A stretch of DNA of 64,000 nucleotides. Source: Candidatus Tritonobacter lacicola (GTDB lineage Bacteria > Auribacterota > Tritonobacteria > Tritonobacterales > Tritonobacteraceae). Positions 1 through 64,000 of the stretch are shown here, piece after piece. Position numbers and translations under genes: made by a program. The stretch is from the NCBI GenBank assembly GCA_030765135.1, contig JAVCDC010000125.1, forward strand, positions 31,607 through 95,606. Direction: 5' to 3'. Numbering within the stretch: position 1 is the first letter of the stretch; each line of letters opens with the position of its first letter. A model generated the notes under the pieces. It had not been told where the DNA came from, did no database searches, and saw only the letters and a program-made list of their open reading frames with translations.

Positions 1-447
1 AGCCGGCAGGGCCGCCCGCGACCCGAAGTACCTCCTGGCGATCTCGAAACAGATCATCAGGCCCGCCAGGCCGAAGCATGTTGAGGCCAGTATATAGCCC
101 AGCACCTCCGGGTAAGAATATCCGTTCGCCGCCAATGGAAAGCCGCAGTTCGAAAGAACCAGACTCGCGGCGAGCCCCGCAAGATAGAAAGGCGCGCAGA
201 GAAGGGGAGCGCCGATGGGGAACCACGTCTTTATGTACCCCCCGGGCGTCATCGCGCCGAGCTCGGGGTCCATCCGGAAGGCCGAGGGGTGATAATAAGC
301 GAACTCGTTGTAGAAGTTCAGGTCGCCGTCGATGACCATCGACCTCAGCTGCATGTAGTACTGCTTCCCGTCGATCGACAGCCAGGGCACGAGCGCGGCC
401 AGCGAGGCTATGAACAAAAGCAGGAGAAGTACGCGGGCCCTGCTCAT
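1..447 (-). CDS. 5'-portion (runs off window start) of a polytopic membrane protein, possibly another GT-C-type glycosyltransferase
   Basis: ATG at 447..445 overlaps the stop of the upstream gene in an ATGA junction. My hand translation of the minus strand gives MSRARVLLLLFIASLAALVPWLSIDGKQYYMQLRSMVIDGDLNFYNEF..., hydrophobic, with no stop before the window edge. It is absent from the ORF track because it is partial. Confidence 0.4.
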   Translation of the reverse strand, partial: MSRARVLLLLLFIASLAALVPWLSIDGKQYYMQLRSMVIDGDLNFYNEFAYYHPSAFRMDPELGAMTPGGYIKTWFPIGAPLLCAPFYLAGLAASLVLSNCGFPLAANGYSYPEVLGYILASTCFGLAGLMICFEIARRYFGSRAALPA

Positions 448-1952
448 CTCGTTCTCCTCACGAGAAATAGAAAGGAGACGGCGCAAACAACGAGCGGAGG
501 CACAACAGACAGCAGCAGCAAGGGAGGCAGACCAAGGCGGTAGAGATACGCCCACCACACGTCCGGGCCGCGCTCGAGCTCCCTCCGGAAAGACGTCTCC
601 TCCAGCACGGACGGGTCGCGGAGGTCGCCGGAGAGCTTCTTCCACGAGCAGTTGAGGTAGGAGCGCCACTGGGCCCTCAATGGGAAGTAGGCGGGATCGA
701 ATATTATATCGCCGTGAAGGACCTTTCTCCCGGGCCGGAAGAGAGGGTCGTCGGCCTCCCAGGGAACCATGGCGGCCTGGAGAAACCTCATCTCGCTCAC
801 GGAAACTGCCAGGACCTGAACGGCAAAGCTCGCGGCGATGACCATGACAAGAACGGCGGCAACGGGAGCGCTGTTCCGCCGCCGCAGCAGGGAACCCACG
901 GGTATAAGGGCGAAGGGAACGACCTGGAGCATGAAGCGCGGTCCCCAGCACCACCCGCCGTGCCAGTACCCCCACCTCGCGTAGAAGCACGTGTAAACGG
1001 CGATCAGTGAGACGAAAAGGAGCGCCTCCTTTCTATGTCCGGCGAAGAAGAAGAAAATCGACGGGAGGAAGAGGACTAGCACGGGAGAATAGATGAATAC
1101 GCTCTTGCCGGAGCTCAGGAGGAGGCCGTACAGGCCGACAAAAAAGGGAGTGGAGAACCCCGTGTCTATGTCCTGACCCTCGTAACCGGTTATCCATATC
1201 GAGCCGTAGCGCGCCCAGTTATAAGCGAGATTGACCGCCGCCGCCGCGGCAACAGGCGCAAGAAATGAAAAAAAACGGCGGGCGGCACGTCCGTCCCGGT
1301 GGGATGCACATGCAACATACACGCCGATAACGGCTATGGCAAGCGCGCCGTCCTGCCTCTCCAGCAGCGCCCCGCCCAGAAACGCCCCGCACGCGAAAAG
1401 CGTCGAGAGGCGCCCCCGGAGGCGGTACCGGTATGCGCAGCAGGCTCCAGAGAGGATGAGGAAAGCGCTTACCGGCTCCCGGAAGAACGTCTTTGAGTAC
1501 GGCCAGGCCATCGTCCCCAGACCGTAAAGCAGCGCCAGAAAGACTGAAGTCCTCTTCCCGTATCCAAGATCAAGGCAGAAGAGGTATATCACGGCGCAGG
1601 CCGCAGCGGTCGCGAATTGACCCAGGAGAGAGCAGGCGAACCGGGTGAAGAGGGTCCGGGGCAGGGATGGGAAAACGTCCGCCGCGGCACGGCCGACCAT
1701 GTAGAGGGGAACGGCCGCGACGGAATGGCCGATTTCGTACTTGGAGTAAAGATTTCCGTCCGGGCCGGGGCTTCCCATTATCCGGCCGGCGAACTCTTTC
1801 TCAACGGAGACCCTGCCGTCCTCAACGATGCTCCTCGTTACCTGGTACATCGTCTCGCCGTCGAAATGCTTGATAAAGCCCTTGGCCGTCAGGATGTACA
1901 GGGAAAAGAAAAAAATCCATATAAGAAAAGCGGTTTTTTTCCTCTCGGACAT
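444..1952 (-). CDS. GT-C fold membrane glycosyltransferase, ArnT/PMT_2-like (GT39/GT83-type)
   Basis: Internal start MSERKKTAFLIWIFFF at 1952; the ORF-track N-terminal extension is Gly/Ala-rich junk overlapping the divergent gene. More than 10 predicted TM helices, with loop motifs typical of polyprenol-P-sugar dependent GT-C enzymes. Confidence 0.6.
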   Translation of the reverse strand: MSERKKTAFLIWIFFFSLYILTAKGFIKHFDGETMYQVTRSIVEDGRVSVEKEFAGRIMGSPGPDGNLYSKYEIGHSVAAVPLYMVGRAAADVFPSLPRTLFTRFACSLLGQFATAAACAVIYLFCLDLGYGKRTSVFLALLYGLGTMAWPYSKTFFREPVSAFLILSGACCAYRYRLRGRLSTLFACGAFLGGALLERQDGALAIAVIGVYVACASHRDGRAARRFFSFLAPVAAAAAVNLAYNWARYGSIWITGYEGQDIDTGFSTPFFVGLYGLLLSSGKSVFIYSPVLVLFLPSIFFFFAGHRKEALLFVSLIAVYTCFYARWGYWHGGWCWGPRFMLQVVPFALIPVGSLLRRRNSAPVAAVLVMVIAASFAVQVLAVSVSEMRFLQAAMVPWEADDPLFRPGRKVLHGDIIFDPAYFPLRAQWRSYLNCSWKKLSGDLRDPSVLEETSFRRELERGPDVWWAYLYRLGLPPLLLLSVVPPLVVCAVSFLFLVRRTR

Positions 1953-2103
1953 CGGGGTTCCTATGGAAAGCGGTTCAGGCTGTGAAAGATTATGATATGA
2001 ACAGCGGTTCCAAAAGGCAAGGCAATAGGTTATGCTGTGAGCCTTTCGCGGAGGTGTTCCTATCAAGAGAAAAGCCGTATATTTTATCTTCCTGCTGCTG
2101 CTC

Positions 2104-3606
2104 GTGTCCTGCGCGCCCCGGCCGGGCGTGAAGCCGCCGGTGGAAGCCGCCGCCGTTCCTCCCCTCGAAGCGACCCCGGTTCCGGCGCGGCTCGCACCCT
2201 CGCCTGTCGAGGCGCGGCCAGCACCGGCCCCGTCCCCCAAACCCCCACCGTTCGCCGCATCGGAGATACGCGTCAACGCGGATAAAATCACCGGGAATAT
2301 AAAGAACGCCGCCGACCTGAACTGGTACTTCGACCCGGACTACGAGCTGCAGCCGAACTACGTGAGGATGTGGTGCCTGACGGGCAGGGTGCGGTCCAGG
2401 AAGGCCATATTCCCAGACCTGACGGCGGACCCGGACGATCCGTCCGCCTACAGGTGGGCCGCGCTCGATGAGAAACTTCTGGAGTACGCGGAAAGGGGCA
2501 TAAAGCCGTACATCCTCCTGTCCATCTCTCCGGCGGAGATCAACCGGATCAAGAGAGGCAACAAGACCCCCCGGTGGCTTATAGACAACAGGCGGAAGAT
2601 AGCCCGCTCGCTCGCGAGGATCGTTTATCACATCACAAGCAGGGACAGCTCCTGGAGCGGCATGGGGACGCGCGTCGACTACGTCGAATTATGGAACGAA
2701 CCCGGCGCCATGATCTACTGGGTCAACCCCTACAAGTACTGGCCGAAGAGAAAGTACTCCAGGAGCTGCTACTCCTGCCTTGTCGATATCTTCGAGATGA
2801 CTATCGCGGACATACGGGAGCTGTGCGGCCGGGAGGTACGGATCGGGGCGTGGGCGGGCTCGCAGCTCGCCGATGGCGGATTGGACATCAGGATCCTGGG
2901 GGAGATGAGCAAGCGGAGGGTCCCGCTGGACTTTTACAGCTGGCACGATTACCGCGTTCCGCCCGCGCTCTTCGATTTCGGCTTGCTTGACAGACATATT
3001 ACGGGAACCCGCGCGAGGCTCAGGGCGCGGGGGTACGGCATTCCGCAGCACATAACCGAATGGAACAACGTCTGCTGGTGCGCCGACGAGGAGGGCAACT
3101 GCGAACCATGTTCCGGTAAAAACGTCAATCACTGGTATCGAACGATAAAATCGGCGGCATACACAGCGGAGTACCTCATGCACGCCCAGGATATGCCCGT
3201 TGAAGTAACACACCGGTGGGACGGAGGCAAAGACTTCTACGGATTATGGGATAAAAGGGGCGCGTACCGCTATCCGGTATTCTACACCTATAAGCTGTTT
3301 CGCTCACTGCTCAGCAGCCGGAGGATAAATGCCGAATCCGACGATTATTTTGTCCTGGCGGGGAAGAAGGACGACAAGATAAACATCCTCATCGCCTGCG
3401 ACGAGTACAACAACAGCAGCGAAGGCTACAATCTAACAGTGGACGGCATCAGGTCAAGCTTCGGCTACACGGTCACGGCGGTCACGGAGGAGGAATACCG
3501 CGGCGGCACGGAGATAATCCAATCGGGGCAGGGAGAATCCATCCTGGACATAGCGGTACCCACGGACGACTACGCCGTTCACCTGATTGAAATAATCCGT
3601 GAATAA
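2104..3606 (+). CDS. clan GH-A glycoside hydrolase (GH5/GH39-like), probable lipoprotein; true start likely about 2062
   Basis: The ELWNEPG catalytic acid/base motif is typical of clan GH-A. The reading frame is open from 2041 and encodes KRKAVYFIFLLLLVSCA, i.e. n-region, h-region and lipobox L-V-S-C, upstream of the GTG at 2104. No in-frame ATG precedes it, so the start codon is ambiguous (ATC at 2062 or another rare start). Confidence 0.55.
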   Translation: MSCAPRPGVKPPVEAAAVPPLEATPVPARLAPSPVEARPAPAPSPKPPPFAASEIRVNADKITGNIKNAADLNWYFDPDYELQPNYVRMWCLTGRVRSRKAIFPDLTADPDDPSAYRWAALDEKLLEYAERGIKPYILLSISPAEINRIKRGNKTPRWLIDNRRKIARSLARIVYHITSRDSSWSGMGTRVDYVELWNEPGAMIYWVNPYKYWPKRKYSRSCYSCLVDIFEMTIADIRELCGREVRIGAWAGSQLADGGLDIRILGEMSKRRVPLDFYSWHDYRVPPALFDFGLLDRHITGTRARLRARGYGIPQHITEWNNVCWCADEEGNCEPCSGKNVNHWYRTIKSAAYTAEYLMHAQDMPVEVTHRWDGGKDFYGLWDKRGAYRYPVFYTYKLFRSLLSSRRINAESDDYFVLAGKKDDKINILIACDEYNNSSEGYNLTVDGIRSSFGYTVTAVTEEEYRGGTEIIQSGQGESILDIAVPTDDYAVHLIEIIRE

Positions 3607-3637
3607 CCATATAAAAAGCCTTAACTGACTGCGAAAA

Positions 3638-5875
3638 ATGAAGAATTCCATTATAAAGAAAGTGAAGTGGCCTTTTTCTATCACCATCCTCACAGTCCTC
3701 GTCCTCATTTGCGCATGGCCCTTTGTAGGTTTTGAGAAGCCCTTCATCTTGTTGATCTACTTATTTATAAACCTGATCATTTTAATTATAACTCTATCGC
3801 TCAGGGTGCGATTTTTCGCTTCATGCCATGGAGCTGACGGCTTTCTGGTTGTTATCGCCCTGTTTCTTGCCCTTCTTATTGCAGGCCTGACCTTTCTTGG
3901 CCTTCTCGGCCTCCTTTCCCTTCAAAACTGCTTCATTATTTTCTCACTTATATTCCTGGCATTATTTCCCTTCCTGCCTGTTTCCGATGGAATCCATACG
4001 GCATTTCTATCATTGAGAAGGGTATTTAGCTTTAATAAAGAAAGGTTGCTTTTCTCACTCGCTCTCATAGCTATTATTCTCCTTGCATCGCACAGGGTAT
4101 ATACACCGCCCGCCAGCTACGACGACCTTATGTATCATCTCACTTATCCTGTTGAATGGCTCAAGAGCAATAGCATCTCCATGCCCCCGCCGACGCCGTT
4201 TGGATATCCCTGGCTGATCTACTTCCCCTTTAATGGAGAACTGCTTCTTTTCTGGTTCTTTCTTCCTTTGCAATCGGATTTTCTGGCGAAATTCGGCCAA
4301 ACCGGTTTTGTTCTTTTTACCTTAGCAGCGGTATTTGCTTTGTCCCAAAAAGTCGGGATGAAGCGGGATGCGGTCATCTGTTCCTGCCTTCTGGCGCTGG
4401 CGCTGCCGAAATTTTTACTTCAAGGAATATTCAGATCGGGGAATGATATTTTATTCGCTTTCCTCTTTCTCCTCAGCCTAAATTTCATTATTGCTTTATC
4501 AAGAAGGTTCTCTGTTTACAATGTTATATCTTTCTCGGTCGCTTTCGGATTGCTCGTGGGAACAAAGAGCCTGGGAATAATGTACGGGCTTCCCCTCTTC
4601 CTTTTCTTTGTACTCATGGTCTTCTATCGAATTAGTAAGTCGTCTCTGTCCGCGCTAAGCTCTTTATTCGTCTTCCTCGCTATTGTTTCTGCACTTGGCG
4701 GCGCAAGCTATGTTCGCAATTTTCTAGCCACGGGAAATCCCATCTTTCCCATAAGGGCAGCGATCGGAAAAACACTCATATTCAATGGTCCTATTGAAAA
4801 AGAAGACATATACAGATCATGGCAAACAGGATTAAACCCTATAGAGGACTACCCCGCGCTGGCGTTTATCATCGCGACCAGCGCGTTTGCCGGCTTCTTA
4901 AGTCTCCGAAGTCCTAAATACAGGAAAGGGATCCTATTTGTAGCCGGGCCCGCTCTCTATGTCGCTCTAATCTATTTTTTCGGCTTCATGAGGAACACTC
5001 GATATCTCTACCCGGGAATGATGCTTTCCGCAGTCAGTGCTTGCTGGGTAGCCGATCGGATAAGGATGAAGTACCGTGGAATTTATTTGGCCTTAATACG
5101 GTTCACTATCATTGCACTCTTCATATATATCCTGTGGGATCTCTTCAGTGGGGAGCATTTTTCTATCGGCTTGCTCTTTAATGGGTTTCTCGCCTTATGC
5201 GCGCTATGCATCTCAGGCATCCTGGCAATATTGCTCCCTTTAATTGTATTGCGCTACAGGCGCTCAGGTTCGCGCCTGGCAGCAGCCCTGTTTGCAACGC
5301 TTTCCATTGTCACCTTTATCTGGCTCGTTTTAACTGTTGGCAAAGCGTACGATAAAAAGAAATATAGCCGCCGCGAATGGCTGTTTTTTACACAGCATGG
5401 AGATGGGAAAGCGTGGAAATGGGTTGAGGATCATTCCATTCGAGGCGTAACGATTGCATATGCCGGCCTCGACAATAGCTATCCCCTCTATGGAAGCGAA
5501 TTACAGAATAAAGTAATTTATGTTTCTCGTGGCAAAAAGCCCCCACGAAAGTACGGCATCCCAGTTGACGAGGAGAATTGCCTGGTATATGTCTCCAGAG
5601 AAGAGGGCTGGGTCGCCGTCAACGACCCCGAGATGGACAGAAAAAACACCGAGGTTTTCGGATGGAATTACGATACCTGGCTAAAGAACCTCATAGACGA
5701 GGATGTTAACTGGTTATTCGTCCGCGGAACATATCGAAAAGCAAAGAAACACAGTGGCAAGAAGGTGATCGAATATCCCCTCGAGAATGAATGGGCAACC
5801 TCTCACCCCCAAGATTTCAGACTCATCTATTCCTCTGATGCATTTAAGATTTATGTCTTAAAAGGTAAAGGGTGA
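3638..5875 (+). CDS. GT-C-like polytopic membrane glycosyltransferase with C-terminal soluble domain (AT-rich gene)
   Basis: 745 aa, N-terminal two-thirds all TM helices, YDDLMYHL acidic loop near the first periplasmic loop. Codon usage is visibly AT-richer than its neighbours. It converges on and overlaps the next gene by 32 nt. Confidence 0.5.
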   Translation: MKNSIIKKVKWPFSITILTVLVLICAWPFVGFEKPFILLIYLFINLIILIITLSLRVRFFASCHGADGFLVVIALFLALLIAGLTFLGLLGLLSLQNCFIIFSLIFLALFPFLPVSDGIHTAFLSLRRVFSFNKERLLFSLALIAIILLASHRVYTPPASYDDLMYHLTYPVEWLKSNSISMPPPTPFGYPWLIYFPFNGELLLFWFFLPLQSDFLAKFGQTGFVLFTLAAVFALSQKVGMKRDAVICSCLLALALPKFLLQGIFRSGNDILFAFLFLLSLNFIIALSRRFSVYNVISFSVAFGLLVGTKSLGIMYGLPLFLFFVLMVFYRISKSSLSALSSLFVFLAIVSALGGASYVRNFLATGNPIFPIRAAIGKTLIFNGPIEKEDIYRSWQTGLNPIEDYPALAFIIATSAFAGFLSLRSPKYRKGILFVAGPALYVALIYFFGFMRNTRYLYPGMMLSAVSACWVADRIRMKYRGIYLALIRFTIIALFIYILWDLFSGEHFSIGLLFNGFLALCALCISGILAILLPLIVLRYRRSGSRLAAALFATLSIVTFIWLVLTVGKAYDKKKYSRREWLFFTQHGDGKAWKWVEDHSIRGVTIAYAGLDNSYPLYGSELQNKVIYVSRGKKPPRKYGIPVDEENCLVYVSREEGWVAVNDPEMDRKNTEVFGWNYDTWLKNLIDEDVNWLFVRGTYRKAKKHSGKKVIEYPLENEWATSHPQDFRLIYSSDAFKIYVLKGKG

Positions 5876-7340
5876 CGATATCATTGCCGGGTGAAGGAAA
5901 CTTCAGCGATGTCACCAGGTGGAAATCCGGGCCAGCCAGCGCGAGAACCGCTTCGTCCCCGTACACCGGCTCATACTTTGCCCATGAGACCAGCCAGACC
6001 CGCTCGTAGCCGGCCGCAGCCATCCCGAAATCCGTGACCACCTCGCCGGGGTCGAGCAACTCACCCCTCAGGTAGAAGGGAACCGGCTCGCGGGAGAGGA
6101 GAAACTCCGGATACCGGCCGCGGTGGTATATGACCGAGGGAAAATAAGTAAACGTCGCCCACCCCTCGCCGTCAAATATCACGGGCCGCTTCCCCGCGCC
6201 CTTGAGAACGTGGTGAATGATGCAGTCACCCGGCCGGTAACGCTCCTCGATATAATCGAATGCCGGCCTCACCCTTGTCCTGGAAACGAACGAGCAGCGG
6301 TAGTGCAGGGAGATGGCGAGGATGAATATTACCAGCAGTGAAACGAGAAGACGGAGCCGACCCCTCAGGCCCGCCAACGCGGAACCTATTAAAATCACGT
6401 ACGCCGGTGAGACAATAAGCAGGTAGCGGTTCAGCCAGACGGGGACGATGAGGCCGATTACGCCTGCCGTCACGACGGGAACAAAGAACCAGAGAGAGAG
6501 CATCAGAGCCGCGCGTTTCCGCCGCCTTAAAAGGCAGAAGAGCCCTGAACAGAAAAGTATTACGAGGGGCGTGTTGAGAAGGGCTGTGACAACGTAGTCG
6601 TCGCCGAAGTCGCAGCCTGTTCCCAGAAAGTGCCAGAGGGAGAGGAAAGACTGCAGGGATATTTTGCTCAGCCAGAAATCCTCTCCGATCCTCTGGACCT
6701 GCCTCGCAACCACAACCATCCAGGGCATAAAAAGAAGTAACAGGCAGACCTGGGAGACAAGCCATTGCCTCTTACTCTTCAAGGAGACACCGGAGAAAAA
6801 AAGCACGAAGACATTCTGGGCCAGGACGATAAAGACGCCGAAAAGATGGGTGTAGAGGGCGGCGGCGGAGCACAGGAAGCAGCCTGCGAGACGGCCCCTG
6901 CGGCCCTCACGGACCCACGCCCAGAGAAACAGAAAGGAAGCCGCAACCCAGAACTCGACCATTGAGTACATCCTCGCCTCCCGGGAATAGGCGATATTTA
7001 CGGGCGAGAATGCGGCGATAAGGGAGGAGTACGCCCCCGCGGGGTAGCCGGCCAGGCTGTTTCCCAGCCGCCACACCATGTAAACAGTGGCGACGCCGAA
7101 GGCCACCGAGAGAAGCCGCACCCACACCTCGCCCGTGCCGGCATACAGCCAGAAATGGAGCACAAGGTAATAGAGCGGGGGGACATTGTCGCTCGAGCAA
7201 AGCCCGACAAGCGAGCAGGGATCTCTCTCCGCGACGAGAAGCGTCGTCGCTTCGTCGAACCAGAATGCCTCGCCTCCCAGACCGTACAGCCGGAGAACTA
7301 CGGAGAGCGCCAGGATGGACAAAATGACGCCTCTTTTCAT
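5844..7340 (-). CDS. ArnT/PMT_2-family GT-C glycosyltransferase
   Basis: FWFDEATTLL and VPPLYYLV loop motifs of the PMT_2 family. Start MKRGVILS at 7340 is preceded by AAGGAGG with 11 nt spacing. ATGA overlap with the downstream gene at 7337. Confidence 0.65.
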   Translation of the reverse strand: MKRGVILSILALSVVLRLYGLGGEAFWFDEATTLLVAERDPCSLVGLCSSDNVPPLYYLVLHFWLYAGTGEVWVRLLSVAFGVATVYMVWRLGNSLAGYPAGAYSSLIAAFSPVNIAYSREARMYSMVEFWVAASFLFLWAWVREGRRGRLAGCFLCSAAALYTHLFGVFIVLAQNVFVLFFSGVSLKSKRQWLVSQVCLLLLFMPWMVVVARQVQRIGEDFWLSKISLQSFLSLWHFLGTGCDFGDDYVVTALLNTPLVILFCSGLFCLLRRRKRAALMLSLWFFVPVVTAGVIGLIVPVWLNRYLLIVSPAYVILIGSALAGLRGRLRLLVSLLVIFILAISLHYRCSFVSRTRVRPAFDYIEERYRPGDCIIHHVLKGAGKRPVIFDGEGWATFTYFPSVIYHRGRYPEFLLSREPVPFYLRGELLDPGEVVTDFGMAAAGYERVWLVSWAKYEPVYGDEAVLALAGPDFHLVTSLKFPSPGNDIVTLYLLRHKS

Positions 7341-8920
7341 AATCCACATTCCCTCCTTATGACAACCTCTCTCCGGCCTCCATCCGGGCCGTCCTGCCCG
7401 TAAACGACCTCTCTGAAGCGGGGCGACAGCCGGAAGACGGTTACCGGCGGCTCGCTGCATATCTCCTCGGATTTAATGCCCGGATCGTCGAATGCCATCG
7501 ATTCCGTCGGGCCGATAACGGCGATCTCGTCTATCTCCGGAATGAGGGCGATGACGCCATTATCACTCGCCGCCACCACTTTCCTCCCGTGATATACAAC
7601 GACCGGTTTAAGGCGGACAAAGTCGGAGTGATAAACGCGGCACTCCGGGAGGTAATAGGAAGCGAACTTCGTGTAGCCGTTGTTGAGGGAAAGGACGGCG
7701 GTTCGCCGATCCATCCCCCTTTCCCTCAATAATACAATCGCCTCCATGGCGCCCCCCTTATCCTCCAGCCGACGGAGTGAGAAACGCCCCCTTCCCGTCG
7801 CGAGGGCCATCGCAATACCCCCTCTCCTCGGGGGAAAGAGCATTGCCATGTTCAACGCGAGGGAGGCCGCGAGCGCCGTCAGCAAGGCCGGCGACCGGCG
7901 CCGGGAGGGCAGCCTGCAGAAAAGCAGGGCCAGGAGCAAGGCCAGGCCGGGTACGTATGTCAGGGTGTAGCCGGGCTTCTTAATGTGGAGAAGGAAGTAG
8001 TAGCAGAAAGGAGGGAGTATCCACCAGAGAAAGAAGGGCAGGGGCAGCTCCCTCCTCTTCCCGCCCGCCAGGGCCGAGGCCAGCAAGCACAGGAGGAGGA
8101 TACAGCACAACGGGCCGAAGCCGTAGAAGGTGTACAGGACGGCCTTGGCCGCGTTCGTTAGCCAGAGCCCGGCGGGATCCGTGAAGACCGAGGTTATATT
8201 GCTGTAGCCGTAGAGGAGACGCGAGGCGTCCATATAATCCCTGCCGAATAGAAGCAGGAGGGGAAGGAGCCATGATAGAACGGACAAGATCAGGGCGAGG
8301 AGGGGAACCAGCATCCCCCGTCCCCTGCCGCCCCTGAGCACGCAGTAGAGCCAGAGAGGGAGCAAAAAAAGGATGATATTCGCCCTGAACCCGCCGGCCA
8401 CGCCCAGCAGGACGGCCGAGATAACAGCCCACCCCGCCCCTCCTTTCGCCGCACGGTAACAGGCAAAGGCGACGAGCGCCGACCACATCCCCTCGGCAGC
8501 GTATATGGTGGAGATCTCCCCGTACAGCCAGAAGACGGGTGCGAAGAAGAGCACAATGGATGCCGTTATCGCAGTTTGCCGGCCGGCCAGCTCCCTGCCC
8601 AGGGCGTACACAGCCACGATAGTGCAGCAGGAAAAGACAAGGCTCAGGGCGGAAAGAGCGTCAGCGGCATCGCGAAGCAAAAGGTTAACCGCCCGCGCCG
8701 CGAGGATATAGAAGGGGTAGCCGGGCGGATGGGGGTGATGGAGAGGGACATTGTATTCCTCCAGGCCGAGTGCGAACTGTATCGAGTCCCACTCGTACAG
8801 GTACTCCGCCATGAAAGGGAGCCTCGTTAAGAGCAGAAGCGCGATAAATGCCGTAACGAACAGCCAGTCCCGGCCCGGCCAGCGCCCCGCTCTCACGCGC
8901 CGCCCTCCCGGGGAAACCAT
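7337..8920 (-). CDS. GT-C-like polytopic membrane protein (PMT_2-related; HPPGYPFY loop)
   Basis: 527 aa, multi-TM, EYLYEWDSIQFALG...HPPGYPFYI. The start is either ATG at 8920 (28-nt overlap with the upstream gene) or GTG at 8896 forming a GTGA junction with the upstream stop. Confidence 0.5.
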   Translation of the reverse strand: MVSPGGRRVRAGRWPGRDWLFVTAFIALLLLTRLPFMAEYLYEWDSIQFALGLEEYNVPLHHPHPPGYPFYILAARAVNLLLRDAADALSALSLVFSCCTIVAVYALGRELAGRQTAITASIVLFFAPVFWLYGEISTIYAAEGMWSALVAFACYRAAKGGAGWAVISAVLLGVAGGFRANIILFLLPLWLYCVLRGGRGRGMLVPLLALILSVLSWLLPLLLLFGRDYMDASRLLYGYSNITSVFTDPAGLWLTNAAKAVLYTFYGFGPLCCILLLCLLASALAGGKRRELPLPFFLWWILPPFCYYFLLHIKKPGYTLTYVPGLALLLALLFCRLPSRRRSPALLTALAASLALNMAMLFPPRRGGIAMALATGRGRFSLRRLEDKGGAMEAIVLLRERGMDRRTAVLSLNNGYTKFASYYLPECRVYHSDFVRLKPVVVYHGRKVVAASDNGVIALIPEIDEIAVIGPTESMAFDDPGIKSEEICSEPPVTVFRLSPRFREVVYGQDGPDGGRREVVIRRECGL

Positions 8921-10323
8921 ACCCTGTACTTCAGCGTCCGCAACGGCGACGGATATGTTTTATCCGCCTCGTAATAATTTTCCTTTATCAGTTCCATGAG
9001 GGCGGGCTCACGATTCCTGTAGAGATAGTACTCGGCGATGAGCGAGAAACGCCTCCCCGCGATATTCCGGAGCAATTCAGGTGGAACGAAGGGAGAATAC
9101 CGGCCCTCTTCCTTGTTCCAGAACCGGGGACCGGGCCCCTGGTAGAAATAATCCTTTCCTCCGGCAAACGACAGATCGGCAGTCTCCGTCAATACCGGCC
9201 CGGCGGCCGATCTCACCATGGCCGAGAGCTCTCTCAATCCCTCCTCCGCGCAGGGAAGCCCCCTCCAGTCCCTCAGCCTCCTCCCGCTCTCGGGAAACGT
9301 CAGAGCGATCTGGGCAATGACGAGGAGCAGGATAACAGCATAAGCCTTGCCGGGGCGCTTATTCAATCTCCCCATGGCGCAGCCGAAGCTGACGAGAAGT
9401 CCCACGAGCGGCTCGGCGAAATAGATCGAACCCGATCCCTCTTTCGCGGATGCGGCCGCGAAGAGCAAACCCGCCAGGAAATAGACCTGCCAGATATTCG
9501 GGCGGCGCCAGGAGAGGCCCAGTATGGCGATGACGATAAGGACGCTGTAATGCAGGAAAAAACCCTTATAAGCGTTAATGGCAAGCCTGGGAATCATCGG
9601 GTTTACATTGCACTTGAACGCGGAGAGAAAGAAATTGCCGCCTGTGAAAACGTTGAGTGCGAGAAAAAACGCACCGGTGATAATGCCGAAGGCGCAGAAA
9701 TATAGAAATCCCCTGGACGGTCTCTCCGCGATGCCGATCCATACGCACGCCGCGACCATCCCTGCCAGCATGGATTGCTTGGTGAAGACGGCGAGGAGAA
9801 ATGCGACGAGGGCCAGCGCCTTGTTCCGCTTCTCACCGAGGAGCCAGACTCCGAGAACGCTGAATAAGAGCCCCGGCAAGTTAATCTGCGCCAGTGAGCT
9901 GTCGATAAAAAGCACGTATGACGTGAGAAGGAAGCCGGACGAGACGGCGGGGATGGCCAGGCCTCCAGACCTCCGCCTGACCGCGGAAAAGACCAGGGCG
10001 CCGACCGCTAGAAAGCAGCCGAAGGAGACGAGCCTGCCCGCAAAAAGGACGCGCTGAAACGACGTCGCGAAGGGAGCTATGAGATAATAATAGAGAGGGG
10101 TGTATGGAGGCACGATATAGGGGGCCGCCCGCATACCGCGGTAAAGGCCTCTCCCCTGCTGGATATATACCGCGTTTGCCACAGTGTGGCTCTCCGCGTA
10201 ATCCAGGTTGAACCCGTACCCCAGCCTGCAAAATGTGGCCGCAAGAGACCCGGCAAGAAAAACACCCAGGAGAACGATAACGGCCGCTGTAAGTATAACC
10301 CGGGCTGTATCTTTTCGCTCCAT
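8893..10323 (-). CDS. GT-C-like polytopic membrane glycosyltransferase (PMT_2-like, PPYTPLYYYL loop)
   Basis: Start MERKDTARVIL at 10323 is preceded by GAAGGAG; the ORF-track extension to 10386 falls in an intergenic tandem repeat. Multi-TM. Confidence 0.5.
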   Translation of the reverse strand: MERKDTARVILTAAVIVLLGVFLAGSLAATFCRLGYGFNLDYAESHTVANAVYIQQGRGLYRGMRAAPYIVPPYTPLYYYLIAPFATSFQRVLFAGRLVSFGCFLAVGALVFSAVRRRSGGLAIPAVSSGFLLTSYVLFIDSSLAQINLPGLLFSVLGVWLLGEKRNKALALVAFLLAVFTKQSMLAGMVAACVWIGIAERPSRGFLYFCAFGIITGAFFLALNVFTGGNFFLSAFKCNVNPMIPRLAINAYKGFFLHYSVLIVIAILGLSWRRPNIWQVYFLAGLLFAAASAKEGSGSIYFAEPLVGLLVSFGCAMGRLNKRPGKAYAVILLLVIAQIALTFPESGRRLRDWRGLPCAEEGLRELSAMVRSAAGPVLTETADLSFAGGKDYFYQGPGPRFWNKEEGRYSPFVPPELLRNIAGRRFSLIAEYYLYRNREPALMELIKENYYEADKTYPSPLRTLKYRVWFPREGGA

Positions 10324-10364
10324 GCCCGTACCCGCTCCTTCGATCATTCTATCTTCAATCGTCC

Positions 10365-10418
10365 TTCGTCCCTCGTCCTTCATCAATCGTCAATCGTCAA
10401 TCGTCCTTCGTCCCCCGT
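10365..10418. repeat. (TCAATCG)n heptamer microsatellite + TCCTTCGTCC repeat spanning a gene junction
   Basis: tcaatcgtccttcgtccctcgtccttcatcaatcgtcaatcgtcaatcgtccttcgtccc; a 19-bp stretch, caatcgtcaatcgtccttc, is identical to 51522..51540. Confidence 0.8.
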
Positions 10419-11817
10419 CCTTCCTGGCCAGCCTTGCAGCAGCCATGGACACGCCGACATAGAGCCATATAGAGCGACAGGTCTCGACGTCGAAGTCCAC
10501 AATGCCGTGGATGGCAAACGCAAGCAAACCCGCAGCCATTGCTCGAAGCATAACTTGGTAATATGTGCTCTGCGCCGCTCTCAAGCCGGCGCGAAACTGC
10601 CGGACCAGGGCGGCGATGATCCAGGCAAATAACACAAGGCCAACGAGTCCGTAATGCACACCGACACCCACGTAAATGCTATGGGTATGGGAGAATTGCT
10701 TGTACTTCTCCAGATACAACAGGAGGAACGACATAATGCCCAGTCCCTGGAAGTACTGGCCTGACTCCCTGATGTGTTCCCACGCCATCTTCCATAACTC
10801 GATGCGGAAAAGAAACGTTTCCTCTTCCGCAAACTCGGCCGGGTTGTAGGCCCTGAAGCCAATTCTGACTCCCTCAAATGGATTCAGGGCGAAGAGAAAG
10901 ACCGCGCCGGCAAGCAGGACAACAAAAAGACAGAGGACAAGGCTTATGTGTCTGATCTGCTTGTTTATAGAGTAATAACTAAACAGGAAGAAGAGCACAA
11001 CCGCGAGAAGGGCGAAAAAGCCCGCCCTCGACCCCGTCAGCAGGTCAACAAGGAGCATGATGATTAAAAGCGGCACGAGCAGCCAGCGCGGTATAAATCC
11101 CTGTTCCCGTATGTACAGCATGGCGATAACCAGCATAATAATGAGGTTCAGCTCCCGAGAAAATATGTTAGGGTGCCCTGTCATCACGTCGACTCTGCCC
11201 GCCGCTCCCGTCGCGATAAAGTAGAGCCCGAGTCCTGTTAGAAGGATTCCCGAGAAGATCCATGTCTTGACAGTCCTCTCGAGCGTTACGCGTGACCCGA
11301 TAACCTTGACGGCTGTAATATAGATCATGACTCCGAAGGATAGATCGAGGAGCTGCCACTTGGCAAACCTTGGGCCGACGCTCCAGGTCAGTGAAAACGC
11401 GGCCCACGCAAGGAAGAGAAAAATTGGAAGGGTGAGGGGGTTACCTTCAACGAGCGGATCACCACGCTTGAGGGCCTTGAAAAACCAGCCGAGGAGCGCA
11501 CAAAATATCAGGGGATGCACAACTTCCATATTGGCCAGATGCCCGCGAACAAACGCAATACCGGGAAATGCCATCGTCAAGAGAGGCATGAAAAAAACAG
11601 CCGTAAAAAAGAGTATATCGGGCCTCGTGAGGGCGATCGCAGCCAATATTATCAGGACAAAGATGGCAAAGGCCGGGTTCGCCTCCTTGCCGGTTATCGA
11701 GATATATCCCGTGGCCACCTCTAATGTGAGAACGATGGCGCAGAACACAGTTATCCACGCAGCCCACCGGAGAAAAGAAAGGATATAACCCCAGGATATT
11801 TTTTTCTCCCCCTTCAC
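10390..11817 (-). CDS. O-antigen ligase / Wzy_C-domain polymerase-like membrane protein
   Basis: About 12 TM helices with a central periplasmic loop carrying TGSRAGFFALLAVV, an arrangement typical of the Wzy_C family. Confidence 0.5.
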   Translation of the reverse strand: MKGEKKISWGYILSFLRWAAWITVFCAIVLTLEVATGYISITGKEANPAFAIFVLIILAAIALTRPDILFFTAVFFMPLLTMAFPGIAFVRGHLANMEVVHPLIFCALLGWFFKALKRGDPLVEGNPLTLPIFLFLAWAAFSLTWSVGPRFAKWQLLDLSFGVMIYITAVKVIGSRVTLERTVKTWIFSGILLTGLGLYFIATGAAGRVDVMTGHPNIFSRELNLIIMLVIAMLYIREQGFIPRWLLVPLLIIMLLVDLLTGSRAGFFALLAVVLFFLFSYYSINKQIRHISLVLCLFVVLLAGAVFLFALNPFEGVRIGFRAYNPAEFAEEETFLFRIELWKMAWEHIRESGQYFQGLGIMSFLLLYLEKYKQFSHTHSIYVGVGVHYGLVGLVLFAWIIAALVRQFRAGLRAAQSTYYQVMLRAMAAGLLAFAIHGIVDFDVETCRSIWLYVGVSMAAARLARKDGGRRTIDD

Positions 11818-11936
11818 TTCCGTATCTATCCTCTTTAAATCCTTTTTTTACCAGTAGGTGTCATGTAATAAAAACATAAAAATATGGAAATATGGAAATA
11901 AGAAAATGATTCGATAATTATTTCTCGTATTTTTTT

Positions 11937-13772
11937 TCACCGCTTGCTGTTTTTATATTTCCATCTTTTCATATTTCCACCTTCTTCCAGGCGCTTCAGG
12001 AGAAGCTCCAGGCCGGCGCGGGAGCGCGGATAAACAACCTCCATCTCTCCCTCAACACCCTCCCCCCGGAAGCGCTCCCGCAGACGGACCTCCCCATTAT
12101 CCAGATAGTCGCGAACGAGCACTGCCGCCTCGCCGGACCTGCCCACGGCCGCCAGGAGAAGGGCCATCTTATTCCTCGCGGCAACGTCTTCGCCGGCGAC
12201 ACGTATCACGGCGGCCCCCCGCGCGATATCGTATTCGCACGCGGCGCCAATATACTCCGGATCGTCCGACAGGAAGGCATTGTATTCATCCAGGGCTCCC
12301 GCCATGTCGCCGATGTCGTAATACGCGCTCGCGAGGGAGAGGCGCGCGCCCGGGTCGGCGGGGTCCGCCCGGACCGCTCCCGCGAACGCCTCAGCGGCGC
12401 AATCCTTCCAGCCGTACAGTTGAAACTTTCTGCCAAGGTAATAAAGGGACGTGCCGTCTCCTTCGTTAATCCTCATCGCCAGGCGGGTCACGCACGACGG
12501 CGGGCGAACGGCGAGGTTTCCGAATGCCATGATCATGTTATTCGCGATTGGGCTGGGCCCTATGTACATGTCGGACTGGGGATTCAGAACGCCTATCAGA
12601 GACACGCCAACGGAAATTGCCAGAGATAAAATAAAGATGCATTTTATCAGAAAACCCCTTCGAACAGCTAGAAAGGGCCCCATGTATATGGCAAGAGGAG
12701 GAATAAGGGGGACAAAGAAGCGCATCCCGTATGACCACCCCCCGTAGTTAACGGTCTTCACCAGATAATATGCGGCGGTTGCGAAAATCGAGGAAAGCAC
12801 ATAGATGGAAAAAGCGCGGTATTCGGTCCATCTCCGCGAAAAAACGGCAGCAAGAAGAACTGCCGCTGGAAAGAGCAATACCGGGTTGAATAATAACAGT
12901 CCCCTGTACCCGATGAGAGAATGCCAGACGTAAACAAAAAAGGCGGATATGGATTCGTGGGAGGCCACGCCGCCGAGATCAGCCGCACTCCACTCGCTGG
13001 CCGGGTATTCAAAATATTCCGGGATAACGCCACCTGGTAAAACCGACCCCGTTATTGGCACATTGACCATGCAGTGAAGAGTAAAAGGGATGAGCCACCC
13101 CAGAACCGCGGGGACAGAGAGACGGCGATATTTCCCGCCCGACAGCAGGTAGATGATAAAAAATACCGAGAATATACCTCCCGGAGGAACGTCGATGGCC
13201 GCAGCCGTTCCAAGGAATAAGCCGGCGAGAAAAGCCCTCTTTGGACTCAAGCCCCGCAGGGTGAGGTACAGGGCGAAGAATATAAACGACCCGCCGATGA
13301 TCTGGGGACTCAGGATCGTGCTATAGGGCAAGATCAGCGTACCCACGCCGAACGCGAAGGTCGCCAGGAGGCGGCGAGGCTCATCCAGCCCGAATAAAGA
13401 CATAAGCCCGTAAAACAGAGCCAACATGAGGCTGGAAAGGACACCGACGGTAAAAATCGTCAATAAAGCATAAATCGCCCTCAGGTGACCGGCCATGGAG
13501 AGCCCCCCGGCTTTGAGAATAAAGTACATGGGAGCAACCATGGTCTGCAGGAGAGGAGGCTGGCAGCCGTAGAAATGCCCCCTCACAAGCACCTTGTCGC
13601 AAGTAGGAGGCAAAGAAGAGTCGTCTATAACATATGTATGCCGCTCGACAATGGATTCGATAGTCGCCAATCGTGCTATTGTGTTAGCCCCGATATTCAT
13701 ACGGCAAAATTGCGATACTGATATCAGGACGGACAGCAGCAGAAAATAGGCGATAAAAATCCCGAGCTTCAT
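11937..13772 (-). CDS. PMT_2-like GT-C membrane glycosyltransferase with C-terminal TPR repeats
   Basis: N-terminal TM domain with VIDDSS...GHFYGCQPPLL loop; C-terminal about 150 aa of TPR-like helices (AEAFAGAVRADPADPGARLSLASAYYDIGD...). AAGGAG sits 5 nt before the ATG at 13772. Confidence 0.55.
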   Translation of the reverse strand: MKLGIFIAYFLLLSVLISVSQFCRMNIGANTIARLATIESIVERHTYVIDDSSLPPTCDKVLVRGHFYGCQPPLLQTMVAPMYFILKAGGLSMAGHLRAIYALLTIFTVGVLSSLMLALFYGLMSLFGLDEPRRLLATFAFGVGTLILPYSTILSPQIIGGSFIFFALYLTLRGLSPKRAFLAGLFLGTAAAIDVPPGGIFSVFFIIYLLSGGKYRRLSVPAVLGWLIPFTLHCMVNVPITGSVLPGGVIPEYFEYPASEWSAADLGGVASHESISAFFVYVWHSLIGYRGLLLFNPVLLFPAAVLLAAVFSRRWTEYRAFSIYVLSSIFATAAYYLVKTVNYGGWSYGMRFFVPLIPPLAIYMGPFLAVRRGFLIKCIFILSLAISVGVSLIGVLNPQSDMYIGPSPIANNMIMAFGNLAVRPPSCVTRLAMRINEGDGTSLYYLGRKFQLYGWKDCAAEAFAGAVRADPADPGARLSLASAYYDIGDMAGALDEYNAFLSDDPEYIGAACEYDIARGAAVIRVAGEDVAARNKMALLLAAVGRSGEAAVLVRDYLDNGEVRLRERFRGEGVEGEMEVVYPRSRAGLELLLKRLEEGGNMKRWKYKNSKR

Positions 13773-13850
13773 CGAATCTCCTTGCTAACGGGAGCGGTTA
13801 ATTGGTTGATCAGGAAACAGCATGTGCAATTATATAAGGATAATTCATCA

Positions 13851-13880
13851 TAAATTCGCGAGCGTAGCGAGCGAATTTAT
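13851..13880. promoter_or_regulatory. 30-bp near-palindromic element, copy 1 (TAAATTCGCGAGCGTAGCGAGCGAATTTAT)
   Basis: Reverse-complement version of the motif found at 25198, 27031, 31163 and 57975; about 80 nt upstream of the 11937..13772 gene start. Confidence 0.6.
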
Positions 13881-13922
13881 TAGTATAGGGAAAAAGAAAA
13901 CGTATGGGGAACGAAAAAAGGG

Positions 13923-16900
13923 CTACTCAATCCTGACGGCGGTCATTGCCGACGCGTCGTTGCCGGAGGGGATGATCCACAGGTCCCTGGCAAGCTGGTC
14001 CGGGTTGCGCGCATCCGCGTCCCAGTAGGTCCAGTCGCCGGGCCGGGGGGCGTTGTAGAAATAAAGGTTCATGTCGCCCCCGTTTTCAAGCTTCAGGATT
14101 GCAAGCTCGTCTGTCATGTCCAGGTCCATGTCTATCGCCGACAGGGCTATGGCGTCGTTGCCGCCCGGGATGATCCACATGTCCCTTGCCAGAGGAGTAG
14201 GGTTGCGCGAGAGGGCGTCCCAGTAGGTCCGGTCGCCGGGGAGCGGGCAGTTGTAGATGTAAAGGTTGACGTCGCCCGCGCCCTCCTTCTTAAGAATAGC
14301 CAGCTCCTTGCGCCCGTCTTCCGTCACGTCCAGGGCGGCGATGCCGACGGCGTCGTTGCCCGCCGGTATGATCCACATGTCGCGCGCCAGGGCCGACGGG
14401 TTGCGCGCATCCGCGTCCCAGTAGGTCCAGTCGCCGGGAAGGGGGCTGTTATAGAGATAAAGGTTGACGTCGCCGGCGCCCTCCTTCTTGAGCAGGGCGA
14501 TCTCCCTCTCCTGGCCATGGCCATCGACATCGATGGCCGCCATTCCCACCGCGTCGTTGCCGGAGGGGATAATCCACAGGTCCCTGGCAAGCGGGTCCGG
14601 GTTGCGCGCATTCGCGTCCCAGTAGGTCCAGTCACCCTCCACAAGGGTGTTGTAGATGTAGAGGTTGACGTCGCCCGTACCCTCCTTCGTGAGGACAAGG
14701 AGCTCATCGCTCGTGTCGCCCGTCAGCTCTATGGCAGCCGCGTTTATGGAGTCGTTACCCGCCGGTATGATCCACATGTCGCGCGCCAGGGCCGACTCGT
14801 TGCTCCCCTTCGCGGCATAATAATCCATGCTGCCCACGGCGGGACAGTTGTAGTAGTAGAGGTTGGAGTCGTTCAAATTCTCGCGCTTCATCAGGGCCAG
14901 CTTCCGCGGCCCGGCGGGAGAAGGCGTGGGCGTGCCCGTGACGGTGGGTGTATTCGATGGCGTGGCCGTCGGCGTGATGGTCGGCGTCGGTGTCGGGCCG
15001 AGGTAGAGAGTGAGCTTCACTGCCGTAACGTCATCAGCCGGGACGGTGGAGGTGAAGGACGCGCCCCCGAGCGGCCAGGTGATGTCCCGCCCCATCAGGT
15101 CAACCGCCCCCGTGACAGTGCCCGTTATACCAATGGCGGAGAGGTCAAGGGTTACGGTGATATTCTTCTGTACGGAATCCCTGTTCCAGATCGTCACGAC
15201 GACAGTGTCGCCCCCGCTCCCGACGAAACTGAAGGCCTTGAGGTTGACGGCGCCTGACGCGGTGAGGCCGAGGCCGGCCTTGAAGGAGCCGTGGTAGAAC
15301 GCGTCAGGGGCAGCGTCGTATGCGGCGTAGTACTTCGTGTGATCAACATAAGGATTTATAGGCCCCCCGGCCAGCTTGCAGCCGAATGTGAAACTCGCCT
15401 GCGGCCACGGCTCGGTTTTGTCCGGCACGCCGGGCGTCCTCTCCTTCATCAGTGAGCCGAAGACGCCGGGTAAGAGGTAGCGCGCCACCTCCGGGTAATC
15501 CCGCTCGGTACCGCCCCCCTCGGCCGTTCCCTGGTAGCCCGAAAGGTGATTCATCGACCAGAGGTCCACGTAAGGTATGAGGAAATCGCTTATCCCCTCG
15601 ATGCCGAGAATCCTGCCCGTCCCCTCGCCGGGAACCCGCCACACCTCGTCGTTGAGGCGCTTCAGGAAGCCCGTCAGGCCCGGCCCCATTGCGTGGGCGG
15701 GTGAGTAGTGGCCGTGGTCGGAGCCGTAGCAGAATATCTCGGGTGCGAATACCATGACACAGTCGAGCCAGGCGCCGTCCACACCCGCGTCTTTAATCTC
15801 CTCGTGGTCGTTTATGACAGTGTACCTGAGCGCCTCGCTGTGGAAGGACTGCTGGTAGAAGAGCTTGCCCTGCATGTAAGGCCATTCCACATACGCGCGG
15901 CTGCCGTCAGGCTTGATGACACTCTCGAGCGGGTTCGCCCCGAACCATGCCCCATCCCGGTCGGCGTGGAAGATGTTGGTGAAGTAGATGACATGATCCT
16001 GCTGCTGCTCGCACACCTGCATGGCCCCCTCGAGTTCTTCCCGGGTGCCCTTGCTTCCCTTCAACACGAAACGCGGCCAGTAATACTGGGAACTGCCATC
16101 CTCGTACCACTGCTGGTCCATGAGGTTATGGTTTTGATTTTCTTCCCATTTATTTAGAAGCTCCTCGTCGTACTCGGCGAACCTGTCCACAGTCCACCAG
16201 ATGAAGCTGTGGGCCTCCTTCGCCCAGTCCGGATAATCCCTCGTCCAGCCGGTGTTGGGGTTCTCGATGAACTCCCTGTAGCGGTCGGCGCCCCAGTACC
16301 AGCCGGGGCCGCTCTTGATGCCTATCTCCAGCACTGTGGAGTACCATATGCCATCATTGTAGTACCCCCCGCCCGGCTCCAGGAAGGGGAACTGCGTCAG
16401 CGCTATCTCCTCGTCTTTGTTCGCCCGGCCGGCTCCGCCGAGGGAGCCGTTCTGCCTGTCGTCGTAGCCGTAGCGGAAGGACTTGGCCACCGCGTCCTTG
16501 TCCAGTGCCGCGTAGTAGAGCCCCTCCACGTCGTTCCCGTACCACACCCACTGCCAGCCGCAGAGGGGGTACCTGGCGCCCCTTATGTGCACTGTTCCGG
16601 ATGGGAGTATCCTCTCGAAATTAAAATTCTCCCACCTCTCGCCGCGCCGGTGGGGCGTGATGCAGTAGTCGTCGCCCTCCAGGACGTTCAGGCCCCTTAT
16701 GTGAGGGTATGTGACTGATACGATGGTCCTTCCCGTATCCGTATCCGTATCCGTCGCCGGGTTGTCGATTATGATTCTCCACCGGGTGAAGGGACTGCCG
16801 TCTAATACCCTGACGCGCTGCGTCACCGTGCACTCGCCGGTACCCAGTGTAAACGAGTGATACATATTCAGCTCGATGTAACCGCTGCCAGGAATCGCCT

Positions 16901-17303
16901 CCCACTTCTCCCGGCCCGTGAGAGGTTTCTCCGTGAGAGGTTTCTCCCATCCCCTCACGACTGTGGTCCGGGACCTGTCGTGAGATGTCTCCCACTTGTC
17001 GGGGTTGTTATGGTAGCGGAGGAACCAGGAGCTCGTGTTGTGAGTTGCGTCGACGAAGTCCGTCCCGGTATCCCTGTTGATGAGGGAGAGGAGCTTCCCG
17101 TATGTCTTGTCGAAGTGGAGCTCCACCTTTGAGTTGCCAAGAACGAGGTAGTCGCCCGTGTCATTGAAGTAGCAGTCCTGCTGCGTGTGGGCAGGGGGAG
17201 GCGCGTATGCCGTGCACAGGCATACGACAAGAATCAGTTGTGGAAGATAAGTTTTCACACCGGAATACCCCCGTTGATACTCCCCGGCGATGCTCCCATT
17301 CAA
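13923..17303 (-). CDS. secreted multidomain protein: N-terminal putative glycoside-hydrolase-like domain, Pro/Thr linker, C-terminal FG-GAP-like tandem repeats
   Basis: Signal-peptide-like N-terminus (alternative GTG start near 17258). PTPTPTITPTATPSNTPTVTGTPTPSP linker. Four and a half near-identical ~66-aa modules (LARDMWIIPAGNDAVG.AAIDVDGHG.E.AILKKEGAGDVNLYIYN.P.PGDWTYWDADARNP) with a Dx(D/T)xDG calcium-loop-like motif. Confidence 0.55.
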   Translation of the reverse strand: MNGSIAGEYQRGYSGVKTYLPQLILVVCLCTAYAPPPAHTQQDCYFNDTGDYLVLGNSKVELHFDKTYGKLLSLINRDTGTDFVDATHNTSSWFLRYHNNPDKWETSHDRSRTTVVRGWEKPLTEKPLTGREKWEAIPGSGYIELNMYHSFTLGTGECTVTQRVRVLDGSPFTRWRIIIDNPATDTDTDTGRTIVSVTYPHIRGLNVLEGDDYCITPHRRGERWENFNFERILPSGTVHIRGARYPLCGWQWVWYGNDVEGLYYAALDKDAVAKSFRYGYDDRQNGSLGGAGRANKDEEIALTQFPFLEPGGGYYNDGIWYSTVLEIGIKSGPGWYWGADRYREFIENPNTGWTRDYPDWAKEAHSFIWWTVDRFAEYDEELLNKWEENQNHNLMDQQWYEDGSSQYYWPRFVLKGSKGTREELEGAMQVCEQQQDHVIYFTNIFHADRDGAWFGANPLESVIKPDGSRAYVEWPYMQGKLFYQQSFHSEALRYTVINDHEEIKDAGVDGAWLDCVMVFAPEIFCYGSDHGHYSPAHAMGPGLTGFLKRLNDEVWRVPGEGTGRILGIEGISDFLIPYVDLWSMNHLSGYQGTAEGGGTERDYPEVARYLLPGVFGSLMKERTPGVPDKTEPWPQASFTFGCKLAGGPINPYVDHTKYYAAYDAAPDAFYHGSFKAGLGLTASGAVNLKAFSFVGSGGDTVVVTIWNRDSVQKNITVTLDLSAIGITGTVTGAVDLMGRDITWPLGGASFTSTVPADDVTAVKLTLYLGPTPTPTITPTATPSNTPTVTGTPTPSPAGPRKLALMKRENLNDSNLYYYNCPAVGSMDYYAAKGSNESALARDMWIIPAGNDSINAAAIELTGDTSDELLVLTKEGTGDVNLYIYNTLVEGDWTYWDANARNPDPLARDLWIIPSGNDAVGMAAIDVDGHGQEREIALLKKEGAGDVNLYLYNSPLPGDWTYWDADARNPSALARDMWIIPAGNDAVGIAALDVTEDGRKELAILKKEGAGDVNLYIYNCPLPGDRTYWDALSRNPTPLARDMWIIPGGNDAIALSAIDMDLDMTDELAILKLENGGDMNLYFYNAPRPGDWTYWDADARNPDQLARDLWIIPSGNDASAMTAVRIE

Positions 17304-17571
17304 GCACCGCCCCTTTATCCGGTCAAGGACAATCTTTACGGGAGCCGCCTCCCGTAAAAAGATAAGCCCGCTCTCGCGAAAGAACGGGCCCCGGGCGCCA
17401 ATGCCTCAATCCAGCAGCCCGACCGCCGTGTCCCCTACGGGGATGTAGGCTCCAAGCTTTGTGCCCCACCCTTTCGCGGTGGTTTACCCTTAGGATTTAA
17501 TGTATTAAGTGAAAGAACAGCGCCTGCCCACTATATATATACCATCGCACCAGCGCTGTGTCAAGGAGGAT

Positions 17572-17642
17572 ACGCACTATTGTAGGGAACGCACTATTGT
17601 CCAAACTATTTGGTAACGTTCAAAAGTTGTGGCATTTTGCCA
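17572..17642. promoter_or_regulatory. candidate operator cluster upstream of the large secreted-protein gene: direct repeat ACGCACTATTGT x2 (17 nt apart) and perfect palindrome TGGCA-ttt-TGCCA
   Basis: Read directly at 17572..17583, 17589..17600 and 17630..17642; located in an AT-rich 550-bp intergenic region. Confidence 0.35.
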
Positions 17643-17655
17643 TTATATACAAATT

Positions 17656-17784
17656 CCTCCCCCTTGATGGGGGAGGTTAGGTGGGGGTGAAAAAGCAATT
17701 ACTCGTATCTCTTACAGGTTAAACAGGAACGAATAAGGACATTAAGCCCCCTCCCCTTAATCCCCTCCCCCGTTGGGGAGGGGA
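17656..17784 (-). terminator. two G/C-rich hairpins downstream of the 17855..19429 gene (candidate terminators)
   Basis: cctccccc-ttgat-gggggagg (17656..17676) and cccctccccc-gtt-ggggagggg (17763..17784); on the minus strand the first is followed by AAUUUGUAUAU. Confidence 0.4.
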
Positions 17785-17854
17785 AATATGGTTATGGCAT
17801 TTGCCGTAACTCTTGAACATTACCAACTATTTAGAAATGTCCCCTGCAAGATTC

Positions 17855-19429
17855 TTATTTACCCGACTTTGATGCCGGCCTCCAGTACACGCGCAGCAGC
17901 CGGAGACGCGCCACCTCCGCCCATCCCTCCGGTATCTCCCGCGGATACCTTCCCCGGTTCCCCCAGCGGTAGGGGTCCCATATAACGTAACAGTCGATGC
18001 CGGCGCCGGCCGGCAATGCTTTCTCTCCCCGCCCGAGCAGGAGATACCTGTATGCCTCGTCAAGGAAGTCACCCGAGTCGAAATCCAGAACTATGGAAAA
18101 AGGCTTTCCCCCACTCCTGCCCAGGACATAATCAACCGCCCTCTCCTTTTGGATATAGGCGGTCCCATAGTCGCCGCTCGTTCCGCCTTCTTTTTCTACC
18201 ACGCGGTAAAAGGAATACACGAAGAGCGCCTGGCTCACCGCGATGCCGCAGATTAAGAGTACGAGCGCGCACCGCCAGGTAATGATCATCCCCCGCCGTA
18301 CCGATGTGGGCAGGGATGGGCACCAGAGCCACTCGAAAGCAAGGCCGGCGAGGATGAACTGACTGGGGTACAGGACGCTGAAGTAGTGTGGCCCCAGGAC
18401 CTTCCGCGTGAACCCGAAGATAAGGCTGGGGACGAGAAACCAAAGAATGAGGACGATTTCGCGGGGATCGGGGCGGCGCCCGGAAGACCTCCGGCGTCTC
18501 CAGTCAAGCGCTCCCCGGCCAACGATGAAGAGACCGAGTATCACCAGGAGGTGCTCAGCCAAGTTGAGGCCCATAGGAAGGCAGCCGCGAGCCAGCGAGG
18601 CCCACACGGCGGCGCCGAGCAGATTATTGAGGCCGAAGAACGAGAGGTTCATCACGAACGGGATCTTCCAAGCATGTGTGAGGCTTTCGGCCAGCGGCAC
18701 TATCTCACTCCTCCCTCCCATCAAGAGCAGGGCGCCGATCTCCCCGGCCAGGTCATGCCCGCGAAGCCAGAGAAAACGGATTGAGACAACCAGGGGAACC
18801 AATCCCAAGAGCAGCGCCGCCGCCAGGTGATACCATTTCCAGGCCGGACGATAAATAATAAACGCTACGGCCGGAACGATCCCAAGGACGAGGTAGACAG
18901 GATGAAGCTGAACAAGGATCAGCCAGCTTAGGAGCAGGGGAAAAAAGTAGCCGTTCTTTTTATCGACGAGGATCGCCAGAAGAGAGTAGATGAAGAGAAT
19001 CGTGAGGGGGGGGCATACGTTCGGGTTCCAGATCTTCCGGGAGTAGAGGACAGCCCAGGGAGATAGGGCAAAAAGGATGACGGAAACGACAGCGACCCGC
19101 TCTCCCCAGAATCGTCTCACCATCAGGTAGCATAAAAAGAGGCCCAGTACATTAAAGAGCGCAATCCATAACGTCACCCAGACCGGGTCGCGGCAAAACA
19201 CGTAGGGGATCGACAGGAGATAGCTGAAAAGGGGCGCAAAGTAGCCGCCCACGCTTGTGCGCCCCCCGGTTGCGGGGATGACCCCGCGAACAATCCACTT
19301 GTTCGCGATAACGAGCAGCCTCCCCTCATCCGCCTTGAACTCCATGATGGACATATCCTCCAGGCGGAGAAAGGTCCCCGCCACGAGGGCAAGGCCGACA
19401 AGTGCCAGTACAACTGGATGCACCTTCAT
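17855..19429 (-). CDS. ArnT/PMT_2-family GT-C glycosyltransferase
   Basis: FKADEGRLLVIANKWIVRGV...YFAPLFSYLL loop pattern of PMT_2. Likely start MKVHPVVLALVG at 19429, just before the first TM helix; the ORF-track start at 19498 would overlap the upstream gene by 35 nt. Confidence 0.55.
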   Translation of the reverse strand: MKVHPVVLALVGLALVAGTFLRLEDMSIMEFKADEGRLLVIANKWIVRGVIPATGGRTSVGGYFAPLFSYLLSIPYVFCRDPVWVTLWIALFNVLGLFLCYLMVRRFWGERVAVVSVILFALSPWAVLYSRKIWNPNVCPPLTILFIYSLLAILVDKKNGYFFPLLLSWLILVQLHPVYLVLGIVPAVAFIIYRPAWKWYHLAAALLLGLVPLVVSIRFLWLRGHDLAGEIGALLLMGGRSEIVPLAESLTHAWKIPFVMNLSFFGLNNLLGAAVWASLARGCLPMGLNLAEHLLVILGLFIVGRGALDWRRRRSSGRRPDPREIVLILWFLVPSLIFGFTRKVLGPHYFSVLYPSQFILAGLAFEWLWCPSLPTSVRRGMIITWRCALVLLICGIAVSQALFVYSFYRVVEKEGGTSGDYGTAYIQKERAVDYVLGRSGGKPFSIVLDFDSGDFLDEAYRYLLLGRGEKALPAGAGIDCYVIWDPYRWGNRGRYPREIPEGWAEVARLRLLRVYWRPASKSGK

Positions 19430-19463
19430 AATTGATGAAATATAATGCTCTCTTCCTAAGTTG

Positions 19464-20792
19464 TCAACCGTGCGCGGCTCCGCGATCGGGTCCGGCAAAC
19501 CGCCCCTTAAGACGCTTCAATCCTTCCTTTAAACGGGTGAACAGACTGAAGAGCAGCTCGACCAGGGGTGCCGAGACGTTCCTGTAGAAGACCGGATCGA
19601 GAAGGCTCGCGCCGCGCTCGATCTGCCCCTCCCCGAGGGCCATATCGCGTATCTCCGTGTGTGGCTCTATGCGTATTCTTGATATGTTGAAGCCCGCGAG
19701 ACGCCCGCGCAGGAGGAGCCTGGCCCGCGCGTAAAATCCCAGGAGCCGGATGAAATCGGCGGCGCGGGAGCCGGGTGGATCGCCGAAGAAGTTGTAGGCC
19801 ACCCGCATGCCTCCCACGGACCGTGCGGCACTGAACGAGCGGCTTATGTCCGCCATCGTTATCCCCTTGCGCAGGAGCGAGAGAGAGTGGTCGGAGTAAG
19901 CGTCGGGGGAGAAGGATATTTTCACGCAGCCCGCGCGGCGCGCCAGGATCAGGAACTCCCTGTCGGTGTTCCGCGCGCTGAGCCACGCGCTCCAGGAGAT
20001 GCGCACATTCCTATCGATCAGCCTCTCGCAGATCGCCTCGGCGTGGGCCCTCGGCAGATTGAAGACCGAGTCCGTGAATATCACGATCTTCACGCCGTGG
20101 CGCGCTGAAATATCCTCCATCTCGCCGGCGACGTCGTCCGGGTCCTTCAGGCGCATCGCGCTCCCGCTGAGGAATGGGTAGGTGCAGTAAGCGCACTTCA
20201 GGACGCACCCCCGCTTCGTCTCCACACCCACGGCGTCCTCCCAGGAGGTGTAGAGCGAGCTGTCAAAGAGATCCCTCCTCGGACTCGGGAAGGAGCGCGG
20301 CGGGTCGGAGGCGCCTGTGAAGATGACATCGCCGCCGCTGCGGTAGTAGATCCCCTTCACGGCGGCGGGTCTCCCGAGGTTATCCAGAAGGCCCGGGAAG
20401 CTCACCTCGCCTTCCAGGCTGACGCCGTAGTCGATCAGGGGCTGATCGGGCATGATCTCCCCGGCGAAGATGGAGAACGCGGGACCTCCCACGACGATAA
20501 CCGCGCCGGGACAGGCCCCCTTTATTGCCTCGAGCATCGGCCGCAGGTAGCCGTAATAGAAGCTCACGGCGAACGTGTGCGTCGAGTCGATGCTCCTCAG
20601 GGAGATGCCCACGACATCAGGCTGGAATTCCTCCACCGCGGCCGCCAGGCCGCCCATGGGGGAACCGGAGACGTTCGGGTCGTATGTCCGCACCTCGTGG
20701 CCCTCCAGGGCGGCAGCGATGCACGAGAGGCCCAGGGGGAATATGGGCGGCTCATCCGGCCCCAGGTAAGACTGGCACAAGAGTATCTTCAT
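19464..20792 (-). CDS. B12-binding domain radical SAM enzyme (class B radical SAM)
   Basis: N-terminal cobalamin-binding Rossmann-like region (MKILLCQSY...VVGISL) followed by KRGCVLKCAYCTYPF (CxxxCxxC). Confidence 0.75.
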   Translation of the reverse strand: MKILLCQSYLGPDEPPIFPLGLSCIAAALEGHEVRTYDPNVSGSPMGGLAAAVEEFQPDVVGISLRSIDSTHTFAVSFYYGYLRPMLEAIKGACPGAVIVVGGPAFSIFAGEIMPDQPLIDYGVSLEGEVSFPGLLDNLGRPAAVKGIYYRSGGDVIFTGASDPPRSFPSPRRDLFDSSLYTSWEDAVGVETKRGCVLKCAYCTYPFLSGSAMRLKDPDDVAGEMEDISARHGVKIVIFTDSVFNLPRAHAEAICERLIDRNVRISWSAWLSARNTDREFLILARRAGCVKISFSPDAYSDHSLSLLRKGITMADISRSFSAARSVGGMRVAYNFFGDPPGSRAADFIRLLGFYARARLLLRGRLAGFNISRIRIEPHTEIRDMALGEGQIERGASLLDPVFYRNVSAPLVELLFSLFTRLKEGLKRLKGRFAGPDRGAAHG

Positions 20793-20921
20793 CTTTTTCT
20801 ATACTTTCGTACTCGTAATCTTAATCGTAATCCCATACGCCTTACCCAGAATATATTTGTTTGTGTTTTTGTTTCTTGTTATTTAGTTTTTCATTTTTAC
20901 CACAAGTCCTTTGATGCCTTT

Positions 20922-22418
20922 TCAGACCCTCGCGAAGCCCCTCAGCCTGCACTTTATTCTGCGGTAGCCCACTATGATAACCGCGTACAGCGGATTAAAT
21001 ACCTTTCTGTTAAAAGCGAACACTGCCGGAGCCGACAGCAGCAACCTCATCAGTACCCTGGGGAAGCCGTGGTTCAGGAGCAGGAACATGAGGTTGAGGT
21101 AGCTGCTCTCCCTTATGTGGAACTGCTTGCGGTAAACGTCCACCTTCTCGTCTGCCAGGATGCCGTCGGCCCTCGCCCGGTCGTAAAGCACCGTTCCGGG
21201 AAAAAGCACAAGGGAGAACGGCTGGAGGACGTACGGCCGGGGAAGCTTAAGGGCGAAGCGGAGCGTCTCCACGACGTCACGGGTGTCCTCGTACGGGTTG
21301 TCCAGAAGGAAATCGTATATCGGCATGACGGTCTTCCGGTGCCTGTTTATCAGCACCGCCGCCTTCTCCGTGAGATCCACGGGTATGCGCCTGTTGTACA
21401 GCTGCAGCGTCCGCTCGCTCGCCGACTGGATGCCCATCTGGAGCTCCACCATGCCGGCCGCCGCCAGGTGCTCCAGCTTTCCCGCGGTTATGGTCAGCGG
21501 CGACCCCAGGCAGAAAAAAGGCAGGCCGACCTTTTTCCTGTAGAGCCCGGCGAACTCGGCGATCGCCTCCTCGCCGGCGGCGAAGAAGGAATCATCGGAG
21601 AACGTGATCCTCTTTATGAAGGGGTACCTGCGAACCACCTCCGACAGCTCCGAAACGATGTTTTCAGGGCTCCGGCGCCTGAGGTATCTCTGGCCGCCGT
21701 AGAGCTTTCTCAAGAGGTGATTGCAGCAGTACGTGCAGCTGTGGGGACACCCGCGCGTGGCCATCGTCTGGTATGGAACGGTGCGCGCGTTCAGGGCCAT
21801 CGGGCTCGACCCCAGGAACTCCTCCAGCAGCTCCCTGTCCATCCTCTCGACCCGCCCCTCCCCCGCAATCATGACGTAGTCGTCCTCCAGCTCGTAATCC
21901 GGGAAGGGAAGGTTATCGAGGTCCTGGATCAGCGGACGAAGGTTATTCCTCACTATCTCGCCGTCCCTCCTGACCCATATATTGGGGACGTCCCCGGCGG
22001 GCAGGCCTTCCCCCATCCTCCGGACCAGATCGTATAGGGCCTCCTCGCCCTCACCCACGCATATCATGTCCGCGTGCCGGAGGCACTCCCCGGGCTTTAC
22101 CGTGGGATGGATCCCTCCCCAGAGAACGGGGGCGCGTATCCTCTCCTTCAGCTTTGCCGTGAGGTCCGCCACCCTCTCGAAATACATCGTGAAGAGGGAG
22201 ATGCCCACGAGGTCCGCGTCGGCGCAGAGCACGGCGACCCTGTCTAGCACGGCCGGATCGTACCGGTAGAACCTCCCGGAAAAATCCTCCAGCTCCGCGA
22301 CGGCGTCGGGAAGAAATATCTGGCGCGTCGGCACCCCGCGCGACTTGAGGTAGGCGGCCAGAGACCTCATGCCGAACGCGGTTATGTCCGAATACGGCGC
22401 TATCAGCACAACCCTCAT
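20922..22418 (-). CDS. B12-binding domain radical SAM enzyme
   Basis: MRVVLIAPYSD...DADLVGISL B12-binding region; TRGCPHSCTYCCNH CxxxCxxC motif. ATGA overlap with the downstream gene. Confidence 0.75.
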   Translation of the reverse strand: MRVVLIAPYSDITAFGMRSLAAYLKSRGVPTRQIFLPDAVAELEDFSGRFYRYDPAVLDRVAVLCADADLVGISLFTMYFERVADLTAKLKERIRAPVLWGGIHPTVKPGECLRHADMICVGEGEEALYDLVRRMGEGLPAGDVPNIWVRRDGEIVRNNLRPLIQDLDNLPFPDYELEDDYVMIAGEGRVERMDRELLEEFLGSSPMALNARTVPYQTMATRGCPHSCTYCCNHLLRKLYGGQRYLRRRSPENIVSELSEVVRRYPFIKRITFSDDSFFAAGEEAIAEFAGLYRKKVGLPFFCLGSPLTITAGKLEHLAAAGMVELQMGIQSASERTLQLYNRRIPVDLTEKAAVLINRHRKTVMPIYDFLLDNPYEDTRDVVETLRFALKLPRPYVLQPFSLVLFPGTVLYDRARADGILADEKVDVYRKQFHIRESSYLNLMFLLLNHGFPRVLMRLLLSAPAVFAFNRKVFNPLYAVIIVGYRRIKCRLRGFARV

Positions 22419-23548
22419 TTCAGCAAAGTCCCCAGTTTCCCGGCGAGGGCGTCAGCCACCACCCCGTGGCCGTCGTAGTTCCAGTGAATCCAGCGGAGGG
22501 CCTTCCCCCTCTCGAGAAAATCGTCCCTGAAAACACCCTGTAGGCCGATGTAGTCAACGCCGAGGACGGCCGCTAGATCTCCGAGGTCCTTATCGAAAAA
22601 ATCTCCGTCGAAAGAGGGGTCGATAGACCTGTAACGCTCCTCGCTCTCCGGCTCGTAGGCCAGCGTCTCCATGCAGACCAGGAGGAAACCGCACCCCCGC
22701 TCACCGCAGAGCCTGGCCATCTCGCCTATCAGCCGCTTGTTGAGCGCGTAGTTTGCAGCGTAGGCCTCATCGGGGGAGGCGGTGCAGAGTGTCAGGAAAC
22801 CTCCCAGGCTCTCTTCCTCTTCCTCGTAGCGCTTCGCCACGTTCTCCATGAGCCTCTTCCTGCGCCTCTCCACCAGGAGTGAAGCAAGGGCGGAGTTCCG
22901 GGTGAGGGCGCTGACAAACCCCTTCAACCTGTACGCCCCCGTCTCCCTGAAGCCCGGGTCAAGGCGCAGCTCCCCCTCCTCCCCGGCCGTGTAAAAAGGC
23001 CGCAGTGTCTCAGGGGCTGTCTCCCTTGAGACGTCCTCGATGTCCGTCCTGGGCATGAAGAAGAGTACGACCATGTCCGGCGAGAAATCCAGGACGTCGT
23101 TCTCCAGGATGAGAAGCTCCTCCGTCGTCGTAGCGCCGGACCTTCCGAAGTTCATGACCTCCACGCCGAAGGGGAACTCGCCCCCGAGCCTCTCCTCCGC
23201 GAGGGAGAGAAAGGTCTTCTCCTGCTCGACCTGCATCGCCTCGACGAAGCTGTCCCCCAGCACGGCGACCCGGCGGGCATCCTCCGGCTTCTCCGGCTGC
23301 CGCTCCCGGTCCCTCCACCCGTGCCTGTTTATCCTGCCCGTTATCGGATGGTCGTTCTCCTCGTAGTACCAGTACGCGGCGCCGGGGACCATCCTCCAGC
23401 TGATGAGAGGGTCCGGCATGGTCCAGGAGAGCCTGGCGCCGAAAAGATGTGTCGCCCTCAGTATAAGTTCAATTGCGAGGAACGTAACAACCAGCGCGAT
23501 AGCCGCAGCCCCTAACTTCCTGACAAGAGCGGATTTCAGTAATCTCAC
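22415..23548 (-). CDS. SGNH/GDSL-family hydrolase, membrane-anchored
   Basis: N-terminal TM anchor; VLGDSF (block I), NFGRSG (block II), WIHWNYDGH (block V, DxxH). Confidence 0.6.
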   Translation of the reverse strand: MRLLKSALVRKLGAAAIALVVTFLAIELILRATHLFGARLSWTMPDPLISWRMVPGAAYWYYEENDHPITGRINRHGWRDRERQPEKPEDARRVAVLGDSFVEAMQVEQEKTFLSLAEERLGGEFPFGVEVMNFGRSGATTTEELLILENDVLDFSPDMVVLFFMPRTDIEDVSRETAPETLRPFYTAGEEGELRLDPGFRETGAYRLKGFVSALTRNSALASLLVERRRKRLMENVAKRYEEEEESLGGFLTLCTASPDEAYAANYALNKRLIGEMARLCGERGCGFLLVCMETLAYEPESEERYRSIDPSFDGDFFDKDLGDLAAVLGVDYIGLQGVFRDDFLERGKALRWIHWNYDGHGVVADALAGKLGTLLK

Positions 23549-23607
23549 AAAAAAACCTCGCTATATATAATCATGCAGTGACCTGAACAGCCCCTCCGGC
23601 CCGTGCA

Positions 23608-25182
23608 CTAACGTATCTTGTGAATAAAGTTCCTGATGCGGTCGAGGTCGCCCGTCAGAACGGACCTGACTCCCTTATAGACTACTATCCCGGAATCACC
23701 GAGACGGCAAAGGAGAGAATACATGGGATTGAGAAAACTACGGCCCAACAACCTCGTGAAGAACCGCCGACTCAGCACGCCGAGCAACCACCCGGGGAAA
23801 CAGCTGTATCCCGCCAGGTAGATAAGAAAATTGGGATATGAGCCGAGAGGGGTGTGGAGATGCTTGCCGTAAATCTGCCGCCTCTCGTCCGTCAGCCACC
23901 CGTCCCTCTTGCCTATCTCGTAGAGCTTCGTGCCGGGGAAGGGGACCAGCGAAGACCTCTTCAGCCAGAACGGCCGGGGCAGCCGCAGGAGAAGATCGAG
24001 GGTCTCCATCGTCTCCCCGGGAGTCTCCCACGGGTTATCGAGGATGACGTGATAACAGGGCCAGAACATGCGGGGCGTGAAACAGCTGATTATCCGCGCC
24101 GCTTTGAGAATCTGCTCGTTCGTCGAACTCCGGTTGAACATGGAGCGTGTCCTCTCGTTTCCCGTCTGGACGCCCATTTCGACAAAGACCAGGCCGGCGT
24201 CGATCATGAGCTCCATCTTCTTCTCCGTGATCGTCGCGGGGCTCACCTGTATGTAGAAGGGCAGCCCGATAGCCTCTTTATAAAGGCGGCAGAAATCCGC
24301 GATCTCCGCCTCGCTCCTGAGAGCGAAGGTGTCGTCGAAGATGTTGATCCCCTCTATCCCGGGGAACTTCGCGGTGATCTCCCCGAGCTCGGCGATGATG
24401 TTCGGCACGCTTCTCTTGCGAAGGTGCTTCTGGCGGGGAAACATCTCCTTCATGATGCTTATCGAGCAGTAGTAGCAGCTGTGGGGGCACCCCCTCACGG
24501 TGTAAGTCTTGTACGTCCTCCACATCTTCCCGTACGGGTCGTAGAGGGTGCTCTCGGGAGACGGCTCCCTGGGGAAGGAGCGGCAGAGGAGCTCGGGCGT
24601 CATGCCGACTATGCGGCCCTCGTCCATGTGATAAACGTAGTGGTCCTCCAGGTCGTAATCGTAAAACGGGAGGCTGTCGAGGTCCTCGACCAGCGGGCGG
24701 AGCGGGTTCCTCTTCACCCTCCCGTCCTCCTTGAACCAGACTCCGCGGGTATCGGTGCAGTCCCGGCCCTCGCCCATCCTGTTTAATATCTCCTCGAGGG
24801 CCTCCTCCCCGTCGCCGATGCACACCATGTCCGCGTGCTCGAGGGCCTCCTCGGGCTTGACCGTGGGGTGAATACCGCCCCATATGACGGGAGGGCCGCC
24901 CGTCCCCTTCACGGCGCGGGTGAGCTGGACGGCGCGGTCGAAGTAGTTTGTCATGAGCGAAACGCCTACCAGGTCGGCATCTCCGCAGAGGGCGGCGACC
25001 TCGTCCAGGACGCGCGGCTCGTACCTGTACTCGTACCCTGCCCTGTGCTTCATCATCGCGACGCCTCCGGGGAGAAAAATAATGTTCACACCGTGCCCCC
25101 TGCTCTTGAGGTACGCCGATATAGACCTCACTCCGAAAGCGCTGAGGTCAGGCGGCGTCGGCGCCACTAAAACAACCTTCAT
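23608..25182 (-). CDS. B12-binding domain radical SAM enzyme
   Basis: MKVVLVAPTPP...DADLVGVSL; VRGCPHSCYYCSIS CxxxCxxC; about 45% identity by eye to the 20922..22418 paralog. GAGGAG 6 nt upstream of the ATG. Confidence 0.75.
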   Translation of the reverse strand: MKVVLVAPTPPDLSAFGVRSISAYLKSRGHGVNIIFLPGGVAMMKHRAGYEYRYEPRVLDEVAALCGDADLVGVSLMTNYFDRAVQLTRAVKGTGGPPVIWGGIHPTVKPEEALEHADMVCIGDGEEALEEILNRMGEGRDCTDTRGVWFKEDGRVKRNPLRPLVEDLDSLPFYDYDLEDHYVYHMDEGRIVGMTPELLCRSFPREPSPESTLYDPYGKMWRTYKTYTVRGCPHSCYYCSISIMKEMFPRQKHLRKRSVPNIIAELGEITAKFPGIEGINIFDDTFALRSEAEIADFCRLYKEAIGLPFYIQVSPATITEKKMELMIDAGLVFVEMGVQTGNERTRSMFNRSSTNEQILKAARIISCFTPRMFWPCYHVILDNPWETPGETMETLDLLLRLPRPFWLKRSSLVPFPGTKLYEIGKRDGWLTDERRQIYGKHLHTPLGSYPNFLIYLAGYSCFPGWLLGVLSRRFFTRLLGRSFLNPMYSLLCRLGDSGIVVYKGVRSVLTGDLDRIRNFIHKIR

Positions 25183-25197
25183 ATAGTACTCCTCAAC

Positions 25198-25229
25198 AAT
25201 AAATTAGCTCGCTACGCTCGCAAATTTAT
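25198..25229. promoter_or_regulatory. 30-bp near-palindromic element, copy 2
   Basis: ATAAATTAGCTCGCTACGCTCGCAAATTTAT, 16 nt upstream of the rSAM start at 25182. Confidence 0.6.
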
Positions 25230-25440
25230 GTGGCTCCGACTGCGTCGGAGCATTGTGACAGCCAAAAGCTTTATCCTGCACACCCTACCCCGGTCCCGGT
25301 GGGACTTTCCGTCAATAACTGCCGGATCTTAGACCCTCCGGCGGGATCCCTATCGGGAAAGGGTGCGGCTACCTTTGTAAACATAACAAATTCCTATACC
25401 ATTAAATTATTGGAATTTATTCAATTGGCCGAATTAAAGC
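25198..25440. repeat. repeated intergenic element, copy A (30-bp palindrome + GCTCCGACTGCGTCGGAGC hairpin + conserved 3' block GGCTACCTTTG.AAA.ATAACAAATTCCTATAC)
   Basis: Shares three collinear blocks with 57975..58140. Confidence 0.6.
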
Positions 25441-25504
25441 ATTATCACACCCACATGAAATGGAAGAGAATCATTCCTTCTACTCCGTATAATCCGCGAT
25501 TTTT

Positions 25505-27031
25505 TTATGTTTTATTATTCTTACCCCCCCTCGCCGCGAGGTAAAGCCTGATCAGGCGCCGCCTGATATAGCTCCACCCCTTCCTGAAGATAAAGAGGGG
25601 ATCGTTTACGATGAAGAGGCGGTACTCGCGAAGCCGCCGGGTGAGGCTCCGGTGATACCTGTAAACCCAGCCCGCTATCTCGCTTGCCGCCTTCTCGAAG
25701 TCATCCCTGCTCACGTCCTTCATGAAGTGGTTTACGGGCCACGCGCCGAACCGCCTCCAGTCGGGTTTTTCCGGGACAAGCCCCAGCTCCGCGCACCTCT
25801 CCATGAGCGGGCTCCCGGGCAGCGGCTCGAAGATATTGAAGATGATCGACGGCGTCCTGAGCGAGCGCATAAGAGAGAAGGTCCGGCGGATGTCGTCGAG
25901 CGTTTCCTCCGGGAAGCCGATGATGAAGTTCGCCCCGGCCGTTATACCGTTCCTGTACATGAGCTCGTACGCCTCCCGTATCTGGCGCAGGTCGACCCTC
26001 TTCTCTATGATTTTCAGCATCCTGTCGCTTCCCGACTCGATGCCTATCGAGAGACCGGCGCAGCCCGCCCTCTTCATCAGCTTCAGGAGCGGCTCCTCGA
26101 GAATATCGGCCCTGGTCATGGTGAGCCATGAAATATTCAGCCGCTCCTCTATCATGCGCTCACACAGCTCGGTGACGTACTCCCGGTTGACGGTAAAGTT
26201 ATCGTCGAGGAAGTTGACTATCCTGGCATTGAAAGTCCGGGTGAGGTATCTGACTTCCTCGATGACCCTGCCCGGCGACCGGAACCGCACGGTCCTCCTC
26301 CAGAAGAGGGGTGACGAGCAGTAGGCGCACTTCCACGGGCACCCCCTCGACGCCATGACGCCGACGAACGGCATCCGCCTGTAGGCTCCGGGCCTCAGAA
26401 CGAGGTGCGCGGCCGGCACGGGGAGAGCGTCCAGGTCCTCGATACACTCCCTGTCCGGGTTGTGGATCGTCTTTCCTCCTTCGATAAACGAGATGCCACG
26501 AATGGACCTCAGCCCCGGCCCCTTCCCCTCCAGGGAGGCGCAAAGCTCGGCAATGGTGCTCTCCCCCTCGCCCCGGACGATAAAGTCTATCCCGCCGTAG
26601 CCCAGGACATCATCGGGAAGGAAAGTCGGGTGGGCGCCTCCCCAGGCGACGGCGGTGGACGGGTTCATCTCCTTCGCGATCCTGCTCACCTTGAGGGCGC
26701 TGCCCACCTCCCCAGTGAGAACGCTGACCCCCACGAAGTCCGGCGAGAAATCCCCGATCACGCGCCGGACCTCCCGCCACACGGGATGGTCGTCCTCCCC
26801 GAGCGACCTCAGGTAGCGGGCGTGGCTCTCTCCCCGCTCCCTGAACATCGTAAACTCGTCCGGGACTATGCCGACCCCCAGGCCGGTGCTGTTGTCACCG
26901 TGATAAATACCCACCTCGTGCCCTTCCGCTTCGAGAACGGCAGCGAGGTAACCCACCCCGAGCGAGAAGATTGGAAGCTCCTCGAAGCCCTTCAGCCTCT
27001 TATAGGGCGGCCTGATAAGCAGCGCTCTCAT
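25505..27031 (-). CDS. B12-binding domain radical SAM enzyme
   Basis: MRALLIRPPYKRL...PDFVGVSV; SRGCPWKCAYCSSP CxxxCxxC. Its start codon is flush against the 30-bp palindromic motif. Confidence 0.75.
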   Translation of the reverse strand: MRALLIRPPYKRLKGFEELPIFSLGVGYLAAVLEAEGHEVGIYHGDNSTGLGVGIVPDEFTMFRERGESHARYLRSLGEDDHPVWREVRRVIGDFSPDFVGVSVLTGEVGSALKVSRIAKEMNPSTAVAWGGAHPTFLPDDVLGYGGIDFIVRGEGESTIAELCASLEGKGPGLRSIRGISFIEGGKTIHNPDRECIEDLDALPVPAAHLVLRPGAYRRMPFVGVMASRGCPWKCAYCSSPLFWRRTVRFRSPGRVIEEVRYLTRTFNARIVNFLDDNFTVNREYVTELCERMIEERLNISWLTMTRADILEEPLLKLMKRAGCAGLSIGIESGSDRMLKIIEKRVDLRQIREAYELMYRNGITAGANFIIGFPEETLDDIRRTFSLMRSLRTPSIIFNIFEPLPGSPLMERCAELGLVPEKPDWRRFGAWPVNHFMKDVSRDDFEKAASEIAGWVYRYHRSLTRRLREYRLFIVNDPLFIFRKGWSYIRRRLIRLYLAARGGKNNKT

Positions 27032-27060
27032 AAATTAGCTCGCTGCGCTCGCAAATTTAT
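27031..27060. promoter_or_regulatory. 30-bp near-palindromic element, copy 3
   Basis: TAAATTAGCTCGCTGCGCTCGCAAATTTAT, flush with and overlapping the rSAM ATG at 27031. Confidence 0.6.
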
Positions 27061-27130
27061 TACAAAAAATTTTTGAAATTCCGAGGCAGTAAATTAATTC
27101 GCTCCGCTCATTCATCCTGCATCCCGTATC

Positions 27131-27234
27131 TTTTCACGTTCCACGTCCCACGTCCCACGTTCGTTTTTTTTCACGTTACACGTCACACGTCACACGGTTG
27201 TTATTTCACGTTACACGTTTATCATTTCACGTTT
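27131..27234. repeat. tandem heptamer array A (CACGTNN)n, about 11 copies, T-run interspersed
   Basis: Read directly: ttcacgttccacgtcccacgtcccacgttcgttttttttcacgttacacgtcacacgtcacacgg...; it abuts the stop of LtaS-like paralog 1 and lies about 100 nt upstream of the rSAM start at 27031. Confidence 0.9.
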
Positions 27235-29046
27235 TTACTGAATGTATCCCAGGCTCCTGAGCTTCTCCTCTGTCTCGTAGTCCATGACCGTGACGGCCTC
27301 ACCCGCCCTCGGCAACTCCATGATCGAGCGGATCCTCTCCCGGTACTCCTTCACCAGGTCCTCCCGCTCCTTCGATATGTCCCGCAGTTCCAGGGGGTCC
27401 CCGTCCAGGTCGTAGAGCTCCACGGCATCGCCCGGCTTCACGATAAGCTTGTAGCGGTCCGTGCGGTAGGCGACATCGACCGGCCCGTCCCCCATCCGCT
27501 CCGCGACCTGGATCAGGGCGCCCTCCCGCGCGCGTGAGGCATCGCCCTTCATAAGCGGGAGCAGGCTCTCCCCCCCGCACCAGCCGGGGACCTCGAGGCC
27601 GGCCAGCTCCATTATCGTCGGGGCGATGTCGATGGTCTCGACAGGCTGCGGGACGCGCACCGGGCCGACCAGCCCGCGGCTCCGGATGAGCAGCGGCACC
27701 CTTATATGCCCATCGTAGAGCGCCTGGCTGTGACAGAAATAGAGGTCGTGCTCGGTGAGGCTCTCGCCGTGGTCACCTACGACCACGAGTATATAGTCGC
27801 CGGACCTCTCATCAAGCGCCTTCAGGAGCCTCCCCAGCTCCGCATCCATGTAGGTTATCTCCGCGTCGTACTGGGCGATCGGGTATTCGACGTCCGTGAA
27901 ATTGCGCAGCCGGGGCGGCCAGTAGGGGGGCAGCTCGATGCCATCCATCGACCGGTTGTCCGGGTCGTCCTTCCGCCCCTCGTAGTACATGCCCGAGTAG
28001 GGAGCCGGCGGCTCATAGGGGCCGTGTGGATCATTATAGTGCACCCAGAGAAAGAAGGGGACGCGCGCGGACCGCAGCCATGACACGGCATCGTCTGTCG
28101 TCCGGGCGGCAATCCGCTGAAACCTCCCGCCGGCAGTCCGCCCCAGCCAATCGGCAGCACACACGAGCACCAGGCTGTGGAATCCCTTCAGCCGCGAGAA
28201 ATCGTCGTCGTATATTTCGAACCCCCCTGAGAACCCGAACCGCGAATCAATCGGGAAGGCGCTCACGAACGCAGCCGTCCTGTAACCGCGCTTCCCGAAC
28301 TCGTGTACTATCTTCGGGATCTCCGGAGAGTGCCGCTGCTTGTTGCCAAGGACACCGTGCTGGTGCGGGTAAAGCGAGGTAAGGATGGAGAGGTGCGACG
28401 GGTTCGTCACGGGTATCTGGCTGATCGCGTTCTCGAAGAGGACTCCCTCAGACGCTATCCCGTCCAGAGTCGGCGTCAGGATCCGCTCGTTCCCGTAACA
28501 GTGGAGGCGGTCGGCCCTGACGGTGTCGAGCGCCACCAGGACTATGTTCGGCAGCCCCTCCTGCGGCGACGGCCCGCGCGCACCGGGAATCGCCAGCCAG
28601 GCGGTGATCCCCGCGAAGACGGCGATGCCGGCATAGACGCCCCTCCTGCCCCTGAGCTGGCCGCCGAGGGACAGGCCGGCAACAGCCGAGAGGAGGGCGG
28701 AGAGGGCGACCAGGACGGACGCCCACAGCAGAAACGGAGGAGAGAGGAGGACGGCCATACGGGACAGCCTGAAGGTTATGAGGTAAGCGAAGCCGTAGAG
28801 GAGACACCACGCCATGGCTGAGGAGGAGACGGCCACCCTCCATGGCGACGCCCGCCAGAGCCTCCGCCAGAGGGGGTAAAAGAGAACGCACGCGGCCGCA
28901 CCGTACAGCGCGTACATGAAGACTGCAACCAGTATAATCCCCAGCCTCCCCGCGGGAGTGAAATACAGCTCACGGATTGACGCCGCCTCGCCGTAGCCGA
29001 CGAGCCCACCCACCATGGCGCAGAAATATACCGCTCTCTTCATCAT
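27235..29046 (-). CDS. LtaS/EptA-like membrane-anchored sulfatase-fold (alkaline-phosphatase superfamily) transferase, paralog 1
   Basis: About 5 N-terminal TM helices, then a sulfatase-domain core IVLVALDTVRADRLHCYGN...ISQIPVTNPSHLSILTS...HG; the canonical C-x-P-x-R is replaced by T-N-P-S-H, consistent with a Thr nucleophile as in LtaS/EptA/MdoB. Confidence 0.65.
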   Translation of the reverse strand: MMKRAVYFCAMVGGLVGYGEAASIRELYFTPAGRLGIILVAVFMYALYGAAACVLFYPLWRRLWRASPWRVAVSSSAMAWCLLYGFAYLITFRLSRMAVLLSPPFLLWASVLVALSALLSAVAGLSLGGQLRGRRGVYAGIAVFAGITAWLAIPGARGPSPQEGLPNIVLVALDTVRADRLHCYGNERILTPTLDGIASEGVLFENAISQIPVTNPSHLSILTSLYPHQHGVLGNKQRHSPEIPKIVHEFGKRGYRTAAFVSAFPIDSRFGFSGGFEIYDDDFSRLKGFHSLVLVCAADWLGRTAGGRFQRIAARTTDDAVSWLRSARVPFFLWVHYNDPHGPYEPPAPYSGMYYEGRKDDPDNRSMDGIELPPYWPPRLRNFTDVEYPIAQYDAEITYMDAELGRLLKALDERSGDYILVVVGDHGESLTEHDLYFCHSQALYDGHIRVPLLIRSRGLVGPVRVPQPVETIDIAPTIMELAGLEVPGWCGGESLLPLMKGDASRAREGALIQVAERMGDGPVDVAYRTDRYKLIVKPGDAVELYDLDGDPLELRDISKEREDLVKEYRERIRSIMELPRAGEAVTVMDYETEEKLRSLGYIQ

Positions 29047-29110
29047 GTTGTTTTCATGCCCGTTACCCTGATTATAGTCCTGTTTAATCCGAAGTGTATT
29101 TTTCTTTTTC

Positions 29111-29368
29111 TACGTTACACATTACACGTTCCACGTTCATTTTTTTTACGTTACACGTTTATTATTTCACGTTCCACGTTTGTTTTTTACGTTACACGTT
29201 TCACGTTACACGTCACACGTTTGTTTTTTCACGTTTCACGGTTGTTTTTTTACGTTACACGTTTCACGTTACACGTTACACGTTTATTATTTCACGTCAC
29301 ACGGTTGTTTTTTTACGTTACACGTCACACGTTTGTTTTTCCACGTTACACGTTCGTTATTTCACGTC
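29111..29368. repeat. tandem heptamer array B (CACGTNN)n, about 25 copies
   Basis: Read directly; it fills the space between the start of paralog 1 (29046) and the stop of paralog 2 (29370). Confidence 0.9.
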
Positions 29369-29369
29369 T

Positions 29370-31163
29370 TCACTGTATGTAGCCCAGGCTCTTGAGCCTC
29401 TCCTGTGTCTCGCGGTCCATCAGGGGCACCCCGCGGGCGGTCGGGGCCGTCATCACCGATGCGATCCGCTCCTTCAGCTTGAGAACCAGATCCTCCCTCT
29501 CGCCGGAGATGTCGCGCAGCTCCCCCGGGTCCTTTCGAAGGTCGAAGAGGCGCGTCTCCTTTCCCGGGCGGACGATAAGCTTATACCCGCCGTCGTAGCA
29601 GGCGACGTCAAGGATGGACTCGTCTCCCTGCCGCCGCGTCTCGCTCAGCCCCTCGCCCGGCCCGGCGTTCTCGCCTTTCATGAGGGGAACGAGGCTCCTG
29701 CCCGAGCACCAGCCGGGCGCCTCAAGCCCCGCAAGGTCCAGGAGGGTTGGAACGATATCGATGGTCTGGACAACGGCTCCCACGCGCACCGGCTCGCCGG
29801 ACTTCCCGTGGCGAATAATCATGGGGACCTTGACCTGGTCATCGTAGAGATAGTCGCCGTGGCGGAAATAATACCCGCGCTCGTCAAGGCTCTCGCCGTG
29901 GTCACCGACGACAACGAGGATGGTGTCCCCGGAGCGCGAGTCTATCTCCTCCAGGAGCCTCCCGATCTGGGCGTCCGTGTAGGTGACCTCCGCGTCGTAC
30001 TGGGCGATGGGGTAGGCGATATCGGTGAAATCGCGGATCGTGGGCGGCCAGTAAAGAGGCATCTCCACACCGTCCATGCTCCGGTTGGCAGGGTCGTCCT
30101 TCCGCCCCTCGTAGTACATTCCAGAGTAGGGAGGCGGCGGGGCGTACGGGCCGTGAGGGTCGTAATAGTGCACCCACAGGAAATAGGGCTGCCGGGCGAT
30201 CCTGCGGAGCCAGGAGACGGCGTCATCGTTCGTGCGCCCCGCGATCCGCTCGAGGCGCCCGCCGGTTATCCCGAGTATCGAATCGATCACGCGCACGAGC
30301 GTCAGGCTCTGGTATCCCTTGAGGCGGGAGAAGTCGTCGTCGTATATCTCGAAACCGTCCGAGAAGCCGAACCGCGAATCCAGCGTGAAGGAGCTGACGA
30401 ACGCCGCCGTCCTGTAACCGAGCCTGCCAAGCTCGTGGACGATCTTCGGGATATCATCGGAATGCCGGTGCCAGTTCTCAACGACACCGTGCTGGTGGGG
30501 GTAGGTAGAGGAGAGGATCGATAGATGAGACGGGTTCGTTATGGGAATCTGGCTGACAGCGTTCTCGAAGAGGACTCCCTCAGACGCCAGCCGGTCGAGA
30601 ACCGGCGTGCGGACCCTGTCGTTTCCGTAACAGTGCAGTCGGTCCGACCTGATGGTATCGATCGTCACAAGGATTATATTCGGCAGCTCCCCCGGGGGCG
30701 CGGACGGGCGGCCTACGGGAAACACCATCCAGACCGTGAGCGCCGCGAAAATAACAGCGCCCGCATAGAGGCTTCTCTTCCCCTTCAGTACCCGGCCGAA
30801 CGCTCCCCCGGCCAGGAAGGAGATGGCAACGGATGCGACGAGGACGGCCGCCCCCCACATGAGAAACCGGTGCGCCTCACGGTGCATCAATCGGGAGATA
30901 ACCAGGTAGCCGAGGCCGTAAAGGAGGCACCACGCCATGACGGAGGAGGAGACGGCCGCCCTCCATGGCGACGCCCGCCGGAGCCTCCGCCAGAGGGGGT
31001 AAATAACCAGGCACGCGACCGCGCCGTACAGCGCGTACATGAAGACGGCAACCAGTATAATCCCCAGCCTCCCCGCGGGAGTGAAATACAGCTCCCGGAT
31101 TGACGCCGCCTCGCCGTAGCCGACGAGCCCACCCACCATGGCGCAGAAATATACCGCTCTCAT
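29370..31163 (-). CDS. LtaS/EptA-like sulfatase-fold transferase, paralog 2
   Basis: Same architecture. The N-terminal ~90 aa are nearly identical, at nucleotide level as well, to paralog 1. PITNPSH motif. Confidence 0.65.
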   Translation of the reverse strand: MRAVYFCAMVGGLVGYGEAASIRELYFTPAGRLGIILVAVFMYALYGAVACLVIYPLWRRLRRASPWRAAVSSSVMAWCLLYGLGYLVISRLMHREAHRFLMWGAAVLVASVAISFLAGGAFGRVLKGKRSLYAGAVIFAALTVWMVFPVGRPSAPPGELPNIILVTIDTIRSDRLHCYGNDRVRTPVLDRLASEGVLFENAVSQIPITNPSHLSILSSTYPHQHGVVENWHRHSDDIPKIVHELGRLGYRTAAFVSSFTLDSRFGFSDGFEIYDDDFSRLKGYQSLTLVRVIDSILGITGGRLERIAGRTNDDAVSWLRRIARQPYFLWVHYYDPHGPYAPPPPYSGMYYEGRKDDPANRSMDGVEMPLYWPPTIRDFTDIAYPIAQYDAEVTYTDAQIGRLLEEIDSRSGDTILVVVGDHGESLDERGYYFRHGDYLYDDQVKVPMIIRHGKSGEPVRVGAVVQTIDIVPTLLDLAGLEAPGWCSGRSLVPLMKGENAGPGEGLSETRRQGDESILDVACYDGGYKLIVRPGKETRLFDLRKDPGELRDISGEREDLVLKLKERIASVMTAPTARGVPLMDRETQERLKSLGYIQ

Positions 31164-31192
31164 AAATTAGCTCGCTGCGCTCGCAAATTTAT
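31163..31192. promoter_or_regulatory. 30-bp near-palindromic element, copy 4
   Basis: Same sequence as copy 3, flush with the ATG of LtaS-like paralog 2. Confidence 0.6.
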
Positions 31193-31273
31193 TATAAAAA
31201 ATTTTTGAAATTCCGAGGCAGTAAATTAATTCGCTCCGCTCATTCATCTTGCATCCTGAATCCTGTATCTTTT

Positions 31274-31427
31274 CACATTACACGTTCCACGTTCGTTTTT
31301 TTACGTTTCACGTTTCACGTTACACGTCACACGTTTATTTTTTCACGTCACACGTTCCACGTTCGTTTTTTTACGTTTCACGTTTCACGTTACACGTTAC
31401 ACGTTTATTTTTTCACGTCACACGTTT
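31274..31427. repeat. tandem heptamer array C (CACGTNN)n, about 17 copies with an internal ~63-bp duplication
   Basis: Read directly; it lies between the start of paralog 2 (31163) and the stop of the YfhO gene (31428). Confidence 0.9.
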
Positions 31428-33770
31428 TTACTGTATGCAGCCCAGGCTCCTGAAACGGGGAACGGACGCCCAGACAAGGAGGAGCAGAAGTGCGGCCAGG
31501 GATACGCGAGCACCCCACCTGAACGATCCCGGCCTGTAGATGAACTCCACGGTATGGCTCCCCGGAGAAAGCTCCACCGCCCTGAAGACATAGTCCGCGC
31601 GATAAACCGGCGCCTCCTCCCCGTCTATCTCGGCCGTCCAGCCCGGGTACCAGGTGTCCGTGAGGACAAGCCAGCCTCCGCGGGGCGAATCCGCCTCTAT
31701 CGTTACCCGGTCCGGGAGGTACCGGATGACGGCGCACGTGCTGCCTGCCGCGTCGTACTCCACGACCGGCGCGGAGAGCGCTCCATCATCCAGGAGCACC
31801 TCCCGGCGGGGATCGAAGGACGGCCCGGTCATGCGGGCGAGCGTCTCCTCCGCGGCCACGGGAGTAGCCCTTCCAACGATAAACGCGCGGGATAAACACC
31901 TCTCGTTCTCGTAGACCTTCACCCTCCCTCCCTGTATCCGCCTGAAGCCGGGCACGTCAATCTCGTGAACGGTGATAACGAAGCGCACGTTCAGAAGATC
32001 GAGCAGCTTCCGGTTCTTCTCCATGCGGCGCATCGACTCCTCCGGCGGCAGCGGCGCCAGGGAAGTCCCGGTCGCGTCTATGAGCGAGGAGAGCCTCTTC
32101 GGAATAAGTGGCGACGGGTACTCTATATCGGGCACGTTGAAGAGCATCCCGTAGCTTGCCGTCAAGAGTTCCTTCTCAAACGCGACGGGGACGTGCCTGT
32201 CCAGAATGGTTATCCTCCAGAGGCCGTCGGGCGCCGGCAGCGACCCGGCCGTGACGGGTCCCCTGAGAGCAATCTCGGCAGGGGTGACCGGATTATAGCC
32301 CCGCGCAAAAGCCACGAGGTCCGCGAGCGAGATAAAAATGATGAGCACGGCCGCCAGCGTCCCCGGAAGCCTGCGGGACGAAGCGAAGACGACGGCAGCC
32401 AGTGCCAGGAGCCCGATGGGGAGCATGTTCTCCGGGCGTCCCAGCCGCGTGCTTTCCCCCAGCCCGTCGATAAACGCGAGGGCTCTCTCCAGTTTGGGCG
32501 GCTCAAGGCCGGCGCGCAGCTTCCCCTCGATCTCCCCGCTACGGCGATTGAGGACGGCATGGGACAGGGGCAAAACGGCAGCGAAGAAAACGGCCAGGGC
32601 GATCGCTATAACGGCGAGCCTCATCGCCACCCGCCTATTGCGGAGGAGGTTATCGAGTCCGTAGCCGCTCAGGATGGCCAGTGAGAAAGTCAGAACGTAT
32701 CCGAACCTGGCGGGGAAGCGGAAGAGCGAGAACGGCGGAACCGCCATGAGAAGGCGGTATAACGGATTATATTTCCCCAGCATGAGCAGAAAGGAAACGG
32801 CGGCGAGAGCGATAAACACTCCCGCCCTCTTTGGCGGCGCGGCGAAAGCCAGCAAGAGCGGAAGCACACCGACATAGAAACAGAACTCCCAGTAGTTCAC
32901 GCCGACGCCCCAGTAGCCCGAGCCCTCCATGTGGTACGAAACGGGAACGGACGCCGGAGAGTCAAAACCGAAGAAGTGCGGAAAGATAAAATTTATGGCC
33001 TGGAATGGCGGGAACGAGCCCCACCCGAGAAAGCCGCTCTCCGCTCCCTCCCTGACGGAACGGACGGTCAGCTCCGCTGTCGGCAGAAGCTGGGCCGCCG
33101 GGATGGTCAGGGAGAAGAAGACGAGTATCGCAAGTGCGGGGAAAAACCGCCTCGGGCGGACTCCGAAGCGGCACAAGGTATAAAACGCCGCCGCCATGAG
33201 AGAATAAGACGCTATCTGTGGGTGCCCCGCCGTGAACTGGACGCCGACGACCACTCCGGCAAGGGCGATAAAAATCGCCCGCCTCCGTCCCTTCTCGATC
33301 AGCAGAAGGGCAAGCGGCAGCCAGGGATAAGCGCTCATCATGTGCATGAACGTCAGGTGGCTGACGGCGAACCCGCTTATCATGTAGACGGCGGATGACA
33401 GGAAGGACGGGGGGCGCGGCAAGCCGAGCTTCCTGCAGAGAGCGTAGGTGAAGAAGCCGGCCATGAGAAAGTGCCCGATGACGAGGAGGTTGCAGGCAAC
33501 GAGGGGGTGAAAAAGAAAAAACAGGATGATATTCGGCGGGTAGAGGGGGCCTGACTGTCCGTCGGCGAGCATCGGGAAGCCGCATCCCCCGAGTGGGTTC
33601 CATAGAGGTAGCGAGAAGTCCCGGTACAGGATGCCGTTGAACGCCCGCCACGGATAGTGGTGGTGGAATATATCGTGGAAGAAGAGCACCCCGTCCATCA
33701 GAAATAGGCCGGGGAAGATGATGAAGAGAACGAGAACAAGAAGCAGCAGGGGAAGCAGTCTCCCGGTCAT
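31428..33770 (-). CDS. YfhO-family polytopic membrane protein (GT-C-like glycosyltransferase)
   Basis: 780 aa, N-terminal ~13 TM helices, a single C-terminal TM helix, and the C-terminal periplasmic signature TDTWYPGWTAEIDGEEAPVYRADYVFRAVELSPGSHTVEFIYRP characteristic of YfhO proteins. Confidence 0.6.
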   Translation of the reverse strand: MTGRLLPLLLLVLVLFIIFPGLFLMDGVLFFHDIFHHHYPWRAFNGILYRDFSLPLWNPLGGCGFPMLADGQSGPLYPPNIILFFLFHPLVACNLLVIGHFLMAGFFTYALCRKLGLPRPPSFLSSAVYMISGFAVSHLTFMHMMSAYPWLPLALLLIEKGRRRAIFIALAGVVVGVQFTAGHPQIASYSLMAAAFYTLCRFGVRPRRFFPALAILVFFSLTIPAAQLLPTAELTVRSVREGAESGFLGWGSFPPFQAINFIFPHFFGFDSPASVPVSYHMEGSGYWGVGVNYWEFCFYVGVLPLLLAFAAPPKRAGVFIALAAVSFLLMLGKYNPLYRLLMAVPPFSLFRFPARFGYVLTFSLAILSGYGLDNLLRNRRVAMRLAVIAIALAVFFAAVLPLSHAVLNRRSGEIEGKLRAGLEPPKLERALAFIDGLGESTRLGRPENMLPIGLLALAAVVFASSRRLPGTLAAVLIIFISLADLVAFARGYNPVTPAEIALRGPVTAGSLPAPDGLWRITILDRHVPVAFEKELLTASYGMLFNVPDIEYPSPLIPKRLSSLIDATGTSLAPLPPEESMRRMEKNRKLLDLLNVRFVITVHEIDVPGFRRIQGGRVKVYENERCLSRAFIVGRATPVAAEETLARMTGPSFDPRREVLLDDGALSAPVVEYDAAGSTCAVIRYLPDRVTIEADSPRGGWLVLTDTWYPGWTAEIDGEEAPVYRADYVFRAVELSPGSHTVEFIYRPGSFRWGARVSLAALLLLLVWASVPRFRSLGCIQ

Positions 33771-33774
33771 CTGC

Positions 33775-35628
33775 TCACCTGATGTATCCCAAGCTACGGA
33801 GCTTCCCCTCCGTCTCGTAGTCCATAACCGAACTCGCCTCCATGGCCTGTCCCTTCGTAAGCGAGAGAATCCTCTCCCGGTATTTATCGATCAGGTCACC
33901 CCGCTCCTTTGAGATGTTCCTGAGCTCCCGGGGGTCGTTCTGGAGATCGTAGAGTTCGACATCGGCTCCCGGTTTGACGATGAGCTTGTAACGGTCGTCC
34001 CGGTAGGCGAAATCTACCGTCCCGTCTCTCTTTCTTCCGCCCGTTTCGCTCAGGGCTCCCTCTTTCGACGCCGCGTCCCCTCTCATTACCGGGACGAGGC
34101 TCTTTCCCCGGTACCACGCGGGAATGTCAATCCCCGCAAGCTCGAGAATCGTCGGGGCTATGTCGATATTTTCAACGGGGCTCGACAGCCTGACAGGCTC
34201 CACCTTCCCTTTCATCCTGAGAATAAGGGGAACTCGTATGTGCTCGTCATAGAGGGCCGAATCATGGCGGAAATAGAGGTCATGCTCGGTCAGGCTCTCC
34301 CCGTGGTCGCCGACGACGACCAGGAGGTACTCTTCACCGATCCAGGCGTCGAGCTCCTCCACGAGCCTCCCCAACTCTGCGTCCGTGTAGGTGATCTCCG
34401 CATCGTATTGAGCTACGGGATAATTGATGTCCGTGAAATCGACTGCACCGGGCGTCCAGTCGGGGGGCAGCTCGATACCCTCCATGCTGTGGTTGTTCGG
34501 GTCGTCTTTCACTCCCTTATAATACATTCCCGAATACGGGGAAGGAGGAGCGTATGGCCCGTGGGGATCGAAATAGTGAACCCAGAGGAAGAAGGGGGTC
34601 TTCGCCCTGCTGCGCAGCCACGATAGAACCTCGCTATTCGTCTCCCGGGCGTCTCGCTTGGTCATCAGCCGGCGAAAGGCTCTCAGGCCCCACCCCCTTG
34701 TAATGGCGACCCCGGCTATGCGAACCATGGAGAGGCCTTGGAACCCTTTGACTCCCGGGCCGCTGTCGTCGTATATCTCGAATCCCTCGGCAAAGCCGAA
34801 GCGGGATTCCAGAGGAAACGCACTTACGAACGCGGCAGTACGATATCCCCTCCTCGCGAACTCGTCGACAATGGTCGATATGCCCGGAGGACGCCTGCTC
34901 CTGTTATGCATGACTCCCAACTCATGAGGATAGCGGGAGGAGAGAATCGACAGGTGCGACGGATTCGTTACGGGGATCTGGGATATCGCATTTTCGAAGA
35001 GGGCCCCCACCGACGCCAGCCTGTCCATGGTGGGAGTCTCGATCGGCTCATGCCCGTAGCAGCAAATGCGATCGGCCCTGATCGTATCGATTGTCACCAG
35101 AACCACACTCGGTACATCCGCTCCGGGCTGCGCATCCCTTTTACCGGGCACAAAAGCCCAGATACCGAGAGCGAAGACCGCGCACGCCGCAGCTGCGGCC
35201 CATCCTCTCATCTTTAAAACGGTACCGGCGATCCAGCCGAAGAGGCATGCTGTAACGACGGAGGCCGCCATGAGTCCCGCAAAACACAGAAAAAAGCGTG
35301 CTGAGAAGGGGCCGCTCCTCGAGGGAATGCCGAAGAGCAGAATGGCAACGCTGTAGAGCAGAGCGATGGAGAATACGGCCGCCGGGTACACCGCCCGCGC
35401 GTCGTGGCGCGGCATAAGGACACGCCACGCAAAGGAGATGAGCACGGTGGCCGCCATTCCGTATACCGCGTAGCTCGCCGGAGCAGCGAGCAGCAGGCCG
35501 ATCTTTCCCGCGGCGGTGAAATAGAGCCTCGAGTAGACTATGAGAAGCACCGCCTCGGTATAGCCTGCGAGGCCGCCGAAGACCGCCCCGGCGATAATCG
35601 CCCTCCCTATAAATCCCCGTTTGGTCAT
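33775..35628 (-). CDS. LtaS/EptA-like sulfatase-fold transferase, paralog 3
   Basis: MTKRGFIGRAIIAGAVFGG N-terminus; TM domain plus sulfatase core with PVTNPSH. Confidence 0.65.
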   Translation of the reverse strand: MTKRGFIGRAIIAGAVFGGLAGYTEAVLLIVYSRLYFTAAGKIGLLLAAPASYAVYGMAATVLISFAWRVLMPRHDARAVYPAAVFSIALLYSVAILLFGIPSRSGPFSARFFLCFAGLMAASVVTACLFGWIAGTVLKMRGWAAAAACAVFALGIWAFVPGKRDAQPGADVPSVVLVTIDTIRADRICCYGHEPIETPTMDRLASVGALFENAISQIPVTNPSHLSILSSRYPHELGVMHNRSRRPPGISTIVDEFARRGYRTAAFVSAFPLESRFGFAEGFEIYDDSGPGVKGFQGLSMVRIAGVAITRGWGLRAFRRLMTKRDARETNSEVLSWLRSRAKTPFFLWVHYFDPHGPYAPPSPYSGMYYKGVKDDPNNHSMEGIELPPDWTPGAVDFTDINYPVAQYDAEITYTDAELGRLVEELDAWIGEEYLLVVVGDHGESLTEHDLYFRHDSALYDEHIRVPLILRMKGKVEPVRLSSPVENIDIAPTILELAGIDIPAWYRGKSLVPVMRGDAASKEGALSETGGRKRDGTVDFAYRDDRYKLIVKPGADVELYDLQNDPRELRNISKERGDLIDKYRERILSLTKGQAMEASSVMDYETEGKLRSLGYIR

Positions 35629-35688
35629 ATCAAGTCGAAATTATGCAGCGGAACCACCCGAACTATAGATTCCATTACAGGTTACACG

Positions 35689-37545
35689 TCACTGGATGTA
35701 CCCGAGGCTCCGGAGCTTCCCCTCCGTCTCCGGGTCCATGACCTCGCTCGCCTCGCGCACCTGGCCCTCCAGGACGGAGCTGATCCGTTCCCGGAAAGTC
35801 TCCACAAGGTCCTTCCGCTCCCCGGAGATGTCGTTGAGCTCGCGCGGATCGTTCTCCAGGTCGTAGAGCTCGACACCCTCCCCGGGCTTCACTATGAGCT
35901 TGTACCGCTCCGTGCGGTAAGCGATGTCGATCGTCCCGTCCTGCTTCCGGCCGCCGGTCTCGCTCAGGACACCCTCCTTCGAGCGCCCCTCCTCCCCCCT
36001 CATCAGTGGGAGGAGGCTCTCCCCCTGGAAGCAATCGGGAACGGCGAGGCCGGCCATCTCCATAACCGTGGGGGCTATGTCCACATTCCCGACCGGGGAT
36101 GAGACCCGGGCGGGCCCGATGCTCCCCTTCCTGCGGATAATCAGGGGGACCATGATCTGCTCATCGTAAAGGCCCGCGCCGTGGTGAAAGTACGTGCCGT
36201 GCTCGGTCAGGCTCTCGCCGTGGTCGCCTACGACAACCAGTATATAATCCCCTATCCTCTCGTCGAGCTCCTTCACCAGCCTGCCCAGCTCGGCGTCCGT
36301 GTAGGTGATCTCGGCGTCGTACTGGGCTATGGGATAGCCGATATCGGTGAAATCGCGCTGATCGGGCGCCCAGTAGCTCTGGAGCTTTATCCCGTCCATG
36401 CTGCGGTTGGAGGGGTCGTCCTTTACTCCTGCATAATACATCTCCGAATACGGCGCCGGCGGCGTGTACGGCCCGTGAGGGTCGAAATAATGGACCCAGA
36501 GAAAGAAGGGCGGCTCCCCCCTGTTCTCAAGCCACGAGAAGACCTCCCTGTTCGTCCTCCACGCGTCCCTCTTCAGCTTCAGGCGGCTGGCCAGCGTGGA
36601 TGCCCCTGTCCTCCTCAAGACCACGTCGGCTATGCGGACGAGGGAGAGGCTCTGGACCCCCTTGATCCTCGAGCTGTCGTCGTCGTAGACGTCGAACCCC
36701 TCGGCGAAACCGAAGCGGGAATTGAGGGGAAAGGCGCTTACGAACGCGGCCGTCCCGTAGCCCTGTTTCCTGAATTCGTCGACGATCGTTGTGATTCCGG
36801 GCGGGCGCCTGTGCCAGTTGGTGATAAGGCCCGTCTGGTGCGGGTACCGGGAGGAGAGGATCGATTGGTGAGAGGGATTCGTTATCGGGATCTGGCAGAC
36901 GGCTTTCTCAAACAGAACCCCCTCGGAGGACAGCCCGTCCATAACGGGAGTCTTTATCCTCTCGTAGCCGTAACAGTTGATGCGATCGGCCCTGATCGTG
37001 TCTATCGTCACAAGAACGACGCTGGGCAATCCGCCCCCGGGCCGCGCTTTCTTCCCGGCGGGGAGAAACAGGCAGACCCCTATCGCGGCGACGGCGCACG
37101 CCGCGGCAACGGCAGTCCTCCTGCCCTTCAGGATGCGGACAGCGACCGCTCCCGCCAGGCAGGCCGCCAGCAGAGAAGCGATGAAAAGGCCCGCAGACCA
37201 CAGGAAGAAGCGCGCCGAAAGGAGGCCTGCCCCGGACACGACGCCCAGGGAGAGGAGGAAGGAGACGCTGTACAGGAGCGCCACGGAGAGTACCGCGATT
37301 GAAGCGGCGGCACGGTTCCCCGGGCCGCGCCGGAACAAGCGCCATACCCCCGCGAGAATAGCGGCGGCCGCACCCCCGTATACCGCGTAGAGCACAGCGG
37401 CCGCGACCAGGAGTCCGATTTTGCCCGCCGCGGTGAAATACACCCTGGAGAAAAGTATCAGGAAAGCGGCCTCGCCATAGCCTGCAAGCGCCCCCAGAAC
37501 CGCTCCCCTAAAAACCGCTTTTCTTGTAAATCCAGCTTTGCTCAT
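35689..37545 (-). CDS. LtaS/EptA-like sulfatase-fold transferase, paralog 4
   Basis: Start chosen at MSKAGFTRKAVFRGAVLG (37545) by alignment to the paralog 3 N-terminus MTKRGFIGRAIIAG; the ORF-track extends to 37563. PITNPSH motif. Confidence 0.6.
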   Translation of the reverse strand: MSKAGFTRKAVFRGAVLGALAGYGEAAFLILFSRVYFTAAGKIGLLVAAAVLYAVYGGAAAAILAGVWRLFRRGPGNRAAASIAVLSVALLYSVSFLLSLGVVSGAGLLSARFFLWSAGLFIASLLAACLAGAVAVRILKGRRTAVAAACAVAAIGVCLFLPAGKKARPGGGLPSVVLVTIDTIRADRINCYGYERIKTPVMDGLSSEGVLFEKAVCQIPITNPSHQSILSSRYPHQTGLITNWHRRPPGITTIVDEFRKQGYGTAAFVSAFPLNSRFGFAEGFDVYDDDSSRIKGVQSLSLVRIADVVLRRTGASTLASRLKLKRDAWRTNREVFSWLENRGEPPFFLWVHYFDPHGPYTPPAPYSEMYYAGVKDDPSNRSMDGIKLQSYWAPDQRDFTDIGYPIAQYDAEITYTDAELGRLVKELDERIGDYILVVVGDHGESLTEHGTYFHHGAGLYDEQIMVPLIIRRKGSIGPARVSSPVGNVDIAPTVMEMAGLAVPDCFQGESLLPLMRGEEGRSKEGVLSETGGRKQDGTIDIAYRTERYKLIVKPGEGVELYDLENDPRELNDISGERKDLVETFRERISSVLEGQVREASEVMDPETEGKLRSLGYIQ

Positions 37546-37633
37546 TAATCCCGCCATGTCCATCGATCAGGCGCGTAAAAAAGAATAATTATCACCCCGG
37601 GGCGTCATTAGCAAGAGAGAATACAACAGCGTA

Positions 37634-38581
37634 TTAATCCTCGAACAGGTACGTATTATCGAAGCCGCCCCTGAGTCTTCTGAATACTATGAAATTGATG
37701 TAGTGCTCGGGATAACGCCTTACGTATCCATCCAGAATATCGATGAAGGCCTGAGTATTGGCCATGAGGTCAGCCTCCTTATCCCCGGAATCCCGCAAAC
37801 GCATCGGCTCGTGAACGACGATCCGGTGGCGGCCTCCCCTCTCCCTGAGGACGAACGTCGGCAGCACCGACGCCCCCGTTTTTACCGATAGGGCCATCGG
37901 CTCGAGCGAAAAGAGGGCCTTCCTGTCGAGGAAGTCAAACGGGGCCTTCCGTCTTCCTCCCCCTCCGTCTATGGCCAGGCCGAGCACCTCGTTCCGCTTC
38001 AGGCACCTGAATGCCGGCCGCAGGAACTCGAAGACGTCGATGTGGCGGACGGGAAGGTTGCTTTCCAGCTCCCAGCGAAGCTGGAAACTTTTTATCATCA
38101 TAGGTGTGGCGGCCTTCCCCATGATATCTTTCCAGACGACGGGGCTGGCGCTGATCTGGTTCATATGGTAACCGCGGCGGCCGAACGCGGGCATGATCAT
38201 CTGGTTCTGCCCGAAGTGGGCGATGAGCAGGATAGCCCCCCTGCCCTTCTCGAGGCCCGCGTCGAGATATTCCTTCCCCTCGACCTTCGTCATCTTTTCC
38301 ATGACCTTCCTGTTCATGCGGGGGTACATGAACACCTCCAGGTCGTTCATAACCTGGAGCACAAAGGCCTCCCTGGCTATCCCGCGGTCGCCGCCGCCGT
38401 GTTTGAACTTTCCGAGCTCCTCGAGCATCAGCTCCCTTTTTCTCCCGCCCAGGGCGAAGGAAGCGAGGCCCAGCAGCCGGCCGAAGCCGGGTATAAGGGA
38501 GAGGGGCATGAGGGAGACGAGGTATCTCACCGGGTACCACAGGAAAAAAATGAGAACGTCCTTCGCGCAGCGCCTGATCAC
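37634..38581 (-). CDS. LpxL/HtrB-like (LPLAT superfamily) lipid A-type acyltransferase
   Basis: N-terminal TM (VLIFFLWYPVRYLVSLMPLSLIPGF) and an ILLIAHFGQNQM block in the position of the HX4D box. The ORF-track N-terminus is Arg-rich overlap junk. A GTG at 38581 forms a GTGA junction with the upstream flippase stop. Confidence 0.45.
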   Translation of the reverse strand: MIRRCAKDVLIFFLWYPVRYLVSLMPLSLIPGFGRLLGLASFALGGRKRELMLEELGKFKHGGGDRGIAREAFVLQVMNDLEVFMYPRMNRKVMEKMTKVEGKEYLDAGLEKGRGAILLIAHFGQNQMIMPAFGRRGYHMNQISASPVVWKDIMGKAATPMMIKSFQLRWELESNLPVRHIDVFEFLRPAFRCLKRNEVLGLAIDGGGGRRKAPFDFLDRKALFSLEPMALSVKTGASVLPTFVLRERGGRHRIVVHEPMRLRDSGDKEADLMANTQAFIDILDGYVRRYPEHYINFIVFRRLRGGFDNTYLFED

Positions 38582-40026
38582 GCCCCTCCTCCTTCCCCGC
38601 CCCGGGGCGGGTGCGCCAGCGCCTCGCCCAGGAGCCGCACGTCTTCGAGCGTGAAAGCCCTTAAGAGACAGGCGGCGGCGAGGAAGGCCGCTACGGCGAC
38701 AGCGCCCCATCCCAAGCCGTCTCCGGCGTAAAGGAGGAGCAAGCCCGCCGGGACCGCGGCAAGAAGGGGCCTGATAAGCTGCACGCAGTCGACCGCCACC
38801 ACCTTAGCCCGCGCGAAGACAAGCGAGACGACGCAGAGGAGGGCGTACGAGGCGAGCATCGACCAGCTCGCCCCGATGTACCCCCACCGCGGCACGGTGA
38901 TGATATCCAGACACAGGTTCAGGGAGAAACACAGTATCAGGCTCGCCAGGACGTACCCCTGGCGGTCCGCCGAGATCAGGAGATAATGGGTAAGCTGGAC
39001 GAGAAAGAGGAACGGGATCGCGCAGCCCAGGATCCTGAGGGCGGCGCCGCTTGCCTCGAACTCGCTCCCACCTATCGCGAGGACAATGGGAGGGGCGTAC
39101 TTGACTATGAGGATAAAGAAAAGGAGGCCGAGGCTGAAGAGGAGCTTGAAGGACTTATCGAACGCCACCTTCAGGGCATCGATCGAGCTGAGCGCCAGCC
39201 GGGAGAAGACCGGGAAGATAGCCACGACGGTGGCTGAGGAGACTATTACCAGCTGGAGGACGACCGTGTGCGGCAGGCTGAAAAGGCTCACATCCTCGGC
39301 CTTCCCGATGCTCTTGATCATGAAGACGGGCATGTTGAACGAAGCCATCAGGAAAAAGGCCGAAAGGCCGAGGGGATATGACTCGCCCAGCAGCTTTGCC
39401 CATATGTTCTTCGCCAGTTTCAATCGTACCCGGGTAAATTTCCTGTGGATAATGATCAGGCCGACAACCATCCTGATCAGCTGGGAGACCGAGAGAGAGG
39501 CGAAGATGGCCACGAAACCCAGGTCGAATTTCGCGACTATTATCAGCAGCAGGATGGAAATGCCCCGCAGAACGACGGCCAGCAGCGTCTCGTACTCCAT
39601 CTTCTCGAAACCCTTGTACACGGATATGAAGAGCATGGCCGTCGAGGCGAAGAGCTGCGACGCGGTCGCTATGGCGAGCGCCAGGATAAACATGAGAGGC
39701 ATGCCGAGGGCGAGTACCACACACATCTCTACCAGGAAGGCCACGCCGACGATGATCAACCTGAGGGAAAGCGCCGCGTCCATCAGCTCCTCGGCCCGGT
39801 CCCTGTTGCGGGCCACCTCCCTGGTGATTATGCCCTCGACGCCGAAATCGGCTATGAGCTTCAGCATCTCTGCTATCGCCACGAGGAAGAAGTAATTGCT
39901 GCCTCCTTTCGCGCCCAGATACCTGCTCACGATGGAAAGGAGGAGAACGCCGAACCCGATATTTATGATGTTCGAGACGAATACCGCGACGGTGTTCTTG
40001 GCGAGTGTTCTTAAAGGGTTGGACAT
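38578..40026 (-). CDS. MOP-superfamily polysaccharide flippase (Wzx/PST-like)
   Basis: 14 predicted TM helices; start MSNPLRTLAKNTVAVF at 40026, a typical Wzx N-terminus. Confidence 0.6.
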   Translation of the reverse strand: MSNPLRTLAKNTVAVFVSNIINIGFGVLLLSIVSRYLGAKGGSNYFFLVAIAEMLKLIADFGVEGIITREVARNRDRAEELMDAALSLRLIIVGVAFLVEMCVVLALGMPLMFILALAIATASQLFASTAMLFISVYKGFEKMEYETLLAVVLRGISILLLIIVAKFDLGFVAIFASLSVSQLIRMVVGLIIIHRKFTRVRLKLAKNIWAKLLGESYPLGLSAFFLMASFNMPVFMIKSIGKAEDVSLFSLPHTVVLQLVIVSSATVVAIFPVFSRLALSSIDALKVAFDKSFKLLFSLGLLFFILIVKYAPPIVLAIGGSEFEASGAALRILGCAIPFLFLVQLTHYLLISADRQGYVLASLILCFSLNLCLDIITVPRWGYIGASWSMLASYALLCVVSLVFARAKVVAVDCVQLIRPLLAAVPAGLLLLYAGDGLGWGAVAVAAFLAAACLLRAFTLEDVRLLGEALAHPPRGGEGGGA

Positions 40027-40126
40027 TGCTGATCCCGCATACGTAAATCTTCCTGGCAGGGACGGCACAGCACCGCATCCCGCGTTCTATCCGCGTGCCC
40101 GCGGCGAAGGGCGGGCCGGCGGGCGA

Positions 40127-40489
40127 TCACGCCTTTTTCATCTCGCGCAACTTCCTGTAGAGATCGTTGGTCAGGAGCGCCTGCCTCTGTGTCATGCGGT
40201 TAATCTGGCGGGTCAGGGCGGATATCCTGATGGAGAAATGGAGGCATATCAGGATAATAAAGAAGAGGCCGAAAAAAAGCAGCGTCGATGTAAAGAGGAC
40301 GGCGCCGATCATGCTCGTCATGTAGTCGAGAAGCTCCTGCCATATGGAGAGGATGAAAATCGATACCCCCGCCACCAGCCATCCCACCGAGTACTCCTCG
40401 TTAAGGTGCCTCCTCCTCACGAGATCGAAGACATAGATAACAAGCAGAAAACTGAACGCAACCGCGATAATCCTTATTTTCGGGGGCAT
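40127..40489 (-). CDS. small 3-TM membrane protein, DUF2304-like partner of GT2 polyprenol-phosphate glycosyltransferases
   Basis: 120 aa, VFDLVRRRHLNEEYSVGWL motif; overlaps the upstream GT2 gene end by 16 nt. Confidence 0.4.
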   Translation of the reverse strand: MPPKIRIIAVAFSFLLVIYVFDLVRRRHLNEEYSVGWLVAGVSIFILSIWQELLDYMTSMIGAVLFTSTLLFFGLFFIILICLHFSIRISALTRQINRMTQRQALLTNDLYRKLREMKKA

Positions 40490-41205
40490 AATCGACCTCC
40501 TGCCGGTTTCTGCCTCAACAGCGTCACCGCTATGGACAGGAACATTTTGAAAATGTAGTAAATATTTTTATGCCCTCTGTGCATCGACTTGCCCTTCTCG
40601 GGCATGTACATCTTGACAGGGACCTCCCTGATCCGGAATTTCGCGAAGTGCAGCAGAATAAGAACGTCCGCGTCAGGGTAATCCACGGGAAAGACGTCCG
40701 TGCAGAAAAGCTCCACGACGGGCCGCCTCATGGCCTGGAAGCCGCTCGTGGGGTCCGTCACCTTCTGGCGGATGACCAGCGAGGCCGTCAACCCGAAGAG
40801 ACCCATGCCGATCCTCCGCGAAAAAGACGGCTTGTAGCCGGTCTCTCCCAGAAAGCGGGAGCCGACGACAACGTCGGCATCGCCCGAGAATATCGGCCGG
40901 AGAAGCGTTTTGAGCGAGGATGGGTCGTGCTGGCCGTCGCCGTCCATCTGGACGACGATATCGTACCCGTTCAGCCTGGCGTAGAGGTACCCCGTCTGGA
41001 GGGCGGCGCCGTAGCCTATGTTGTGGTAGAGAGAGACGACATCAGCCCCCTCCCTGAGAGCTATCTCCGCGGTGTCATCGCTCGACCCGTCGTTTATCAC
41101 GACGATATCGGCATCCGGGAGCTCCGACTTTACGCCCTCGATCACGGAGGCTATCGTCTTCGCCACGTTGAAAGACGGTATGATTACGAGAATCCTGTCA
41201 TTCAT
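40474..41205 (-). CDS. GT2 polyprenol-phosphate glycosyltransferase (DPM1/ArnC/GtrB-like)
   Basis: VIIPSFNVAKTI...VVINDGSSDDT...QMDGDGQHDP, the diagnostic motifs of Und-P/Dol-P sugar synthases; 243 aa with a C-terminal amphipathic tail. Confidence 0.7.
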   Translation of the reverse strand: MNDRILVIIPSFNVAKTIASVIEGVKSELPDADIVVINDGSSDDTAEIALREGADVVSLYHNIGYGAALQTGYLYARLNGYDIVVQMDGDGQHDPSSLKTLLRPIFSGDADVVVGSRFLGETGYKPSFSRRIGMGLFGLTASLVIRQKVTDPTSGFQAMRRPVVELFCTDVFPVDYPDADVLILLHFAKFRIREVPVKMYMPEKGKSMHRGHKNIYYIFKMFLSIAVTLLRQKPAGGRLCPRK

Positions 41206-41330
41206 TTTCTATACCCGGTATGGGTTTCGAATACATCCTCAGCGGGTCATTAGATTACCATTTACACGACCGGTATGCATGGAATTTCGCAGGCCGGAAA
41301 AAGGCAGGAAACAGGACAATAAACCGCCAC

Positions 41331-42764
41331 CTATCCCCCGGTCCAGCAGCGGAGGATGCCCGAGCACGTCCCCGAATAAGCGTCCCGGCCCGCTATATGC
41401 TCGACCACATCCGCGTAAACTCTGCGCCGCGAATCAGTATCCAGAGAAGTGTTGTGCCAGAGAAGGACAAATACGCCCCCGTGATCGCTGACGGTGGAGA
41501 GAAGGGCTTCGACCTCCGACAGCGCCTCACCATCCCTCCCCTCGTTCCTGCCGGCCGTGAGGGCGGCGTCCGTCGCCGTAACCGGAATTTCCCAGAGGGG
41601 CAGCTCGCGGCCGCGGCGGAGATCGAACACCCTGTATGGAAAACAGACCCCGCAGCGGAAACCATTGCTCCCGCGAAAGGAAAGCGTGGAATCGTAGAGC
41701 AAACCGGCATCCGCCATGGCACTCCATGTCACCGGGTTCTTCCACAAAAGGCGCTGCTGCCTCGCGCCGGGGGCCGCCCTGCCGATGAGACGGGAGAGCC
41801 TGCGCCTCTCCTCCGCCATCCTCCGGGGATCATCATGGCCGTAAACGCCGCCGTGGAGCCCTATCTCGTGGCCGCGGCTCGCTATGTACTTCACGAGCTG
41901 GCTCGGGCCGGCGTCCAGTATCGAGTAGACCTCCTCCGGGCCGGTATCGTAGTCCGTGCGTATGAAGAAACTCGACCTCATTCCGAGGCGCTCCTCCAGG
42001 TTCATGATGAAGTCGAACGTCCAGTAGGGATCCCGCCTAGTCCCCCTGGCGACGGCAAGAGCGTCGAGGGCCAGGCGCGCGGAGGCGGCAAACCTCCCCC
42101 TGAGCATATCCCCGGCCATTTCCCGTATGACCCGGCGAGGGGTGTACTTCCGGATACGGTCAACGTTATGGGTGAGACAGACGGCGAACTTCCTCCCCCT
42201 CCAACCCGGCCGATCCCCGAGGTTGACGTCCAGCTCGCCGACCCATGAACGGAAAAGGTCGAGGTACCGGTTCACGATGGGATAGGAAAGGAACCCCTCC
42301 CTGAAAGCGAGGCTCGATGATACGGGGAAGCAGCCATACTCATCCCTCTCCCCGGGGATATACTCCTCGTACCTGGTTATCATAAAAAATGTGGCCGCCG
42401 GGATGTCGATATTGGTACTGAGCATCGAGCGGTCCCGCACGAAGAACGGCTCGACGCTCTCCCCGCCCGTGTATATGACCGGAAGACCGTCGTATTCCGG
42501 GAGAGGCGTAGCGGGCAGGGACCCCGCCTCCTTGTAGGCCTCGTAGAGGAGAGGAGAACGGTAGATGTGAATATGCTTTTTAGCCTGGATAGCCGGGACG
42601 GAGCTTCCGTATGAGACGAGGAGGTCTTCCGGGGGGATCGCGGAAATGTCGGATAAAGGAAAGAGATGATAATCGAGCCCCGAAAGCTCCATCATGGCTT
42701 TCAGCGCGTAACATACCTCCGCGGAATGCGGGCCTTTCTCGTATGCTAAAGCTATCCTGGACAT
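41331..42764 (-). CDS. polysaccharide deacetylase-like (CE4/NodB-related) protein
   Basis: CLTHNVDR and HEIGLHGG motifs, with an N-terminal extra domain. Confidence 0.45.
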   Translation of the reverse strand: MSRIALAYEKGPHSAEVCYALKAMMELSGLDYHLFPLSDISAIPPEDLLVSYGSSVPAIQAKKHIHIYRSPLLYEAYKEAGSLPATPLPEYDGLPVIYTGGESVEPFFVRDRSMLSTNIDIPAATFFMITRYEEYIPGERDEYGCFPVSSSLAFREGFLSYPIVNRYLDLFRSWVGELDVNLGDRPGWRGRKFAVCLTHNVDRIRKYTPRRVIREMAGDMLRGRFAASARLALDALAVARGTRRDPYWTFDFIMNLEERLGMRSSFFIRTDYDTGPEEVYSILDAGPSQLVKYIASRGHEIGLHGGVYGHDDPRRMAEERRRLSRLIGRAAPGARQQRLLWKNPVTWSAMADAGLLYDSTLSFRGSNGFRCGVCFPYRVFDLRRGRELPLWEIPVTATDAALTAGRNEGRDGEALSEVEALLSTVSDHGGVFVLLWHNTSLDTDSRRRVYADVVEHIAGRDAYSGTCSGILRCWTGG

Positions 42765-42836
42765 ATTTACACAGCGTATTACGGTTTTACAATAGTCATT
42801 GCGAGCGCAGGAAAATACTTTCGCTGCGGAGAATGC

Positions 42837-43106
42837 TCACGGGCGGCGACGCCGATCTTCCTTGAAGCGGCGGGCAGCTGGGGAGATCTCTCTTCGCAGA
42901 CGGATCATTTCCCGGAGGATATCGAGGATCACGCCGGGTTTCGGGAGGTTCAACAACCTCCCCTTGCCGATCTCGAAACAGGTAGCCCCCGCAACCCTCG
43001 GTAAATGCGTAACGCCGACCTCGATAATATGCTGAATGTTCCCCTCCTCGTTGTAGGCGGGAAAAAACGCGCTGATCGACCTAACCCTGAACTGTTGATG
43101 TGTCAT
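42837..43106 (-). pseudogene. possible N-terminal remnant of a GT2 glycosyltransferase
   Basis: The 89-aa ORF begins ...SISAFFPAYNEEGNIQHIIEVGV, matching a GT2 N-terminus, then lacks the DDGS.D region and degenerates; it is isolated inside a 400-bp intergenic region. Confidence 0.25.
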
Positions 43107-43170
43107 ACGGGGCCTTAAAATATTACGTCAAGAACCTGCCGGCCGGGTTCTGTAATTCACCTCTTACCAT

Positions 43171-44124
43171 CTAATACCGACCGAACAGCTTATTCATGTA
43201 GCCGACAGCCGCGCCGGCCACGCCGGCTATCCCCTTCAAGACGCCGGCAAACGGGTAGACTACGGCCGTCAAGGCTCCATACCGGGCGCACACGCGAAAA
43301 GCGTCCGGCACGTGGAGGAGGAGGAGGAGCACGAGCATCACGGGAGGCAGCAGTGGCAGCCAGGGGATCGCGACGAGCGAAGCCAGAAGGAGAGCCGCGC
43401 CGGCGACCTGCGCCCTGATCCATATATCGCTTCTGAATATATCCCCCCTGAGATGCGGACGGTACCGGGCGTACAGGTAATTCCGCGTCAGGTAACCCCT
43501 CAGGGTGCTCTTGTAGTGGTGCCACGCTATCGCTTCCGCAACATACACAAGCCTGTAGCCGGCGGAGATTATCTTCTGGTTCAGGTCCGCGTCGAGGCAG
43601 GAGTTGTACAGGGCCTCTTCGAACACCCCGAAGCGCCTGAACACCTCCGGCCGGTAGACGGCGTTGGCCGAGGTGATATGCATCGCGTATTTCGGCTGAG
43701 AATCAAACTTCTTATCAACGTCGTACCCGGCGACCCGCGCTATCAGGTTCGAGCTGGCGGGGGTCAGAAGGTGCCCCCCGGCGCCCATGACGCTCTCGTC
43801 TCCGAACTCCGGCAGGATGAGCGAAAGCCAGTCCGGCGAAACCTGCACGTCGGATTCCACGAGCGCTATATAGTCGCCGGCGGCCATGGCGAGCGCCGCG
43901 TTCAGGGCGGCCGACTCACCCCTGTTGGGCTGACGGACAAGGTCGATAATCTCCGGGAACCTCTCCCCGTACGATAACGCCACGTCATAGGTGCCATCGG
44001 TGGAGCCGTCGTCCACGACAATGATGCGGCGCTCGAAACCACCCTCAAGGTCAAGGACAGACTGTATGGCCGCGCCTATGGTACCGGCGGCGTTATATGC
44101 GGGCATTAAAAAGCTGATCTTCAT
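43171..44124 (-). CDS. GT2 family glycosyltransferase with C-terminal membrane anchor
   Basis: Start MKISFLMPAYNAAGTI at 44124 (ATGA overlap with the upstream rSAM stop); IVVDDGSTDGT and ESDVQVSPDW motifs; C-terminal TM helices. Confidence 0.6.
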   Translation of the reverse strand: MKISFLMPAYNAAGTIGAAIQSVLDLEGGFERRIIVVDDGSTDGTYDVALSYGERFPEIIDLVRQPNRGESAALNAALAMAAGDYIALVESDVQVSPDWLSLILPEFGDESVMGAGGHLLTPASSNLIARVAGYDVDKKFDSQPKYAMHITSANAVYRPEVFRRFGVFEEALYNSCLDADLNQKIISAGYRLVYVAEAIAWHHYKSTLRGYLTRNYLYARYRPHLRGDIFRSDIWIRAQVAGAALLLASLVAIPWLPLLPPVMLVLLLLLHVPDAFRVCARYGALTAVVYPFAGVLKGIAGVAGAAVGYMNKLFGRY

Positions 44125-45548
44125 CTCTTTTGAAAAAATAGCTCGAACGCAATCCGGAGGTCCTCCTTCAACGCCCTCCAAGACGCGCAGCGCCTGAGCC
44201 TCTTAAGGATAAACCGCGGGCGGAGGTAGAACTTACGGTAGGCCTTCCTCTGGAGCCTCTCCAGGTCGCTCGCCGTGAGCTGCGGGTAGCTTATGACGCT
44301 CTTGCCCAGCGGGTTGATGTAATCCGAGTCATCGATGAGATACCCCTCCGACTTGCAGAAGCGGTAGAACTCCGTTCCCTTGAACGGCGTTGCCACCGAG
44401 AACATCGCGTTGTCGATTCCCAGATTCCCGGCCACCCTGACCGTGTAGGCGATGTCCTCCTCCGTCTCCTCGGGACACGTCCCGAACATCAGGTTGAGCT
44501 TCGGGTCTATCCCGTGCCTCTTGAGGGTGGACACGGCCTCACGCGCCGTCTCGGCCTTCAGGTCCTTCCTTATGTAGTCAAGGACCTTCTGCTTGAAGCT
44601 CTCCACGCCTATATCGATGGAGACACAGCCCGACTTTGCCAGCGCGCCTATCACCTCCTCGTCCGTCAGGAAGTCGGCCCGCGAGAGGCACCCCCACTCA
44701 AGCGACAGGCCCTCTATCCTGCCGCATATCTCGAGCGTCCGCTCCCTGCCCCAGAGGAACTGGTCGTCCAGGACCATGACCGATTTGTAGCCGCCCGCGG
44801 CGATCGCCTCGAACTCGGCCGCGACCCTTCCCGCGGAGGCCACGGCGGGGGGGGGCTTCCTGCCGAAGTGCTTGATATGCTCCAGCTCCCTGGCAAAGCT
44901 TATGGAATTGGGGACGCAGAAGAGGCACCTGAAGGCGCAGCCGCGGGACGCCATCATGGCCGTATACGGGCGCCCGCGGAATTTCGGATTGAAGTACGAG
45001 AGGGCATACCTCCTGATGGAGGCGTGAAAGCGGTCTGGGACAGGCAGCATGTCCATATCCACCAGTTCCGACGGCTTGCCGTGGACCACCCGGCCATCGC
45101 GGAGCATGGAGACGCCGGGGGGCGTCTCCCCGTCAACGCACTGGAGTATCTTGTTCTCGATCTCCCCCCGGAAGACGACCACGCGCTGATCGATAAGGTA
45201 CTGCTCGGGAACACGGGTCGGCTCGGGGCCGTGGAGGATGAATCTCACATCGCCCTTCCTCTCGAGGATCATGCCCATGAAGTGGAGGTCGGTACGCTTG
45301 GAGAGGATGACGGAGTGGATTATATATATGTCGGAGTCGTCTCCCCCGACGCGCTTGATAAAAGCCGCGCCGTCCAGCTTCTCCAGGCCCGAGTCGATGT
45401 AGCCGACATCGTGTCCCGCCTCGGTCAGCATCGTGAGGGGGTAGAGGTTCGCCAGGTCCGGGAAATGGTAAAGCTCGTAGGTGCAGCCGGCGAGACGCTC
45501 CGGCACCTTATCCTCTATCGACGGTGGTTCGAGAAACGTTATTTTCAT
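44121..45548 (-). CDS. B12-binding domain radical SAM enzyme
   Basis: MKITFLEPPS...B12-binding region; SRGCAFRCLFCVPN CxxxCxxC. Confidence 0.75.
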   Translation of the reverse strand: MKITFLEPPSIEDKVPERLAGCTYELYHFPDLANLYPLTMLTEAGHDVGYIDSGLEKLDGAAFIKRVGGDDSDIYIIHSVILSKRTDLHFMGMILERKGDVRFILHGPEPTRVPEQYLIDQRVVVFRGEIENKILQCVDGETPPGVSMLRDGRVVHGKPSELVDMDMLPVPDRFHASIRRYALSYFNPKFRGRPYTAMMASRGCAFRCLFCVPNSISFARELEHIKHFGRKPPPAVASAGRVAAEFEAIAAGGYKSVMVLDDQFLWGRERTLEICGRIEGLSLEWGCLSRADFLTDEEVIGALAKSGCVSIDIGVESFKQKVLDYIRKDLKAETAREAVSTLKRHGIDPKLNLMFGTCPEETEEDIAYTVRVAGNLGIDNAMFSVATPFKGTEFYRFCKSEGYLIDDSDYINPLGKSVISYPQLTASDLERLQRKAYRKFYLRPRFILKRLRRCASWRALKEDLRIAFELFFQKR

Positions 45549-45702
45549 AACACAGAGCGTTCGCGCGCGTGCGACATGTAATGCGCGAAGTATAATGTAA
45601 GGCTGTATTGTTTCATAGTGCGCTCTAGCCGCAGCTTGACATCTTCAATGAAGCGCGTATATCACATTCGTATTTTACCATTCACCACTCACCACCCACT
45701 AT

Positions 45703-46440
45703 TCACTCTTTTTCCGCCACGAAGACCATATTCGTCCCGAGGCCGAGCCGGTTAAAGAGGTTATCAAACTTCGCCAGGCAGTAAACGCCATTTGTCAGCA
45801 GCCGGCTGAGAGTCGAGCCGGCCCATATCTCGCTCTGCCTGTGGTCGCGGCGGCGCCGCAGGCGCGTATACAGCCAGACTAGGGACCGCACACAGGGCCA
45901 TCCGACCGTGAAGTAGTCCCGGACGCGAAACCCGTCCAGGAGGGCCGCCGCCTCCTCCCGCGTGAACCTCCGGAGGTGGCCGCCGATCTCGTCGAGGAAG
46001 GTGTACTGGCGCGGGTCTTTCGGGACCGTGAGTATGAGCCTGCCGCCGCTCTTCAAGAGGCCGTGTATATGCCCGACCACCCGAGCTGGCTCACGAACGT
46101 GCTCGAGGACCTCGCAGCAGACCGCCAGATCGCAGGATCCGGGCGCGAGCCCCACTATAGGGCCCTCGAAATCCGCAACGCGGAAATCGGCCCGGACGCC
46201 CATCTCCGCCGCGATGCGCCGGGCCATGTCGATCACCTTCTTCTCGCTGTCGACACCGGTCACGTCGAAGCCCGCGCGGGCCAGGGAAATCGCCACCCTC
46301 CCCGACCCGCAGCCCACGTCCACGACTTTTCCGGGGCCCCGCCCCGCTATCCGGAGCAGGATGCCGGTGAGGTTCCTCATGGCCGGGTCCCCCCACTGCC
46401 ACTTCCTTATTAGATCCTCACTTTCTCTGTATATTCGCAT
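45703..46440 (-). CDS. class I SAM-dependent methyltransferase
   Basis: VVDVGCGSGRVAISLARAGFDVTGVD (motif I) and LKSGGRLILTV (post-I/II). Confidence 0.7.
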   Translation of the reverse strand: MRIYRESEDLIRKWQWGDPAMRNLTGILLRIAGRGPGKVVDVGCGSGRVAISLARAGFDVTGVDSEKKVIDMARRIAAEMGVRADFRVADFEGPIVGLAPGSCDLAVCCEVLEHVREPARVVGHIHGLLKSGGRLILTVPKDPRQYTFLDEIGGHLRRFTREEAAALLDGFRVRDYFTVGWPCVRSLVWLYTRLRRRRDHRQSEIWAGSTLSRLLTNGVYCLAKFDNLFNRLGLGTNMVFVAEKE

Positions 46441-46550
46441 ACGTCAATCCGCGGCACGCACAAAGTGACAAAGCCAGCCTTTATAATTTAATGAGTTTTA
46501 TGAGTTATACGTAGGGCAATAACCATCTAATAAATTATTCAACTCATTTA

Positions 46551-46652
46551 ACGTTACACGTCACACGTTCCACGTTACACGTTTATTTCTTCACGTCACA
46601 CGTTCCACGTTACACGTTTATTTCTTCACGTCACACGTTACACGTTACACGA
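46551..46652. repeat. tandem heptamer array D (CACGTNN)n, about 12 copies with an internal 36-bp duplication
   Basis: Read directly; it lies between the methyltransferase start (46440) and the rSAM/SPASM stop (46645). Confidence 0.9.
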
Positions 46653-47577
46653 TATTGTACTTCACCATATCGCACTTACTGCATATTCCCGCCGGGTAGC
46701 TCCTCCTGAAACGGGCGAAACCCTCTCCGTGCCATATTTCTTTTATCTCACGGTCCACGAGGCTTCCGCATTTGTACGCCCGCAGGAGGCAGCAGGGGCT
46801 GACGTCCCCCTCCACGTTGACGTAAACGTAGCTGTCGGTCCTCAGGCAGTACCGGTCAAAATGGCCCGCGAGGCGGACGGCAAAACTCTGGAAATTGGCG
46901 CAGCGGATATCCAGACCACTCCCCGAGGCGATCCTCCGGCAGCGCCCGACAAGCTCCCGCTCGCGGACGGCGTCCAGCTTCGGAAGGCTATCGTTCATCG
47001 TCCTGTCGACCCTGACGAGGTTGACGAAGTCCATATCCGCCTCGAGGGCGAAGCGAACGACGCCCTGCACGGCCTCCTCGTCCGCCATCACGACCTGCAG
47101 CCCCACGGAGCGGACCCGCGGCCTCATGGCGGCGAAACAGGCAGCGTTCTCCTTGACCTTTTCGTGCGCCGTGTGGCCTATCGTCGACTCTCCCTCCATC
47201 GATATGCTCACCTGATGCACGCCAACCTCGACCAACCCCCGCGCCAGGCCGCCCTCGAGGAGATAGCCGTTGGTCGTGAGGCGGACCCCGGCCCGGGGGG
47301 AACCGAGCATGACGAGCTTCACCATGTCGAGGAGGCGCGGGTGAAGGAGCGGCTCCCCCCACCCCGTCAGGACCACGGTGCGGGGTCTCCCCATATTCGC
47401 CGCTATCCTCTCGAAGAGAGAGAAGTCCATATCCACCGGGTCGACGCCCAGGGCTTCTCTGGGGCACATCGCGCAGGTGAAGTTGCACCTGTTGGTGATC
47501 TCGACCTGGACCTCCTCGGGGGTAACGCTCACCCTCTTGAAGAGGCACCGTAAAAATTTCCTCGCTTCATGCATCAT
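46645..47577 (-). CDS. radical SAM / SPASM-domain protein
   Basis: EITNRCNFTCAMCP (CxxxCxxC) near the N-terminus, and a C-terminal Cys-rich region CCLLRAYKCGSL...CSKCD consistent with SPASM/twitch auxiliary clusters; 310 aa. Confidence 0.6.
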   Translation of the reverse strand: MMHEARKFLRCLFKRVSVTPEEVQVEITNRCNFTCAMCPREALGVDPVDMDFSLFERIAANMGRPRTVVLTGWGEPLLHPRLLDMVKLVMLGSPRAGVRLTTNGYLLEGGLARGLVEVGVHQVSISMEGESTIGHTAHEKVKENAACFAAMRPRVRSVGLQVVMADEEAVQGVVRFALEADMDFVNLVRVDRTMNDSLPKLDAVRERELVGRCRRIASGSGLDIRCANFQSFAVRLAGHFDRYCLRTDSYVYVNVEGDVSPCCLLRAYKCGSLVDREIKEIWHGEGFARFRRSYPAGICSKCDMVKYNIV

Positions 47578-47960
47578 TTGAAGTCACAGCTTTTTATAAC
47601 CACGGATTCGACGGATTACCACACCGAAAAATCCCTCTAATCCGCGTTTTTACTTTCCCCTTCTCTCTGTTTCAACCACTACTGCCAAATAATGCGAGCT
47701 CAACCACCTAAATGGCATTCTGTAAATACGACTAGTTCCCATGCAACCTGCCGTTAATCCCACTGACTGATGATATATGCCGCCCTTAAATACAATAGAT
47801 CTGTAATGCTGCCTTCAGTATTTTCATGTGTATGCTAACTGCGATCCCGACGGACCCTTCGGATTTCACCCCCGGAGAATCCGTTCAATCCGCATAATCC
47901 GCGGTTTCATTCCTTATTTCATTCCTCTTTTTTTCTTATCTTCTTTCAGGTATCACTCTT

Positions 47961-48107
47961 TGCGTTCTCTGCGCCTCTGCGGTTCAATATTTTTCTCTTT
48001 TAACTTTTAACCTTCAACTTTCAACCGTTTTAACCTCTGCGTCCTCTGCGCCTCCGCGGTTCAGTATTTTTCTCTTTTAACCTTCAACTTTCAACCGTAT
48101 TTAACCT
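47961..48107. repeat. tandem direct repeat, 2 x ~72 bp, inside a ~600-bp ORF-free AT-rich region
   Basis: gcgttctctgcgcctctgcggttcaatatttttctcttttaacttttaaccttcaactttcaaccgttttaacct / ctgcgtcctctgcgcctccgcggttcagtatttttctcttttaaccttcaactttcaaccgtatttaacct. Confidence 0.85.
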
Positions 48108-48184
48108 TCGTGTTTTCTCTAATTCGTGTAAATTAGTGTAATTCGTGGACCTTTTTCATTGCTTTTTCAGTCTTCTGTCTTCTG

Positions 48185-49630
48185 TCATCTGTCCTCTCGT
48201 GCCTTTTTCCACCGGAAGGCCGTCTTCATAAACGCGACGAAGCCGAGGAGGATGGCCGGCGCGGCCCGCCACTGCGTGAACATCCTCCCGGCATAATTAC
48301 AGATAATCCTCGGCCTCAGGTAGAACCTCCGGTACATCCTGCGCATCTGTCCCTCGAGCACGGCCTTCGTGAGCCCCCTGGGCACGAATACTGCGTTCAC
48401 CAGGTTCATCTTTCGCCAGTCGTCGTCGAAATCTCCGTAAGCCGCAGCCTCGCGGTATATCTGGGAGCCGGGGAAAGGGGTCAGCATCGTCACCGTCATA
48501 TCGTCCAGGGGAATAGACATGGCAAAATCGATCGTCTCTCTGAGCGACTCCTCGTTCTCCGTCTGGTGCCCCGTTATGAAGAAGCCCTTCGACAGGATTC
48601 CCGCCTCCTTCGTCCACCGGACCGCCCTCCTCACCGCCTCCAATTTTAACCCCTTTCCCACGAGGTCTAGTATCCTCTGGCTGCCGCTCTCTATGCCGTA
48701 GCCGATCTGCCAGCACCCTGCCCTTTTGAGCAGGGAGAGCATCTCCGGCTCGACCGCGTTCGCCCTCGCCAGGCACGACCAGGAGAGGTCGATCTCCTCC
48801 CGGAGGATCATCTCGCAGATCTCTCGCACCCTCCCGGGAAATAAGAAGAACGTGTCATCCTCGAAGAGGACCTCCCGGACGCCGTGCTCCATGATAAGCC
48901 TCTTGAGCATATCGATGATGTAACCGGGGCTGTACGCCCTGCATTTCGCGCCGAAGACCGAGCGGTCGCAGAACGTGCACTTGTTGGGGCAGCCTCTCGA
49001 GGTCACGATCGAGACCGCGGGAAGGCGGCGGAACCTGAAAGGACCGGGGTGGTACGCGCCGGGGAAGCCGGGAAGAAGGTCAAAGGCGGGAAAGGGGAGC
49101 CTGTCCATATCCTCTATGAAGGGTCTCCGCGCAGCCTCGATGATTTCCCCGTCTTTCCGGTACACGATCCCTTTTATGGACGAGAGATCACGGCCGGCGG
49201 ACAGCGCGTCCAGGAGGTCCACTATCAGATCCTCCCCCTCGCCCAGAACGCCGACATCGAAGGGGGGAAAGAGCTCCATGGTCAGCCGGGGGACCGCCGT
49301 GACGTGCGCCCCTCCTATTATAACGCTGATGCGCGGGTCGAGCTCCTTCAGCCTCCCCGCCAGCGAGGCGGCGCTGTTGATGGAGAGCGTGAGGGCGCTT
49401 AAGCCGACGAAGCCGGGCCCGTGCTCCATGATGGCGGAAACCGTCTGTTCGAGGCTCAAACCCAAGGAACAGGCCTCTACCAGACCCACCCCGTACCCCT
49501 CCCGCCTGGCAACGGCGGCCAGGTTGCACACACCCATCGCGGGAAGAGTGTTCGCGGCCGCCGAGAGCGCCCCGTAGCGCTCCACCAGGCCGAGCGGAGC
49601 GTTGACAAATACAATGCAGGGCTTCGACAT
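48185..49630 (-). CDS. B12-binding domain radical SAM enzyme
   Basis: MSKPCIVFVNAPLGLVERYG...VGLSAL B12-binding region; SRGCPNKCTFCDRS CxxxCxxC. Confidence 0.75.
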   Translation of the reverse strand: MSKPCIVFVNAPLGLVERYGALSAAANTLPAMGVCNLAAVARREGYGVGLVEACSLGLSLEQTVSAIMEHGPGFVGLSALTLSINSAASLAGRLKELDPRISVIIGGAHVTAVPRLTMELFPPFDVGVLGEGEDLIVDLLDALSAGRDLSSIKGIVYRKDGEIIEAARRPFIEDMDRLPFPAFDLLPGFPGAYHPGPFRFRRLPAVSIVTSRGCPNKCTFCDRSVFGAKCRAYSPGYIIDMLKRLIMEHGVREVLFEDDTFFLFPGRVREICEMILREEIDLSWSCLARANAVEPEMLSLLKRAGCWQIGYGIESGSQRILDLVGKGLKLEAVRRAVRWTKEAGILSKGFFITGHQTENEESLRETIDFAMSIPLDDMTVTMLTPFPGSQIYREAAAYGDFDDDWRKMNLVNAVFVPRGLTKAVLEGQMRRMYRRFYLRPRIICNYAGRMFTQWRAAPAILLGFVAFMKTAFRWKKAREDR

Positions 49631-49664
49631 TACCTTTTAAAGTCTCCCGGTATTCCAGCCATAA

Positions 49665-49703
49665 GCAGCATCCTAAATCAGCTTCGCTGACTTAGGATGC
49701 TGC
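49665..49703. promoter_or_regulatory. 12-bp perfect inverted repeat with a nested palindrome, between the oxidoreductase and rSAM genes
   Basis: GCAGCATCCTAA-atcagcttcgctgac-TTAGGATGCTGC; the loop contains TCAGC-ttc-GCTGA. Confidence 0.5.
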
Positions 49704-49743
49704 AGGAATCAAGTTCATTTACGCCTGAATCGCCCGAGGCGAT

Positions 49744-50748
49744 TTAGACTTTTACCGGAACGCCGCGGGCCTCGAGTGACTTCTGGGCGGCGTCGAGCAC
49801 TTTCAAGACTCGGAGGCCGTCCCTGCCGTCGGTCCTGGGGGGTTTTCTCGTCGAGATGCTCTCGATAAAGGTCCGGCACTCTATCTTGAGGGGCTCCTTG
49901 TTGGGGATCTTGGGAATATGGATGTCCCCGATCCTCAGCGTCAGGAGCTCCCCGTAACTTTCGTATGCCCCCTTGTAATCGACGCCCTTATCGTAAACCC
50001 TGATCTTCTCCGACGATTCGACGTCGTCGAAGACGACCATCTCCTTCGAGCCGACGATGGTGAACTTCCTTATCTTGTGAGGGTCCAGCCAGCTCACGTG
50101 TATATGGGCCATGACCTTATCCGGGAACTGGATAGTGATGAACACGATGTCCTCGACGCCCTCCCTGAGGTAGGCCTGGCCCCTGGCCGTTACCTCCAGC
50201 GGCTCGCGCCCGACCAGGAAGAGGATAACGGAGATGTCGTGGGGAGCGAAGCTCCAGAGGGCGTTCTCCTCCCTCCTGAGTTTTCCCAGGTTCACGCGCG
50301 TCGAGTAAATGTACCGTAGATCGCCGAGAGATCCGGACTCAATGTGATTCTTGACCCACTCCACGGCGGGATGGTACTCGAGGAGGTGCCCCACCATCAG
50401 TATCTTCTTCTCTTTATCCGCCAGGCTCACAAGCTCCTCGCCGTCCTTCACGCTGAGTGCCAGGGGCTTCTCAACGAAAACGTCCTTCCCGGCCTCGAGG
50501 GCGGCCCTCACGAGAGGCGCATGGGACACGGCAGAGCTGGCGATAACCACCGCGTCTATGCCTTTGTCGGACATAACGTCCCCGGAATCGGTTGTCAGCC
50601 CCACCGTGGGGTAGAGGCCCTTTATCTTGGAAAGAGCTTTCTCGTCCGCATCACAAATGGTGGCGACCGTCGCCTCTTCAAGAGCGTCGAAGTTCCTGAT
50701 GAGGTTCGGGCCCCAGTGCCCCGCGCCTATAACCGCCAGTCTTATCAT
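49744..50748 (-). CDS. Gfo/Idh/MocA-family NAD(P)-dependent oxidoreductase
   Basis: MIRLAVIGAGHWGPNLIRNF Rossmann N-terminus, EKPLA motif, 334 aa. Confidence 0.7.
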   Translation of the reverse strand: MIRLAVIGAGHWGPNLIRNFDALEEATVATICDADEKALSKIKGLYPTVGLTTDSGDVMSDKGIDAVVIASSAVSHAPLVRAALEAGKDVFVEKPLALSVKDGEELVSLADKEKKILMVGHLLEYHPAVEWVKNHIESGSLGDLRYIYSTRVNLGKLRREENALWSFAPHDISVILFLVGREPLEVTARGQAYLREGVEDIVFITIQFPDKVMAHIHVSWLDPHKIRKFTIVGSKEMVVFDDVESSEKIRVYDKGVDYKGAYESYGELLTLRIGDIHIPKIPNKEPLKIECRTFIESISTRKPPRTDGRDGLRVLKVLDAAQKSLEARGVPVKV

Positions 50749-50760
50749 GTGCTCCTCCTG

Positions 50761-51447
50761 CTATATCTCTATGCTCTCGCCGGCCTTCAGGACGGCAGCC
50801 TTTCGCTTCAGCGCCTCGACCTTCTTCCGGAAGTCGTCGGGGTCGGCCTTTATCACGTCGAAGGTGTTGTAGTGCATGGGAACGGCGAGCTTCGGCCTTA
50901 AAAATTCGACGGCCCTGACCGCATCGTCGACGTCCATGGTGAAGTTCCCGCCTACCGGGAGGAGGGCCGCGTCTATCTCCGTCAGCTCCCCTATCAGCTT
51001 CATGTCGAGGAAGAGGCCGGTGTCGCCCGCGTGGTAGATGTTCTTTCCATCGATCTCAACGAGGAAGCCGCATGGGCTGCCCGCGTACTCCATACCACTG
51101 TCTCCAGGGACGGCGGAGCCGTGGTGGGCGATAGTCAGCTTGACGCGGCCGAAGGGAAAATCGTATCCGCCTCCTATGTGCATGGGGTGGGCCTTCGCCC
51201 CCTTTCCCTCGCAGTACGTCGCCAGTTCGAACGGGGCTATCACCGTCGCGCCGTTTGCCTTAGCTATGGCAATGGAGTCACCCAGGTGGTCCGGGTGACC
51301 GTGCGTTACAAGGACGTAATCGGCTTTAATATCAGACGGTTCGGCCACCGCAAGGGGGTTCCCCTCGAGAAACGGATCGATGACCAGTGACGTCTCCCTC
51401 CCCTCGATAACAAACCCCGAATGGCCGAGATACGTTATCTTCGGCAT
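50761..51447 (-). CDS. metallo-beta-lactamase-fold metal-dependent hydrolase (UPF0173-like)
   Basis: YVLVTHGHPDHLGD HxHxDH motif; 228 aa. Confidence 0.7.
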   Translation of the reverse strand: MPKITYLGHSGFVIEGRETSLVIDPFLEGNPLAVAEPSDIKADYVLVTHGHPDHLGDSIAIAKANGATVIAPFELATYCEGKGAKAHPMHIGGGYDFPFGRVKLTIAHHGSAVPGDSGMEYAGSPCGFLVEIDGKNIYHAGDTGLFLDMKLIGELTEIDAALLPVGGNFTMDVDDAVRAVEFLRPKLAVPMHYNTFDVIKADPDDFRKKVEALKRKAAVLKAGESIEI

Positions 51448-51490
51448 GCTTTCCTCCTTATATATGAAAAGACCTTCCCCGGTCCCGGAT

Positions 51491-51545
51491 ATTCAATCAT
51501 CAATTACCGGCAGTCAATTGTCAATCGTCAATCGTCCTTCTCGCA
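51491..51545. repeat. (TCAATCG)n-type repeat at the 3' end of the REC-GGDEF gene
   Basis: attcaatcatcaattaccggcagtcaattgtcaatcgtcaatcgtccttctcgcaatcttccttctcg; the stop codon sits at the same position in the repeat as at 10390. Confidence 0.8.
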
Positions 51546-52472
51546 ATCTTCCTTCTCGCACAAGCAGACCCTGTCCTTCCCCTCGTACTTGGCCCTGTAA
51601 AGAGCGCGGTCGGCAAGCTCCACGAGCTCGCCGGTCGTAGCGGCGTCTCCGGGGCACGAGGCTATGCCGATGCTTACCGTGAGCTTGCCGCCGGGGAGAA
51701 CATCTTCGTTCTCGAATTTCTCTTCCCGGACGATATCCCGGAACCTGCCGGCTATCTCGAGGGCGTCACTCCTGCCGGTATGGGGAAGTATCACGGCGAA
51801 CTCCTCTCCCCCGTACCGCGCTATAATGTCGCTCTTGCGCATGGAGCTCTCGAAGAGATGGGACAGGCCTTTCAGCAGCTCGTTTCCCTTTATGTGGCCG
51901 TTCACGTCGTTGTATATTTTAAAATCGTCGATGTCCACCATCATCAGCGACACCGGGTATGAATACCGCAGGGCGCGGCCGAACTCTAGCTCCAGGCACT
52001 CCTTGAAGTGCCTGTAGTTGTAAACACCGGTCAGCTCGTCCACGATGGAGAGCTGGCGGAACTTCTCTCGCTCGCTGGCGGCCTTCATCAAGCCCTGCCT
52101 CTCGCGAGCCCTTTCAACGATCATCCGCAGCATTTCCAGAGTGAAGGGCTTGGTGATAAAATCATAGGCTCCCTTCTGGATCGCTTCCGCGACAGACTTG
52201 ATGGAAGGAAAGGAAGTGATCGCCACGATGCACGAATCGGGCCTCAACCGGTGCATGGCCTCTATGATGCCCATCCCCTCCCCGCCGGAGAGCTCCAGGT
52301 TGACCATGATAACGAAGTAGAAATGCTCACCCGCCTTCTCCAGTCCCTCACCGGCGGTCTCGCACGTCGATACGTCATAGCCGTCCCTCTCGAGGACGCC
52401 GACAAGGAGCCCGCGCATCAACTCGTCGTCCTCGATAACAAGAATTTGTCCCTTGTTATTTTGCTCTTCCAT
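51528..52472 (-). CDS. response regulator with GGDEF diguanylate cyclase output (PleD/WspR-like)
   Basis: REC domain ILVIEDDELMRGLL; GGDEF domain with RYGGEEFAVILP active site. Confidence 0.75.
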   Translation of the reverse strand: MEEQNNKGQILVIEDDELMRGLLVGVLERDGYDVSTCETAGEGLEKAGEHFYFVIMVNLELSGGEGMGIIEAMHRLRPDSCIVAITSFPSIKSVAEAIQKGAYDFITKPFTLEMLRMIVERARERQGLMKAASEREKFRQLSIVDELTGVYNYRHFKECLELEFGRALRYSYPVSLMMVDIDDFKIYNDVNGHIKGNELLKGLSHLFESSMRKSDIIARYGGEEFAVILPHTGRSDALEIAGRFRDIVREEKFENEDVLPGGKLTVSIGIASCPGDAATTGELVELADRALYRAKYEGKDRVCLCEKEDCEKDD

Positions 52473-52487
52473 CTTTTCCCGCTTATG

Positions 52488-54086
52488 TTATTTGGCCTTC
52501 AATGTCCTTCTCTCATCCCTGTCTATCGCCTCCCAGAAGCACCTAAGAAGGTCTGTCCTGCCGAGCGCGGCCAGGTAGGCTGTGAGCGTCGCAAGCCTGT
52601 CGGCGGCTGACGAGTAAGGGAGCATGTACCTGTCCAGCCGCGAGAGATTCATTATAGCCATTTTTCGCGATACCCTCATCACGAACCTCAGGGCCTCCGG
52701 GTCGAGTAAATAAAACAGCTCAGCCTCCCCCTCCTTCACCATGATATTGCTGCCCTTGAGATCGGTATGGTACACGCCGCGCCTGTGGAGGTCTGCCAGG
52801 AACACGCCCAGCCGCCGGCAGAACGCCCTCCTCCCGCGCACGCCGCCGGCAGGCAGGCTGTCCCTCACGTAGTGCGGTAAAACGGCGGCGCCCTCAAGAA
52901 AATCAGCCACGAAGAACGACTCCGTCACGAACCCCATGCAACGCCTCTCGACAAAGGCAACCGCGACGGGGCCACCGATCATCCGCTCGGCGAGACCCCT
53001 GGCCCCGAGCCACGCTTTTTTTCCCCGCGACGCCCTCATGAACGCACCCGCCTTCTTCGCGATTGTGGGGGGCCTGTGCCACTTTATAACGAGGTGTTCC
53101 CCCGTCCCCGCGCGCAGGGAAGCGACGCGGTTTGTCCTCGATGCCTTGATCACGCGCCCCTTCCCGTACGCGCCGCGCGGATCGGCAAGGAGCTCCCTCA
53201 AGCAGCCCGTATCGCGCTCCGTGGACACGAAACCCACGTATCCGCCTCGACGCAGAGGGCGGGTGTATTTACGGGCGCGGAGATACCTCCTGCGCCGCCG
53301 ACGCCAGAGGCGCCACCTGGCCCGCACCGCCCCCTCCTCCACGGCGGCGGCGGTCCGCTTCATGTCGCACTCCAGGCCGTGCGCGTAGCTCTTGAGAAAG
53401 AACAGCCTGTCCGTCCGGGAAATCACGAGGCCGTAATAAGTATCCAGCTGGACGAGGTTTTTAATCCGCTCCCTCATGCCGAGGTTCCTACGGAAGCCGG
53501 CGCCGTGGAGGTCAACTATAAAACTATCCGGGTCCGCCCCTTCACCGCCTCGATGACGCGCCAGGAGTATATTTCCCGAATGGAGGTCCCTGTGCAGCAC
53601 CCCCCCGTCGTGGAATTTCCTGAGGGCGACCGCCACGGAGCGGATAATGCGCCTGCGGGCGCGAATGCCGGACGAGCGGAGGGAAACCTCCGAAAGGGGA
53701 ATGCAGTCCGGCAACCCTTCCGTTACGAGATAGCTCTCCTTCGTCAATCCCTTATTCACCGTCTCTCCGGCGGCCACGGCCCTGACCGTCCGGACCCCAC
53801 GCCGCTCCGCCTCCCGCAGGGCCCCGTATTCCCTCATGCCCCTCGATCTCAAGAGGGACAGCGGGAATCGGGGAGGTCGGTGAATCTTGACGAAAAGGGA
53901 GATTGTTCTTTCACCGGAAGCAAGCTCCCCCCGGACAATCCTCCTTGAAGACGAGGATTTCAGTGTCCGGCCCGATGAGCCGTTCAGGAGCCCTTCCAGA
54001 GCGTCGACATCGAATATCCAGCCATACCCCGGGGCCACCCTCCATGTGATGCCCCACCTGCTTACCCTGTCCGAGCCCATGGTCAA
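52488..54086 (-). CDS. tandem Kdo/WaaP-family lipopolysaccharide-kinase-like protein
   Basis: Two kinase-like halves, each with an HRDLHSGNILL / VYHTDLKGSNIMV catalytic-loop motif, as in KdkA/WaaP/InaA family proteins. Confidence 0.45.
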   Translation of the reverse strand: MTMGSDRVSRWGITWRVAPGYGWIFDVDALEGLLNGSSGRTLKSSSSRRIVRGELASGERTISLFVKIHRPPRFPLSLLRSRGMREYGALREAERRGVRTVRAVAAGETVNKGLTKESYLVTEGLPDCIPLSEVSLRSSGIRARRRIIRSVAVALRKFHDGGVLHRDLHSGNILLARHRGGEGADPDSFIVDLHGAGFRRNLGMRERIKNLVQLDTYYGLVISRTDRLFFLKSYAHGLECDMKRTAAAVEEGAVRARWRLWRRRRRRYLRARKYTRPLRRGGYVGFVSTERDTGCLRELLADPRGAYGKGRVIKASRTNRVASLRAGTGEHLVIKWHRPPTIAKKAGAFMRASRGKKAWLGARGLAERMIGGPVAVAFVERRCMGFVTESFFVADFLEGAAVLPHYVRDSLPAGGVRGRRAFCRRLGVFLADLHRRGVYHTDLKGSNIMVKEGEAELFYLLDPEALRFVMRVSRKMAIMNLSRLDRYMLPYSSAADRLATLTAYLAALGRTDLLRCFWEAIDRDERRTLKAK

Positions 54087-54102
54087 AGAAGGGTCCGCGC
54101 TG

Positions 54103-55635
54103 TCAGCGCTTCTTTCCCTTACGGCCCCCGCGAAGGCGCTTTGCCCGGGAAGGCTTACCGGCCGGGCGCCCGCCGGGCCGGGCCGGGCGGGGATGCCCGG
54201 TGAGTGGCTTCAGAGGCAGCTTCACGGTAAACGTGCTGCCCTCCCCAAGAGCGCTCTTCACGCCGATCTCCCCGCCGTGCTGTTTTACGATACCGTAGGA
54301 GACCGACAGGCCCAGGCCGTATCCGGGAAGCGTCCCCCGCCCTATCGCCCCTTTAGTCGTTACAAACGGCTCGAAGATACGGCCGATAATCTCCTTGCCG
54401 ATCCCGGAGCCGGTATCCGTGAAATCTATCCTGACGTACTCCCCTTCCCGCCTGACCCGTATGGTAAGGGTCCCTCCCGAAGGCATCGCGTGGTGAGCGT
54501 TAATTAAAATATTGAGAAATACCTGCTGCATCTGGCCCCTGTCCAGAAGCACCCCGGGAACCCTTCCGTACCGTCGGACTATCTTTATCCCCTCCGCCCC
54601 CATGCCCCGTGCGACTATGGAGAGAATGCTTTCCATGATATCGGGCACGCTGGAAAGCTCCTTTTTCGTATGGGCCCGCCGCGCGAACGAAAGAAGATTG
54701 GATGTGATGTTCCTCGCCCTCTCACACACCCTCAAAGCGACATCCACGGCCTTGTCCTTGGCCTCGTCCGTCCCCTTGCTCCTGGCGAACTGGGCCCTCC
54801 CGCTGATGATGGCGAGCAGGTTGTTGAACTCATGCGCGAGGCCGCTTGCAAGCTGGCCTATCGCTGCCAGCTTCTCCGCATGTACGAGCTGCCCCTGCAG
54901 CTCCTTCTGTTCGGTTATGTCCTGGGAAACGCCGACATAGCCGATCTTCCGGCCGTCCTCATCCCACACCGCGTCGAGAAGGAGGATCACGGGAAAGATA
55001 GTGCCGTCCTTCCTCCTGGCATATATCTCCTTCCGCCACCTGCCGCCGCTTGCCTCATCTTTCACCAGCTTCACCAGGTCCTTCGGGTTACCCGGGATGT
55101 TACCGAAGAAAACGGTCGCCTTTTTGCCCTCCATCTGCTCCCTGGTGAATCCCATCATCTCCGTCATCGCGGGGTTCACATACACGATCTTGTGATCCAG
55201 GTCCGTGAGGCACACGCTCTCCTCCAGGCACTCGACGACCCGGGTCAACCTTTTCATGCGGAGCTCCTCCCCGGCCGATACCCCACTTCTTCCAAGGAAA
55301 GCAAGCCGCGACGGCGGACCGTCCACGGGAACGACACAGAAAGAGAAGTGCTCCCGCCCCAGCTCGAACGCGGCGGCCCTCCCGCAGCCTCCATGCATCG
55401 CCGTGGAGATAATTTCCTCCAGCAATCGCCGCTCCCGGCCGCTCACGAGGCCCGTGATCCTGCTCCCGACGAGCTCGTCTTCCTTCCGGCCCAGGAGCCG
55501 GCAGAGTTTTTTCCCTGCATACGTCAGCCTCGCCTTCTCGTCGACGGCGAAAACCAGGTCACAGGCCTTCTCCATCTGGTCCAGGTGGAGCAATACCTCC
55601 CCTTTTTTCTGAGATCTCTTGATATTTCGCCCCAT
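54103..55635 (-). CDS. PAS-domain sensor histidine kinase
   Basis: Two PAS-like regions, then HisKA AIGQLASGLAHEFNNLL, then HATPase_c (GSGIGKEII...GTGLGLSVSYGIV). ATG start at 55635; the ORF-track TTG extension is unlikely. Confidence 0.7.
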   Translation of the reverse strand: MGRNIKRSQKKGEVLLHLDQMEKACDLVFAVDEKARLTYAGKKLCRLLGRKEDELVGSRITGLVSGRERRLLEEIISTAMHGGCGRAAAFELGREHFSFCVVPVDGPPSRLAFLGRSGVSAGEELRMKRLTRVVECLEESVCLTDLDHKIVYVNPAMTEMMGFTREQMEGKKATVFFGNIPGNPKDLVKLVKDEASGGRWRKEIYARRKDGTIFPVILLLDAVWDEDGRKIGYVGVSQDITEQKELQGQLVHAEKLAAIGQLASGLAHEFNNLLAIISGRAQFARSKGTDEAKDKAVDVALRVCERARNITSNLLSFARRAHTKKELSSVPDIMESILSIVARGMGAEGIKIVRRYGRVPGVLLDRGQMQQVFLNILINAHHAMPSGGTLTIRVRREGEYVRIDFTDTGSGIGKEIIGRIFEPFVTTKGAIGRGTLPGYGLGLSVSYGIVKQHGGEIGVKSALGEGSTFTVKLPLKPLTGHPRPARPGGRPAGKPSRAKRLRGGRKGKKR

Positions 55636-55683
55636 GATGATCTCTGTTAACAGCAGAACCAAATAACCTTGATTCCCGTTTTT

Positions 55684-56469
55684 TTATCGAACTGGATTCT
55701 CCCTGCGAAGATTTTTAATCTTCTTCAGGAGGCCCTTGCGGGCCGGGAACTGTTTGATAATATCCTCGTAGCAGCCTATGGCCTCGTCCGGCCGGCCCTC
55801 CTTCTCGAAAACGGCCCCCATGTAAAGGAGGATCGAAACCCTGGCGAGCTGCTCCGGATCATCTCCCATTGCGGCGCAGGCGTTCCAGTTCGAGAGGGCC
55901 CTCTCGAGCGCCTTTAAGGCCAGCGAATCATCTTTTTCCCTGGTAAACAGGTAGCGCCCCAGGTCGGTGTACAGGAGGTACGAGTCCGGGTTTTTCTTTA
56001 CTCCCCGCTGAAGGAGGTCTATCGCATCCGGGGACTTCCCCACCCGCTCCAGCCAGTAGGCGCCTGTGAGGTACGCCTCCTCCTTGTTGGGGTCGAGGGC
56101 TATGGCCGCCCCGATCATCGGGAACATCTCCCTCAGGCTTCCGCCATCCAGGTGAACGTGCCCGGCCGGGTGGATCGCTTCGTTCAGCCGGCCGATATAA
56201 TCCCCTCGCTCGCGGCGGTGCTCATCTTCCATATCGCCCCCGAGGCCCTCAAAATGCGTGCACTCGACGTGCCGTATTCCCCGGTGAAAATAGTCGTCGG
56301 CCCGGACGAGGGCCATATCGCCCAGGACAGACCGCATCTCCCCCAGGAGCACCCCCAGCAGGTCCTCCTCCCCCGCGGCGCCGCCCGCGAAATAGCCGTC
56401 CAGCGGGGCGGCAAGGAACCCGCACGCCGCAACGAGCGCCGCGACGGTGATGAGACCGTGGAGCCTCAT
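55684..56469 (-). CDS. TPR-repeat periplasmic protein with signal peptide
   Basis: N-terminal signal (LITVAALVAACGF); TPR-like helices in the C-terminal half. Confidence 0.45.
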   Translation of the reverse strand: MRLHGLITVAALVAACGFLAAPLDGYFAGGAAGEEDLLGVLLGEMRSVLGDMALVRADDYFHRGIRHVECTHFEGLGGDMEDEHRRERGDYIGRLNEAIHPAGHVHLDGGSLREMFPMIGAAIALDPNKEEAYLTGAYWLERVGKSPDAIDLLQRGVKKNPDSYLLYTDLGRYLFTREKDDSLALKALERALSNWNACAAMGDDPEQLARVSILLYMGAVFEKEGRPDEAIGCYEDIIKQFPARKGLLKKIKNLRRENPVR

Positions 56470-57234
56470 TTACAGCACCTTTCTTCTGAAGACGATCCAG
56501 GCCAGAAGAACGAACGCCGCCACGTAGCACGCCGTGTAAACCGTCAGCACCGTCACAGCCGGGGCCGGCACGGGCGGCCACATGTGGATAACACGTGTCT
56601 TTATGTCGTAAAACTCGAAGTGCGGGAGGATGAAGTAGAGCGCCGAGCACAGGAAAGAGGGCAGAGCGGCCATCTGCTCCGCCATGTCGTGTAGGCGCGC
56701 GCCCAACAGCTTGATGAAGAAATAGACGAGGAAAGAGAGGGTGACGTTTGCGCCGTACGTAAGGAAAGTCGAGAAAAATATAACCATCGATGCAACGAGG
56801 AGGACGGACAGCAGCTGAAGATAGTACGACTGCAGTATTAAAATCCATCCTGTCCCCTGCCCCGCGGAGATGACGGTGAAGAAGGCGTAAAATATCGTCA
56901 GGCCGAAGATCGATGCAAGGCTCGCCCCGAGAAACTTCCCCATGATGAACCCCAGCCGGCTTATCGGCTTCGCCAGGAGCGGGTAGATCGTCCTCTTCTC
57001 TATCTCGCACGGGAGCTGGCGGCCCGCCGAAACAACTGTGATTATCAGGACGAAAAGCCATATCAGGGACAGCGACAGGTCGCGCATGTAACGCGTGGCC
57101 CCCGCTATACCCATGAACCGGTACCCGGAGGAGAGCAACACGATTACCACCGTCAGGGCGAGGATGACGTAATAATCTTTACGCCGGAAGAACTCCCTCA
57201 CGACGTTTACGGCAACGGCCCACACACCCTTCAC
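56470..57234 (-). CDS. ABC-2 type transporter permease
   Basis: Six TM helices, 254 aa; its stop abuts the downstream gene, and ATGA overlap with the upstream ATPase. Confidence 0.6.
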   Translation of the reverse strand: MKGVWAVAVNVVREFFRRKDYYVILALTVVIVLLSSGYRFMGIAGATRYMRDLSLSLIWLFVLIITVVSAGRQLPCEIEKRTIYPLLAKPISRLGFIMGKFLGASLASIFGLTIFYAFFTVISAGQGTGWILILQSYYLQLLSVLLVASMVIFFSTFLTYGANVTLSFLVYFFIKLLGARLHDMAEQMAALPSFLCSALYFILPHFEFYDIKTRVIHMWPPVPAPAVTVLTVYTACYVAAFVLLAWIVFRRKVL

Positions 57235-57971
57235 GGCCTGGCCTCCCTTATCATCTCGATGAAAAACCTCTCCAGCGACTCCTTCCTCTCCGACAGTATC
57301 TCATCGAGGGTGCCCGAACGTATCAGCCTGCCGCCGTGGACGATCCCGACGTGATCGCATATCAGCTCTACCTCGGAGAGCTCATGGGACGAGAAGAAGA
57401 CGGTCTTGCCCGACGCCTTGAGGTTCCTGATGATTTCACGCACCTTGATCCGGGCGATCGGGTCCAGACCTCCGGTCGGCTCGTCGAGTATGAGAAGCTC
57501 CGGGTCGTTCAGGAGGGCCTGCGCGAGGCCCACCTTCTGGAGCATGCCCTTGGAGTAATGCTTGAGAAGGGTCTTCTCCTCCCCCCGCAGCCCCACCAGC
57601 TCGAGGACCTGCTCCGTCCTCTCCGCGATAAGGCGCTTGTCCATGCCGAAGATCCTGCCGTACATCGCCATAATCTCCCCGGCATTGAGGAAGCTGTAGA
57701 AATAGGAGACCTCCGGAAGGTATCCGAGGCGCCTGTGCGACCGGATGTCGGCCGCACGCATTCCAAGGACGGTTATATCTCCGCTCTTCGGGAACACCAG
57801 GCCGAGCAGCGCCTTGATCGTGGTCGTCTTGCCGGCGCCGTTCGGGCCGAGGAACCCGTAGATCTCGCCCCTGGCAATGGATATGGACAGGCCGTCCAGC
57901 GCCCTCCTGGCGCTCCTCCCGGCGCCGTACTCCACGACGAGCTCCCTTATCTCTATAACGTTCTCGCTCAC
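57231..57971 (-). CDS. ABC transporter ATP-binding protein
   Basis: Walker A GPNGAGKTT, signature LSKGMLQKVGLAQAL, Walker B LLILDEPTGGLD. GTG start flush against the 30-bp palindromic motif. Confidence 0.8.
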   Translation of the reverse strand: MSENVIEIRELVVEYGAGRSARRALDGLSISIARGEIYGFLGPNGAGKTTTIKALLGLVFPKSGDITVLGMRAADIRSHRRLGYLPEVSYFYSFLNAGEIMAMYGRIFGMDKRLIAERTEQVLELVGLRGEEKTLLKHYSKGMLQKVGLAQALLNDPELLILDEPTGGLDPIARIKVREIIRNLKASGKTVFFSSHELSEVELICDHVGIVHGGRLIRSGTLDEILSERKESLERFFIEMIREARP

Positions 57972-57974
57972 TTT

Positions 57975-58004
57975 AAATTAGCTCGCTACGCTCGCAAATT
58001 TATT
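57975..58004. promoter_or_regulatory. 30-bp near-palindromic element, copy 5
   Basis: TAAATTAGCTCGCTACGCTCGCAAATTTAT, 3 nt upstream of the GTG start of the ABC ATPase. Confidence 0.6.
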
Positions 58005-58140
58005 TGGCTCCGACTGCGTCGGAGCATTGTGGTAGCCCTCCCGAAAGCTTTCGGGGCGCACCCTAAAGCCTGCCCGCCAGGCGGGCGGCTACCTTTGAAA
58101 ATATAACAAATTCCTATACGATCAAATTAACCACGGACTT
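57975..58140. repeat. repeated intergenic element, copy B
   Basis: Collinear blocks identical or near-identical to copy A; the middle differs, with GCCTGCCCGCCAGGCGGGCGGC here versus CCCGGTCCCGGTGGGAC...CCGGCGGGATCC there. Confidence 0.6.
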
Positions 58141-58260
58141 AACACCTACCTGTCGTCAATAAGGAATTATACCGGCTAAACCTTGTTGAAAACAGGATCT
58201 AATTTTTGGGCTTCACCTATTTCAGCAAAAATTAAATAAGCCGTAGCAACAATTATATTA

Positions 58261-59613
58261 TTATACGGGGTTCCACACGATCTTCTCAAGCGCCTCCCCT
58301 ATGACCTCGCTGTATGTGGGGTGCGCGTGGATAACCCCGGCAAGGTCCGACGCCGTGAGCCGCAGCTTGACCGCCGCCGCGATCTCCGCGATGAGATCCG
58401 TCGCCCGTTCGCCTATGATCTGCGCCCCGAGCACCGTACCGCTCCCGGGGTCGCACAGCACCTTTGCGAAACCGGAGACCTCGCCCGTCGCGTGGGCGAG
58501 GCCGATGGCCCGGTAATCCGCCCTTCCGACCCTGACGGGACAACCGCGGGCCGCGGCTTCTTCTTCTCCCATGCCGACGGAAGCAACTTCGGGATGGGTG
58601 AATATGCAGCTCGGGACCGCGGAGTAGTCCATCCGGGAGTTCCCGCCCATGGCGTTGTCGGCCGCGACCCTCCCCTGCGCCGTCGCCACGTGCGCGAGCA
58701 GGAGCCTGCCGGTAACGTCCCCCACGGCGAAGACGGACGGGCCCGATGTCCTCATATCATCCCCCGCCCGGATGGATCGGCCTTCCATCTCCAGCATGCC
58801 CTCCGGGAAAGCCGGCAATACCGGAACGCGGCCGACGGCAACGAGAGTCGTGTCCACCCGGAGGCTTCGCTCGCCTTTCGGCGTCCGCACGACCGCCCCT
58901 CCCCCGGCATCAACGGAGACGACGCTCGACCCGGCAAAGACGTTAACGCCGGACCTTCTCAGGTGCTTCCTCAGCTCCGCCCCGACGTCCCCGTCAACGG
59001 AAGGGAGGATCTCTTCCATCGCCTCGACGATCGTCACTCGGGAGCCGAGGCTGTTGTATATCGTGGCGAACTCGCACCCGATAGCCCCGCCGCCGACTAT
59101 CAGCAGGGCCCCGGGGACATTCTCCAGGCGCAGGGCCTCCCTGCTTGTCCAGCAACTTCCCCCCCTTACTACGCCGCCGGGAATGGCGGCGGGCATCGAA
59201 CCCGTGGCCAGGATTATGCTGCCGGCCGTGATGCGTGTATCGCCGTCGACGCTTATGACCCCCTCCCCTTCAATACCGCCCTCTCCCCTGACGCGTTCCA
59301 CGCCGCTCTCGTAGAGGAGCCTCTCCATCGACTTCGCCAGCCTCTCAACAACCGCCCTGCTCCCATCGGCGATCCTTTGGAGGTCCACGCAGCCGACCTC
59401 GAGCTCGACCCCCCTCTTTCCGCTCTTGGCCGCCTCCTCGATCAGACCGCAGGTGCTGAGAACGTGCTTGGTCGGGATGCATCCCCGGTGGAGGCAGACG
59501 CCGCCCACACGCTCCCTCTCTATCAGGACAACACTGCCGCCGAGCGCGGCGACGCGGAGGGCGGCCGAGTAGCCGCCGGGGCCCCCGCCTATAATGCCGA
59601 CGTCGTAATCCAT
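58261..59613 (-). CDS. lpdA: dihydrolipoyl dehydrogenase
   Basis: MDYDVGIIGGGPGGYSAA FAD-binding N-terminus, redox disulfide GGVCLHRGCIPTK, C-terminal dimerisation HAHPTYSEV. Confidence 0.85.
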   Translation of the reverse strand: MDYDVGIIGGGPGGYSAALRVAALGGSVVLIERERVGGVCLHRGCIPTKHVLSTCGLIEEAAKSGKRGVELEVGCVDLQRIADGSRAVVERLAKSMERLLYESGVERVRGEGGIEGEGVISVDGDTRITAGSIILATGSMPAAIPGGVVRGGSCWTSREALRLENVPGALLIVGGGAIGCEFATIYNSLGSRVTIVEAMEEILPSVDGDVGAELRKHLRRSGVNVFAGSSVVSVDAGGGAVVRTPKGERSLRVDTTLVAVGRVPVLPAFPEGMLEMEGRSIRAGDDMRTSGPSVFAVGDVTGRLLLAHVATAQGRVAADNAMGGNSRMDYSAVPSCIFTHPEVASVGMGEEEAAARGCPVRVGRADYRAIGLAHATGEVSGFAKVLCDPGSGTVLGAQIIGERATDLIAEIAAAVKLRLTASDLAGVIHAHPTYSEVIGEALEKIVWNPV

Positions 59614-59664
59614 GATGCATTAAGTTAACAGGTAACATACAAAGCCAAAACGATTTTTTTCCTG

Positions 59665-59693
59665 TTGACATGCAAAAGGCCCGGACATACGAT
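59665..59693 (+). promoter_or_regulatory. sigma70-like promoter (TTGACA, 17-nt spacer, TACGAT) for the lipoprotein gene
   Basis: TTGACA at 59665..59670, a 17-nt spacer, TACGAT at 59688..59693, about 25 nt upstream of the SD. Confidence 0.4.
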
Positions 59694-59723
59694 TGGGCAA
59701 AACGTGGAAAAAGGAGGAGCATC

Positions 59724-60140
59724 ATGACGAGGAACCTTCTGCTGGTTATTCTGTTATCGATACCGCTGCTCGCCGGCTGCGCGTCGAAGTCGGATGTGAA
59801 AACGGGAACGATGCCCGAGTTCACAACCGACCTGACTTTCGACGATATTCCGATCCCGAAAGGATTCAAGCTGACGCGGAGCAAGTCCCTCTCCTTCCAG
59901 AACGACTACATGAGGGTCGGGCGGTTCGTCTATTACGGGAGGGAGGACACCAACGATGTTCTCGCCTTCATCCAGCAGCAGATGCCCCTTAACCAGTGGG
60001 AACCGATCAGCTACGTCGACACGAAGCAGAGCATCCGGCGCTACGAAAAGGGCGACCAGGAATGCACGGTCATCGTCGAGAAGAGAACGGGCTGGAAGAA
60101 CTGCATGATTTCAATCTGGGTCAGCCCCAAGAGCAAATGA
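59724..60140 (+). CDS. small lipoprotein of unknown function
   Basis: Start MTRNLLLVILLSIPLLAGCAS with lipobox LLAGC; AAGGAGG sits 6 nt upstream of the ATG. Confidence 0.5.
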   Translation: MTRNLLLVILLSIPLLAGCASKSDVKTGTMPEFTTDLTFDDIPIPKGFKLTRSKSLSFQNDYMRVGRFVYYGREDTNDVLAFIQQQMPLNQWEPISYVDTKQSIRRYEKGDQECTVIVEKRTGWKNCMISIWVSPKSK

Positions 60141-60144
60141 CATA

Positions 60145-60180
60145 AAAACCCCCTCCCTTATCACGGGAGGGGTTTTTTAT
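60145..60180. terminator. bidirectional rho-independent terminator
   Basis: AAAAACCCCCTCCC-ttatcac-GGGAGGGGTTTTTT between convergent genes; T/A runs flank a perfect GC-rich stem on both sides. Confidence 0.7.
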
Positions 60181-60737
60181 TTAGGGATGAAAAGGGTCTG
60201 CCCCATCCTCAGCGCATCGGGATCGCCCAGGTCGTTCGCCTCCACGATGACCTCGACCGTCACACCGTAGTTCCTGGCTATCTCTCCCAGGGTTTCCCCG
60301 CTCTCGACCACGTGCTCGTAGCCGGTCGTGAACGAGCTCTTTTTCGCCTCCTCTATCGCCTGGAGGAGCTTCTTGTTCTCCGCCACCACCGACTGGTACC
60401 TCGACTCGACATTTGCGGAGACTGCCTTTAACTCTGCAGAGACGTCCTCGAGCTTCTTCTTCGTGCGGACATCCTGTTTCTCCAGTTCGCCGCTGAGGTT
60501 GTCCACCGACCGCTGCAGGTCGGCGATGTTGGCGGTGATGTTCCCCTCGAGGAAGGAGATCCTTTTTTCGAGTTCATCTATGCGGCCGGACGTCTTCTCG
60601 ACCTTCAGCTCGATACGCCTGAGGTCCTCCCGGAGGCCGGCCTGCTTCGACTGCATGGCATCGAGCCGGGGCCTCGAGGAGGCGCACCCGAGAAGCAGCA
60701 GGGCAACTACTATGATGAATCCGGCAAACCTGCTCAC
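60177..60737 (-). CDS. coiled-coil lipoprotein with C-terminal LysM domain
   Basis: Lipobox LLLGCAS, a long heptad coiled coil, and a C-terminal LysM (HVVESGETLGEIARNYGVTVEVIVEANDL...GQTLFIP). Confidence 0.55.
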   Translation of the reverse strand: MSRFAGFIIVVALLLLGCASSRPRLDAMQSKQAGLREDLRRIELKVEKTSGRIDELEKRISFLEGNITANIADLQRSVDNLSGELEKQDVRTKKKLEDVSAELKAVSANVESRYQSVVAENKKLLQAIEEAKKSSFTTGYEHVVESGETLGEIARNYGVTVEVIVEANDLGDPDALRMGQTLFIPK

Positions 60738-60740
60738 GGG

Positions 60741-61271
60741 CTATTCGGGGGCCACCATGAAATGGCCCCGGCGGTTCTGCCACCAGGCGCTCTCGTCGTG
60801 GCCGGTGTCGACCGGGCGCTCCTCGCCGTAGCTTATCGTGTAAACCATGTCCGGGCCGACACCGAGATCCACCAGGTAGCCCCTCACGCTCAGTGCCCTT
60901 CTGTCGCCAAGCGCGAGGTTGTACTCGTTCGAACCCCGTTCGTCGCAATGCCCCTCGACCTGGATAACAACCGCGGGATTGCTGTTGAGCCACGCCGCGA
61001 TATTCTCCAGAATCCCGCGCTCGCTGTCCTTTATGCTCGGATCGTCGTAGTCGAAGTGAATGTCCTCGAAAATGGCCTTCATCTCGGGGTCCGTTATCTC
61101 CCCGAAGATCATCGAGTCGGGCATCTCGCTGAGCGGGATCCCCTCCCCCCAGCCTCCTCCGGCGGTACCCGGGCCTGACGAGGGAATGGTGGCGCCCCTC
61201 CGGGGCTTCTTACAGCCCGCCACTGTGACGACGAGAAGCACAACCAGTACCGCTGCTACAACGTTTCTCAT
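60741..61271 (-). CDS. pal: peptidoglycan-associated lipoprotein Pal (OmpA-like)
   Basis: Lipobox VAGCK; OmpA_C motif VIQVEGHCDERGSNEYNLALGDRRA. Confidence 0.8.
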   Translation of the reverse strand: MRNVVAAVLVVLLVVTVAGCKKPRRGATIPSSGPGTAGGGWGEGIPLSEMPDSMIFGEITDPEMKAIFEDIHFDYDDPSIKDSERGILENIAAWLNSNPAVVIQVEGHCDERGSNEYNLALGDRRALSVRGYLVDLGVGPDMVYTISYGEERPVDTGHDESAWWQNRRGHFMVAPE

Positions 61272-61362
61272 ATCCTCTCCTCCTCTTTGCTCGTGGAATT
61301 TACGTCCATTATAACGGAGCCCCCATTGCAGTCAAACGTTAAAAGCGCCGGTAACCGTTTCA

Positions 61363-62655
61363 TTAATTCAAGCTCGACGACCACGATGGGGACGTCGAAT
61401 TGAAGTTCCACTTGGTGATCCTGACCGGAACCCTTTCGTAAATATCCACGATGTAGATGTCCGACTTGTACTTTCTCGTGGACTCGTAGACAACGTGCCG
61501 TCCATCGGGGGCCCACGACGGGTTATCGTCGATCGATGAGCCGCTCGTGACCTGGGTCGACGCCCCGCCATCCGGGCCGATGACATACAAATCGAAGTCC
61601 CTGCCGCGCCGCGAGGAATATACTATCTTGTCTCCTTTCGGCGACCAGTCCGGGGAGACGTTGTAGCCTCCCTCGTAGGTGAGGCGCCTCGTCTTCTTGC
61701 CGGCAAGGTCCATGACGTATATCTGCGGTGAACCGCTCCTGTCGGACACGAAGGCTATCCTCCGTCCGTCGGGTGACCAGCACGGTGAGATCTCCGCGCC
61801 CCTCGTGCGCGTCAGCCTGCGCAGCGACCCCGTGGCGAGGTTCATCCGGTATATCTCGGGATTCCCGTCCTTCGAGAGAGAGAGGAGCATGCTCCCGCCG
61901 TCCGGCGATATCGCCCCCGTGGCGTTAAGGCCGGGGTAGAAAGCGACGCCCTTAGCCGAGCCGCCGGCGACGTGCTGGATGTACAGCTCCGGGCGGCTGC
62001 GCCGGTAAGAGGTAAACACCAGCTTTTGCCCGTCCGGGGACCAGTCCGGCGACAGGCATATCGATTTATCCTTGCTGACCTGCCGGGCGTTCGAGCCATC
62101 GAAGTCCATGACGTATATCTGCTTGTTGCCCGAACGGTTCGCGACGAAGGCGATCTTCGTCGAGGCGATACCCTTCTCCCCCGTCACCGCGTAGATGATA
62201 TCGTCTGCTATCCTGTGGGCGAGCCTTCTCAGGTCGCTCTTCGGCGCATTGTAGCGTTTCGCGAACACGCTCCGGCCACCGGCCGTTGAATAGACCCTGC
62301 ACTCGACGGTCACCCCGGCGAGGGACGAGGACGTCGACCCCTTCACCACCATCTCGGCCCCTATCCTCCTCCACTCGGCTATGTGGACCTTCCCCGTCCG
62401 CACGTCGTCGGCCTGCGTTTCCTCGACGAACTTCTTTTTCTTCAGCGGCGAGAAGTATCCGGACAGCTCGAGGTCGGAGGAGAGCTGCGCGGCTATCCCG
62501 CTCGAGAGCTCCGCAGACGGAGCTCCCGCTTTCTGATGGAAGGACGGCACGGCTATCCTCGTCCTCTGAGCGTATTTCTTGGATACGGTCACCGATATCT
62601 GAGAGAGAGAGGTTCCGGCGGTGAGGAGGGTTGAAAGCACCGCGAGAGCGGTCAT
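61363..62655 (-). CDS. tolB: Tol-Pal system beta-propeller protein TolB
   Basis: Repeated SPDG....(I/V)(A/V)F.S propeller blades (SPDGQKLVFTS, SPDGRRIAFVSDRSGSPQIYVMD, WAPDGRHVVYES); start MTALAVLSTLL at 62655. Confidence 0.8.
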   Translation of the reverse strand: MTALAVLSTLLTAGTSLSQISVTVSKKYAQRTRIAVPSFHQKAGAPSAELSSGIAAQLSSDLELSGYFSPLKKKKFVEETQADDVRTGKVHIAEWRRIGAEMVVKGSTSSSLAGVTVECRVYSTAGGRSVFAKRYNAPKSDLRRLAHRIADDIIYAVTGEKGIASTKIAFVANRSGNKQIYVMDFDGSNARQVSKDKSICLSPDWSPDGQKLVFTSYRRSRPELYIQHVAGGSAKGVAFYPGLNATGAISPDGGSMLLSLSKDGNPEIYRMNLATGSLRRLTRTRGAEISPCWSPDGRRIAFVSDRSGSPQIYVMDLAGKKTRRLTYEGGYNVSPDWSPKGDKIVYSSRRGRDFDLYVIGPDGGASTQVTSGSSIDDNPSWAPDGRHVVYESTRKYKSDIYIVDIYERVPVRITKWNFNSTSPSWSSSLN

Positions 62656-62922
62656 AGCCCGGGTACTTGTGGTTGTCGTCACTCTCGATCGCTGATGCAA
62701 TGCTCTATCTCTTTCCGTCAGGCCGCAAAATATATACCACAGCTCCCGCATTCCATGAAACTAAAACTGCATCGCTTGCATCTTTTCTTGTAGCTTTTAA
62801 CTAGAAACCTTCGACCGTCTTCACCTTTACGTCCTTCGCGGTCTTTACGAGAGAATCTTTCTGTTTTTTTATTGAACATTGGGCATTGAGCGTTGAACAT
62901 TGAACATCCATCTTTTCCTTCT

Positions 62923-63618
62923 TTACTCGGCCAGGTCGAAAGTCACGGTGACATCGATGGACTCGCCCTTCCACCCGGGGGGAAAGGGCGGGAACGGCTG
63001 CGCGTCCTCGATCGCCTTCGTGACGCTCTCGTCCATGAGGTACTTGCCGGAGGATGACCTGATCCCCAGGACCGCCACGCGGCCGTCCCTGAACACCCTG
63101 AAGGCCACGACCGCCTGCAGCGGCTTATCCCCGACCATCACCTTGCTCGGCTGGAGCCAGCTTCCGTACACCTTGCTCGCGACGATGTCGCCGTACCATG
63201 GGAAGTCGAAGTCCTTCGTCTCCACAGTCGCCTTCCTCTGCTCCATGAACTCCTCGGGCTCGACGAACTTCTTCTCCAGCTTCTCCTCCCTCTCCTTGAT
63301 CTTCTTCTCGATCTCTTTCTTCTTGTCCTCGAATATGTTTTTTTTGACGAGCTTCTTTTTCGGCTTCGGTTTCTTATCGGGCTTTTTCTCAGGCTTCTTC
63401 TTCGGTTTCGGTTTCGGTTTCTTTTTTTTCTTTCTGGCCGGAGGCGGCTGCGGCACGGGTTGCTTCTTCATGGAGGCTTCCTTGACGATGTTGACCGTGT
63501 ATATGCGGGGCTCGGGCTTCTTCCTCAACGAGAAACCCGGGAAGAACACAATGGAGGCGATGATCGCGGCGTGGACCAGGATCGAGACCGTGAGGCTTCT
63601 CGTTCTTACAAGCGTCAT
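62923..63618 (-). CDS. TolA/TonB-family protein (N-terminal TM, Lys/Pro-rich linker, TonB_C-like C-terminal domain)
   Basis: PKPKPKKKPEKKPDKKPKPKKK linker; position between tolR and tolB. Confidence 0.55.
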   Translation of the reverse strand: MTLVRTRSLTVSILVHAAIIASIVFFPGFSLRKKPEPRIYTVNIVKEASMKKQPVPQPPPARKKKKKPKPKPKKKPEKKPDKKPKPKKKLVKKNIFEDKKKEIEKKIKEREEKLEKKFVEPEEFMEQRKATVETKDFDFPWYGDIVASKVYGSWLQPSKVMVGDKPLQAVVAFRVFRDGRVAVLGIRSSSGKYLMDESVTKAIEDAQPFPPFPPGWKGESIDVTVTFDLAE

Positions 63619-63998
63619 TACTTTTTGGGGACCGTGGCAATCCCCAATCTCGAAATGCCCGACTCGGTGATTCGGTCCAGGGTATCTACGACGATGCTGT
63701 ACTTGAGGTTCCTGTCCGCCCTGAGGATGATGGAGACCAGGGGGTCGGCCTCCTTGAGCGCCCTCAGCCTCTCCTCCAGCTCGTCCAGCTCCACCCGCCT
63801 GTTGTCGATATAGACCCTGAAGGAATCCCCGTGCCTGGACACGCTCACGGTAACGCTCTTCGGCTCCGCCATTTTGCTCGGGGAGGCGGAGGGCAGGTTG
63901 AGGTTGATGCCGTGCTCTATCATCGGCGCTATGAGTATGAATATTATTAAGATGAAGAAGGTGACGTCAATGAGCGGGGTGAGGTTGACCCGGTTCAT
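63618..63998 (-). CDS. TolR/ExbD biopolymer transport protein
   Basis: MNRVNLTPLIDVTFFILIIFIL, the canonical ExbD/TolR N-terminus; 126 aa. Confidence 0.7.
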   Translation of the reverse strand: MNRVNLTPLIDVTFFILIIFILIAPMIEHGINLNLPSASPSKMAEPKSVTVSVSRHGDSFRVYIDNRRVELDELEERLRALKEADPLVSIILRADRNLKYSIVVDTLDRITESGISRLGIATVPKK

Positions 63999-64000
63999 CG

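Follow-up and report, generated by a model that had tools for sequence, protein, structure and literature searches.

A probable gene-conversion tract at the 5' ends of old tandem sulfatase-like paralogs in Candidatus Tritonobacter lacicola

Two neighbouring genes of Candidatus Tritonobacter lacicola (Auribacterota), an uncultured Antarctic-lake bacterium from Ace Lake, start with almost the same sequence and then diverge sharply. How can genes that differ so much share one end? The locus lies in a 64,000-nt stretch of a metagenome-assembled genome (MAG), denominated here the window, and all its genes are on the minus strand. The two genes, called P1 and P2, are direct tandem copies with a spacing of 2123 nt. 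They belong, with the paralogs P3 and P4, to a cell-envelope cluster featuring a flippase, glycosyltransferases, an acyltransferase, a YfhO-like protein and many B12-radical SAM genes. The genes at the locus, and the tract shared by P1 and P2, are the following.

25505..27031, minus strand: g508, a B12-binding radical SAM protein; its start, ATGAGAGCG (MRA...), has the same 9 nt as P2
27235..29046, minus strand: P1, a 603-aa membrane-anchored sulfatase-like hydrolase/transferase, MDP8248885.1 (ORF; Pfam Sulfatase PF00884, E 5e-49; exact match in the protein collection)
28791..29038, minus strand: putative conversion tract in P1 (P1 nt 9-256); the part that looks most recently homogenised is 28925-29038, with a single mismatch at 28972
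29370..31163, minus strand: P2, a 597-aa paralog of P1, MDP8248886.1 (ORF; Pfam; exact match in the protein collection)
30914..31161, minus strand: putative conversion tract in P2 (P2 nt 3-250), beginning at the G of the P2 ATG
31428..33770, minus strand: g780, a YfhO-like membrane protein; the 8 codons at its end, FRSLGCIQ*, are similar to the LRSLGYIQ* tails of the sulfatases

Comparison of P1 and P2 along the gene revealed that divergence is not uniform. P1 nt 9-256 and P2 nt 3-250 align over 249 sites, 15 of which differ (94% identity), whereas the remainder of the genes is 69% identical over 1536 aligned sites. The maximum chi-square breakpoint falls at about P1 nt 256 (chi2 65.4; permutation maximum 26.2), and the observed value was reached in 0 of 10,000 permutations. 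Third codon positions are 93-100% identical in codons 1-60, as opposed to 34-70% further 3'. Within the tract, identity falls off in the 5' to 3' direction, dS in successive 30-codon blocks being 0.05, 0.19 and 0.30, against 0.84 outside the tract. The longest exact run common to the two genes measures 68 nt. At the protein level the first 47 residues past the start are all identical, and identity drops from 89% in residues 1-88 to 34% in residues 89-165. The tract is limited to the 5' ~14% of the gene, the portion that codes for the initial two or three membrane helices. A previous reading of the window, made from the sequence only, had reported 5' ends almost identical over ~270 nt and ~90 aa; the DNA similarity was retrieved over ~250 nt, but ~90 aa is slightly generous. 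The same reading had suggested that the N-terminal membrane module was homogenised, and this agrees with the abrupt breakpoint and with the identity at synonymous sites in paralogs otherwise old. As the regions upstream of P1 and P2 differ, the 5' edge of the tract coincides with the exact end of homology. Altogether, the alignments support a discrete gene-conversion tract at the 5' ends of the two genes.

The regions flanking the coding sequences are made of the following elements.

27023..27130, minus strand: block upstream of g508, with a palindrome at 27030-27060; this is the ancestral position, as the same block precedes the g508 orthologue in L047, and the palindrome alone is found there in L075
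27131..27234, minus strand: heptamer array A, (AACGTGN)n, beginning directly past the P1 stop codon
29047..29099, minus strand: the P1 own leader, which contains TATAAT; aligned to the P2 upstream region, it has no similarity upstream of GAGAGCG
29100..29369, minus strand: heptamer array B, between the P2 stop codon and the P1 leader
31155..31262, minus strand: block upstream of P2, holding the 31-nt palindrome (31162-31192) and ATGAGAGCG; identical to 27023-27130 at 104/108 positions, and 98% identical to L047
31263..31427, minus strand: heptamer array C, after the g780 stop codon; 70 nt shorter in ENA megahit contigs

The similarity of the two blocks extends into arrays A and C. In the sequence-only reading, 90 nt of them had been taken as near-identical upstream regions of P1 and P2. 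The repeat is real, but it belongs to g508 and not to P1: with every gene of the locus encoded on the minus strand, the 27031-27120 copy comes downstream of P1 and directly upstream of the radical-SAM gene. The notion that the regulatory regions of P1 and P2 had also been homogenised does not hold, the P1 leader being unrelated to the sequences upstream of P2. The near-identity of the blocks should not be used as a clock, since in L047 the block at the orthologous position is 98% identical while the flanking genes are only 71-79% identical. In the close relatives L049, L073 and L052 an unrelated spacer, called X, follows g780 and is combined with a ATGAAGAGAGCG-type start; the block is missing upstream of the gene in the P2 position in L049 and L073. 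By this comparison, the block upstream of P2 appears to derive, by copying, from the g508 cassette.

The block is composed of repeat modules scattered across the genome. The 31-nt palindrome recurs as a dispersed repeat, of which at least 26 distinct copies were counted: five are in the window, and 20 further stretches carry it, with one copy each in L047 and L075 and the rest in other metagenome contigs. It is combined with neighbouring hairpin modules, within varying flanks, at many intergenic sites, and in 19 of the 26 copies is oriented and located 0-22 nt upstream of a start codon. REP/BIME elements are dispersed intergenic mosaic repeats of Enterobacteria. The palindrome resembles them, being imperfect, present in many dispersed intergenic copies and engaged in modular combinations; it differs from them in being close to start codons rather than, typically, at the 3' ends of operons, and in that a stable RNA hairpin is not predicted. 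Folding of the palindrome or block RNA was no better than that of shuffled sequences (MFE -7.7 kcal/mol, z = +0.38), and the arrays have weak structure only (z = -2.0). Scanning the minus strand of the intergenic cassettes for sigma-70 and terminator consensus sequences yielded no convincing promoter or terminator. An archaeal leaderless promoter, with the palindrome as TATA at -29..-22, was considered and dropped, the host being a bacterium. Both the palindrome close to start codons and the heptamer arrays starting at stop codons may merit a study of their own.

P1 and P2 are, on the evidence of their coding sequences, old paralogs. Their catalytic domains have diverged, as had been noticed earlier, to 66% aa identity, and P1 is as far (61-66%) from P3, P4 and the homologues in L047, L048 and L050. 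The P1 catalytic domain is thus no closer to P2 than to the other paralogs or to other species, and this is why a discrete conversion tract is supported and a recent duplication is not. The second proposal of the sequence-only reading, a very recent segmental duplication with arrays A and C attached, is therefore highly improbable. In this scenario P1 and P2 would have arisen together with arrays and upstream blocks, and their catalytic domains would have diverged fast thereafter. It would account for tandem genes at short distance, each with its array, and for the common tail and 5' end. High divergence outside the tract (69% nucleotide identity, dS 0.84), with a dN/dS of ~0.34, denotes in contrast a long period of ordinary purifying selection; upstream regions are unrelated; and a relative already hosts both P1-like and P2-like genes, at 95% nucleotide identity.

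The orthologue of P2 found in L052, P2', allows a further comparison, restricted to the pair P2/P2' because no 5' end could be recovered for the P1 orthologue in the relatives. Outside the tract P2 and P2' are 95% identical, as opposed to 69% for P1 and P2. In the first 115 nt the paralogs are closer to each other (2/115 differences) than P2 is to P2' (6/115); over the whole 250-nt tract the differences are 16 for P1-P2 and 19 for P2-P2', and the paralog-versus-orthologue test, resting on this single pair, is weak at that length. P2 and P2' have in common nine tract sites against P1, which indicates that some of the homogenisation dates back to about the time when these populations separated, and is not very recent. 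The same pair bears on whether selection on the nucleotide sequence, acting for instance on an element embedded in the first 250 nt, at the mRNA or DNA level, or through strict co-adaptation of the first membrane helices to a partner common to both proteins, could have kept the 5' ends alike in place of recombination. Constraint at the nucleotide level exists at the locus, as the adjoining non-coding block is conserved across species far beyond its neighbours. Yet the tract, with 19 of 250 sites differing (92% identity), is if anything more diverged between P2 and P2' than the gene as a whole (5% of sites, 95% identity), and no special nucleotide constraint on it is apparent from these figures. 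P3, P4 and the other homologues are only ~40% identical in amino acids to the N-terminal segment, and protein-level selection leaves the identity at synonymous sites unexplained. Selection of this kind is very unlikely to be the cause.

The history that we strongly favour is one of intragenomic homologous recombination, which homogenised the 5' ends of old tandem paralogs, and of replacement of the region upstream of P2. Ectopic gene conversion, or unequal crossing-over, would have overwritten the first ~250 nt of one paralog with those of the other, probably more than once, the newest event involving about the first 115-120 nt. P1 would have retained a leader of its own. On the P2 side, the spacer that ancestrally followed g780 would have been replaced by a copy of the cassette set between a sulfatase gene and g508, made of the sulfatase 3' tail, the heptamer array, the palindrome block and the ATG. 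The sulfatase-like tail of g780 (AGGAGCCTGGGCTGCA) appears to have anchored the copied cassette by homology on the left, and the microhomology GAGAGCG may have done so on the right. The P2 start would thereby have changed from ATG(ATG)AAGAGAGCG to ATGAGAGCG. The agent was plausibly general (RecA-type) recombination; the mechanism is ordinary, and the locus is a recombination-active one. One-step tandem duplication with GAGAGCG at the junction was not adopted as the whole history: it predicts a block-bearing copy downstream of the leader-bearing copy, and the opposite is seen.

Since the source is a MAG, the common 5' end might be a collapse or a chimera generated by assembly. In line with this, breaks inside the tract or an array occur in several contigs, and some contigs break precisely at the limits of the 68-nt exact repeat; the length of array C varies by 70 nt with the assembler; and one circular-type contig is chimeric. 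Nevertheless, the layout P2-324 nt-P1-204 nt-g508 is conserved in 18/18 public contigs carrying P1, which come from different samples, assemblers and data centres; full comparison, made for six of these contigs, gave 99.96-100% identity to the window; and the two copies are resolved separately, as told by the 15 differing sites of the tract. An artefact, which is extremely improbable, is hence excluded as far as public assemblies allow. The circular-type contig, L051, has its first 141 nt identical to the last 141, and the resulting cycle of 2123 nt has the length of one period of the P1/P2 repeat. At nt 75 the contig is of P1 type, from nt 123 onwards of P2 type, and thus it features a junction between a P1 5' end and a P2 body. 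This recombinant junction, which derives from one MEGAHIT short-read assembly and could be an artefact of the assembly graph, makes ongoing exchange between P1 and P2 possible. The reciprocal hybrid (P2-type start, P1 body) was absent from the protein collection upon exact look-up. A protein search with the 101-aa N-terminus gave no matches, a result set by the word-index limit that is no evidence of absence, and scanning of metagenome DNA for the 5' tract gave zero matches in a collection that is incomplete, as JGI contigs carry the tract.

The same hybrid contig may be viewed as the product of a lineage-specific system operating at gene boundaries. The ...SLGYIQ tail, the (AACGTGN)n array, the palindrome/leader block and the 5' tract would be portable recombination modules, by which bodies of enzyme genes are excised as ~2.1-kb circles, amplified, re-inserted in a different order and paired again with promoters. 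That the L051 cycle spans one repeat period is in keeping with it, as is the swapped P2 promoter. In one relative, moreover, the sequence ahead of a P2-type body consists of a P1-like tail, an array and a P1-type leader, and in that population the P1-like tail and spacer X are both found twice; relatives also lack P3 between P4' and g780'. Ordinary homologous recombination between direct repeats, however, yields all these observations too, and the crossover in L051, one short-read contig, lies within the coding tract, outside arrays and palindrome. No recombinase dedicated to such a system was identified. We regard it as unlikely, though less so than the alternatives weighed above; if true, shuffling would make a cluster for cell-envelope modification vary at the population level in an uncultured PVC bacterium.

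Homogenisation by homologous recombination has known counterparts. The tuf genes are an example of concerted evolution in bacterial paralogs. Ectopic gene conversion and concerted evolution, as in PE_PGRS pairs, have been surveyed (PMC6053082, PMC12046097). As in these cases, P1 and P2 are close, direct tandem copies sharing a tract of near-identity that includes synonymous sites and ends where flanking homology is lost. They differ in that the effect is confined to the 5' ~14% of the gene and the tract adjoins a swapped promoter cassette; the signal expected of paralogs closer than orthologues is also weak, as part of the tract dates from about the time of divergence from the nearest relative. 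The L051 hybrid is a product of the type that crossing-over between the two 5' tracts would give, and in this resembles the chimeric genes, duplications and deletions that arise by unequal recombination between paralogs (PMC13626634); here, in contrast, it is a minority circular-type contig of one metagenome, and the dominant haplotype keeps both parental genes. The locus would be a clean natural case of partial gene conversion plus promoter replacement in a candidate phylum without cultured members, and repeats of the P1/P2 type show how short-read assemblies get fragmented.

The proteins had been labelled LtaS-like. Rfam returned no match at the P1/P2 locus, the sole match being a c-di-GMP-I riboswitch elsewhere in the window, and scanning of a genome-contig collection with P1, the source species not being among its representatives, found only distant bacterial homologues (≤41% identity). 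The label fits the architecture: P1 has 4-5 hydrophobic segments in residues 1-156 and PF00884 in residues 166-483, and P1 and P2 share with LtaS/EptA-type transferases, membrane-anchored members of the alkaline-phosphatase superfamily, the multi-helix N-terminal anchor, the extracytoplasmic PF00884 domain and a Thr at the nucleophile position. It does not fit the sequence, which best matches S1 sulfatases. Choline sulfatases and arylsulfatases head the PDB/NCBIfam matches (choline sulfatase 7oz8, 5e-38), none of them reaching a curated cut-off; LtaS is not among the matches, and EptA/MCR models match a stretch of ~50 residues, far below cut-offs. In place of the S1 formylglycine motif C/S-x-P-x-R, P1-P4 have T-N-P-S-H, with Thr for Cys/Ser and His for Arg, and are probably not formylglycine sulfatases degrading polysaccharides. 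Four sulfatases have been counted for the Tritonobacter lacicola MAG (PMC9324843); for annotation purposes, these would be better described as a recombining tandem family of membrane-anchored proteins with a putative Thr nucleophile.

All long ORFs in the part of the window running from P4 to g524 lie on the minus strand. The encoded proteins exactly match entries MDP8248884-89 of Candidatus Tritonobacter lacicola, an uncultured member of the Auribacterota (PVC) found in Ace Lake, Antarctica (PMC9324843).

Features of the locus, in order of transcription
35689-37563, minus strand: P4, sulfatase-like gene
33775-35628, minus strand: P3, sulfatase-like gene
31428-33770, minus strand: g780, YfhO-like membrane protein gene
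31263-31427, minus strand: heptamer array C
31164-31262, minus strand: copy of a non-coding block of about 100 nt
29370-31163, minus strand: P2, sulfatase-like gene
29100-29369, minus strand: heptamer array B
29047-29099, minus strand: 53-nt leader of P1
27235-29046, minus strand: P1, sulfatase-like gene
27131-27234, minus strand: heptamer array A
27032-27130, minus strand: second copy of the block
25505-27031, minus strand: g508, B12-binding radical SAM protein gene
23608-25182, minus strand: g524, B12-binding radical SAM protein gene

In a codon-aware alignment the nucleotide identity of the paralogs P1 and P2 is 98-100% over codons 1-60, 89% over codons 61-90, and 54-83% beyond. A single-breakpoint max-chi-square test places the change at about nt 256 of P1, mismatches being found at 15/249 sites before the breakpoint and 470/1536 after it (chi2 = 65.4, against a largest permuted value of 26.2 in 10,000 permutations). 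Nei-Gojobori dS rises along the tract, being 0.05, 0.19 and 0.30 in its three successive 30-codon blocks, and reaches 0.84 elsewhere; dN/dS outside the tract is about 0.34. The tract codes for the first two or three membrane helices. Homology starts with GAGAGCG, at the G of the P2 ATG and at codon 3-4 of P1 (ATGATGAAGAGAGCG); the aligned sequences upstream of this point are unrelated. Identity, breakpoint and dS profile thus bear out the coding half of what the sequence-only reading had noticed, the near-identity of the two 5' coding ends.

Amino acid identity between P1 and P2 is 89% at residues 1-88, drops to 34% in the remaining membrane anchor, and stands at 66% for the catalytic domain, which has diverged as previously reported. 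The same domain of P1 is 61-66% identical to those of P3, P4 and homologues from other populations. P1 and P2 are therefore old paralogs, and a recent duplication, the alternative formerly proposed for the matching 5' ends, is excluded even if fast divergence followed it. The tract is a genuine partial gene conversion between old tandem paralogs. Metal and nucleophile motifs are kept in both. In each sulfatase-like protein a PF00884 domain comes after 4-5 hydrophobic segments at the N-terminus, and T-N-P-S-H stands in place of the formylglycine motif. The label "LtaS-like" fits architecture and Thr nucleophile but not family membership. Among structures and NCBIfam models, S1 sulfatases come closest, and no model reaches its curated cut-off.

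The sequence-only reading also placed a near-identical 90-nt region upstream of both paralogs. The repeat is real (27023-27130 and 31155-31262 are identical at 104/108 positions, and the likeness runs on into arrays A and C). However, 27031-27120, read on the minus strand, lies beyond the 3' end of P1 and immediately in front of g508, so P1 and P2 have no common regulatory region. Of the homogenised regulatory plus N-terminal module once envisaged, only the N-terminal tract holds; P2 shares its upstream sequence with the radical SAM gene, and both genes start ATGAGAGCG (MRA...). The sequence shared by the cassettes extends from within the last codons of g780 to GAGAGCG. Replacement of the promoter cassette at P2 is an event separate from the tract conversion, and one that the sequence-only reading had mis-assigned.

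In a separate species (L047), two sulfatase genes are followed by a short heptamer array, the same block and the g508 orthologue; g780, P1 and P2 are absent from this locus. Because the block precedes the g508 orthologue there, it is ancestral at g508. It is also conserved far beyond its coding neighbours, being 98% identical to either window copy (L047 7854-7995) whereas nucleotide identity in the flanking genes is 71-79%. Strong constraint on a non-coding element, or its homogenisation, is implied, and block identity is uninformative on recency. In the close relatives L049 and L073 (92-95% nucleotide identity), g780' (primes denote orthologues in relatives) is followed by an unrelated spacer of about 280 nt, X, and a gene starting ATGAAGAGAGCGCTATATTTC. 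Since array and block are both missing after g780' in these relatives, array C and the P2 block look derived in the lineage of the window.

Whole-gene identity of P2 and P2' is 95%, against 92% within the first 250 nt, hence the tract is under no special nucleotide constraint. Counted across the complete tract, P1 and P2 differ at 16 sites, P2 and P2' at 19, P1 and P2' at 22; nine sites set P1 apart from P2 and P2' together. Within nt 1-115, 2 differences separate P1 from P2 and 6 separate P2 from P2'. The simplest reading is that of two conversions: an older one of about 250 nt would date from roughly when the populations split, and a younger, shorter one would have later affected the extreme 5' end. 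Exchange may be ongoing. Contig L051 (ERZ27315768, MEGAHIT k141, 2264 nt) ends with the same 141 nt with which it begins, and thus describes a cycle of 2123 nt, the P1/P2 repeat period. The P2 tail, array B and the P1 leader come first in it, then sequence that is P1-type up to nt 75 and P2-type from nt 123 onwards, then the P2 body; the crossover falls within a 47-nt identical stretch. Such a junction, known from a single short-read contig, is expected from unequal crossing-over or circle excision between tracts, and may represent either; an exact protein search of the collection did not find the reciprocal hybrid.

The arrangement is not confined to one assembly. Six P2-bearing contigs (JGI and ENA, different samples) match the window at 99.96-100% identity from P4 to g508, and the layout P2-324 nt-P1-204 nt-g508 is found in 18/18 P1-bearing contigs. 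Some older contigs end at P1 nt 74 or begin at P2 nt 70, the edges of a 68-nt exact repeat, as real repeats do in short-read graphs. The sole length difference concerns array C (31263-31427), one 70-nt unit shorter in the ENA MEGAHIT contigs L041, L045 and L077 than in JGI contigs, either a real length polymorphism or collapse of a 2.3-copy repeat. Five independent contig records stop at 26917-26922, about 110 nt into g508, hinting at a further repeat there or at a site that varies among strains.

From the order of genes in relatives it is evident that this lineage has repeatedly re-paired its gene boundaries. Two P1-like tails occur in the ERZ24794679 population: one, with short array and P1-type leader, precedes P2' (L052), and the other precedes the palindrome and g508' (L075). 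Spacer X follows both g780' and P2' (L049 7337-7616; L052 1976-2200; L073 12341-12512), holds short tandem repeats peculiar to it (CGTAATCGTACT-like), and contigs break within it. P3 is missing between P4' and g780' in close relatives carrying X. The C-terminus of g780 (31428-31453) is a sulfatase-type tail, RSLGCIQ*, sulfatase paralogs ending in LRSLGYIQ*; tails of g780' are already sulfatase-like (RSLGCTR* or RRLGCTR*; L049 7300-7336, L073 12310-12340). The tail looks like what remains of an earlier fusion or recombination event involving the 3' end of a sulfatase gene.

Partial gene conversion is a known mechanism; the P1/P2 locus is unusually recombination-active and hosts two unexplained repeat classes. 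The block includes a 31-nt oriented near-palindrome, ATAAATTTGCGAGCG(C/T)AGCGAGCTAATTTAT, found five times in the window (13850-13880, 25199-25229, 27030-27060, 31162-31192, 57973-58003) and in 20 further metagenome stretches (L053-L072). At least 26 distinct copies, dispersed through the genome, are known, and for 19/26 an ORF on the same strand starts 0-22 nt downstream. GC-rich hairpin modules often come before the element. The element has no match in Rfam, and its predicted RNA folding is not above background. The heptamer arrays, (AACGTGN)n interrupted by A-runs every 21-28 nt, start 0-5 nt past stop codons at four window sites (27131-27234, 29100-29369, 31263-31427, 46557-46645) and at one more genomic locus (L059, 2256-2344 on the reverse complement, minus strand). 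They follow three envelope genes and one rSAM/SPASM gene; short versions occur in L047, L048, L052 and L075, and length differs between relatives. Palindrome, block and arrays constitute short dispersed homologies able to seed recombination; they matter to the P1/P2 finding in this role, and because their conservation makes block identity uninformative on recency.

B12-binding radical SAM paralogs are unusually many at 19464-27031 and 44121-49630: six have B12-binding and radical SAM domains, two the radical SAM domain only, and more have been called in matching contigs. Genes for a flippase, glycosyltransferases, a lipid A-type acyltransferase and a GDSL lipase are interleaved with them, and the region is probably a cluster for cell-envelope lipid or glycan modification. 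A c-di-GMP-I riboswitch (17410-17498, minus strand; 57.8 bits, E 1e-8) is located upstream of a 1126-aa ORF (13923-17303), which has no Pfam domain and contains 198/399-nt tandem repeats at 13953-14803.
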